From contig CAXHJY010000735.1 of the NCBI GenBank assembly GCA_964016885.1, positions 1 through 50,141 of the forward strand: a stretch of DNA of 50,141 nucleotides. The letters are read 5' to 3'. This document shows positions 1 to 50,141 of the stretch, piece after piece (positions within the stretch are counted from its first letter, which is position 1; the number at the start of each line of letters is the position of its first letter). Below the pieces are notes generated by a model, which was not told the DNA's origin, did no database searches, and was given only the letters and a program-made list of their open reading frames with translations. Made by a program: the position numbers and the translations under genes. Origin of the DNA: Eledone cirrhosa (lineage: Eukaryota).

Positions 1-77
1 AAAACACTTGTTGATAGTGCAGTTTTAAATCAACATATGATATGTTGATTTAAAACTGCACTATCAACAAGTGTTTT
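1..77. repeat. Perfect inverted repeat, 37-bp arms with a 3-nt spacer (may extend beyond the window start)
   Basis: 1-37 aaaacacttgttgatagtgcagttttaaatcaacata is the exact reverse complement of 41-77; the spacer is tga. Confidence 0.95.
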
Positions 78-102
78 TTTTAGCCTTCATATCATGTTCT
101 CC

Positions 103-173
103 TGTTTTATCTGATGAAAACACAAATATTATTGTTTGATGATGTTTGTTTTTGAAATGCGCATAATAAAATA
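103..173 (+). ncRNA. Type I hammerhead ribozyme with extended stem II
   Basis: Stem I tgttttat(103-110)/ataaaata(166-173); core CTGATGA 111-117; long imperfect stem II 118-153; GAAA 154-157; palindromic stem III A-TGCGCA-T; cleavage triplet AUA (163-165). Confidence 0.8.
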
Positions 174-204
174 TATTGAACTCCTTTAACCATCTTTTGA
201 TCTT

Positions 205-714
205 ATATTATATATGTATATATATATGTATATATATATGTAATATATATATATATGTATATATATAAGTATATATATATATGTATATATATATATATGT
301 ATATATATATTATATATATATATATATTATATATAATGTATATATATATATTATATATATATGTATATATATATCATATATATATGTATATATATATATT
401 ATATATATATGTATATATATATCATATATATATGTATATATATATAATATATATATGTTAAATATTATATATATTATTATATATATGTATATATATATAT
501 ATATTATATATATATGTATATATATATATATTATATATATATGTATATATATATATATTATATATATATTATATATATATATATATTATATATATATTAT
601 ATATATATATATATTATATATATATTATATATTATGTATATATACATATATTATATATATATGTATATATATATATATTATATATATATGTATATATATA
701 TATTAATATATATG

Positions 715-745
<31 letters not shown>

Positions 746-883
746 GTATATATTATGTATATATATATATATATATTATGTATATATATATATATATTAT
801 ATATATATATATATATCATATATATATATATATATTATATATATATTATATATATATATATTATATATATATTATTATATATA

Positions 884-933
<50 letters not shown>

Positions 934-966
934 ATTATATATGTATATATATATATATTTATATGT

Positions 967-1006
<40 letters not shown>

Positions 1007-2223
1007 ATTATATATTATATATATTATATATATATGTATATATATATTTATTATATATATATATTATATATATATGTATATATATATTATATATATTATA
1101 TATATATATTATATATATATATTATATGTATATATTATATATATATGTATATATATATTATATATTATATATATATATTATATATATTATATTTATATAT
1201 TATATATATTATATTTATATATTATATATATATTATATATATATGTATATATATATTATATATATTATATTTATATAATAATATATATATTATATATATA
1301 TGTATATATATATTATATATATTATATTTATATATAATAATATATAATATTATATATATATATGTATATATATATTATATATATTATATTTATATATAAT
1401 ATATATATATTATATTTATATATTATATATATATATTATATTATATTATATTTATATATTATATATATATATTATATATATATTATATATATATATTACA
1501 TATATATTATATTTATATATTATTATATATTTTAATATATATTATTACATATATATTATAGTTTATATTATATATATATATATATATTATATCTATATAT
1601 TATATATATATTATATATATATGTTTATATATATATATTATATATATATATTATATATATATGTATATATATATTATATTATATATTATATATATATATT
1701 ATATATATATTATACATTTATATATATATTATATATTATATTATATATATATATTATATATATAGTATATATTATATATATATGTATATATATATATTAT
1801 ATATATATGTATATATATAATATATGTAATATATATTATTATATATATATATATTATATATATATGTATATATATATTATATATGTATATATATAATATA
1901 TGTATATATATATTATATATATATATATATTATATATATATGTATATATTTACTATATATATATATATATATTATATATATATGTATATATATATTATAA
2001 TGTATATATATATTATATATATATGTATATATATATAATATATATATAAATATATTAATATATATGTATATATATATTATATATATATATATTATATATA
2101 TATGTATATATATATATATATATTATATATATATGTATATATATATATATATATTATATATATATGTATATATATATATATGTATATATATATATTATAT
2201 ATATATGTATATATATATAAATA

Positions 2224-2275
<52 letters not shown>

Positions 2276-2308
2276 TATATATATATGTATATATATATAT
2301 ATTATATA

Positions 2309-2345
<37 letters not shown>

Positions 2346-2502
2346 TATATATATATATATATTATATTTATATGTATATATATATATATATTTATATATA
2401 TATTATATATATATATTATATTTATATGTATATATATATATATTATATATATTATATATATATGTATATATATATATGTATATATATATATGTATTATAT
2501 AT
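205..2502. repeat. (TA)n microsatellite interrupted by TG and TTA variants
   Basis: Seen directly in the sequence. Confidence 0.99.
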
Positions 2503-3749
2503 ACCTGGCTAAGACCAAAGTACTAGTTTGTAGGAAAGAAAACAAGGCGGCGGTCCCTTCTGGGAAATGGTCGTGCTCGGTGTGTAGGAAAGGCGTAGGT
2601 AGAAACTCCATTTTATGTCCTAAATGCAAAGTATGGGTGCATAAAAGATGTAGTGGGATCACAGGTAGGCTAACTAAGAACATAGATTTTACATGTGGCC
2701 GGTGCTCTGGTGCAATAAGTAGCAGCAAGTGCCCACAAACTACTAGCTCTTTCAATTGCGCAGAGGGTTCTATAGAAATAGTGGACAGCTTCCGTTACCT
2801 GGGCGATAAAATCAGCAGTGGGGGAGGGTGCTCTGAAAGTACTGTAGCTAGAGTCAGAACTGGTTGGAAAAAGTTCAGAGAGCTTATACCACTATTAGCT
2901 GCTAAAGGGTTCTCACTAAAAATGAAAGGCAGGTTGTACGATGCCTGCATACGAACAGCAATGCTGCATGGCAGTGAGACCTGGGCATTGTGTGCAGAGG
3001 ATATACGCAGACTAGAGAGGAACGAAGCTTGCATGCTCCGCTGGATGTGTAACAGTAATATACGTGAACGGCAAAGCATAAACGAACCTAAGGAATAAAT
3101 TAGAGATAAGAGGGATCAGATGTTGTTTACTCGAGAGAAGGCTACGTTGGTATGGACACGTGATGCGCATGAAAGTCGATAGCTGTATAACAAAGTGCAG
3201 GGCAATAAAGATAGACGGTAGTCACGGAATAGGCAGACCTAGAAAAACCTGGGACGAGCTGATAAACTCCGACATCACACACTTACACCTCTCCAAGACA
3301 ATGTCACTGGACCGAGACCTTTGGCGGTACTCAGTAACAGAGAAGACCCGCCTTACCTAAATATATAGTAAAACCTACTCCAGCCAGTAGCATCTCTAAC
3401 AAATACACCCCGTCCCACCACCCCCCACCCGATCCACACCACCCCGTTCTATGTAAAGTTATGTTGGTGCCGCGCCATCGAGGCCGAAACAAATGAGATC
3501 GTGTAGGTGTCACGACAAAAAAACACACAGTCCACGCTGTAATGTGGCCGTGTAGGCAACACGGTAAAAACCTCCCAGACCCACACTGTAAATGTGGTTG
3601 GTGTTAGGAAGGGCATCCAACTGTAGAAAACCTGCCAGACAGTCCTATGCGAGCAAGACAATCACTCTTGCCTCAAGTGGGACTACCCCCGTCCAAACCC
3701 ATGCAAGCGTGGAACACGGACGTTAAACGTTGATGATGATGATGATGAT
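2503..3749 (+). mobile_element. 5'-truncated RTE-clade LINE (RT C-terminus with PHD-type insert, 3' UTR, (GAT)n tail)
   Basis: Encodes LAKTKVL...IEIVDSFRYLGDKIS...ARVRTGWKKFREL...RRLRWYGHVMRM...GRPRKTW; frameshift near 3088; (GAT)n tail 3731-3749; near-identical to the copies at 27.2 and 32.7 kb. Confidence 0.95.
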
Positions 3750-6510
<2,761 letters not shown>

Positions 6511-6551
6511 GTAATAATAATAAAATTGAAGACTAAAATCCAAAGAGGACC

Positions 6552-7112
6552 ATGACTAAGTGCGGACCTCGTGCTTGTGACAGGTTCAGAAAAGAACTCA
6601 CAGCCTTCTTTAAAGGCTTGAACCTCTCTATACAGGTTGAGGCCAATCTCTTGTTCGTTAATTACCTCGACGTTACCCTCAATTTACGGCTTTCACACGC
6701 TAGCGCACCCTCTTGATTTAACCCATTTGGTCAGTAGCTTTTGCCACAGCCTATCACGCGCACGCGCATTCTTTCCCTCGTTTAAATTTAAATAATTTTC
6801 TCCCCATAACGGCATTCCTGTCTTAACGACATCACAACTTTGTCCGCTTGGCCTGTTCCCCCCCCCCCCCCCTTTGGAACTTTCCCCCGTTGATGGGTGT
6901 GAGCCCGAAATATTGGGATTAAATCTCTACTACGGCAACCCTTCTACCTTTGTTTTGTTTTCATCTTTGTCTCTCTCAATTTTCACTTTCACCTGTTTTT
7001 CCTATCTATCTTTCACTTTCTACCTCGAGATTTCCCTCTGCATTGTTGTGGCTTTCTTAAATACGTATTTTACACATTTCACAATGCTTCAAGCAAACTT
7101 TAACACCCTCAG
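6552..7112 (+). mobile_element. Penelope-like element remnant (short RT fragment joined to a 3' end with a degenerate hammerhead)
   Basis: 6552-6686 translates [41 protein letters not shown], which resembles the PLE RT segment ending in (F/Y)LDVTLNL; hammerhead-like motif at 6883-6918; embedded in (TA)n. Confidence 0.65.
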
Positions 7113-9190
<2,078 letters not shown>

Positions 9191-9369
9191 TATTCATATA
9201 TACACAGACAAGTGCAGTTAGAAATAAAACATAAAATAGTAATATAATGTGGCAAAAAAAGCCCAAGAAACACCGTATGTCAATATGGCGGCCCTACTAC
9301 TCTATCAGGAGTTGTGGGATCATACATATGTATATATCAATAAAAAATAACATGTGGGACAAATAATCT

Positions 9370-9626
9370 AAAGTCTGTCTTGAGCCAGAAAGCTCATCTG
9401 GCCGGTGCTTATCCCAGTTTCATGGCGTGAAGCGACTATCTTCAAGACTACCCACTGGACAGGTCGTCAGTCCTCCGCTATTGCTGGTACTCATTTTCAG
9501 CTGAGTATAGTGGAGCAACGTGAAATGGAGTGTTTTGCTCAAGAACACAACACGCAACCCAGGAATCGAACCCACAACATTATGATCCTAAGTCCAACAC
9601 CCCTTACCACTAGGTCACGTGCCTCC
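9370..9626 (-). mobile_element. tRNA-derived SINE
   Basis: The minus strand starts GGAGGCACGTGACCTAGTGG (A box) ... GGTTCGATTCC (B box), followed by a TTGTGTTCTTGAGCAAAACAC body; a degenerate relative lies at ~24990-25157. Confidence 0.8.
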
Positions 9627-10416
9627 ATGGGATAAATAATAGGCACAGAAAATTCGGAAAAGACGGACACATGGACAGTTTCCACTCATCTTTCTCTCTA
9701 TGCATCTTTCTATCTCTTTCTCCCTCATTCTTTGTTCTTACTGCTGTCTTACCTACAACCTTCCCATTAAACCTCTTTCTCACTCCTTTGTAATTTGACC
9801 ACCGAACTGATCAGTTCACTCTATTTTGTCTCTTCTTATCTACTGCAATAATTAATTCCAAGGCCATTTCTCAAACTAACTTCTATCAATCCCTTCTACC
9901 GTTACCTACCTACATATGTGCTGCAATTGACTGTAGCAATTCTCCTGTTCCGTAGATATTTCGTCTTGTTTTCCTGTAGACACCCAATCTGTATCATTGT
10001 TTTCTTGTCCAATATTTTCCTTTAGATACTAATGATGCACCGGAAAGAAAATATTGTCTTTAAAGGATCTTAAACTATGATGAATCCCAGAACACTGCCA
10101 ATGAGCGGGAATTGTCCTTGTATCCGTTTTTTCCGAATCTTCTATGCCTTACATTTGTCCGGTGTGCTATTTTGTTGTAGTTGATATTATCAATGTAAAT
10201 TTGAAATCCCAACTATACTTATACATATTACATTGAAATTACTTCTACGAGACTAGAACTGTTTCATACGAATGAAACAGTTCTAATTCTGTAGATGTCA
10301 TTTCTATATAAAATAAAAATGCTTATACTCTACTAATGTATTATACTCTACTAATGTATTAAATACATTTTTAAAACTGTGGTCATCTCCCGATATCCAC
10401 CGGGAATCCACCCATA

Positions 10417-10419
<3 letters not shown>

Positions 10420-10453
<34 letters not shown>

Positions 10454-10492
10454 GTGTGTGTGTGTGAGCGTGTGTGTGCGTGTGTGTGCGCG
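10420..10492. repeat. (TG)n microsatellite
   Basis: Seen directly in the sequence. Confidence 0.95.
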
Positions 10493-10849
10493 CAAGTATG
10501 TTTGTTGCATAAGAGCACAGGCACACACACGAGTGTGATGTGTGCGAGCATATGGACTTAGCCTTGCAACGTCATTAATTCATTGACTTGGATGTTAAAC
10601 AGACGAATAGTTAGTTTATGGTTGTATAATAGAATTAATAACTTATAATCGAGACATGATACTTCCTGGTCATCTGATGCGTAACCAATATCTCCATGAC
10701 AACATATCACCTACACCATCCTCAACATCATTATCAACACAACCAGGATGACAACATATTTTGTGTGTTCTATTGGGAATCCGTCGGCTCCGATAATGTG
10801 TATTCCATTTGTTCGAACAAAGACACAGCCTCCTCGAGAAATTAACTTG

Positions 10850-11290
10850 TGCCATTAACGTAGTTCTCGGGGAGATTCATTTGACACGGTGTATGACAAG
10901 GCTGGCCATCTGAATTATATGTACATACCATTTTGTATTATAGCTGCTGAGTATGTCACATACATGTGTACCCATAACTTAATTCTCAGTTAGATTCATG
11001 AGGATACCGAGACAAGGAGGGCTCTCTGAATTACAAACACAGCACATCTTTTATTGTAGTGCAAATAGCTGAGTATTCCACAGACACACCTACCATTAAC
11101 GTGATTCTCAGGTTCGTTCATTTGACAAACTTTTAAACAATATTCTATCTACCCAATTTTACTTACAAGGCTTGCGTAGAAATGAAGTTATGGTAAAAGA
11201 CACCAGCCCAAGATGCCACGCAGTGAGCTCAAAGCCTGCCCTAATCATTGTGAAGTGAATGTTTTAACCATTTTTCCATGTGCTAGTTAT
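10850..11290 (-). mobile_element. Degenerate SINE with about three internal tandem ~120-bp units
   Basis: The unit ccattaacgtagttctc...gattcatttgacac recurs at ~10852, ~10972 and ~11093; a decayed tRNA-like head lies at ~11200-11285. Confidence 0.5.
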
Positions 11291-11525
11291 ACTAAAAAGC
11301 CGCCCTTCAGTCATGACTGACCATGGGTTCGTACTTCAAGGCGCAATTCTGGGCAAAGTGTTTTTGTGGAAGATCACTTGCCTATGGATGCGATTCTTCT
11401 CTCTCCATGCTGCCTTCACACCCGATACATCGTAGTTCAACTAAGAACACAAAGGACTGATATAGCTTGGCATATGTTTCATCGTAGGTGAACTAAGAAC
11501 AAAAAAGACTGATACAGCTTGGCAT

Positions 11526-12053
11526 CTACTGTACGTCTGTATACATATATGTATGTACGTGTCCATACTTATATTTAAGTAACAGCCGTACCAAGAGTGG
11601 GAAATGAAATTTCGTTTCATTTTTTCCGTTTATCGTTTTCGGTGCACCTGGCCGATTAACCCACTCGATATGCAAATTGGGCTACTCAGCCGTTAATATG
11701 CATAAGGTAAGTATATACATTCAACAATCTGGCAGGAAGGTATACGTTGCTGACGATAGCTAATAAGCTTGAAACTAGTACAGCGTTCCTTTGTCAGTGT
11801 TGAACAAACGAGCAACGATGGTTGCTGAACACTACGGCTTAATACGGGATGTTTGTTTACAAACACACCGAGCATTATAATAAATGTTCGGTGAATCCAT
11901 ACGTACATATATATATGTGTGCATGTATGTATATATATATTCATACTACTGTACGTCTGTATACATATATATATGTACGTGTCCATACTTATATTTAAGT
12001 AACAGCCGTACCAAGAGTGGGAAATGAAATTTCGTTTCATTTTTTCCGTTTAT
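11526..12053 (+). mobile_element. Retrozyme-like non-coding repeat, 420-bp monomer, about 1.26 copies
   Basis: 11526-11633 is repeated at 11946-12053 (period 420, one mismatch seen); it contains the hammerhead at 11744-11786 and ends in (TA)n. Confidence 0.8.
11744..11786 (+). ncRNA. Type I hammerhead ribozyme
   Basis: acgttg-CTGACGA-t-agct-aata-agct-t-GAAA-CTAG-TA-cagcgt: stem I acgttg/cagcgt, palindromic stem III ACTAGT, GUA cleavage site. Confidence 0.85.
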
Positions 12054-12176
12054 ATATATATATATATACGTAAAACCAAAACTGAATACTAACCAATACT
12101 ATTACTAATTCTTACTTATTCCTAATTAAACTATTTTTCACTGTGAACAATTTCTCAGCATTTTCTTTTCCATTTA

Positions 12177-12246
<70 letters not shown>

Positions 12247-12617
12247 TCAGCGTAAGCCTATGCAATCATAATATTATAATATAACAATAGTTCACAAGCC
12301 TTAGAGTACCTACACACACACACACGTCATCCAACCTGTCTAATCTCATAACTTAACAAACCGTTAAACTCATGCCAGCACGAAAACAAATATAAGACGA
12401 TCTGTGTATATGTGTGCATGTATGCGTGTCAATGTAAACATGTGTCAATGTAAACGATATATGTCTGGACATACAAACGATATATGTCTGGATATACAAA
12501 CAAACGAATATTGTGTACATATATATATAGATTTAAATACAAACTCTTAGGTGTTAAAATTGTGCAGTACTTATGTAAGAATTATGCTTTTTTTACCGAG
12601 AAACATTATCAATATAT

Positions 12618-12800
12618 GGTGAATTGGCAGTATCGGTAGAGGGTCGGACATGCTTTCCTGCATAGTTACGTCCCTTTATGATCTGAGTTCAAATCCCTCT
12701 AAGGTTAACTTTGCCTTTCATCTGTACGGGGTCGATAAAATAAAGTACCAGTAATGTACTGATAATTGCTGGCCTTGTGCCAAAAGTAGAAACAATTATC
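12618..12800 (+). mobile_element. tRNA-derived SINE (abundant family)
   Basis: TGGCAGTATCGG A box, GAGTTCAAATCC B box, body ending ggccttgtgccaaaagtagaaacaattat; the reverse complement of the copies at 17-19 kb and 38 kb. Confidence 0.85.
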
Positions 12801-13179
12801 AATATATACCTATGTATTGATTAAACCTAAAATCAACTTATTTCTATTCTCTAAATTAGTTTGAGTTGACTAAAATGGATTCACCTAGAGTTCTTTCTAG
12901 CATTCCTTAAGACCTGTCCTGTTTCATCTACCCTTCTATAAAACGTTATAGTTACACTATGTGGCGATTATTTAAATATTTTCTTCCAAGAGTAGATGAC
13001 TAGTATTTTAATGCAAGCGTGAGACCATAACATACCGGCAAAGAGAATCATGCTCTTAATGATGTTTATCAAAATCGATAATTGGTGATCGATACTAATT
13101 ACAGTAATCGAAGGCAGACATTCAATTTCTGATTCTCAGAAACAGATCTGTCTATTTAAGTACAGCATAATTTTAACAC

Positions 13180-13735
13180 CTAAGAGTATGTATTTCTTCG
13201 TGCCTGCTTGTACCGCAAGTGCAAGGAGGGCTTATTTCCAAGCCAAGCTTCGTAAGCCTCCTTCTTTGCTCGGATGGCAACTTTGACCTCTTTATTGAAC
13301 CAAGGGGCCCTCTTGCCATCCGGCGCCACACCAAGCCTCTTTAGCTCGCAGCATTTAACAGCTGAACCAGAAACTGCTGCGCTGAACAATCTCCACACTG
13401 TTTTAACATCCTCAGTTTGCTCAGATACATGAAAGGCACGGAGAATCGCAACAGACAGTAAAGGCGTCTAGTTAAGGCATGGAAGGATTATTAAGAACGC
13501 GTGTGGGGTTCTCCTCTCTTCAGAGAGATGCATCCTCGCAAGGCGGAGAGAATACTTTGCTGATCTCCTAAACCCGATCACAATAGCATCTTCTGATGTA
13601 CATGGGGTGCATCGGGGAGCATTGACTAATCTCTCACAGGCTGAGGTCACAAGAGCAGTTAATGAGCTCAAATGTGACAAGGCCGCTCGGGAAGATGAAA
13701 TCCAGCTCGAGATGTTAAAAGCTGCTGATGGGGAT
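13180..13735. mobile_element. RTE-like LINE fragments in inverted orientation (endonuclease-RT linker)
   Basis: Minus strand WFNKEVKVAIRAKKEAYEAWL...RYKQARRN; plus strand REYFADLLN...EVTRAVNELKCDKAAREDEIQLEMLKA, which is the downstream part of the same protein region. Confidence 0.7.
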
Positions 13736-13759
13736 TCTACAGTAGTAGCCAAACATAAA

Positions 13760-13910
13760 ACGCCTGCTCTGGCTTCTAATACCATCAGAATTCCCAAATT
13801 TGTTCAAAAGGTGCAGAAAAGTATCGCTAAGAACCTCAAAGTCAATTAGCGCCATTGCTAAGGACCTCAAAAGCTTGAGGCATACAATTGAAAGAATTGT
13901 GCATGAGTCC
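13760..13910 (+). pseudogene. Tc1/mariner transposase N-terminal HTH fragment
   Basis: RIPKFVQKVQKSI, then a frameshift, then KSISAIAKDLKSLRHTIERIVHE, resembling the mariner/maT HTH S.RAIAKDL.VS..TIRR.VHE. Confidence 0.5.
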
Positions 13911-14024
13911 AGGATCAACAACAGGCAGCAACTAACCCCCATCTTCAATGACTTTGAGATCTATGTATCTCTCTGTCAGCCGAAGGTGGAGAGGGAGTGA
14001 CTGTCATGTTTCAGAAAAACCTGC

Positions 14025-17000
14025 ATCTCGAAGTACAGCAAGTACACTTGGACCGGAGGGTAGACTGGTAGTCCTAGACGTGAACAGTATTGGAGGTGGA
14101 GCCTTTAGACTGGTGGCCGTTTATGCCCCGACCGGGCAATCACAATCGCGGCCAGACTTCTTTAAGCGCATAGAGTCTTTTCTGGGAACGTCTCGCTCCT
14201 TGCTTTTCGTGGGGGACTGGAATGGTATCCTAGATGCACGATGGGACTATGTGGGAGCATGTCCCAGTAGAGCGGGGTGCAACAGCCTCAAAAATCTAAT
14301 CGGCCAATTCCAACTGGCCGATAGATATCGACAAGATTTCTCGACTGCACCACAGTGCACGTGGGCAAACCGAAGCGGGACATCTAGATCGTATCTAGAT
14401 AGGTTTTTCATTAGAGAAAAGGACAAGAAGATGTTAAGCTGTCCACAAATGCACATGGTTGCCTATTCAGATCACAAACTAGTCGTCTGCATAGTCAACC
14501 GTGATAGAATACATAGACAAGGACCCGGATACTGGAAGCTAAACGTATCGTTGCCGGCAGGAAAAGCCTACAATGAACGGATAAGTAGATTAGTTAAGCA
14601 AGAGTTGACGGGAGCCATCGTCAACAATAGATGGTGGTACTCTCTCAAGAAAGCAATTAGAGTAGAATCGATAGGGTTTAGCAGAGAATTAGCTTTAGAG
14701 AAAAAAAATCAGAAACAGAACTAGTAGCCAAGGTAGAAGAGGCGCTTAGGAGTGGCAACGCAGCTAGAGTGCTAGCATCGAGAACGGCACTGGACCAGTT
14801 CTTCGACGTGAAACACGAAGGCTGCGTGCTCTAGGAAACGAGGGAGCAAAAGCTGTTAGCTGGGCCCGAGTGGCGGAAGCGAAAAGTGGCAACAAGTTCA
14901 CGATTCGGTCTTTGAAAGACCAAAACGGACGCCTGCTACTTGATCCCAGGCAGATGTGCGCGGCCTTTCAGCGGCACTTTGCGCGACTGTTTGAGCAGAA
15001 CGACGGTGCACCGAACGGGGCAATGGACTTTGGTTCATACCTCGCCGGTCTGCCACATCTCTCGAGCATGGACGCCGAGTTCTTCGAAAGACCGATCACA
15101 GCCACTGAGATACGGGAAACGCAAATCACCCGGTCTAGATGGTCTACCCTATGAGTTTTACATAGGTATGCCGGACTTGTTCTCTGGCGTCCTCGAAGCC
15201 GTCTACTGCAATTGGCAGCAGAACGGGACAATTCCCAGCTCTGCAGGCAAGGGCATAGTAACGCTGATGAGGAAAGACGAGAAAAAGGGGGACGAAATAA
15301 ACAATTTCAGGCCCATAACTCTGCTCAACACAGAGTTAAAGATTTTGGCCAAGGTGCTAGCAACGAGGCTGGCGCTTGTCATCGAAAACCTGGTAGGGCA
15401 AGAGCAAACGTGTGCAATCCCGACCAGGTCCATACACGACAACCTCCACCTCATGCGATACATCATAGAGAAGGTGGGTAGTAAACCCGGCCTCGGTGGG
15501 GCTCTGATCAATTTAGATCAGTCTAAGGCATTCAATAGGGTCGACCATCGATACTTGGAAGCGGTTCTCAAGGCGGCCGGTTTCGGTCCCGTTTCCAGAG
15601 GCTGGATCAAGGCGATGCACACCAGCATCTGCTCGAAGGTCAAGGTGAACGGCTACCTATTGGAGCCGTTCGCAATCACGCGTTCCATTCGACAGGGATG
15701 CCCTCTCTCCTCCATTCTGTACGTACTGACTCTAGAGTCACTACTGCGGAAGTTGGAGCTTTTGCAGGGCATCCCTTTAGAACCGGGACTGCGAAAAGCG
15801 GCGTTAGCTTATGCCGACGACGTGACGGTAATGGTGTCGAAAACCCCGGAAATCGAGATAATTGGCAACCTACTACAGGAATACGAAAGGTTCACAGGAG
15901 CAAAACTAAACTCGGACAAGCCTGTAGGTTTGCAATTCGGAACGTGGAAAGGCAAACCGATGCCGTCCGACAGCGTCGTCGGACGCTGGACGGAAGGACC
16001 GGTGAAATTGCTCGGGGTCTGGTTCGGTCCAAACCTCCAGGTGGAGAAAAATTGTAACGAGGTCATGGCCAAGGTATTTGCGCTCACCCAGAAGTGGGCA
16101 GAGTGCAAACTGTCTTTGAAAGGTCGAGCAGAGGTGGCGAACACTTTCATAGAGTCTGTCATCTACTACCGCTTCACTGTTGTGCCTTGTCCCCGTGAAT
16201 ACCTCACCAAAATGGAACGCATGCTCTTCCAGTTCCTGTGGAAGAAGCAGGCTCCACTGGTGAGGAGATCCGTCTGCTGTCAACACCCTTCCAACAGAGG
16301 GCTGGGCATGCTGTGGCTAATGATGCGCAAACATGCGAGCTCACCAGTCTGTTTGGGCGGACTTTCCGCTCGGGACCTATGGACAACTTCCAGAGGTCCC
16401 TAGCCTGGCAGTGCTACCGAGGAGCTCTACCCGTTCGAGACAAGATCTACAGGCACGGACGCCCCGGCAGGGATCCTTCCAAGAGGACGTGTCCAAGATG
16501 CGAGCAGGACATTGAAACCGTCTTGCACGCAATTGTACACTGCCCGGGCGTAAGCGACCTGTGGAACTATGCAGAACAACTGCTGTCGCGTATGGGACAA
16601 ATCCAGTTGACTGCCGAGTCCATAGTAAGGATCAAACCGCCAGCCTCTTTCAAAAACGAAAGAGAGGCGGTTTTCCTCTACAGTGGCTATGGTGAAAGAG
16701 GTTATATGGTGGACGAGATTGAGAGGACTGAGGACAGATGCCTTTCTCTCTGGACAACAATTGATTCCCTTCTTTAAGTATCACTTTAGAAGGAGAATCA
16801 GAGTGGAGAGAGAGGCACTGCACCCCAGTAAATTTACTGAAAGGTGGGTGAATGAAGCGAAAATGGCCCGAGTGATTGGGCCTTCCCTGTTTATAAGCCT
16901 GTAGGTTAAAGAAGAGAGCAAAAGGAAGAAGGGTGCACCTGCACAACACGCTCCTGAAGTTGAGGGTTGTTCTATCGACGAGGTATTAAACAACCCATTT

Positions 17001-17137
17001 GTGGCGCCTCCTCCGTATTGGGGATTTCGATTGTTATAATTGTTTGTTTCAATATTTTTACACGACTGTATGTAAAATCCCCGGCATGTGTCTGTATTGT
17101 CCCCTTTTCTTGTGCGCCCTTGTGGCAAATAAAGAAA
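14025..17137 (+). mobile_element. 5'-truncated, frameshifted Tx1/L1-clade LINE (APE endonuclease, RT, C-terminal zinc knuckle)
   Basis: APE motifs GRLVVLD, AVYAP, GDWN, SYLDRFF, SDHKLV, GYWKLN; RT motifs FRPITLLN, LDQSKAF, QGCPLS, YADD; CPRC...ETVLHAIVHC; AATAAA at 17128-17133. Confidence 0.93.
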
Positions 17138-17158
17138 TATATCTATCTGTATCTATAT

Positions 17159-17375
17159 ATAATGGTTTCGTATATAGGCACAAGGCCAGCAATTTTGGGG
17201 AGGGGAAGTCAATTAAATCGACCCCAATGCGTGACTGGTACTTTATTTTATCGACCCTGTAAGGATGAAAGGTAAAGTTAACCTCGGTGGGATTTGAACT
17301 CACACCATAAAGGGCCGTAACTATGCTGCAAAGCATGGCGTCCGACCCTCTACCGATACTGCCAATCTACCGCCC
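17159..17375 (-). mobile_element. tRNA-derived SINE, full length
   Basis: Minus-strand A box TGGCAGTATCGG and B box GAGTTCAAATCC; same family as 12618-12800. Confidence 0.88.
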
Positions 17376-17615
17376 TTCTATCTATATATAATAAGACGTT
17401 AACGGGACTAGCATAAGGTTTCCCTGCTAGTACCAGTTGCACCTCAGTGTACTCAATAGGTAAGGTTATGTATAAATCCCAGAGAAGACTCAAAGTTATT
17501 TGCCTTGATACAACACACGTAAATGGGTACCATAAATTTATACCCGTACTCAAGTTTCTGTCACACTTAATGCAGTAAGAGAACGTATAGCATTCCTTGT
17601 CTGGATTTATGCAAT

Positions 17616-17882
17616 AATTGTTTCTACATTTGGCACAAGGCCAGCAATTATCTCAGTACATTACTGGTATTTCATTTTATCGACCCCGTAAGTATGAAAG
17701 GCAAAAGTAACTTAAAGTAACAATTGTTTCTACTATTGACACAAGGCCAGCAATTACTCAGTACATTACTGGTACTTTATTTTATCCACCCCATAAGGAT
17801 GAAAGTTAACCTCGGCGGGATTTGAACTCAGAATGGCAAGGGCCGTAACTCTATACGTCAAAGCATAGCGTCCGACCCTCTA
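17616..17882 (-). mobile_element. tRNA-derived SINE with a duplicated 3' part
   Basis: cacaaggccagcaatta...cagtacattactggta occurs twice, followed by the B-box-containing head. Confidence 0.8.
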
Positions 17883-18351
17883 CAGCGCATGTGGCTTCAT
17901 TAGCAGATCTCGCCTAATCAATAACCAATCGATCAACAGGATTCGATCTCAGTCTGTGTTGGCTATGGCAGTATATGTGACAGGCGTCACAGTAGTACAC
18001 TAGTAACTGAAATCCCAACGCGTTATCAGAAATTCACGTGATGGCTAGGAGTCGTGATTCTATGCTTCTACCCTTCCATAAGTACTCCACCAACATATCT
18101 CATATCAAACACAAATTAACAAGTGAGTGAAAAAACGATTAGATGTGCGTGTGTATATGGATGTGTATAGATATGTGTGTGTACCAATCACCATAGCACA
18201 TGTGTCATTGCCAATGACACAAGTGAGAAAGTTTTCACCAATTGTTTCTAACCATTGCCAAACCTTTTTTTTCTCTCTCACAAACAATAACTTTCTCTTA
18301 CACAACTTCTTTGTTTTTCTATGACTTGACAAACATTGACAGACAGGAAAT

Positions 18352-18598
18352 AATAGTAATACTAGTAGTGGTGATGGTGATAGTAGTAGGTGTGGTGATA
18401 GTAGTAATTGTAGTGACCGTGATAGTTGTAGTGGTGGTGGTAGTAATAGTAGAAGTAGTGATAATGGTAGTGGTAGTATTGCAGAAGTGGTGATGGTGGT
18501 GTTAGTAGTAGTAGTGGCGGCGATGGCGACGGTAGTAGTTGTAGTGATGGTGATAGTACTAGTTGAAGTGGTGATGGTGGTAGTGGTAGTAGTAATAA
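18352..18598. repeat. (GTA/GTG)n low-complexity trinucleotide repeat
   Basis: Seen directly in the sequence. Confidence 0.9.
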
Positions 18599-18931
18599 TG
18601 GTTTCTTATATAGGCACAAGGCCAGCAATTTTGGAGGGAGGGGAATGTCGATTAAATCTATCCCAGTGCGTGATTGGTATTTCATTTTATTGGTATTTTA
18701 TTTTATCGACCCCGTAAACTCGGTGGGGTTTGAACTCAGATCATAAAGGGCCGTAACTCTATGCTGCAAAGCATGGTGTCCGACCCTCTACCGATACTGC
18801 CAATCCACTGCCCTAGTGGTAGTAGTAATAATTGTTTCTACTTTTGGCACAAGGCCGGCAATTATCCCAGTGCATTACTTTATTTTATCGACCCTGTAAG
18901 GATGAAAGGCAAAGTTAACCTCGGCGGGATA
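18596..18931 (-). mobile_element. Two further copies of the abundant tRNA SINE (18596-18813 full, 18829-18931 partial)
   Basis: Same ggcacaaggccagcaat...ttatcgacccc...aactcaga sequence as 17159-17375. Confidence 0.85.
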
Positions 18932-19794
18932 TAATGCTTTTTGATTTAGACACGCAGCAATCAATCTAAAGGGAGGAGCAAGCTGACTGGTACTTTTATC
19001 AACAGCACCAGAAACAGACCCTGATGGAATTTAAACTGAGACTGTAAAGAGTGGAACAAATAATGTACAACATTTTGTCCGATGTTCAAACATTTTTGCC
19101 AAAGCACAGCACTTAATAATTTCTAACCTAAGCCCAAGATCAGTCTCTTTTATCCTTCAACATTTTTTCTCCCACAACATTTATCACTGACTCTATTCCA
19201 CTCACCCAGTGACTTTCAACCGTCCTCAACACATGACTAGGCAATCTCATTCCATTTCTCTTCACAATATTTATCACTGGCTCTATTCTGCTCACCCAGT
19301 CACCTTCGTCTTTCTTCAATACATGAATAGAGTGAAAATGTTTAAAATAACAAGTTATAAAAAAAATAGTAGCCATATAAAAACACAAATAATATAGTGT
19401 TGTTTAAAACGCTTTTTGATACTAAACAGACTTTTCTCAGAGCTCCACTTGAACAAAACAACAATAGTAAATTCATTTTAAATATATAAGCAATGACTTT
19501 CAATAGAAATATGGTAGTGAAAAGGTTACTGAATAGGAAATAGTCAGTCCAATGTGTGTATGACTCTTTCTAAAACATCAGTCAAGAGAGAGAGAGAGAG
19601 AGAGGAGGGAAAAGAAGGGAAGAAAGAAGAAATTATAATTGGGGCCATAGTTACGGTAACAAAAAAATAAACATTTGGTTGCTTCTACAATATTTTTTAT
19701 ATTCGTCTTCTAATTTTTTTCTTATTTATCTTTTCTTATTATCTTGCCTGTTTCCTTTTATTGAGCCTGGCCTTGACACACATAATATATATAT

Positions 19795-19825
<31 letters not shown>

Positions 19826-19988
19826 CATATATATATACACACACATTAAGGAGCTATGTACTGAATGCCACACAGAATAAATAAAAGTTTCCATTTAATT
19901 GGAAACAAGAATCTAGCAGCAATTGTTAGTGGCCTTCAAATCAAAGAAAAAAGGGAGATGATTTCAAGAATTAACCTCACAAAGTGGG

Positions 19989-20243
19989 TTAACCCTTCTG
20001 ATACCAAACTGCTTAAAATTGCTTGTTTAAACCTGTTTCCTGGTCCTCTCTATTTCAATTAATTAAAGAAACATTTTGAAGACTTTACTAAAATTATTTT
20101 ATTACTGAGATAGAAATTTAACATATGATTGTTATATAAAATATGTTGGAGATTTAAAATTTAAATAGAGGACCCTTTAAAACGGACATTTTTCTTTCAT
20201 AGAACCAGAGCCTGTTTTGGCTGGGTTGGTATAAAAAAGTTAG
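19989..20243. mobile_element. Possible piggyBac-type MITE (degenerate)
   Basis: TTAA-cccttctgataccaa ... ttggtataaaaaag-TTAG: imperfect TIRs. Confidence 0.4.
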
Positions 20244-20624
20244 TGTTTACATTTATGTAAAAACTTTGTCATAATTTTATGTGAGAACTTTTGCTAGGCT
20301 ATGTTCTAAACAATAGCTTAAATCTAAGAAAGTTAGTCATATTACTAAATCCCACTAAAACATAAACAGTTTCATTAGAAATATGGTACCTAATGTATAG
20401 GTTAATCTATTTAATAGCAATGGGCCTAAGGCTGCTTCAAGTTTTATAATAAAACTACCAATTTTAAAATGCTCATATTTAAATTAACCCTTTCATTAGC
20501 ATATATCTAGGAGCATAGCAATATAGCTAGCTTCATTGTTATTATGCTAGTGTATGAAACAAAGGTTCTTACATCAAATTATGATGGAAGGTTTTTAGAT
20601 AAATATAATCCCTTTAAAACATAT

Positions 20625-20827
20625 TTAACCCTTTAGCATTTACATTAGTCTATATATTTACTATTGTATTTTCATGGTAAAGGCTTTATCTCATAATTAT
20701 CTCACATAATATCGAATCTATGAGATTTTGATATTTTTTATTTTGAGAACAATACCGTAACATTAGTATGAGCAGCCAGTTACAGCCAGTTTGGACAGAA
20801 AGAGATGAGAGAATGCTAAAGGATTAA
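20625..20827. mobile_element. piggyBac-type MITE
   Basis: TTAA-ccctttagcatt ... aatgctaaagga-TTAA: 11/12 TIR match with a TTAA target duplication. Confidence 0.6.
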
Positions 20828-20935
20828 ATTAAAACTGCCCATCAGAATTGAGTAAAATAATTAATATTGAGTATGTAAACAGATGCAGTGGTTTTATGAG
20901 TTATGCCTGGTTTTCAATGTTTACACAGGTTGGAC

Positions 20936-21214
20936 CAGTGATTCTCAAATAGGAGGCATTTGGATCCCATGGGAGGAATCCAAACTGGGAAAGAATAGTA
21001 TATATTGTGTATATATTAAATGAAAAAAACAATAACCCAACTATGCGGGAGATCACGAATTAACACTTAACAAAAAACTGCTGTTTCAGACAAAATCTCA
21101 TTTACTGTGGTGTTCAGGGTGAAAAATAACTAGATGATAATTTAAATTAGGAGGAATTGAGGAAACCTGGGATTGCAAAGGGAGGAATATGACCTAAGTC
21201 TCTGAGAACCACTG
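20936..21214. mobile_element. hAT (Charlie-type) MITE
   Basis: TIRs CAGTGATTCTCA / TGAGAACCACTG; flanking 8-mers ggttggac / ggctggat (6/8 match) fit an aged 8-bp TSD. Confidence 0.65.
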
Positions 21215-21711
21215 GGCTGGATAAAGCCTGGAGCATAGAGTTTCATGGGCATTAGAGTACAAGATTCCTCAACAATCAAAACCTTAATCAATCCCAAGCT
21301 GCTTTTGCTCCTTTTCAGCTGAGTGAAATGGAGTAACATGAAATCAGGTGCTCTGCTCACAGACATAATGTACCACTCATTCTAAGAATCAACTCCATGG
21401 CTTTATGATGGTGAGCTGAACAATCTAATCACTAGCCCATGCACCTTCAGTCTGTACAGTAACTGCATTTAATTACTACATCCTGTCTTGTTTAATTAGT
21501 AAAAGCTCTAATTAATTATATAGATGAAGTAAACTGAAGAATTTAAATTAATTAAAATTAACATTCTTGGTGATGAGAAGAATACTTTTTATAGAATTGG
21601 GGTCACTTTGTTCTTATAAAACAAGTATTTCAGGGTATTTTTCCCCAGCCATTTTTATTAATTTATAATACTCCTCCTATGTTCATTCACAAAAATTCTA
21701 TATACTATTGG

Positions 21712-21992
21712 TGCAGGCATGGTTGTGAGGTTAAGAAGGTTTCAGGTTTGGTCTGTCTACCAGTCTACCAGATTTATTTCACACGGTTGACCAGTACCTT
21801 GTGAATGAAACCTGTTGTATATACATACACGTGTGTGTGTGTGATTAGGTTTACTGTTTGCCTACATCCTGCAATTTCCTAGTTCGATAGAGATGAATAA
21901 AATATGTACCAGGTTTGACATGGAAAACTTAAAGCGCTTTAAGGTGATGTCGCAGCCTGGCCATAGCCTAATGACTGAAAGGAATAAAAGAA
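21712..21992 (+). mobile_element. Degenerate tRNA-derived SINE with internal (TG)n
   Basis: gcaggcatggttgtgaggttaagaag head; tail ...taatgactgaaaggaataaaagaat. Confidence 0.5.
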
Positions 21993-22485
21993 TATATCTG
22001 TAATCATTGTAAGATTTGCTGAAATGGTTAAATTGAGTTTTGCTGGGGAGGTTCAATGTGGTGTTACAAATCAGACACAAATCATATTGCATTTCCTATT
22101 TTATGAGATTTGGTTAATTTTAATTAAATTTCAGAGTTGTCTCTCTTGCCTTTTTTCAAAAATTAGAATTGTATATATGTATGAGGGTTTGCATCTTGCT
22201 TACATATGTATCTGCATTCTGCCAAGTGCATTTTATTGGAGTACCAGCACTAGGGAGGTTGTGATGTCCTTGACACAATTGAAGGGCCATCACAATCATT
22301 TGTTTGGCAAGCTCACTATGGCTGGATGCCCTTCCTATCACCAGCTGCTTTACAGCGTTTACTAGATGCGTTTCTTGTGTAGATCACCAACACTACAACA
22401 GTTACAGGTGGCGCGCCGTTTGAAGAACTCGCTGTTACGAGGTCTGTTTCGTTTGAGTTGTATTCCAGTGTTGAGAGTGTGCAGA

Positions 22486-22639
22486 GTGTAAATGTGGTTG
22501 GTGTTAGGAAGGGTTTCCAGCCATAGAAAACCTGCCAGACAGTCCTATACAAGCGAGACGACCAATCTTGTCTCAAGTGGGACAATTCCCATCTAGACCC
22601 ATGCTAGCGTGGACGATAGACGTTAAACGATGATGATGA
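22486..22639 (+). mobile_element. RTE 3'-end fragment with (GAT)n tail
   Basis: tgtaaatgtggttggtgttaggaaggg...cccatgctagcgtgg...cgttaaacgatgatgatg matches the RTE 3' ends; further 3' tips at ~22850-22910 (-) and ~24767-24808 (+). Confidence 0.85.
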
Positions 22640-23324
22640 AAGGTTGAGGTCAGTGTTGCAGCGTATATATACTAACATTGATCCATACAAGTTGACCTGA
22701 TGTTATATTTTCATACATAATAGAGACGGTTGAATGGCCATTGATTCAAACAATAGCAATCCTTTCATGACACTAGAAGCTAGACATAAAAAATACAATA
22801 CGGTCTTGGCTATTTAATCTTTCTATCTTTGTGTGCGTATGTGTATCATCATCATCATCACCATTTTACGTCCGTTCTTCCACGCTAGCATGGGTTAGAC
22901 GGGTTGTCCTGTTGTGGGCAGTAGCCGGTCGGCTGACCATGCCTTGCTCATACAGGAACCACACACACACACACACATATATATGTATATATATATAGAG
23001 AGAGAGATTTAAAAGAGTCGAAGTCAAATGTTGCAGCATATGTACAAACTTTAATTGCATATTACAATTGTTTTGATATCAATCATGGATCTGCTCTTCA
23101 GACTAATTCAACAGAAAATAGTGTTTGTATTGTATTTTCTGTTGAATCCCTGTGAAATGTGCGTAATAGGTTGATGCATAATAAAAACCTCTATGTAAAT
23201 GAAAGTTTATCGCTTTTCTATATATATATATATAGATAGATACATAAATATATATATGCATAGAAGAAATTGAGAGGTAGAGTGCCAATTATATAAACCT
23301 TTTACAGTCACAGGAAGGATCCAT

Positions 23325-23901
23325 AGACGTAGTTGATAGCTTCTGCTATCTAGGTGACCTACTTAGCAGTGGAGGAGGGTACACCGAGAGTATAATAACT
23401 AGAATAAGGATAGGATGGAAGAAGATTAGAGAACTGTTCCCACTGCTGACAACAAAAGGTTTCTCTCTATGTATAAAAGGCAGGCGGTATGACGTTTGTG
23501 TGCGGTGCATGAAGCTGCATGGTAGTGAAATATGGGCTATGACAGCAGAGGACATGTGCAAACTGGAGAGAAAAGCTGAGCTTGGATGAGCTGAGGAGAA
23601 GCTGGGTTTAAGGAGAATCCGAGATAGTGTGCTGGAGAGAAGACTGCATTGGTGTGGACATGTGATGTGCATAGACAGTGACCGATGGGTGAAGAAATGC
23701 CAGGAAATCCCAGTGGAAGGAAGCCACAGTAGGGTTTAACTAAGAAAGACCTTGGAAGAGGTTGTGAAAGCTGGTCTCAAATTGCTAAGACTGGCAGTGG
23801 AGAAGATGAAGGAAAGCGACAAGTAGAGAGATGTCATGCTGAGAAGGACCTGTCCAACCCATGCAAGCATGGAAAAGCAGTCGTAAAAATGATGATGATG
23901 A
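23325..23901 (+). mobile_element. Old degenerate RTE LINE 3' fragment
   Basis: VVDSFCYLGDLLSSGGG...RIRIGWKK and RRLHWCGHVM; ends with cccatgcaagcatgg...gatgatgatg. Confidence 0.85.
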
Positions 23902-24051
23902 CATACTTATGAAATATATATATATGATATATAAATATATATCATCATCGATCATCATCATCATTGATTAACGCCTATCTTCCACGAATATATATACAGA
24001 GAGATAGATAAATAGATTGATAGAGAGATACATACATCTATACATATATAT

Positions 24052-24720
24052 ACTGGGTGTACCAGCAAAGTTGTCCAAATTTTAGATCAACTTCGAGCCT
24101 CTGTATATCAGGTATGCTTAAAGATAACTTAATGGAATTTTCAGAGGTTTTCTAACACTATTGGACTCTACTTTGAGCAAGAGAAATGTTGATTACTCTC
24201 CAAGCTCACCAGAAAAATTTGTGATAAAGTTGATCAACAGTTTCCAATTGGGCTTAAGTCAGGACTTGAATCTGGCAAAGGTGCCAGCACTTCAATCCCA
24301 AATTCTCATATAATACATGTTTGCATTTATAGTTTTTCCTGCTGGAATTATGGTCAGTACAGCTTATCCCTTTATGCTTACTGATTCACAGATCATCAAT
24401 GATTGTGAATGTTTAACTGTTGGTTTGACATAACGAGAATCATAATGCTATCCTGGTGGTTTTCTTATATGGTGATTACACGGGGCAAACAGTCTAATTA
24501 ATGTTTCATCACTAAACATTACCTCACTCCATTGAGCAGCAGTCCAGTGATGATAAGTGATGCAGAACAATGGACGGTCCTTGATTCTTCTATTTGAAAA
24601 ATGAGGCTTAACACAGTGTTGTTGGATGGTAGATGACGTGTGTGTCTTGAGGAAGTTGGTCTTAGATATATGAGCTGGAAGCATTTGGATTTGACACTGC
24701 AAATCGGTGTATCATGTGAT
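24052..24720 (-). mobile_element. Tc1-like transposon remnant
   Basis: Minus-strand HWTAAQWSEVMFSDET matches the first-Asp motif W..V.FSDE of the Tc1 DDE domain; left end follows TA. Confidence 0.7.
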
Positions 24721-24728
24721 CTGTTTGA

Positions 24729-24761
<33 letters not shown>

Positions 24762-25664
24762 CATATCCATGCTAGCGTGGAAGATAGACGTTAAACGATG
24801 ATGATGATACATATACATACATATATTTATACATATATATATATACATATACATACTTTAACACTCATATATACATATATATGAGTGTTAAAGTCTGTTT
24901 CAAACACAGAGGCTCATCAAGCTAGATCTCACCTCACTTTAATTGATATTGACTCAGAGAAAAAATACTATCTAGACAAAGTTCCAGTCTGTTGCAGAAT
25001 CCCAGCTGATGCTGGTACTCATTTTTTCCAGTGGACAGGAGCAACATTAAAATGAAATGTCTGCTTCAAGAATACAATGTACCACATGGTCCGTGAAACA
25101 TACTCATGATCTTACAATCGTGAAACCACTACGCTAACCACTAGGCTGTGTGACATCACTGAACTACTGAGTGCATGTATATTTATATTGATTATTTTCA
25201 TGCCACTGCCATAATTTCATGGGTGTTTAATAATGATCTTGAAATTATTTTGATATAATTATACATACATGTTTTCCTGTAACCATAGAAATTGATATAT
25301 ATGTAATTCACATGATATTGTGTAATTCATATGTATTAATTAATTAATGGATTAATTAGTTTATAGAAGTGCCCTAAGTGCACTATTACTCTATTATATA
25401 TATGTAAATGTTAACAGATTTGAATGCATGCATATGTGTGTGTATATAAGTATGTTGATGTCTGTCTATATACATATTTCCTTTCTAAGCAGAAAAGTGG
25501 CAGTGACTTCAAACTCACTGCCACTTTACTGCGAATATATAATTCTACTCTACCCACCATTATAGAATGCTCATTTAGTTAATGTTTGAAGGCTTTAAAT
25601 ACTATGGTATTTTAAACACATATCCAAACATATATATATATATATATACATACATACATATTCT

Positions 25665-26141
25665 CTAAGACAATGTCACTGGATTGAAAACTTTGGCGCT
25701 ACCCAGTAATACAGAAGACCTGTCTTCCCTTACATACAAAGTTAAACCTACAGTCAGTAGGCACCTCTTAACCAAATATAGACCCCAACCCACTATCTCT
25801 ACTCCATCCTCCCACTTCCACCCACACCACCCTTTCTTTGTAAAGTTATGTTGGTACCACAGAACATCCAGTCCACACTAAAGTGGTCGTGTAGGTGTCA
25901 CAACAAAAAGCACCCAGTTCATGCTTTAAAGTGGTCATGTAGGAGATATTCTAAAAAGGCTCCCAGTCCACACTGTAAATGTGGTTGGTGTTAGGAAGGG
26001 CATCCAGCCGTAGAAAACCTGCCAGATACAGTCCTATATGAGCGAGACACGGTCACCCGATCAATCTTGTCTTAAGTGAGACAATTCCCGTCTAACCCAT
26101 GCTAGCGTGGAAGATAAACGTTAAATGATGATGATGATGAT
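25665..26141 (+). mobile_element. RTE 3' end and 3' UTR fragment
   Basis: ctctaagacaatgtcactgga... through the UTR repeat units to the (GAT)n tail; lies tail-to-tail with the next element. Confidence 0.85.
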
Positions 26142-26159
26142 ATATATATATATATATAT

Positions 26160-27043
26160 CATCATCATCATTTTACGTCCGCTCTTCCCTGCTTGCAAGG
26201 GTGGGACGGATCTTATTCAACACAGCATCTCTCCACTTGTCACAGTCCTTCGTCATCTCCACCGTGAGCTTCAGCGATCTGAGGTCTGTTCACACCACCT
26301 CCGCCCATGTTTTTCGTGGTCTACCTCTACCACGTCTTCCTTCAACTGGCATTTCCTGGCACCTCTTCACCCATCGGTCATCCTCCATGTGCATCACATG
26401 TCCATACCACCTCAGTCTCCTCTCCCGTACACTACATTCTATCCCTCTCAGACACAGTTTCTCTCTCAACACATTCATGCTGGGTCATTCACGCACATTG
26501 ACACTGCACATCCAACGGAGCATGCTTGCCTCATTTCACTCCAGCCATCACATATCCTCTGCAGTTGCTGCCCATGTTTTACTACCATGCAGCATCGCGC
26601 TCCTCACACAGGCATCCTATAACACAGGGAGAAACCCTTCTTCGTCAACAGAGGAAGCAGCTCCATAAACTTCTTCCAACCCATCCTTATTCTAGATACT
26701 ATGGCCACAGAACACCCCACTGCCATGCTAATCTGATCTCCTAGGTACCGGAAGCTATCCACCACTTCTATAGCACCTGCATGCATTTGAAAAATGTGTC
26801 TATCAATGCGACTTCTACTGTCTAATTTCCCTGTACATCTACTGCATACATATTTCTCCCTACCTGTTAGTTTGCCTGCTATCCCGCTACATCTCTTGTG
26901 TACCCAGGATCTGCTTTGTGTGCATTTTATAGAATTTATGCCAGTTCCTTTTCTGCATATCGAACATGGCCATTCCCTGACGGAATCAGAGTTTTATCCT
27001 CTTTTCTACTCATCAACACTTTTGTCTTAGCTAGGTTCACTCT
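26160..27043 (-). mobile_element. 5'-truncated RTE LINE, divergent subfamily
   Basis: Minus-strand WPCSICRKG...WVHKRCSGI, IEVVDSFRYLGDQIS, RRLRWYGHVMHM, GRPRKTW; tail seen as (CAT)n at 26160-26171. Confidence 0.92.
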
Positions 27044-27200
27044 CTCATATATATATATATACATATAACAAAGAAGGTGTGGTAAGATACCAGGTGGACC
27101 ATAAAGCACCAGAGTACTGCTGGCTTAGTTCAGATCTCTACATAGAAAAATAGTTAGGACCCTGATGGCTGAGCTCCGGCTGTTTATATATATATATATA

Positions 27201-29143
27201 GTAACTATAGAGGCATTAAATTAATCGACCAGGTCATGAAGGTCACGGAAAAAGTAATAGCGCAACTAATCAGAGAGAGAATTGATCTAGATGAAATGCA
27301 GTTCGGATTTGTGTCAGGCAAAAGTACCACAGACGCTCTTTTCATTGTACGACAACTACAGGAGAAGTACCTAGCTAAAAGTAAACCTCTATACTTAGCT
27401 TTCGTCGACTTGGAGAAAGCCTTCGACAGAGTCCCCCGTTCCATTATCTGGTGGGCTCTTAGAAAACTAGGTGTTGACGAATGGCTTGTGAGGGCTATAC
27501 AAGCCATGTATAAAGAAACAGTCAGTAAGGTTAGAATTAACAACGAATATAGTGAAGAGTTTAGCGTAAAAGTTGGTGTCCATCAGGGCTCTGTTCTTAG
27601 CCCCCTACTATTTATTATTGCCCTTCAGGCTATAACAGAGGAGTTCAAGACCGGCTGCCCATGGGAACTCCTATACGCAGATGATCTAACGCTCATAGCT
27701 GAATCAATGACCGAACTAGAGAAGAAATTCCAAACATGGAAGCACGGCCTAGAATCAAAAGGCCTTAAAATTAACCTGGCTAAGACTAAAGTTCTAGTTT
27801 GTAGGAAAGAAAATAAGGCGGCAGTCCCATCTGGGAAATGGCCATGCTCAGTGTGTAGGAAAGGCGTAGGTAGAAACTCCATTTTATGTCCCAAATGCAA
27901 AGTATGGGTGCATAAAAGATGTAGTGGGATCACAGGTAAGCTAACTAAGAACATAGATTTTACATGTGGCCGGTGCTCTGGTGCAATAAGTAGCAGCAAG
28001 TGCTCACAAAATACTAGCTCCTTCAACTGCGCAGAGGGTTCTATAGAAATAGTGGACAGCTTCCGTTACCTGGGTGACAAAATCAGCAGTGGGGGAGGGT
28101 GCTCTGAAAGTACAGTAGCTAGAGTCAGAACTGGATGGAAAAAGTTCAGAGAGCTTATACCACTATTAGCCGCTAGAGGGTTCTCCCTAAAAATGAAAGG
28201 CAGGTTATACGATGCCTGCATACGAACAGCAATGCTGCATGGCAGTGAGACCTGGGCATTGTGTGCAAAGGATATACGCAGACTAGAGAGGAACGAAGCT
28301 TGCATGCTCCGCTGGATGTGCAATAGTAATATACGTGAACGGCAAAGCATAAACGAACTAAGGAAAAAATTAGAAATAAGAGGGATCAGATGTTGTTTAC
28401 TCAAGAGAAGGCTACGTTGGTACGGTCACGTGATGCGCATGAAAGACGACAGCTGTATAACAAAGTGCAGGGCAATAAAGATAGACGGTAGCCACGGAGT
28501 AGGCAGACCCAGAAAAACATGGGACGAGCTGATAAATTCCGACCTCACACGCTTACACCTCTCCAAGACAATGTCACTGGACCGAGACCTTTGGCGGTAC
28601 TCAGTAATAGAGAAGACCCGCCTTACCTAAATACAAAGTAAAAACCTACTACAGTCAATAGGAATCTCTATCAAACCCCCCCCCCCCCCCCCCGTCACAC
28701 CACCTCCACCCCATCCACACCGCCCCTTTCAATGTAAAGTTATGTTGGTCCCACAACATCCAGGCCGAAACAAATGAGATCGTGTAGGTGTCACGACAAA
28801 AAACACACAGTCCACGCTGTAAATGTGGCCGTGTAGGCAACACGATAAAAAACTCCCAGCCCCACACTGTAAATGTGGTTGGTGTTAGGAAGGGCATCCA
28901 GCTGTAGAAAACCCGCCAGACAGTCCACGCTGTAATGTGGCTGTGTAGGCAACACGGTAAAAACCTCCCAGCCCCACACTGTAAATGTGGTTGGTGTTAG
29001 GAAGGGCATCCAACTGTAGAAAACCCGCCAGACAGTCCTATGCGAGCAAGACAACCACTCTTGCCTCAAGTGGGAAAACCCCCGTCCAAACCCATGCAAG
29101 CGTGGAACACGGACGCTAAACCTGATGATGATGATGATGATGA
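27201..29143 (+). mobile_element. 5'-truncated RTE LINE with an uninterrupted RT C-terminal ORF
   Basis: Starts immediately after (TA)n; ~119-bp duplication in the 3' UTR; (GAT)n tail followed by (TA)n. Confidence 0.96.
27236..28630 (+). CDS. RTE reverse transcriptase (N-terminally truncated, 464 aa) containing a C4HC3 PHD-like finger
   Basis: QFGF, FVDLEKAFDRVP, GVHQGSVLSPLLF, LLYADD, FRYLG, RRLRWYGHV, GRPRKTW. Confidence 0.9.
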   Translation: MKVTEKVIAQLIRERIDLDEMQFGFVSGKSTTDALFIVRQLQEKYLAKSKPLYLAFVDLEKAFDRVPRSIIWWALRKLGVDEWLVRAIQAMYKETVSKVRINNEYSEEFSVKVGVHQGSVLSPLLFIIALQAITEEFKTGCPWELLYADDLTLIAESMTELEKKFQTWKHGLESKGLKINLAKTKVLVCRKENKAAVPSGKWPCSVCRKGVGRNSILCPKCKVWVHKRCSGITGKLTKNIDFTCGRCSGAISSSKCSQNTSSFNCAEGSIEIVDSFRYLGDKISSGGGCSESTVARVRTGWKKFRELIPLLAARGFSLKMKGRLYDACIRTAMLHGSETWALCAKDIRRLERNEACMLRWMCNSNIRERQSINELRKKLEIRGIRCCLLKRRLRWYGHVMRMKDDSCITKCRAIKIDGSHGVGRPRKTWDELINSDLTRLHLSKTMSLDRDLWRYSVIEKTRLT

Positions 29144-29341
29144 TATATATATATATAGAGAGAGAGAGTTAATTCCATAATAATTAACAAACTATATTTG
29201 AGGATACATGTTTCACCTAAAAGGTTTATTCAATTCATGTATGGTTATAGCAAGTCTTTTGGACTGAGTACTCTACCAATTTTAGATATGTCCTGTGGAT
29301 TTTTCACTCACTATACGTATGTATGTATGTATGTATGTATG

Positions 29342-29930
29342 TCAGGTCACTCCTGGGTGCTACTGGTAACATGTAACCCAGTACAACCTGTTCCCTGGTC
29401 GGGTCATCGGCGACTAAACTGGCAACCCCACCAGGCTTGCTTGATGAGGAGGGTGATTATTTGTCATCATGCAGGACGAAAAACAAAACCTGTCAAAGGG
29501 TGGAGGAACTCGTGTGAGTCAACGGCCATCCATTAGTATGTACATATGCGGGTTGCAGTCAGGTCTGGTTGTTCTGGTTTCCCTGGATTGTCCTGCTACT
29601 GGCTACCATGCAACCCTGCCACATTGGGCCATATGGAGGTTGTTAGCCTTGGCAAGTAGCCCATCTAAGAGAAGGAAAACTCTGAATCCAAACCTCCACC
29701 GCCTTGCGGTGATATCCAATCATGAGAAGGCTTCAGGAGTAAACCTTGTGGAAAAATCTGGAGTCATTCATTACAACTTCATTCTGGCAGCTCCTGGGAC
29801 AGTGCTACTGCCAAACTGTAGCAGCCTCGCTGCTCCTTTGGATCCAGCAGCGTTGTGGAGAGGGGAGACATGCTGCATGGGCAACATCCTGTCCTCTAAA
29901 TCACATCACACAGGCTTTATCCAGCCACTC
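29342..29930 (+). mobile_element. Non-coding repeat resembling an RTE 5' UTR
   Basis: Contains ctaagagaaggaaaactctgaatccaaacc, a motif I recognise from RTE 5' UTRs and derived SINE bodies; possible HDV-like fold at its 5' end. Confidence 0.45.
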
Positions 29931-29951
29931 CATTCTATGCATGTATGTATC

Positions 29952-29990
<39 letters not shown>

Positions 29991-30659
29991 CAGGAGCAAA
30001 GGGTCCATGTATGCAACTCATGTAATGCATGCCTTGGTTTCTTTCTTCCTAGGATAGATAAAATTTGTTTAATATAAAATTTTCCTTGTTGGCTAAAACA
30101 CACACACACTCTCTCACAAACACTACATTTCCTATTTATTCTACTGTTTCTGTCATTCATCTCAACCTACAGATAAATAAGCATGCAATAGTTTCTTTGC
30201 TTGCGGAAAAACGCACACACTCACAAACACTACCTACATTCCATCTCGATTTTACTCTTTTTTTCTGTCATTCACTTCGACCAACAGATACTAAAGAAAC
30301 TTCATATACCCTATATCATCAGTGGGCAAGGGAGCTGAATTCCTGTGGTGAAGGGTAACTTGGAAAGCAGGGCATGCAGTCCAATTGCCATCGCAGAGAG
30401 TGGTGCTGTGGAACCTTATTCTACCACTTCGCAAAATTATTTGTCGTCCTCTCCTCCATTTGTAAATCTGATATGAACTAATTTTAAAGTCAGAAAATGC
30501 ACTTCTACCAACAGACTACACTTCAGGCTTGACACCTCTCTCCACTAGACTTGATCACTCCCCATTAGTAATAGCCTGGCGATGAACCTGTCATCATATT
30601 GGTTACGTGAGAAATATGAGTAAATAATATAACCTTCAAATAATGAATTATTTAAAATT

Positions 30660-31400
30660 TCTTTGTAAATCAGTTCAATTCTTCATTTCTTTTTCGCAAA
30701 TTCATTCATAGCTTTACTATAAAATGTATCAGCACCACACTCTACCTTCATCTTCTTCAAAAGGTTTTTATTCATGGAAATGAAGACCAAATTGCTCAAT
30801 CTCTCTTCACTTTGAGAACACCTCATATAATTATTTACTTGCTTTAATGAAGAAAACGATCTCTCATATGGAGCAGGTATGGTCAGAATCAGGTGTAATA
30901 ATTTTGTTACTTCTGCCAGAGCTTTATTTAGTTGATGTTCCCATAATACGTCTGCGACTTCCTGGATGCTTGACGCTTGCTTTGCAAAATTTGCAGCATA
31001 AACTAATTTCAGCTCGCATTTCAATCCATCCAAATCCAATATGTTTAAATAGATATCCAAAAATGAAAATGCTTCCATCGGAAACATGAAGAAGCTTCGG
31101 ATTCACCAATTCAACAAATCTGAACTCTTCCATGGATTTAAATCTTTACTGAACGTGAACAATAACTTCATCCAAAATGTTGTTAAACGAAGTTCTTAAA
31201 ACAGCTTCTGGTTCTTGATATTGACCATGCTTCTCCTCCTGTGGTTCAGCAACACCACCCAGAACCCAGCAGTAAAATTACTCAAACTTGTTTTTGATAT
31301 CAACCAATTGTTTCTGGAAGTTTTCAAACTCATGAAAGCATCTGCAAATATCAAATGAACTTTTTTGAAGGATCGAAAACAGAATTTCTGACCCACTCAA
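30660..31400 (-). pseudogene. hAT transposase C-terminal (dimerisation) fragment
   Basis: KLLHLILTIPA..ERSFSSLKQVNNYMRCSQSEERLSNLVFIS; frameshifted. Confidence 0.85.
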
Positions 31401-31444
31401 TATAGTTTCAAAAACTACTAATAAAAAATTTGGTATATAGAAAG

Positions 31445-32700
31445 GATAACAGGGCCCAGATTCCCTCAGGGAAATGGCCTTGTTCAGTGTGCAGGAAAGG
31501 AGTAGGTAGAAATTCCATCCTATGCCTGAAAGCAAACTATGGGTACACAAGAGATGTAGTGGGATTTCAGGTAGGCTAGCAAAGAATGCAGGTTTTATAT
31601 GTGGTCATTGCACAGGTGCAATAAGTAGCAACAGCTCACAGGATACTAATTCCTTTAAACGCCCAGATGGTTCGGCAGAAGTAGTTGATAATTTCTGTTA
31701 CCTGGGTGATCAAATTAGCAATGAAAGTGGGTGTGCCGAAAGTATTGTAGCTAGAGTGAGAATGGGATAGAGAAAGTTCAGGGAGCTACCACTGCTGCTA
31801 ATCACAAAAGGTTTTTCCATCAAAATGAAGGGCATATTGTATGATGTGTGTATACGAACAGCAATGTTGCATGGCAGTGAGACCTGGGTGCTGTGTCAGA
31901 TGACCTACAAAGATTGGAAAAAAATGAAGCTTCCCTGCTTCGATAGATGTGTAATATAATATAAATGAACAGCAAAGCATAAATGAACCGAGAAAGAAAC
32001 TGGGCATAAGAGGTGTCAGATGCAGTGTGCAGGAGAGGAGATTGCATTGGTGTGGGCATGTGATGCCTATGAAGGATGACAGCTGTATAAAAAGGTGCAG
32101 AGGACTCAAAGCTGATGGAAGCTATGGTCTAGGAAGACTTGGGATGAGGTGGTAAAAGCTAACCTTGCACAATTGGACCTCTCGAAAGCAATGACACAGG
32201 ATTGAGATCTCTGGCGTTGTACAGTAATACAGGAGACCCACCTTCCAATGTGCACAGGTTGAAGCATACATCTTGTATGTACTACCTCCCCCTCTCACTT
32301 CCATACACCTCCACATGATAACACCCCTCCTTTCATCCAAGTCCCTCCCCCTCTTGCACACTGCACTCATGCTTGAACACTCAATGCTAGATCTACCTCC
32401 CCAATCCCTACACACCTGCCTCACAAATCCAAGTCCCCAGGCTGCACTGTAAAGTGGCAGTGATGGCGACACGACAAAAAGCACCCAGCCCACACTGTAA
32501 AGTGGTCATGTAGGTGTCATGACAAAATGCACCCAGCACATACTGTAAATGTGATTGGTGTTAGGAAGGGCATCCAGCCATAGAAACCAAGCCAAAACCA
32601 GTCCTGTATGAGCAAGACATAGTTTCTGACTTGGTTTGTCTCCCAACGAGGCAATTCGTCTAAATCATGCTAGTGTGAAAAAATGGACGTTAAACGGTGA

Positions 32701-32704
<4 letters not shown>
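31445..32704 (+). mobile_element. Degenerate RTE LINE 3' part (with PHD-like insert)
   Basis: WPCSVCRK, WVHKRCSGISG, EVVDNFCYLGDQIS; 3' UTR repeat units and a short GAT tail. Confidence 0.9.
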
Positions 32705-32730
<26 letters not shown>

Positions 32731-32735
<5 letters not shown>

Positions 32736-34590
32736 CGTGAGGTGTTCAGGATTGCTAGGCAATGCGTCAAGGAAAACCGTGATATTGTCGGGGAGAAGTG
32801 TGTACTTAACGATGATGGCATACTTGCCATCACCGACACTGATAAGAAGGTAGCTTGGAAGTGTCACTATGAAAGGCTACTAAATGAGGAGAATAAATGG
32901 GAGAAAGACAGTCTCCCCCATATCGACCCAATAGAGGGACCAGCAGTGTTAGTCGAGGGGAGTATAATAAGTAAGGCAATCAAGGATATGAAGACAGGTA
33001 AGGCGGCTGGGCCTTCGGAAATAGTTGCTGAGATGCTGAAGGCATCTGGCATGGTGGGACACACCATGGTCACTCGCATAGTTAACCATGTCGTACAGAA
33101 TGGGGTTGTTCCGAAGGACTGGCATAGCAGCATCATCGTTAACTGTTATAAGGGTAAAGGAGACGCCCTAGATAGGAGTAACTATAGAGGCATTAAATTA
33201 ATCGACCAGGTCATGAAGGTCACGGAAAAAGTAATAGCGCAACTAATCAGAGAGAGAATTGACCTAGATGAAATGCAGTTCGGGTTTGTGTCAGGCAAAA
33301 GTACCACAGACGCTCTTTTCATAGTACGACAACTACAGGAGAAGTTCCTAGCTAAAGGTAAACCCCTCTACTTAGCTTTTGTCGACTTGGAGAAAGCCTT
33401 CGACAGAGTCCCCCGCTCCATTATCTGGTGGGCTCTTAGAAAACTAGGCGTTGACGAATGGCTTGTGAGGGCTATACAAGCCATGTATAAAGAAACAGTC
33501 AGCAAGGTTAGAATTAACAACGAATATAGGGAAGAGTTTAGCGTAAAAGTTGGCGTCCATCAGGGCTCTGTTCTCAGCCCCCTACTATTTATTATTGCCC
33601 TTCAGGCTATAACAGAGGAGTTCAAGACAGGCTGCCCATGGGAACTCCTATACGCAGACGACCTGACACTCATAGCGGAATCAATGGCCGAGCTAGAGAA
33701 GAAATTCCAAACATGGAAGCACGGCCTAGAGTCAAAAGGACTTAAAATTAACCTGGCTAAGACCAAAGTTCTAGTTTGTAGGAAAGAAAACAAGGCGGCG
33801 GTCCCTTCTGGGAAATGGTCGTGCTCGGTGTGTAGGAAAGGCGTAGGTAGAAACTCCATTTTATGTCCTAAATGCAAAGTATGGGTGCATAAAAGATGTA
33901 GTGGGATCACAAGTAAGCTAACTAAGAACATAGATTTTACATGTGGCCGGTGTTCTGGTGCAATAAGTAGCAGCAAGTGCCCACAAAATACTAGCTCTTT
34001 CAAAGGCTACGTTGGTATGGACACGTGATGCGCATGAAAGTCGATAGATGTATAACAAAGTGCAGGGCAATAAAGATAGACGGTAGCCACGGAATAGGCA
34101 GACCTAGAAAAACCTGGGACGAGCTGATAAACTCCGACCTCACACACTTACACCTCTCCAAGACAATGTCACTGGACCGAGACCTTTGGCGGTACTCAGT
34201 AACAGAGAAGACCCGCCTTGCCAGTAGGCATCTCTAACAAACTACACCCCGTCCCGCCACCACCCCCACCCCATCCACACCACCCCGTTCCATGTAAAGT
34301 TATGTTGGTGCCGCGCCATCCAGGCCGAAACAAATGAGATCGTGTAGGTGTCACGACAAAAAAACACACAGTCCACGCTGTAATGTGGCCGTGTAGGCAA
34401 CACGGTAAAAACCTCCCAGACCCACACTGTAAATGTGGTTGGTGTTAGGAAGGGCATCCAACTGTAGAAAACCTGCCAGACAGTCCTATGCGAGCAAGAC
34501 AATCACTCTTGCCTCAAGTGGGACTACCCCCGTCCAAACCCATGCAAGCGTGGAACACGGACGTTAAACGTTGATGATGATGATGATGAT
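32731..34590 (+). mobile_element. 5'-truncated RTE LINE with an internal deletion
   Basis: ORF 32742-34028 (KAAGPSEI, NYRGIKL, FVDLEKAFD, LLYADD, PHD-like insert); ~380-bp deletion at ~34004 relative to the 27.2-kb copy; (GAT)n tail. Confidence 0.96.
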
Positions 34591-34981
34591 ATAGATATGT
34601 GTATCCCGGGTTCAATCGGGGGTAACCACAGTCAGTAAGGTACTCAATACATAGCCGAGTTTAAATATTTAATATAGAAATGGCTTCTACAGGACTAGAA
34701 CTGTTTCATTCAAAGGAAATCATCAAGAATAATATCAAAATAATATGCCATGTGAGTTTACACACACACACACACATATATATATACACCTGTCTTAATG
34801 CTTCAACAATAAGCTTTCCAATCTGATGTTAATCAACAGTAAATGTTGATTTTTGCTGCATGAAATGGTACCATATTGGCAATGTGCAAAACTCAGTGGT
34901 CTTGAATTTTTAGCCCTAATTCTCTGATAGAGCAATCATGATTGTTATAGATTATATATCAATTTCTTTTTATATATATAT

Positions 34982-34983
<2 letters not shown>

Positions 34984-35064
<81 letters not shown>
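34984..35064. repeat. (CA)n microsatellite
   Basis: Seen directly in the sequence. Confidence 0.97.
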
Positions 35065-35068
<4 letters not shown>

Positions 35069-35124
35069 TGTGTATATATATATATATGCATGCATACACA
35101 TATATATGTATGTATATATATATA

Positions 35125-35345
35125 TCATCATCACCGTAAAACGTCCATTTTTCCATGCTAGCATGGGTTATACGGGTTGTCCTATTTGAGGCAAGTTGGT
35201 TCAGAACTGTTTCTGGCTGGTTTCTATGGCTGGATGCCCTTCCTAATGCCAACCATATTTACAGTGTGTGCTGGGTGCATTTGATGTGACACCTACACAA
35301 TCACTTTACATTGTGTGCTGGGCGCATTTTGTCGTGTCACCATAT
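35125..35345 (-). mobile_element. RTE 3' UTR / tail fragment
   Basis: Reverse complement of cacactgtaaa...ggcattaggaagggcatccagcc...cccatgctagcatgg...gatgatg. Confidence 0.8.
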
Positions 35346-35924
35346 GGTGAGCCCATAAAATGTAGGTATTTGGGTGAGTGTGCATATATGTGGGTTTTTG
35401 TGTGAGTATGCATATTTGTACTTGTAAGTGAGCATATGTGTGTGTGTGTATATACATATATGTGTATACACAGCACACAAAAACAAGATGGTGTAAGACA
35501 GAACAAAGAAGAGACACAAAATAAAAAAAACCCAGTCACTGAGGTCATAGAATGTGCGATGAAAGAGCTTCAACATATAAACACCCATCAGTTATTGAAC
35601 CAACCAACCAGCCAACCAATCAGAAATTTATAATAAATTGAAGTGAAAACCAACAGGTGCATGTGTTTTCATTGGCAGCATGACCCTCCCAAAGTATAAC
35701 AATATCTGTTTCAATAACGTTTTCAGATAAGAAATCTTGCAAAACAAATTCAAAAACATAATCGGAATGTTTTCAACCTAAAGTTAACCGAGTACTCTCA
35801 CACTTATCTATAGCATCTGAATAGCAGGAGATTGTTACTGTGTGTACTATTAGTTTCTAATATTTAAAAACCAAACCAAATGAAACCCACCCAACACACC
35901 CATCTGACTATTATTATGGACCTA

Positions 35925-36612
35925 CAGAAAGCACAATGTTGGTGACATGATAGAAGGCACTCAATCCATCCTGTAAAGTGGGCGTGTTGGCTCCATGACA
36001 GAAGGCACCTGGCTTTCCCTCGGGTGTCGGCAGGTTGGTGACATGACAAAAGCACACAGTCCACCCTGCAGTGTGGTTGTGTTAGTGACTAAACAATAAA
36101 TGTCCAACCCACCCTGTAAAGTGGTCATGATGGACTCATGACAAAAGCACCCAATTCAACCTGTAAAGGAGTTGTGATGGAAAAAATGGCTGTTCTGGTG
36201 CCAAGTACCAGACCATACTGTTAAGATGTCGCTCAGGTGCCGTGACAAAAAGCGCTCAGTCCACACTGTAAAGTGGTCGTTTCAGTGCCAAAACAAAAAG
36301 CACCCAGTCCACACAGTAAAAAGGTTGTGTTGGTGACACAACAAAAAGCACCCAGTCCACACAGTAAAGAGGTTGTGTTGGTGACAACAAAAAGCACCCA
36401 GTTCACACTGTTAAATGGTTGTTTTGGTGCCACAGTAGAGGGCAGCTAGTTCACTGTAAATGTAGTTGGCCTTAGGAAGGGCATCCAGTTGCAGAAACCA
36501 AATCAGAAGGAGTTCTGTATGAGCAAGACACGGTCATCTAACCTGACTTGTCGCAGAACAGGACAACTTGTCTAGCATGGAAAATGGACGTTAAACTGTG
36601 ATGATGATGATG
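35925..36612 (+). repeat. Tandem array of ~53-bp RTE 3'-UTR units ending in an RTE tail
   Basis: About 10 degenerate copies of aaaagcacccagtccacactgtaaagtggt(c/t)gtg..ggtg.catgaca, followed by aggaagggcatccag...ggacgttaaac..gatgatgatg. Confidence 0.8.
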
Positions 36613-36689
36613 GTGATATAGGGGAAAAGGGAGAGATGGGTAGAGGGCGAACTTTACACTCTTGGGTGAATGGTATATTTCAGTTGTGC

Positions 36690-37100
36690 TTCATGGACAA
36701 GGTAGCATAAACGTTGCTGTGGAATGCAGCCAGCGATAATCGCTACATCAACAATTCCATCTCAAAGGACTCCTTCCTCAGGTATGATGCTACCATCATA
36801 ATTTTGAGGAAGAAAACAGCAGTCCAGAGACTATTGACACCAGAGATCTCAATAACAATTGGCACAAAATATGAATTGGTCAGTCCATACCCGGTATTTA
36901 GTCATCTTCTGATTCTCTGCATCGCAAGCGATGGTGCCTGGGTTTTTAACCAAAATGTTCAGAAAAGCACGAAACAATTAAAGGGTCGCAGTAGAGGTTT
37001 GAGGGCCGTTGACAAAAAACCCAAACAGCCAAAATGAGATGAATGAAATTTACAGCTCACACCTATGTAGCTGGCCTTTTACGAGATTGCGTATCATAAG
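36690..37100 (-). pseudogene. Degenerate CRE-like (restriction-like endonuclease) non-LTR retrotransposon C-terminus
   Basis: Minus strand, with a frameshift, reads DAENQKMTKY...QFIFVPIVIEISGV...RLSLAAFHSN, resembling the AE..K..KY...FVP.A.ET.G...QRLS.A.QRGN pattern of CRE elements. Confidence 0.5.
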
Positions 37101-37292
37101 ATTGCTCTTGAGTGCTTTAATGATAAGGGCTTCAATCCTATCTTGCTGTTAGAGCTCATATCTATGCAGGTTTAGTCACATATTGATATATAATTAGACA
37201 AACGGATACACACATATATATATACACACACACGCACACACAGACAAATAAATAGGCAAACAGATAGAGAGAACGATAGATAAATAAACAGG

Positions 37293-37775
37293 AAAAATGA
37301 AATTTCATTTCTCACTCTTAGTACGGCTGATAAGTACGTATACGTACATACATGCACACATATATATATATGTACGTATGGGTTTACCGAACATTTATTA
37401 TAATGCTCGGTTTATTTGTAAACAAACAGCCCGATTATTAGCCGTACAGTATATGCAAATTAGGCTGCTCAGCCGTTAATATGCATAAGGAAAGTATATA
37501 CTTTCAAATGTTTAATCAACTGACAGGAAGGTATACAGTGCTGATGACAGCTAATAAGCTAGAAACTAGTTCATCGTTCCTTTGTCAGTGTTGAACAAAT
37601 AGGGCAGCGATGGTTGCCGAACACTGTACGGCTAATAATTCGGGCTGTTTGTTTACAAACAAACTGAGCATTATAATAAATATTCGGTAAACTCATACGT
37701 ACATATATATATGTGTGCATGTATATACATACTACTGTACGTCTGTAACATATATGTATCTACGTATACATACTT
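37293..37775 (+). mobile_element. Retrozyme-like insertion (420-bp family) with a 5' inverted arm and 17-bp TSD
   Basis: TSD atagataaataaacagg at 37276-37292 and 37776-37792; inverted arm 37293-37450; forward arm 37451-37775 homologous to ~11668-11990. Confidence 0.85.
37535..37577 (+). ncRNA. Type I hammerhead ribozyme
   Basis: acagtg-CTGATGA-c-agct-aata-agct-a-GAAA-CTAG-TT-catcgt; stem I has one mismatch. Confidence 0.75.
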
Positions 37776-37895
37776 ATAGATAAATAAACAGGCATAGATA
37801 AATAGACAGATCGAGCGATCAATAGATAGATGGGGAAGAGGGTCCACGACGAGAGACTAATAGATAAGAGAATAATGAAAACAGAAACCGAGAAA

Positions 37896-38058
37896 TAATT
37901 GTTTCTAATTTAGGCACAAGGCCAGCAAATACCCAGTGCATTACTGGTACTTTATTTTATCGACCCCGTAAGGATGAAAGGCAAAGTCAACCTCGGCGGG
38001 ATTTGAACTCAGATCGTAAAGGGACGTAACTATGCTGGAAAGCATTGCGTCCGACCCT
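37896..38058 (-). mobile_element. tRNA-derived SINE (abundant family)
   Basis: Same body and B box as 17159-17375. Confidence 0.85.
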
Positions 38059-38228
38059 GGGAGAGAGAGAATATCACATACCGACTTAAACGTACGATTG
38101 AAAACTCGGAAAAAAAAATAAAACAGGAAACTTTTTTACTTCACCCTGACAGGTGCTTTTTAATTTTTTTTTTTTTAATAAATTTAAACTCAGGTTTGCT
38201 TATTTGTAACTCCAAGCCTCGGCACTAC

Positions 38229-38619
38229 CATGCTATTAGCTGTCAGAAATGAAAGTTTCGTCAACCTTCTCAATCGTAAACATCGTTTATTTCCGTATTA
38301 CCACGCGTTTAATAAAGCATATCGATGTAAGTGGAGTTACTTAAATGAAAATATAGGTGGCCCTTAAAAGGGCCAAATTAGAAAACAAGTCATGGTTATC
38401 AAATAAATTGGATTTAATCATTATATTTTCATAGTCAAGGTTATCAATTTCATGTATAGGGTTGATGAAAAAAATTTGATAACCATATATTTGTTTTCTA
38501 TTTTGGCCCTTTTAAGGGCCACCTATATTCTCATTTAAGTAACTCCACAATACGGAAATAAACGATGTTTACGATTGAGAAGGTTGACGAAACTTTCACT
38601 TCTGACAGCTAATAGCATG
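38229..38619. repeat. Fold-back element / long inverted repeat (~145-175-bp arms)
   Basis: catgctattagctgtcaga...ggttatcaaat (38229-38404) mirrors atttgataacc...tctgacagctaatagcatg (38474-38619); the left arm carries an extra ~31 bp. Confidence 0.9.
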
Positions 38620-38878
38620 ACAGCTAATAGCCTCCATCCACAGTTTTCGGAAAAGAAGTCGTTTGCGAGTGGTCAGATTCGTACACGACAAAACCTTAAA
38701 AAGAAAACATCGAGGATGCGAGAACCCGAAGCCCTCCCCCATTTCCATTATCTGGGGGTGAAGGGTGAAGGGCGATTGTGAGTAAGTTGGAAGCCAGATT
38801 AGTTGAAAACACGAAAACACCTAAATAAAAATGCAATTTCTCACCGAACGGCAGAGAAGTGCTTTTCTAAAAATTTGC

Positions 38879-38921
<43 letters not shown>

Positions 38922-39210
38922 CAAATAACGAAACGAAATTAAATTTCGTTTCGTTTGTAACTCACTTTTGTATGACTGACGCTTAAACAATTAAGTTAAA
39001 AATGTACATCTACATATGCATACTGAAATACTAGTATGCATATGAATACACACACGTATACATATGTAGATGTACCAAGTCTTTCACTGGTTACTTTACT
39101 GTCAGTAATCCAGCTATTCTGTATGTAAACACACAGACAAACCGGTTTTTAGAGTCATACTGGTTTTCGAGGAAACACCTTTCCTCTATTCTCCAGAAAG
39201 CCAGACAAGG

Positions 39211-39255
39211 AATATTGAACTAGTTTCGTTGTTGTTACAACTCATCAGCAATATT
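39211..39255 (-). ncRNA. Type I hammerhead ribozyme (inverted copy)
   Basis: Exact reverse complement of 39913-39957. Confidence 0.88.
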
Positions 39256-39445
39256 TACCTATCTACCGGCCTTTCTGGAGAATCGTAAAAGCACATATCG
39301 TTATATGCTTTTTCTATGAAAATTAGTAGTGGGCAGACTAATTTGCATAGAGTGTGAGTACGTACCGGTTCAACGGAGACGATAAAAACAAATAACGAAA
39401 CGAAATGTGCTTTTACGATTCTCCAGAAAGGCCGGTAGATAGGTA

Positions 39446-39490
39446 AATATTTCTGATGAGTTGTAACAACAACGAAACTAGTTCAATATT
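39446..39490 (+). ncRNA. Type I hammerhead ribozyme (G>T at the first stem I pair)
   Basis: aatattt-CTGATGA-gttg-taacaa-caac-GAAA-CTAG-TT-caatatt. Confidence 0.8.
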
Positions 39491-39912
39491 CCTTGTCTGG
39501 CTTTCTGGAGAATAGAGGAAAGGTGTTTCCTCAAAAACCAGTATGACTCTAAAAACCGGTTTGTCTGTGTGTTTACATACAGAATAGGTGGATTACTCAC
39601 AGTAAAGTAACCAGTGAAAGACTTGGTACATCTACATATGTATACGTGTGTGTATTCATATGCATACTAGTATTTCAGTATGCATATGTAGATGTACATT
39701 TTTAACTTAATTGTTTAAGCGTCAGTCATACAAAAGTGAGTTACAAACGAAACGAAATTTAATTTCGTTTCGTTATTTGTTTTTATCGTCTCCGTTGAAC
39801 CGGTACGTACTCACACTCTATGCAAATTAGTCTGCCCACTACTAATTTTCATAGAAAAAGCATATAACGATATGTGCTTTTACGATTCTCCAGAAAGGCC
39901 GGTAGATAGGTA

Positions 39913-39957
39913 AATATTGCTGATGAGTTGTAACAACAACGAAACTAGTTCAATATT
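39913..39957 (+). ncRNA. Type I hammerhead ribozyme
   Basis: aatattg-CTGATGA-gttg-taacaa-caac-GAAA-CTAG-TT-caatatt: 7-bp perfect stem I, G-C-closed stem II, palindromic stem III, GUU cleavage site. Confidence 0.9.
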
Positions 39958-40740
39958 CCTTGTCTGGCTTTCTGGAGAATAGAGGAAAGGTGTTTCCTCG
40001 AAAACCAGTATGATTCTAAAAACCGGTTTGTCTGTGTGTTTACATACAGAATAGGTGGATTACTGACAGTAAAGTAACCAGTGAAAGACTTGGTACATCT
40101 ACATATGTATACGTGTGTGTATTCATATGCATACTAGTATTTCAGTATGCATATGTAGATGTACATTTTTAACTTAATTGTTTATATATATATATATATA
40201 TATATATACAGCTACTGAGAGAGAGAGAGAAAAGGACATCATGTATTAGAAGCTAGATAGAGAATGACAGGATATGTGTGACAAAAGAAGTAGAGACCTA
40301 GTGAAATAGAGTGAATGAGTAAGTGTGTGTGACAGAGAAAATGAGAAAAAGAGAGAGAGAGAGAGTGTGTGTAAGACTAAACACGAGACGGATAAAGTCT
40401 AAGAGATGAACTTGTTCAGTACAAACTCAAACAAGCTGTATGTGTACTCCTATAATAAAATTCTACTTCACACGCTTTCTCTCTCTCTTCCACAAACACA
40501 CATATATACTACACACACACACGTATATATATTTATACTAATTTACACACACACACATACATATATATACAAACACAATGCGTATATATACGTACACATC
40601 CCACAGACAGGCTGACGTAGATATTTGAAAATAGGAATGTAAACATAGATGTCTATATATATATATTTATATATAAACATATAGGTAATGGTATACATAC
40701 ATCATGTTTAAGTATATAACTAAAAAAAAAACAAAAAAAC

Positions 40741-41430
40741 ATTTAGTGATGGGGTTACTGGACCCATGTCGTCAATATTGACGGCAATAGGGTTGAAAGT
40801 ACTGGGCTCCAGAATTGATATGACATAAACCAGGATTACCGGATATCTGAACACATATAATGGTTTGAATAGGAGAAACCCTACAGTTTATGTTCATTAC
40901 TGATAGGTGGAAGTGATTGAAGATCAGAAAGATAGTTTTTGGATATAATCATACAAACATTTGGGGGAGTCGGACCGCTAACTGCGAGGTTCCTTTCCTC
41001 ACTGGCGGCTCGCCTAATAGAGGTGACTATCGAATCTGGTGAGGGTGCTTAGCTTCAGCCTCGCCATCACCCGAGGCAACGCTGCGAGTGTGGTGGCTTG
41101 CCTCAAAAATCATTAGAGAGGTTGCCCAATACTCGCGACGTTGCTCTGGTGTTGGCCCCGTTGTTCAACCCTTCCTTTACATTTTCTTTAATATTGTAGC
41201 ATTGAAGGAATATATCTTTCATTGTATCATCCTTTGTAGTGTTACCGAGGCATTTGTAATGTTATTTATGTATATATTTAAAACATATTTGTTATGTTAT
41301 TTATTCTACTGTAAATTTATTTATATGCTCTGTTTATTTTCATTCTGAAGGAATTGCAAACGATTTGTAATGTTGTTTGTGCAACTATGAAGTATATATT
41401 TATGAAATAAAGTATACTAATTTTTTAAAT
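40741..41430 (+). mobile_element. Probable 3' remnant of a Penelope-like element
   Basis: GYLNTYNGLNR resembles the GIY-YIG C-terminal L.T..GLN motif; GC-rich structured UTR; degenerate hammerhead at ~41337-41408 overlapping AATAAA. Confidence 0.4.
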
Positions 41431-41568
41431 CATATAAATCTTCAGCATATATGTGCAAATGACATACAGTATTATATGTATGAGTAATTGAAGAGAAATA
41501 ACTGTTTACGGGGGCAAATGTAAGGACCTTGTGATTGGAAATCGAACTTATTGTTGAAGCAACAAGAT

Positions 41569-41965
<397 letters not shown>

Positions 41966-42686
41966 TATAGCTCTGATTCATCTGAATTATTGAGCCCTCT
42001 GCCGCTCATTTCGAATTTTGTTTATCGTGAACTCGTGCGCCGATTTTTCGATACTCGATCTTTCTAATATTTTTAGCTCTGGACATAGCTATCCACCAGT
42101 TAATTTTACTGCTCAATTTTTGTCGATTTTATTGAGTGATGAATAGCTTTTGTTTTATTTTAACATGTCTATTGAGCACTCTTATTCGATATGTGTATTT
42201 CCACATTCCCTCGAATAGTTTTCGCGGATGTAGAGGTTATCTCCCTTGTCTAATGCCATGTGCGTTTTTCACTGGTTGTTAGCCCCTTATCCGCTAGGAA
42301 AAAAGCTCGTTGAGAAAGTAAACTCCGTTCCTCTTGCTCTAGTAGGCTTTTATATTTATATGTGAGCTGATAGAGTACAGTCTAAGGATTTACAGAAACC
42401 CAAGAAGCTAGATTTAACACCTTTCTAGTGGGTCCGGGTATGATTTTACATTCATTTAAATTATTGATGTATTGTTTTATTGATATTTTTTATCTGTTTG
42501 TCCCGAATCTTCTATTATCGATTTTTTATCGTATGGTTGATTGTAGACTTGTTCTATATGTGACGGTATTTTAACAATAGTTATAGCTCTGATTCATCTG
42601 AATTATTGAGCCCTCTGCCGCTCATTTCGAATTTTGTTTATCGTGAACTCGTGCGCCGATTTTTCGATACTCGATCTTTCTAATAT
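41966..42686. mobile_element. Non-coding element with a 616-bp period and ~105-bp terminal direct repeat, inside (TA)n
   Basis: 41966-42070 is identical to 42582-42686. Confidence 0.8.
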
Positions 42687-44022
<1,336 letters not shown>

Positions 44023-44036
44023 CCCCCCCCCCCCCC

Positions 44037-45603
44037 CTCACCGCTTCCCACCTCATCGTCCGCACCCCCCGCACCCCCACCATCTACTTCCTCCCCAAAC
44101 TCCACAAACCCGACAACCCCGGCCGCCCCATCGTCTCCGCTTGCAACTGCCCCACCGAACTCATCTCCGCCTTTCTCGACCCCCTTGTCACCACCCTCCC
44201 CTCCCACATCTCCGACACCAACCACGCCCTGCGCCTTTTCGACTCCTTCACCTACCTACCCGGCCCACAGCCCTTCCTCTTCACCCTAGACATCAAGTCC
44301 CTCTATACAGTCATCCCCCACGCCGACGGCCTTCGCGCCCTCAAACACTACCTCGACCTTCGCCCCTCCCCCATTCCCTCCACCACCACCCTCCTTCGCC
44401 TCGCCGAGCTGGTCCTCACCCTAAATTGTTTCTCCTTCTCGGGTGAGTTTTACCAACAGGTCACGGGGGTAGCCATGGGCACAAGAATGGGCCCGAACTA
44501 TGCCAACCTTTTTGTTGGCCATGTTGAGGCCCAAATCATTGCCCAGTACACCGGCCCCACGCCCGAACTGTACGGTCGTTACATTGACGACTGTATCGGA
44601 GCCACGACCCTCACCCGAGAACAGCTCGACTCCTTTCTCTCCTTCTTCTGCTCCTTCCACCCCTCCCTCCACTTCACCACCTCTATCTCCACCACCCACG
44701 TCCACTTCTTAGACATCTCCGTCGCCTTCGACCCCTCCCACCACTCCCTCGTCACCTCCGCCTTCTTCAAACCCACCGACTCCCACGCTTACCTCGACTT
44801 CACCTCTTCCCACCCCACCCACACTAAACACTCCATTCCCTACTCCCAACTTCTCAGGATCCGCCGCCTCTGTAGCCGTGATGCTGACTTCGAGTCCCAG
44901 GCCCTTTCCCTACTCAGCCATTTCATCCGCAGAAGTTACCCCCTCTCTCTCGTTTACACCGCTCTCACCCACGCCCGTGCTGTCCCCCGCTCCACCACCG
45001 CACACCCACCCACCATCTCCCCTTCCCCATCACCTACCACCCCTCCACCGCCTCCAGTCCGACCCCTCCACCTCCCACATCTTCCCAACCCCACCACTCC
45101 CCTCCTTCAAAACGCGCATGCAATCTCTGCACCCTCCTCGTCCATAGCTCTCTACCCCCCAACCCACGCTCTGTTCCCCCCCCCCCGGTTCCTTTCCCTG
45201 TCCTAGGCCCCGCTGCAACACCTGTCCCCACATCACCAACACCACCACCTTCCAGGGTCCCAACGGCCACTCTCTTTCGGTCCGGCATGCCTTCCGCTGC
45301 ACCTCCTCCAACCTAGTCTACGGACTTCGCTGCACGGAGTGCATCGCGACTTATGTCGGATAGACGGGACGTCGCCTGGCGGACCGAGTCACGGAGCACC
45401 TCCGGGATATTCGTCTCGGGGGCAGTTCCCCCATCGCCCGCCACTTTGGTGGCCCTGGACACTCCGCACGCCATCTCACAGTCTGTGGCCTACTCCAGTG
45501 CCACGGAACACCCGCCCATCGCCTTACGGTCGAACAACGAACTATCTTCATCTTACAGACCCACACTCCCCCCGGCCTGAACTCCCCACCCTTATTCCTT
45601 TAG
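44037..45603 (+). pseudogene. Penelope-like RT and GIY-YIG endonuclease (disrupted)
   Basis: YFLPKLHKPDNPGRPIVS, LDIKSLYT, GVAMGTRMGPNYANLF, RYIDD, FLDI, KPTDSHAYL, SIPYSQLLRIRRLCS; after a frameshift CPRPRCNTC, NLVYGLRC..C..YVG*TGR (in-frame TAG at 45361), EH, PPGLN; stop at 45601-45603. Confidence 0.93.
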
Positions 45604-46983
45604 CGTTCGACCGCCCCCTCCCCCCACACTTATCCCCCACTAACACCACTAACACACCCCTCCTTTTCACCGCCCACCCCACACTAACAATACTAACACC
45701 TCCACTCCACCCCTCATCTGACCACCCTTCCCCAACTAACATACTAACATCCCTTCCCTCCCCTCTTCTCCCCCTCCTTATCACACGCACACACTTACAC
45801 CACCCACCCCACACGCAACTAACATCACTAACACCCCCAACCCCACGCACACGTACCCACGCACACCAACTCTACACACCCTACCACCACTAACCCCCAC
45901 TCACACCTGCATTCAACCCCTCCCCACCTCCCGTATACTAACACCCATTCACCAAACTACACACACACCAGTACACCACACTCCCTCCATAGAACCACAC
46001 ACACCCTTCTCTCCCCGCTCCACACTCACTCATCCCACTAACACCCCTACTAATACACACACACACACACACACCCTCCTCACTTCAACTTTCACACCTA
46101 CCCATCCTCGCCCCCTTACCATTCCACCGACTGCTGCTATGCCCTTCTGACCACCTCCCAGCACCAACAGACCACAGCACTCCCACTGCTGACCACTTCC
46201 TGTTGCGCGCGCACCCCACATCTCTCCTCTTCCGACCACCGCTTCATGGATTACCCACACGCAGAAATTGACTTATAACCAATCCTCCAAACATCCTTGG
46301 AACTTACCAACTTTTCAACCATCCTCTTACGTCATCACCTATATAACTCACCCACACACACACACACACCAAAAAAATTGACCAACAACCAATCCACTAA
46401 ACATCTTCGGAATTTACCAACTTTTCAACCATCCTCTTACGTAATCACCTATATAACTCACCCACACACACACCCCAAAAAAATTTTTTTTCTCCACACG
46501 CCACCCACACCACGCTTAAACCCCACACACACGTGCTTCCCACCACATATTTACACCCTCAGCCTCCTGATTCTTCTCCCCCCCACCCCCTATCCACACA
46601 CGCACAGACACTCCGACCTACAAAAACACCCCCCACACACACCTCTTCCTGAACATGCAACCCCGTTCTTCCCCCAACCCTTACTTTCACATACACACAC
46701 ACACGCACACACCACCTTCAGCCCTCCCCGCTCGGACACCCCCGTCTCCCTCTCCCCACTCCACCCGCCACCACCCCTACTCACCGCACACCCTTCCACC
46801 ACCTGTTTACCCCCCTTTTAATTTCAGTTTATTTTGATCATGCCTTTATTTTTAAATTTTCTCATTCCTTGTATTTTGATCATGCTTTATTTTTATTTTT
46901 TAACTTTATTTATTAATTTTTCATTCGCACCGTTTCCTTTCACTATATGTCTCTCCACCACTCCCCTACACACCTTTTGAACT

Positions 46984-47011
46984 CTGAGGAAGGGCTTATG
47001 CCCGAAACGTC
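46984..47011 (+). ncRNA. Minimal Penelope-type hammerhead motif
   Basis: CTGAGGA-A-GGGC-TTAT-GCCC-GAAA-CG-TC; stem I pairing is poor in this copy. Confidence 0.75.
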
Positions 47012-47100
47012 GTCCCCCACCTACCCCCACTCTCCTGAGCGTGAAATTAATAAACATTTATTGTACTGCCCCTGTTTTGTCCCTGTTCAAATTTTTCCAT

Positions 47101-49134
<2,034 letters not shown>

Positions 49135-50141
49135 TCTATATATATAAAACTGTGGTTGTCTGTCTGTCTATCGATTTTTGGCACACATCTCCTCTTAGAA
49201 TCTCTCACGGAATTGCACCGAAATTGCTATACTTGTACATTGAGCCCTAGCGAAGACATCGGAAAAAAAATATTTCAAATTGACCCGCCCTATCTGACGA
49301 AATCGAATATAATGTATCGATTTTTGAGCGTAAGTGATCAGTTATTTCCCATTGTTCTGTTTACATTGAGCGTCTGCGTGCAAAAATTAAAAAAAATTAC
49401 GCTGGCTTTCTCAGCGTTTAAAATGACATTAACACACTGCAAAATTCATCAGTTCGAACACTAAGCTTCCGTTTTGCTTCATTTCCATTTAAAAGCCTTT
49501 TAAAACAATATTTTTACTTGAAAACAAGTCTATTTAAAGACTACGTAAAACAAGCAAATATTTCGTAAAAAAAAGCAAAAATTATATAAGTTTATTTAAA
49601 ATATATGTATCTGTAAATTTCGTTAGGCGTGCAGACAGACTTTAAGCCAAAAAAGAAACTTAACATTGTAACTTTAACACAGCTACTGAGCGACCCCGAG
49701 CAACGCCGGGCTGTATCTGTAAATTTCGTTAGGCGTGCAGACAGACAGTCGTGCAGACAGATAGTCGTGCAGAGAGGTGATATACCATATGCAAGTCTGC
49801 ACAGTAGACACTACAGTTTTTAAGCCAAAAAAGAAACTTAACATTGTAACTTTAACACAGCTACTGAGCGACCCCGAGCTTTACTGCTAGTATATATATA
49901 TAAAACTGTGGTTGTCTGTCTGTCTATCGATTTTTGGCACACATCTCCTCTTAGAATCTCTCACGGAATTGCACCGAAATTGCTATACTTGTACATTGAG
50001 CCCTAGCGAAGACATCGGAAAAAAAATATTTCAAATTGACCCACCCTATGTGACGAAATCGAATATAATGTATCGATTTTTGAGCGTAAGTTATCAGTTA
50101 TTTCCCTTTGTTCTGTTTACATTGAGCGTCTTACGTAAAAA
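49135..50141 (+). mobile_element. Non-autonomous Helitron, head-to-tail tandem (copy 1 49135-49890; copy 2 from 49891, cut by the window end)
   Basis: 5' TC-tatatatataaaac...gtctgtctgtc; subterminal GC hairpin cccgagcaacgccggg 49695-49710; 3' CTAG 49887-49890; 49141-~49380 is repeated from ~49896. Confidence 0.8.

Follow-up and report, generated by a model that had tools for sequence, protein, structure and literature searches.

A protein-free hammerhead repeat whose insertions appear to fit Penelope-like integration

How does a 420-bp unit with a single ribozyme come to be inserted as 1.26 copies of itself, with the redundant part at its two ends and the ribozyme outside it? The question is raised by an insertion (insertion A, 11526-12053) in a window of 50,141 nucleotides, the whole stretch of DNA that we analysed, which is animal DNA with frequent AT microsatellites and retroelements. 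Insertion A starts and ends with a 108-nt direct repeat (11526-11633 and 11946-12053, period 420) whose two copies agree at 107 of 108 positions, the sole mismatch being G at 11551 against A at 11971. The initial annotation had seen a 420-bp unit present as a 1.26-mer with 108-bp terminal redundancy and a ribozyme outside the repeat, and this layout is real: insertion A is a 1.26-mer of a non-coding 420-bp unit with a single type I hammerhead. Its parts are:

11526-11633, plus strand: partial copy with a 5' truncation, holding the unit's final 108 nt and serving as pseudo-LTR of insertion A.
11634-12053, plus strand: full 420-bp unit in its natural register, from unit junction to fixed 3' end, a register common to insertions B and C.
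11669-11704, plus strand: conserved hairpin with the octamer ATGCAAAT (11670-11677), a putative promoter element or structural motif.
11745-11785, plus strand: type I hammerhead, predicted to cut at GUA, after 11780; its helix III is a 2-bp palindrome, and its stem I extends to about 11736/11790.
11866-11893, plus strand: hairpin quoted in the initial annotation.
11899-11982, plus strand: long palindromic TA-rich hairpin, whose loop contains, in unit terms, the 5' breakpoint of insertion A (11945/11946).
11986-12001, plus strand: small hairpin in which the other preferred 3' end, site 2, falls (about 11993-11997).
12019-12053, plus strand: terminal hairpin and T-rich tract ending in TTTAT, with the main fixed 3' end (site 1, 12053).
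12054-12068, no strand: (AT)n target; since the left flank has AT at its end as well, no target duplication of A can be resolved.

A combination of BLAST and profile searches found two relatives of A in the window:

37276-37792, minus strand: insertion B, of the same family as A; its plus arm is identical to A at 285 of 315 positions.
38915-40184, minus strand: insertion C, of a sister family with a 467-bp unit; identical to A at 287 of 409 positions.

The left flank of A (10852-11127 and 11428-11525) contains decayed repeats, namely three copies of a sequence about 120 bp long and two of a 52-bp one.

That the unit has no coding potential, as had been claimed, holds for the sense strand, where the longest ATG ORF is 49 aa. 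It does not hold to the letter for the antisense strand, where an ORF of 115 aa crosses the TA-rich tract; because no antisense ORF above 40 aa is present in sister family C, we treat this ORF as a product of chance that is not conserved. The unit carries no ORF for a reverse transcriptase (RT) or GIY-YIG endonuclease, unlike an autonomous Penelope-like element (PLE). A tRNA gene search found none, and a tRNA-derived SINE was rejected on that ground. We also dropped the idea that the ribozyme lies in an intron with GTAAGT at 11707 as its donor, because the donor letter is missing from B and from most of the depth in the public sequencing run X1.

The hammerhead consists of CUGACGA (11750-11756), a 4-bp stem II (11758-11769), GAAA (11771-11774) and stem I (11745-11749 with 11781-11785). 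A search of the window with Rfam models at the gathering threshold detected no hammerhead. A generic hammerhead descriptor gave four matches, of which the one at 111 is poor, and did not pick up the copies at 37541 and 39453; a pattern derived from the element gave five matches in the window and none in 100 shuffles, a significance that is inflated because the pattern was drawn from the element itself. Pattern scans gave no match in metagenome contigs and none in viral contigs, and the one match to a looser pattern, in a bacterial-looking contig with neither BLAST nor profile similarity to the window, was set aside as chance. Across A, B and C we find two-sided changes in 3 of 6 stem I pairs and 3 of 4 stem II pairs, a covariation that rests on three sequences and on a structure derived from those same sequences (helices 1, 3 and 4 were used). 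The helix of the octamer hairpin is 95% paired across the three insertions, with no two-sided changes; all four occurrences of ATGCAAAT in the 50-kb window belong to these elements, where the octamer precedes the ribozyme by 80-100 nt.

The many hairpins noted in the initial annotation are borne out, both by the quoted example, which we located at 11866-11893, and by the folding of the whole unit, which is far better than that of shuffled sequences. The linear unit has a predicted fold of -141.2 kcal/mol (z -6.9, with 0 of 100 shuffles as good) and the circular unit one of -134.8 kcal/mol (z -8.1, 40 shuffles), against z values from +0.8 to -3.5 for nine control stretches; the palindromic TA-rich hairpin contributes part of this excess. 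Imposing the catalytic fold on the circle, with stems I and II paired and the core left open, is predicted to cost only 1.4 kcal/mol. Metazoan hammerheads usually have a helix III that is short and palindromic, a form that probably needs a second copy for good cleavage (PMC4209133). Within the family, about half of the X1 depth has T at 11783 and 12% has the matching G at 11747; the T thus mostly leaves a mismatch in stem I, which would count against hammerhead activity. Li 2026 (10.64898/2026.07.22.740005) reports that 8 of 9 frog retrozyme dimers were uncleaved in vitro.

These properties agree with the earlier assignment of the unit to the type of the metazoan non-LTR retrozymes, presented in PMC7229834 as a class of non-coding units of 150-450 bp with GC under 50%; here we find a non-coding unit of 420 bp with a GC content of 0.374 (37%) and a type I hammerhead. 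Our unit shares with the class, as that source describes it, one type I hammerhead per unit, high self-pairing with a ribozyme free to fold, the lack of an LTR, a target duplication of more than 4 bp (17 bp in B), the presence of PLEs in the same genome, and abundance and mobility, seen here as three insertions in 50 kb. Mussel retrozymes have units of 350-390 bp. There are also differences. Metazoan retrozymes are described as long arrays, whereas we see dispersed 1.x-mers and inverted pairs, and by the definition of 'active' in Li 2026, A, with one ribozyme, would not count as active, whereas C, with two in tandem, would. Fixed 3' ends and inverted arms, to which we turn below, are described for retrozymes neither in the available text of PMC7229834 nor in that of Li 2026.

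The unit is not of the plant LTR retrozyme kind. Plant LTR retrozymes have fixed LTRs, each with a type III hammerhead, and a 4-bp target duplication, whereas here the length of the repeat varies, the ribozyme is of type I and lies outside the repeat, and the duplication is 17 bp long. A further system to compare is newt satellite 2, a tandem non-coding unit with a dimer-type hammerhead that forms long arrays in amphibians and has a snRNA-type promoter with an octamer. Our literature search found no text supporting a parallel between that octamer promoter and the octamer here.

The insertions B and C show how the unit ends. In B, the minus arm stops at site 1 and an inverted plus arm (37450-37778), which contains the hammerhead at 37541, stops near site 2; the insertion is flanked by a 17-bp target duplication (37276-37292 and 37776-37792), and the duplication and the element end overlap by up to 9 nt. 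In C, whose family is about 70% identical to that of A and B, a minus arm of 1.05 units runs to site 1 and an inverted plus arm of about 1.67 units runs to site 2, with microhomology at the join of the arms and (TA)n flanks on both sides. Inverted arms are thus present in 2 of the 3 window insertions. The hammerheads of C lie at 39248 (minus strand), 39453 and 39920, two of them in tandem, and the one at 39453 has lost the closing G of stem I by a private change. Adjoining the (TA)n of C, which extends through 38880, is an inverted repeat (38229-38619) whose arms contain a match to the Histone3 stem-loop (38335-38379, minus strand, score 34 at a threshold of 34); this match is probably a repeat hairpin, and we noticed no histone ORF.

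Site 1 is the 3' end in 3 of 3 window insertions, across both families, and in each follows the terminal hairpin and TTTAT. It lies 273 nt downstream of the ribozyme cut in A and 303 nt in C, and from it both A and C continue into (AT)n. Site 2 lies inside the small hairpin, 56 nt (in A terms) to 69 nt (in C) upstream of site 1, and was seen in three cases: C and one contig of the public run X4 (which departs at 11577) share the aligned base, and the end in B lies 4 nt away. The 5' ends behave otherwise: the five that we could place, in A and in the arms of B and C, fall at five different unit positions, and the part in excess of one unit measures 108, 25 and about 313 nt in different arms. 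From the shared site 1 together with the varying 5' ends and arm lengths it therefore follows that the 108-bp repeat is no LTR and that the permutation is not random. The LTR-like alternative that had been raised, in which all copies would share fixed 108-bp ends, was looked for and is contradicted by the variable redundancy. The companion idea that copies start at random permutations finds no support either, as copies have one end fixed, at either of two preferred sites, and vary only at the 5' end.

The public sequencing runs extend this pattern beyond the window. Some words of the unit are contained in 20 of the 24 runs listed, and half or more of them in three, all from one sample; no RNA run is listed among those with the unit. 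Four of the 24 were aligned to 11470-11945 at 85% likeness, with 11892-11945 passed over. In X1, 10,761 contigs match the unit, with a summed depth of 0.76-2.1 million against 5 on the flank, and although neither contig count nor depth equals copy number, the unit family is plainly very abundant and dispersed in this run. The left flank of A, for its part, is low copy in X1, with one contig on 11470-11517. At least 55 X1 contigs and at least 4 X4 contigs have loose ends at 11633, the equivalent of site 1, from which they run into (AT)n, and this is the only transition from element to non-element among the X1 loose ends listed. The type of run X4 is unrecorded, and we do not take its matches as expression.

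Several other apparent ends were discarded. Loose ends at 11526 are an artefact of where the reference was cut, and those at 11720, 11808 and 11833 were rejected as termini because element sequence continues past them, as expected of subfamily indels. In X24, the end clusters at 11608/11611 and 11675/11678 are restriction ends at AATT sites of a RAD library; the scattered opposite-strand joints in the same run are consistent with inverted arms and possibly include library chimeras. Run X5, labelled as another organism, contains pieces that reach about 99% identity with the unit, have a depth of 30-360 and show the majority variants of X1. They may reflect cross-contamination, diet, a low-copy relative or transfer, which are mutually indistinguishable.

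These ends bear directly on a model of random permutation, in which priming may occur at any point of a 420-nt circle that is then copied all the way round, leaving both ends of a genomic copy arbitrary. Such a model would account for the varying 5' ends, for a copy of A that crosses the cut site and exceeds one unit, and for the three units of C, which carry only private changes (3, 1 and 1, with one at the inversion junction set aside). We nevertheless regard it as very improbable, since it does not explain a common 3' end in all three window insertions, the chance of which is about 1.4e-4 if ends are uniform within 2 nt, nor the 55 or more X1 contigs that end at site 1.

Could the repeat instead have arisen in place, by local tandem duplication or unequal crossover after insertion of a monomer, as in the minisatellite birth considered in Li 2026? 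Near-identical repeats with common rare letters would also be expected in that case, and both 108-bp repeats of A indeed have C at 11563 and 11592, letters found in about 0.4% of the X1 depth. Because they share these rare letters, the two repeats come from one template lineage, which is compatible with a circle and also with repeated use of one master copy. Local duplication, however, gives no reason for the duplicated part to stop exactly at the conserved 3' end, where it adjoins the (AT)n target, for the same junction to recur in C and in many contigs, or for C to combine two separate arms, each above one unit, in one insertion, and we consider it extremely unlikely. Across the runs, the X1 depth drops by about half just past 11633, and the unit junction is bridged in 5 of the 8 X1 records shown and in 3 of the 8 X5 records shown. 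Bridging and depth drop in X1 are as expected if 1.x-mers are common, with the qualification that conservation also shapes depth.

A different kind of element altogether would be a rolling-circle DNA element with the hammerhead as a passenger. Helentron/HINE-like elements have a 3' hairpin, a T-rich end, an internal microsatellite and tandem copies, and the unit has a terminal hairpin, a T-rich end and an internal TA-rich tract. The 17-bp target duplication of B, the variable 5' ends and the strand inversion all speak against this explanation, as do the compensatory changes that keep the hammerhead stems between families, and it seems to us a highly doubtful one.

The combination of a fixed 3' end, a variable 5' end and an inverted arm is, however, familiar from PLEs. 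In Craig 2021 (PMC8557442), PLE insertions are partial tandems that can have a 5'-truncated copy in inverted orientation beside them, carry a tail of 30-40 bp and favour (TA)n. Frangieh 2024 (PMC11167929) reports that a purified PLE protein nicks AT-rich DNA and primes on both strands, that reverse transcription starts at two internal RNA sites matching the genomic tail, and that hammerhead cleavage is dispensable; homology between the RT start and the cut DNA was not found there. Compared with endonuclease-bearing (EN+) PLEs and their pseudo-LTRs (PMC8557442, PMC11167929, PMC4209133), our insertions share the partial tandem, the adjacent inverted 5'-truncated copy, the one-ended tail, the AT-rich or (TA)n targets, a hammerhead upstream of the RT start and its palindromic helix III. 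They differ from what these sources describe in having a unit without an ORF, a hammerhead of canonical size rather than the minimal PLE form, a tail of 56-69 bp rather than 30-40 bp, and a distance from ribozyme to RT start of 273-303 nt rather than the about 85-90 nt to the first start in the anole PLE; moreover, the 3' end of B suggests primer-template pairing, unlike the PLE of Frangieh 2024. Judged on anatomy, A, B and C would fit PLE integration point by point, without the protein. A precedent may be MRC1 of Chlamydomonas, a non-autonomous Chlamys PLE that is also protein-free, with pseudo-LTRs and head-to-tail insertions (Craig 2021); Chlamys PLEs such as MRC1 were once mistaken for LTR elements (PMC8557442). 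As described there, these non-autonomous Chlamys PLEs are green-algal, mostly lack a canonical hammerhead and have a 3' end resembling that of their partner, a resemblance that we do not find among the PLE pieces of this window.

Since every insertion mark is a PLE mark and PLEs are heavily 5'-truncated (Craig 2021, PMC8557442), one may ask whether the copies are simply 5'-truncated pseudo-LTR remnants of an autonomous PLE, with no self-standing non-autonomous family. If so, an ORF should precede the unit start, whereas in A and twice in C it is the unit's own end that does so, as it also does in the bridging records (5/8 shown in X1, 3/8 in X5), and the summed X1 depth beyond the junction is still about half of that before it. 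There is, in addition, no sense ORF above 49 aa, and the hammerhead stems are of canonical, retrozyme-like size, against the minimal form found at 46984 in the window. We therefore think this explanation unlikely.

Other elements of the window deserve description. A 5'-truncated, broken element with a Penelope-type RT and GIY-YIG endonuclease (44013-47101), very C-rich and with (TA)n on both sides, contains the minimal hammerhead core at 46984 and, from its CxxC linker, may be Neptune-like. A second PLE-like RT fragment lies in (TA)n at 6530-7100, where a decayed hammerhead-like stretch near 6890, spotted by eye, folds unconvincingly. At 41966-42686 a partial tandem of a 616-bp unit with identical 105-bp terminal repeats (circular z -3.3) sits in (TA)n; our scan found no hammerhead core in it, and it is possibly a ribozyme-free passenger of PLE type. 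Two short related elements (42960-43063 and 27066-27180) have (TA)n flanks and a common 39-nt start (85% identity). The remaining retroelements include a broken endonuclease-RT LINE (13936-16904) and near-identical copies of an RT-PHD LINE with (GAT)n ends (2495-3750, 27173-29150 and 32733-34590). Two protein searches matched other marine animals only, at 50-58% identity, and the host is probably a marine invertebrate, perhaps an octopus.

Our analysis suggests, then, that A is probably a non-autonomous animal non-LTR retrozyme mobilised in trans by a PLE RT and GIY-YIG endonuclease. A broken element of that kind, with its own minimal hammerhead, sits in (TA)n in the same window as A; neither of the window's two PLE-like pieces has a 3' end that resembles the unit. 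Metazoan non-LTR retrozymes have been proposed to be non-autonomous PLE derivatives (Li 2026, 10.64898/2026.07.22.740005). How might the mobilisation proceed? A tandem copy would be transcribed, and the octamer may be part of an internal promoter for this step. The hammerhead, needing a partner to stabilise helix III, would cut multimers to unit length, and a host ligase may circularise the products. The PLE protein would bind near the terminal hairpins and nick AT-rich DNA, and reverse transcription would begin inside the RNA at site 1, aided by a few bases of primer pairing. The RT would then read through the still uncut ribozyme, cover more than a full unit and halt at a variable point, leaving a 1.26-mer in the case of A, while the second target strand could also prime, at site 2, giving the inverted arm of B and C.

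What was the template? The cDNA of A begins at 12053, and after crossing the cut site (11780) it extends a further 254 nt into a second round. A linear monomer cut by the ribozyme is exhausted after 273 nt, which leaves three possible templates: a circle, a multimer that had escaped cleavage, and a monomer on which the RT jumped from end to end. The proposal that the copy was reverse-transcribed from a circle or multimer is thus upheld by a cDNA that crosses the cut site and exceeds one unit. The initial annotation missed the link to PLEs, and with it that the PLE mode of integration explains a 1.26-mer without a circle; between a circle and an uncleaved linear multimer we see the chances as about even. 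More tentatively, we propose as a possibility that a Penelope-like RT directly uses the unit as a circular RNA; the circle, having no 3' end, would be primed by one or both strands of the cut target at two fixed places, both in hairpins, and copied for more than one round, with the octamer as an internal snRNA-type promoter. If this direct use of a circle were true, a single mechanism would produce partial tandems, tails and inverted arms, and the role of the hammerhead would be to return multimers to circular form.

The unit belongs to a class that is already known, and here a protein-free retrozyme itself bears the insertion marks of PLEs. PLEs were named as candidate movers of animal retrozymes by Cervera and de la Pena 2020 (PMC7229834), and Li 2026 argues for a PLE role from co-occurrence and trees, calling the mechanism open. 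Our literature search turned up no paper that describes this family or reports fixed ends for retrozymes, and repeat libraries of the Repbase type and the supplements of papers may contain the family. The exact RT start sites predicted here on a 420-nt template make the copying of a circle by a PLE RT directly testable, and the question of the circle also bears on how the pseudo-LTRs of PLEs are formed.

Follow-up and report, generated by a model that had tools for sequence, protein, structure and literature searches.

The question raised by this locus is how a short sequence carrying a hammerhead ribozyme came to lie between two identical 17-mers, and which enzyme could have put it there. In the window, that is to say the whole stretch of 50,141 nucleotides which was analysed, the two copies of the 17-mer occupy positions 37276-37292 and 37776-37792 on the plus strand; the match does not continue beyond them in either direction, and the 17-mer has no further occurrence in the window on either strand. 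Between them lies an insert of 483 bp made of an inverted, 5'-truncated arm of 158 bp (37293-37450, minus strand) and of a forward arm of 325 nt, shorter than one monomer (37451-37775, plus strand). The preliminary description had reported this arrangement, and it is confirmed, with two qualifications given below: the duplication is exact, unique, non-extendable and placed at the boundaries of the insert. Its reading of the locus as a retrotransposition with target duplication is likewise supported by the exact, junction-anchored 17-mer. The expression "direct footprint" is too strong.

Both flanks of the insertion are a degenerate, AT-rich short repeat, and the right copy of the 17-mer lies within a part of it resembling a tetranucleotide repeat. 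When one copy of the 17-mer is removed, the longest stretch common to the two flanks is 8 or 11 bases. The last nine or so bases of the left copy also resemble the long 3' end of the element read on the minus strand (a microhomology), and in the right copy the family sequence runs on for 3 bases. Because of this resemblance on the left, the true stagger of the target cut may be anywhere between 8 and 17 bp. The GC content is about 0.36-0.41 in 2-kb windows, and no open reading frame of at least 100 aa overlaps 37276-37792. A search of sequencing runs listed 23 of them, 20 of which contained some part of the query and one at least half of its words; no RNA run is among the 23 listed, and the other organisms account for small shares only.

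The two arms are alike from 37623 onward, with 77 matches, 4 mismatches and 1 gap over the non-simple part of about 81 nt. All 4 substitutions are transitions, which fits the neutral decay of an old insertion, and the inverted arm shows slippage-type deletions relative to the copy at 11.5 kb described below. The outer 45 nt or so of the inverted arm match the 3' tail of the family and have no counterpart in the forward arm, which ends at a short 3' site (37775), about 60 nt short of the long end of the family. Hence the earlier statement that the inverted arm duplicates forward-arm sequence is correct from 37623 onward and does not extend to this outer part.

The forward arm carries, at 37535-37577 (plus strand), a hammerhead of the canonical metazoan type I, with a helix I of 6 bp including one mismatch, the core, and helices II and III. 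The conserved core CUGANGA...GAAA...UH is found 6 times in the window where 0.11 matches are expected. We aligned the motifs at 37541, 11750 and 39920 (helix I of 6 bp, helix II of 4-5 bp, helix III of 2 bp): the core is invariant and 36 of the 39 helix cells are paired. Of the 13 pairs, 6 are changed on both sides; the slid controls give 23-47%. This means that the hammerhead announced in the forward arm is confirmed, its core being present and its helices covarying across three related copies. Two positions are unpaired in the 37-kb hammerhead. The first pair of helix II (G10.1-C11.1) is an unpaired C-A at 37 kb, U-U at 11.5 kb and G-C in the 39-kb family. Helix III, of 2 bp, bears a palindromic loop which is predicted to be able to pair between two hammerhead molecules, and cleavage is predicted after 37571 (GUU).

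Folded alone, the 37-kb hammerhead has a z score of -1.71, which 9 of 200 shuffles matched; its minimum free energy structure differs from the active fold. It is undetected by Rfam at the gathering score and at E values up to 5. The 39-kb hammerheads match HH9 (E values of 1.5e-7 and 4.8e-5) without reaching the gathering score, and one of them (39453) has a changed closing pair of helix I. The microRNA matches which Rfam returns in the window are noise from TA/CA repeats, and the hammerhead-core pattern had 0 matches in the metagenome contigs. The accessible part of PMC4209133 states that the canonical metazoan type I hammerhead works as a dimer, and that the hammerheads of Penelope-like elements (PLEs) are of the minimal type while those of retrozymes are of the canonical type. 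Judging from its sequence, the 37-kb hammerhead, being single and damaged, is probably inactive and the copy dead.

An octamer, ATGCAAAT, is found at 37453-37460 (plus strand) and is kept in all three retrozyme copies, where it precedes the hammerhead core by 80-100 nt. It occurs 4 times in the window (11670, 37453 and 39820 on the plus strand, 39341 on the minus strand), every time inside the retrozyme families. We take it to be a possible promoter element, perhaps part of an snRNA-type promoter. There may also be a link with an octamer of newt satellite 2, on which a literature search gave a single paper, an unrelated one.

A second copy of the 37-kb family, 84% identical to it, lies at 11526-12053 (plus strand). 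It is a partial direct tandem with a period of 420, which serves as the reference monomer; its terminal repeat is 108 bp long (107/108 identical) and it ends at the long site beside (AT)n. No target duplication is visible at this copy. Immediately to its left, at 11432-11525, there is a short imperfect tandem duplication. A related hammerhead family is represented by a young head-to-head insertion at 38915-40184 (arms on both strands), with a monomer of 467 nt and three hammerheads; its similarity to the 37-kb/11.5-kb family exceeds that of 100 shuffles out of 100. The inverted arm of this insertion measures 492 nt (1.05 monomers) and its forward arm 780 nt (1.67 monomers), the arms being 98.7-99.5% identical; (TA)n stands on either side, and a 69-nt tail is confined to the inverted arm. 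Its forward arm contains two hammerheads 467 nt apart, whereas the 37-kb copy has only one. The arrangement is therefore head-to-head in two of the three insertions and a direct partial tandem in the third. Compared with 30 crude shuffles apiece, the circular monomers of both relatives fold much better, but internal TA/CA repeats inflate this difference and we give it no weight. On their sequence features, the three copies can be assigned to the non-LTR retrozymes as defined in PMC7229834, with monomers of 420-467 nt. For a study of polymorphism or of cleavage, the insertion at 38915-40184 is a better candidate than the 37-kb locus.

The 3' ends of these insertions follow a simple pattern, seen in three insertions of a single window: 5 ends out of 5 fall at two aligned sites. 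The long site (3 ends) is that of the right end of the 11.5-kb copy and of both inverted arms; the short site (2 ends), 60 and 69 nt upstream of the long one, is that of both forward arms. With the two families aligned (the tail alignment scores above 500 of 500 shuffles), the short ends are 4-7 nt apart, and simple arithmetic gives about 3% for two random ends being this close. In both head-to-head insertions, at 37 and 39 kb, the tail is present on the inverted arm only. No poly(A) is found at the retrozyme junctions of the window, and neither the ends of the 37-kb copy nor the tandem junction of the 11.5-kb copy shows a repeat tail of the element's own. (TA)n adjoins two of the three copies and an AT-rich degenerate repeat the 37-kb copy. 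Since (TA)n is missing from the internal tandem junction and from the ends of the 37-kb copy, it is the target and not an RTE-type tail. The junctions display 2-9 nt of microhomology between target and template. In ungapped comparisons, other positions of the template match the 17-mer better than those at the junctions, and a longer gapped pairing at the 37-kb junctions is suggestive only.

We then placed the arms on the template. In the register of the 11.5-kb copy, the outer end of the inverted arm corresponds to the 3' end of the family (11625-11633) and the forward arm starts at 11668. The gap on the template from the end of the inverted arm to the start of the forward arm is 34 nt in this register and 85 nt for the 39-kb copy. 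On the tandem template the inverted arm derives from just upstream of the forward arm and the two arms do not overlap; their apparent overlap is a consequence of copying from a tandem or a circle. A multimeric or circular template is required, since the predicted cleavage site lies within the forward arm and the arms at 39 kb are longer than one monomer. Adjacent arms on a multimeric or circular RNA are the geometry of twin priming. Hence we rejected arm overlap as a diagnostic of PLEs, and with it the earlier argument that overlapping arms denote Penelope rather than L1 twin priming; the duplication and the inversion alone do not single out a PLE. As regards length, L1 duplications are given as 14-16 bp in the available text of PMC2912911, where about 30% of the insertions are 5'-inverted, these with microhomology, and the duplications of Adineta Penelope as 8-10 bp in that of PMC3846280. 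The 17-bp duplication is nearer to the L1 value than to the published Penelope lengths.

We consider it probable that the 37-kb copy is an old, decaying, non-autonomous hammerhead retrozyme which was inserted in trans by an endonuclease-bearing PLE. A PLE is favoured because of the two-site pattern of the tails, the lack of poly(A) and the (TA)n targets; the preliminary description had also proposed a PLE enzyme as the mobiliser, and this enzyme is still the likeliest one, on these grounds and not for the reasons then given. The process can be pictured as follows. Tandem copies would be transcribed and dimeric hammerheads would cut out monomers, which may circularise, as known retrozymes suggest. 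At an AT-rich site, the PLE enzyme would nick the two strands with a stagger of 8-17 nt; here the duplication is observed and the enzyme presumed. On the multimeric or circular RNA each free 3' end would prime a cDNA of its own; the long start site would serve one of them and the short site about 60 nt upstream the other (these being the positions at which the ends are found), and this priming would be helped by a pairing of 2-9 nt, the length of the microhomology present at the junctions. The two 5'-truncated cDNAs would then be joined head to head into the structure which we see, and the filling of the gaps would leave the duplication, together with a tail on one arm only.

Several published observations bear on this scheme, as far as the accessible portions of the papers go. 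PLE insertions with an inverted 5'-truncated copy, a tail of 30-40 bp often present at one end, and a bias towards (TA)n are described in PMC8557442. The anole PLE, once purified, cleaved both strands and extended them; it began synthesis at two internal sites, the distance between which equals the tail, and in vitro these start sites were non-homologous to the cut DNA (PMC11167929). Inverted pLTRs with duplications are reported in PMC3846280, where pLTRs alone are enough for mobilisation in trans. Against a PLE stand the absence of a sequence link to the PLE of the window, the canonical type of the hammerhead, and a tail and a duplication both longer than reported. Given the behaviour of the anole enzyme, the microhomology at the junctions would also count against it. 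As a more tentative proposal, which we consider possible and no better than that, a PLE dimer would prime two cDNAs, one per nick, on a single ribozyme RNA, multimeric or circular, at two fixed start sites separated by 60-70 nt, with the help of a short pairing between target and template in vivo; this one event would account for the duplication, the inversion and the tail on one side. If this were true, retrozymes with a canonical hammerhead would be a small-scale record of the PLE reaction, two-site PLE priming would replace self-priming as the origin of head-to-head PLE inversions, and there would be proof at the level of insertions that PLEs drive the mobility of retrozymes.

A broken PLE of the Neptune/Nematis type is located at 43980-47100 (plus strand), 6 kb from the 37-kb insertion. 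It comprises a reverse transcriptase (RT), a CX4CxxC linker, which marks Neptune/Nematis according to the available text of PMC8557442, and a GIY-YIG-like region. A minimal hammerhead occupies 46984-47011, and (TA)n flanks the element left and right. The RT is recognised by Pfam (E 3.5e-6) and placed by the Atlas, at 0.96, in RT plus HTH_animal clusters, with 0 matches among solved structures. The GIY-YIG call comes from motifs read by eye, the Pfam E value being just 0.31. A C-rich low-complexity stretch of about 1.3 kb separates the endonuclease region from the 3' repeat. This PLE shows that such enzymes are present in this genome, and it is a candidate partner at most: when its 3' region was compared with the two monomers on the forward strand, 44 of 100 and 17 of 100 shuffles reached the scores, and the retrozymes have no pLTR homology to this single PLE of the window. 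Pfam found PLE domains neither in the six frames of 9300-23300 nor in 20 selected open reading frames, the search outside 9300-23300 covering selected frames only.

Other elements populate the window. At 13900-17150 is what remains of an L1/Tx1-like LINE, including endonuclease, RT and zf-RVT domains, and a cluster of copies and 3' fragments of LINEs with RT and PHD finger, in both orientations, extends over 23200-36620; two of these copies are 95.6% identical (27200-28026 and 33177-34003). A SINE-like repeat of about 165 bp, unlike the retrozyme monomer, has several copies (37891-38058, 12620-12800, 17160-18930), one of them 100 bp downstream of the 37-kb insertion. The host is an animal; judging by the appearance of a SINE close by, it may be a cephalopod. 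A nested fold-back element with arms 97-100% identical is found at 38226-38631; each of its arms contains a match to Rfam RF00032, the histone 3' stem-loop (34 and 32.3 bits), and no histone gene is apparent.

The retrozyme RNA could instead have been moved by a LINE, either L1/Tx1-like or one of the RT+PHD LINEs of the window, through ordinary twin priming, the template being tandem or circular; we regard this as unlikely. The adjacency of the arms, with gaps of 34 and 85 nt, is what twin priming predicts, but the second priming is fixed at the long end of the family in both inversions instead of being scattered. The 17-bp duplication and the microhomology are those of 5'-inverted L1 (PMC2912911, in the part available); poly(A), on the other hand, is missing and the nick site is not TT/AAAA. 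LINE RTs do exist in the window, and the accessible text of PMC7229834 leaves "LINEs or PLEs" both possible. However, the monomer does not clearly resemble the SINE or the three LINE 3' regions of the window with which it was compared (1-50 of 50 shuffles reached the scores), and the (TA)n, missing at the tandem junction and at the 37-kb ends, is not the tail of an RTE.

An endonuclease-independent repair, in which plentiful retrozyme RNA was caught through microhomology at the two ends of a break with a long 3' overhang and copied by any reverse transcriptase, is improbable in our opinion. The 3' ends of the target can indeed be paired with the template (3 nt exactly, or 12/16 with gaps, on one side; about 8 nt with a bulge on the other), yet the junction positions are not the best template matches without gaps, and the two 3'-end sites are shared with insertions at different targets. 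A clean target duplication also fits staggered nicking better than the repair of a break.

It is still harder to believe in an inversion at the DNA level, in the fold-back self-priming of one cDNA, or in a MITE-like transposon with long inverted termini. Long inverted repeats do stand at both ends of the 37-kb insert, and self-priming has been proposed for PLE inversions in the available text of PMC3846280. But the inverted arm has a tail which the forward arm lacks and so cannot be a fold-back copy of it, the best palindrome at the inversion junctions of the 37- and 39-kb insertions has an arm of 3 bp, and the 11.5-kb copy has direct ends, the breakpoints varying among insertions without conserved terminal inverted repeats. 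On these three grounds (one-sided tail, 3-bp palindromes, variable breakpoints), fold-back and MITE-like origins were rejected. Finally, that the pair of 17-mers is a mere coincidence of low-complexity flanks and element-derived sequence is scarcely credible: the target does consist of a degenerate short repeat, and each 17-mer partly resembles the element, but the copies are identical over 17/17 bases, resemble it only partially and both stand at its boundaries, and a junction-anchored match of at least 17 arose by chance in 0, 4 and 399 of 20000 trials under Markov models of order 1, 2 and 3, all of them trained on flanks including the 17-mer itself and so generous to chance, the order-3 model being overfitted.

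With a PLE as the preferred mobiliser, the result can be set against what is known. The mobilisation of animal retrozymes by PLEs has already been proposed in print: Cervera and de la Pena (2020; PMC7229834) named PLEs as strong candidate mobilisers of metazoan non-LTR retrozymes in the text accessible to us, and the title of bioRxiv 10.64898/2026.07.22.740005 claims PLE mobilisation of hammerhead retrozymes. In its available part, the latter relies on co-occurrence and pLTR homology, mostly in vertebrates, whereas the present evidence is the anatomy of junctions. In the literature searched, supplements and most subscription papers aside, junction anatomy was not found as evidence for PLE-driven retrozymes, and it is a modest addition. 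Recently active Penelope-like families are reported in one octopus (PMC13282606, whose accessible part does not mention hammerheads), and a possible duplication at one schistosome repeat (PMC8490949, in part). The 37-kb locus alone, an old and probably inactive copy, changes nothing. So far, the arguments about which enzyme moves animal retrozymes have been built on co-occurrence and pLTR similarity, and there is no agreed account of how PLE inversions and tails arise. Since one genome can offer thousands of short retrozyme insertions with two fixed 3' ends, both questions become testable by junction statistics.

The following comparisons refer to the available portions of the papers cited. 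Like the retrozymes of PMC7229834, the present ones are dispersed partial tandems of a non-coding unit of low GC content (<50%), with one canonical type I hammerhead per unit and a target duplication longer than 4 bp. Their monomer of 420-467 nt exceeds the range of about 170-400 nt given there, and the word "inverted" is absent from the main text of that paper, whereas head-to-head arms are found here. With 5'-inverted L1 (PMC2912911) they share two primings from the two ends of the target, a duplication of 14-17 bp, microhomology and adjacent arms; they differ from it in that poly(A) and a TT/AAAA site are lacking and that both primings recur at fixed internal positions. From the endonuclease-bearing PLEs they are distinguished by the lack of an open reading frame, by a canonical and not minimal hammerhead, by the absence of a palindrome at the inversion point, by a tail of 60-69 nt instead of 30-40 (PMC8557442), by a duplication of 17 bp instead of the 8-10 bp of Adineta Penelope (PMC3846280), and by 3' junctions with microhomology, unlike those of the anole enzyme (PMC11167929). 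With these same PLEs (PMC3846280, PMC8557442, PMC11167929) they have in common the head-to-head inverted and 5'-truncated copy, the partial tandems, the tail at one end, the AT-rich or microsatellite targets, the target duplication and the action in trans.

Follow-up and report, generated by a model that had tools for sequence, protein, structure and literature searches.

How does a short non-coding unit with a hammerhead ribozyme come to lie in a genome as two divergent arms, joined head to head and running out into (TA)n? The question is raised by a stretch of the Eledone cirrhosa genome (assembly GCA_964016885.1, contig CAXHJY010000735.1, positions 1 to 50,141, forward strand); the whole of this 50,141-nt stretch is referred to as the window. 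An earlier note, made from its letters alone, had pointed to three hammerheads in an inverted-plus-tandem array at 38915–40184 and had read them as a recent insertion of a retrozyme-like system.

The movement of retrozymes by enzymes of Penelope-like elements (PLEs) through rolling-circle copying has been proposed before from co-occurrence and sequence kinship (PMC7229834; Li 2026). Cervera and de la Pena 2020 (PMC7229834) give retrozymes of 150–450 bp, show circles in coral, mussel and axolotl, and propose a PLE helper with rolling-circle copying; the word 'Inverted' occurs 0 times in the available text. Li et al. 2026 (bioRxiv 10.64898/2026.07.22.740005) report families of 51–972 bp with pseudo-LTR kinship, discuss tandem growth as unequal crossover, and found one of nine Xenopus retrozyme dimers to be cleaved and eight not. 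Concerning the PLEs themselves, Frangieh et al. 2024 (PMC11167929) describe a PLE protein which cuts and extends both strands, with a dimer model and two internal RNA start sites that show no difference between strands; when they reconstituted the reaction, it was mainly uncleaved RNA that served as template, and mutants of the ribozyme were still inserted. Craig et al. 2021 (PMC8557442) and Arkhipova et al. 2013 (PMC3846280) describe an inverted copy and an optional or one-sided tail and explain the inversion by endonuclease resolution or self-priming; the former names the origin of the inverted copy and tail of Penelope an open question. Related literature includes Cervera 2014 (PMC4209133), PMC8490949 and PMC7761336, and the available text of the Octopus vulgaris repeat annotation (PMC13282606) does not mention ribozymes.

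Structure of the insertion

The unit from one predicted ribozyme cut to the next (39484–39950) was numbered M1–M467, and the family which it represents is called M. The features of the locus are as follows.

38915–40184, no strand: two-armed insertion as a whole; the 3' ends of the divergent arms face outward
38882–38917, no strand: left target tract, (TA)18, with an AT microhomology overlap with the arm end
38915–39406, minus: B arm, 492 nt, monomer 279–467 followed by 1–303; its 3' end is site B
39195–39266, minus: type I hammerhead of the B arm, stem I intact; predicted cut 39218/39217
39405–39406, no strand: head-to-head junction of the two 5' ends; overlap of 2 nt exact, or 8 nt with one mismatch
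39405–40184, plus: A arm, about 780 nt, monomer 389–467, 1–467 and 1–234; its 3' end is site A
39435–39506, plus: middle type I hammerhead, G2.1 changed to T at 39452; predicted cut after 39483
39484–39950, plus: cut-to-cut monomer M1–M467, 467 nt, 35% GC, branched predicted fold, no ORF
39626–39697, plus: long AU-rich hairpin M143–214, just upstream of site A; also in the sister families
39706–39719, plus: small hairpin containing site A (arm ends M228–235)
39718–39786, plus: 'tail' between sites A and B, 69 nt, at one outer end only per insertion
39746–39774, plus: hairpin M263–291, 13 bp, within the tail
39782–39786, plus: site B (arm ends M299–303), in a U-rich linker predicted to be single-stranded
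39902–39973, plus: third type I hammerhead, intact, stem III palindromic; predicted cut after 39950
40183–40208, no strand: right target tract, (TA)13

The right arm has a period of 467, and the left arm of 492 nt is one monomer plus 25, in agreement with the 'about 25 bp' that had been read from the letters. The variants M50, M105 and M115 form a mosaic across the three units of this locus, which is fully explained neither by one template nor by simple later mutation.

Hammerheads and predicted RNA fold

All three hammerheads were recovered, with cores at 39248 (minus), 39453 (plus) and 39920 (plus). Their scores with the Rfam model HH9 are 38.6, 30.8 and 38.6 bits (E from 6e-8 to 2e-5), all lower than its gathering score of 52, and a scan at the gathering threshold reported no hammerhead. 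Rfam miRNA and sRNA matches on the element, which were far below threshold, were attributed to its hairpins. Hammerhead numbering and triplet rules are used here as generally known, and GUU is a slower cleavage triplet than GUC. The triplet of the M family is GUU and not GUC. That note also expected the exact excision of a 467-nt RNA, 39484–39950; the borders of the unit hold, but in the middle hammerhead position 39452 is T instead of G and the stem I pair next to the cleavage site is lost, so that it is doubtful whether this copy could release the exact monomer. In a read-through RNA of the locus, the longest uninterrupted duplex measures 423 bp, short of the roughly 490 bp that had been supposed.

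The monomer is non-coding, as claimed: the longest ATG-initiated ORF on the circular unit has 22 aa. Looking at the fold, the linear unit gives a z of −8.9 (0 of 100 shuffles were equally stable) and the circular unit a z of −10.7 against 40 shuffles, with 67% of the positions paired; the hairpins named earlier, the branched form and the self-complementary stem III are all found in it. The M unit and that of its sister family S (below) are predicted to fold with the same layout of domains. In an alignment of 10 units, two-sided changes occur in 20 of the 82 predicted pairs, stems I and II of the ribozyme included; this covariation among M, S and the further sister family V rests on about three independent lineages, and DNA hairpins would fit it as well. 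The ribozyme core is preserved across families which are about 60% identical, and so are its stems I and II and the palindromic stem III.

Family size and sister families

An exact pattern of the 31-nt core has 7,812 matches in the genome, and the reversed pattern, used as a control, has 0. A similarity search with the monomer gave 210 matches from 40 scored of 594 candidates; the matches listed are 95–100% identical and are spread over many contigs, in line with a recent insertion. Arrays of the M family contain from 1 to about 31 units. The sister families S and V are about 60–64% identical to the M unit, and their core pattern has 24,001 exact matches; together with the M family, the genome contains over 30,000 exact hammerhead cores.

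Two sister copies lie in the window. A one-armed S copy at 11526–12053 (plus) has a period of 420 nt, ends at its own site B in (TA)n, and has the triplet GUA and a U-U pair at the base of stem II. An older, two-armed copy at 37276–37776 has its B arm on the left, its A arm on the right and a hammerhead at 37541. Another hammerhead-like motif recurs at L055, L115, L119 and L120; its stem II is long and its stem III region measures 7 nt. Also, the motif ATGCAAAT (39820–39827, plus), which we take to be octamer-like, lies within a stem, is kept in nearly all M, S, V and T units, and may belong to an internal promoter.

Judged from its sequence, the insertion at 38915–40184 is young, lies in (TA)n and belongs to a dispersed hammerhead family with a non-coding unit of 467 nt. 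On all DNA-level features tested, the M family belongs to the young non-LTR retrozymes: there is a hammerhead in each tandem unit, the unit is non-coding with a GC content below 50%, the tandem arrays are dispersed, the predicted circle is highly self-paired, and target duplications, where they can be seen, exceed 4 bp. It differs from plant LTR retrozymes, with their type III hammerhead and 4-bp duplication, by its type I topology and longer duplications. The earlier note considered the monomer unusually large; 467 bp is indeed just above the 150–450 bp of Cervera 2020, but inside the 51–972 bp of Li 2026.

Paired ends and the target site

The arms of the M family end at two places only in most insertions. 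Their 3' ends lie at M228–235 (site A) or at M299–304 (site B), and enter (TA)n through 1–3 nt of microhomology. Both ends are at these sites in 50 of the 67 elements, and all 50 combine one A with one B end, with zero A+A or B+B; the remaining 17 are one-armed or interrupted, have ends which were not resolved, or end elsewhere. The elements come from two sets. The similarity-chosen set has 41 loci, that is, the 40 scored in the monomer search and one met by chance. In it 32 are A+B (one of these with a short A arm) and none is A+A or B+B; in four only one end is at a fixed site, the opposite one being interrupted or elsewhere, two are one-armed, and three are joined to a different element. 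The position-chosen set consists of the first 100 of the 7,812 core matches, which make up 25 loci with 26 elements in the first 47 Mb of contig C1. Eighteen of these elements are A+B (14 by BLAST and four with second arms of 12–14 nt), eight are one-armed, interrupted or without resolved ends, and again none is A+A or B+B. For this set alone, the chance of 18 out of 18 is 0.5^18, or 4e-6. Both sets require at least one arm which crosses the ribozyme, so short insertions are under-sampled.

The same sites are seen in contigs of sequencing run X1, possibly the assembly's own sample, where loose ends into (TA)n are found at 39712, 39717 and 39786 (3, 5 and 12 records) and only there among the records listed. 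Six sequencing runs containing the unit, from three studies and under three organism labels, were listed, and contigs of four of them, of unrecorded kind, were compared; being contigs, they reveal no RNA ends. No RNA run was among those listed, which speaks neither for nor against expression. Of the 11 two-armed loci in the sister families, 10 follow the A+B pattern, and the remaining one is interrupted. Target duplications measure 7–13 bp in L057 and 8–17 bp in the sister copy at 37276; they are visible only where the target is not pure TA, since (TA)n hides them elsewhere. The tail is 69–74 nt long in the M family, and 55–60 in the sister family and in the coding family H (below). An inverted 5'-truncated copy, a one-sided tail and an AT-rich target, which make up the insertion signature of PLEs, are present in the 50 of 67 elements and bear out the suggested dependence of a retrozyme-like family on Penelope-like machinery. 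The inverted arm is what the insertion mechanism leaves behind throughout the family; it is neither special to the locus at 38915–40184 nor chiefly a device for dsRNA.

Arms, unit joints and junctions

The two arms of a locus resemble each other more than they resemble those of other loci. Over 46 loci, arms differ at 0.0056 of shared sites within a locus and at 0.0222 between loci, and 0 of 2000 permutations were as low; in the position-chosen set with L163, the values are 0.0044 and 0.0322. Haplotypes differ clearly between the two arms at three of the 46 loci (L124, L055 and L186). Gene conversion between the inverted arms could be an alternative source of the likeness. The arms are nested in 17 of 30 loci and non-nested in 13, the locus at 38915–40184 included; where neither arm is a sub-interval of the other, neither can be a fold-back copy.

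Concerning the joints between units, 146 of 146 are seamless in the first set and 95 of 101 in the second. Only two of 116 5' ends are at the ribozyme cut, against 0.75 expected (p 0.17), and run-off or jumping at the cut is therefore unsupported. Seamless joints without a pile-up of 5' ends at the cut indicate a template which is continuous across the ribozyme site, either a circle or an uncleaved multimer. The 18 full units over both arms of L192+193 are identical, and L031 has 18 units with one private variant in common; this uniformity favours a single circle. The 30-unit arm of L180+181 (G000:C1:5738000-5752700), unlike those of L031 and L192, is a drifting mosaic with a rough period of three to four units, as is expected of DNA-level expansion or mixed templates. 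In sequencing run X4, a 496-nt contig runs round the unit; tandem DNA and a circle yield the same joint, so such contigs fit both equally well.

The head-to-head junctions of the 46 loci comprise 28 overlaps, four blunt joins and 14 inserts. Some junctions, at L199, L230 and L233, are true palindromes, with both 5' ends at one position. In most pairs the 5' ends of the arms are at different positions, and the longer arm may be either one. An expected correlation between arm lengths was absent (rho 0.05, n 49).

Coding Penelope-like elements as candidate helpers

No ORF lies between the units in the 67 M elements examined, and none of the coding families compared (the Neptune-like PLE of the window, H, P3 and Hydra-like) uses the M unit as its pseudo-LTR, which the earlier note had named as a finding that would speak against it. 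The nearest named relative of one coding element in the genome is an Octopus vulgaris protein with 70% identity.

Copies of family H are 97–98% identical and have open frames of up to 1,282 aa. The C-terminal 663 aa have weak Pfam matches to RVT_1 and GIY-YIG, below the curated cut-offs; Pfam gave no match on the full 1,269-aa frame, and a profile search against the PDB only weak matches to bacterial RTs. H is 23% identical over 452 aa to the Neptune-like PLE of the window. Its own hammerhead has 8,795 exact matches in the genome. H has two ends, 55 nt apart and inside the start of its ORF, and all 14 of its two-armed loci that were resolved (23 were examined) pair A' with B'. A short AT-CG step follows site B of M and S as well as both ends of H, and may be taken as a weak sign of a tie between them; no alignable similarity was seen between H and the M unit. 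The H copy at L166:1065-5763 (minus) has an asparagine-rich stretch before its RT, which recalls the N-rich inserts of Adineta Penelope elements (PMC3846280).

Some retrozyme arrays are joined to pieces of PLEs. At L040, the B arm of an M element is joined head to head with a 5'-truncated coding H, and in this joint B is paired with B' and not with A. At L147:530-1460, a V multimer lies upstream of a 5'-truncated H in the same orientation and is linked to it via a short inverted piece, by a template switch or a later deletion. At L041 and L039 the partners are Hydra-like PLE pieces by their CxCX5C, CxxC and CxH motifs, and not Naiad, as was considered. Later deletions could be the origin of all these joints.

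H is the likeliest helper among these families, which we put forward tentatively and as a candidate partner only. The Hydra-like PLEs are older (92–95% identical) and thus not favoured; several families with the CxCX5C linker, CxxC and CxH were seen, at L208, L156, L165, L166:8085-8950 and L121. The ends of P3 are unrelated to the M unit. The Neptune-like PLE of the window was also rejected as a helper: it is unlike the M unit, and no inverted 3' arm came into view within the 1.5-kb flanks of 30 of its loci. The window copy itself (44022–47101, plus) is 5'-truncated, lies in (TA)n and has a minimal hammerhead at 46984; its family is young and very abundant, with 26,107 first-look candidates.

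Other features of the window

A MITE-like palindrome of about 400 bp at 38229–38620 is 73% self-complementary. Its inverted repeats hold the sole Rfam match at gathering level, a histone 3' stem-loop (34 bits), which is probably due to chance. LINE remnants are found at 27173–28630, 32733–34028 and 13936–16403 (all plus); they include two RT and PHD-finger frames and one endonuclease–RT element.

Proposed mechanism and alternatives

We read the M element as a retrozyme that is copied from one, probably circular, RNA by a borrowed PLE RT–endonuclease which primes on both nicked strands, and consider this reading as a whole to be more probable than not. Its parts differ in strength. It is very probable that M is a non-coding element mobilised by PLEs; twin priming on one RNA is quite likely, and a circular template is reasonably probable. 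By analogy with other retrozymes, multimeric loci would be transcribed, the RNA would be cut by pairs of hammerheads, and the monomer would be closed by a host ligase. The helper would nick both strands of (TA)n in a staggered manner, which is consistent with the observed target and the two duplications. A protein dimer would presumably then let one 3' end prime at site A and the second at site B, some 70 nt away in that RNA; priming at A would take place in the loop of the small conserved hairpin, and at B in the U-rich linker after the 13-bp hairpin. Each RT would travel 3' to 5' round the template and push aside the cDNA of the other, completing between 0.03 and about 14 turns; multimers with seamless joints are indeed observed, and circularity of their template is what we infer from them. 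Finally, the cDNA ends would unite head to head by short overlaps, such as are observed at the junctions, followed by fill-in. Twin priming on a circle would give divergent arms, a one-sided tail, the A+B rule, shared haplotypes and arms longer than the unit. That a PLE-type dimer holds one viroid-like circle at two fixed sites while both RTs chase round it, in a double rolling-circle integration, is a possible extension about which we are less than evenly convinced. In twin priming of L1, a single RNA is primed by both 3' ends of the target, which leaves an inverted 5' part and a microhomology join; the process is occasional there, and its second site is arbitrary. Unlike this, it would be the main route in the M family, with both sites fixed and arms exceeding the unit length.

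Points which speak against the proposed mechanism are the GUU triplet, the damaged middle ribozyme, the mosaic of L180+181 and the smaller one at 38915–40184, the uncorrelated arm lengths, the three exceptional loci, the 17 of 67 elements outside the A+B count, the B with B' joint at L040 and the lack of alignment between H and the M unit. The triplet, the mosaic of L180+181, the arm lengths and the three loci speak for twin priming by a PLE protein on uncleaved linear multimers, with the hammerhead largely a passenger and the longest arrays due to later unequal exchange; the main substrate of the Anolis PLE is uncleaved RNA (PMC11167929), and cleavage is weak in most Xenopus retrozymes (Li 2026). 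A linear template, however, can only shorten the array with each jump, the identical arrays of L031 and L192+193 call for either two separate recent expansions or a parent array without any variation, and the core and all three stems, of which stem III is palindromic, are conserved with two-sided changes at about 60% identity, so that we hold linear templates to be rather unlikely. Single priming, then fold-back (self-priming) or endonuclease resolution, is the earlier proposal for Penelope elements (PMC3846280; PMC8557442) and would also leave an inverted arm and a one-sided tail; the palindromic junctions of L199, L230 and L233 and the nested arms of 17 of 30 loci agree with it. It is very improbable for the M family, in which the 13 of 30 non-nested loci are impossible for a copy of the first cDNA, the longer arm can be either one, paired 5' ends are mostly at different positions, and both outer ends meet the target with short microhomology.

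Two further explanations dispense with a retrozyme. The locus could be a DNA satellite, a fold-back element or an assembly palindrome with a chance ribozyme motif. Palindromes are a known artefact of long-read assembly, and the inverted junctions were not seen in the sequencing-run contigs compared. This can hardly be maintained in view of sense-strand 3' ends which are fixed while the 5' ends vary, target duplications, non-mirror arms, the X1 loose ends at the same sites and a ribozyme core conserved on one strand. The M unit could instead be the solo pseudo-LTR of a coding PLE outside those found: 24 of 57 Xenopus retrozyme families are homologous to Repbase elements, nearly all of them PLE termini (Li 2026), and coding copies could be rare among the loci beyond the 67 sampled elements. 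Given no ORF between units in those 67, unrelated ends in four coding families (the Neptune-like PLE of the window, H, P3 and Hydra-like) and a predicted fold that closes as a unit-length circle in all families, we regard this as highly unlikely.

Comparison with known systems

As in the animal non-LTR retrozymes (PMC7229834; Li 2026), the M family has non-coding tandem units, a type I hammerhead with a short palindromic stem III, a GC content below 50%, a compact predicted circle and co-occurrence with PLEs, and rolling-circle reverse transcription is proposed for both. It differs from them in that its insertions consist of two diverging arms whose ends in (TA)n are fixed and paired, an anatomy not described in the available text of Li 2026; it also comes from a cephalopod, a group which those papers do not treat in the text available, no coding-PLE pseudo-LTR homologue was found among the families compared, and its circle is predicted only. 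With the EN+ PLEs (PMC8557442; PMC3846280) it has in common a partial tandem and a head-to-head inverted copy, a tail at one end and an AT-rich or (TA)n target, but it has no ORF, its tail is 69–74 nt instead of 30–40 bp, and its arms may contain many monomers. The Poseidon element PAc of Anolis (PMC11167929) likewise has two internal 3' ends with the hammerhead upstream of them; no start-site difference between its strands was seen, whereas the pairing in M is strict (50 of 50). The non-autonomous Chlamys elements, such as MRC1 (PMC8557442), are also PLE passengers with multicopy head-to-tail insertions. They resemble their helpers at the 3' end and are mostly without hammerheads, in contrast to the M family, whose hammerhead is canonical and in which no likeness to a helper was detected.

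Retrozymes, Penelope tails and inversions are already known, and the one-sided tail has been described qualitatively before. The literature search, with Repbase, Dfam and supplements outside it, found no cephalopod retrozyme, no account of the M family, in accord with the earlier note, and neither the A+B rule nor twin priming as the source of PLE inversions. What is new is that two fixed ends are paired strictly and reproducibly on one template, a rule common to M and a coding PLE.

The M family presents the Penelope insertion signature on a protein-free unit, in thousands of young copies and with strict pairing of ends. This pairing links the spread of retrozymes to PLE machinery and makes the origin of the inversion and tail of PLEs testable; a direct bench test is possible, in which the RNA would be 467 nt long with its two start sites mapped, the target would be (TA)n, and the candidate enzyme is one with open frames. 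If the proposed mechanism is true, asymmetric twin priming would also account for how PLEs in general come by their head-to-head inversion and a tail at one end only, since the coding family H of the same genome obeys the A+B rule too, and it would imply an enzyme which writes both strands of its insert from one RNA circle.
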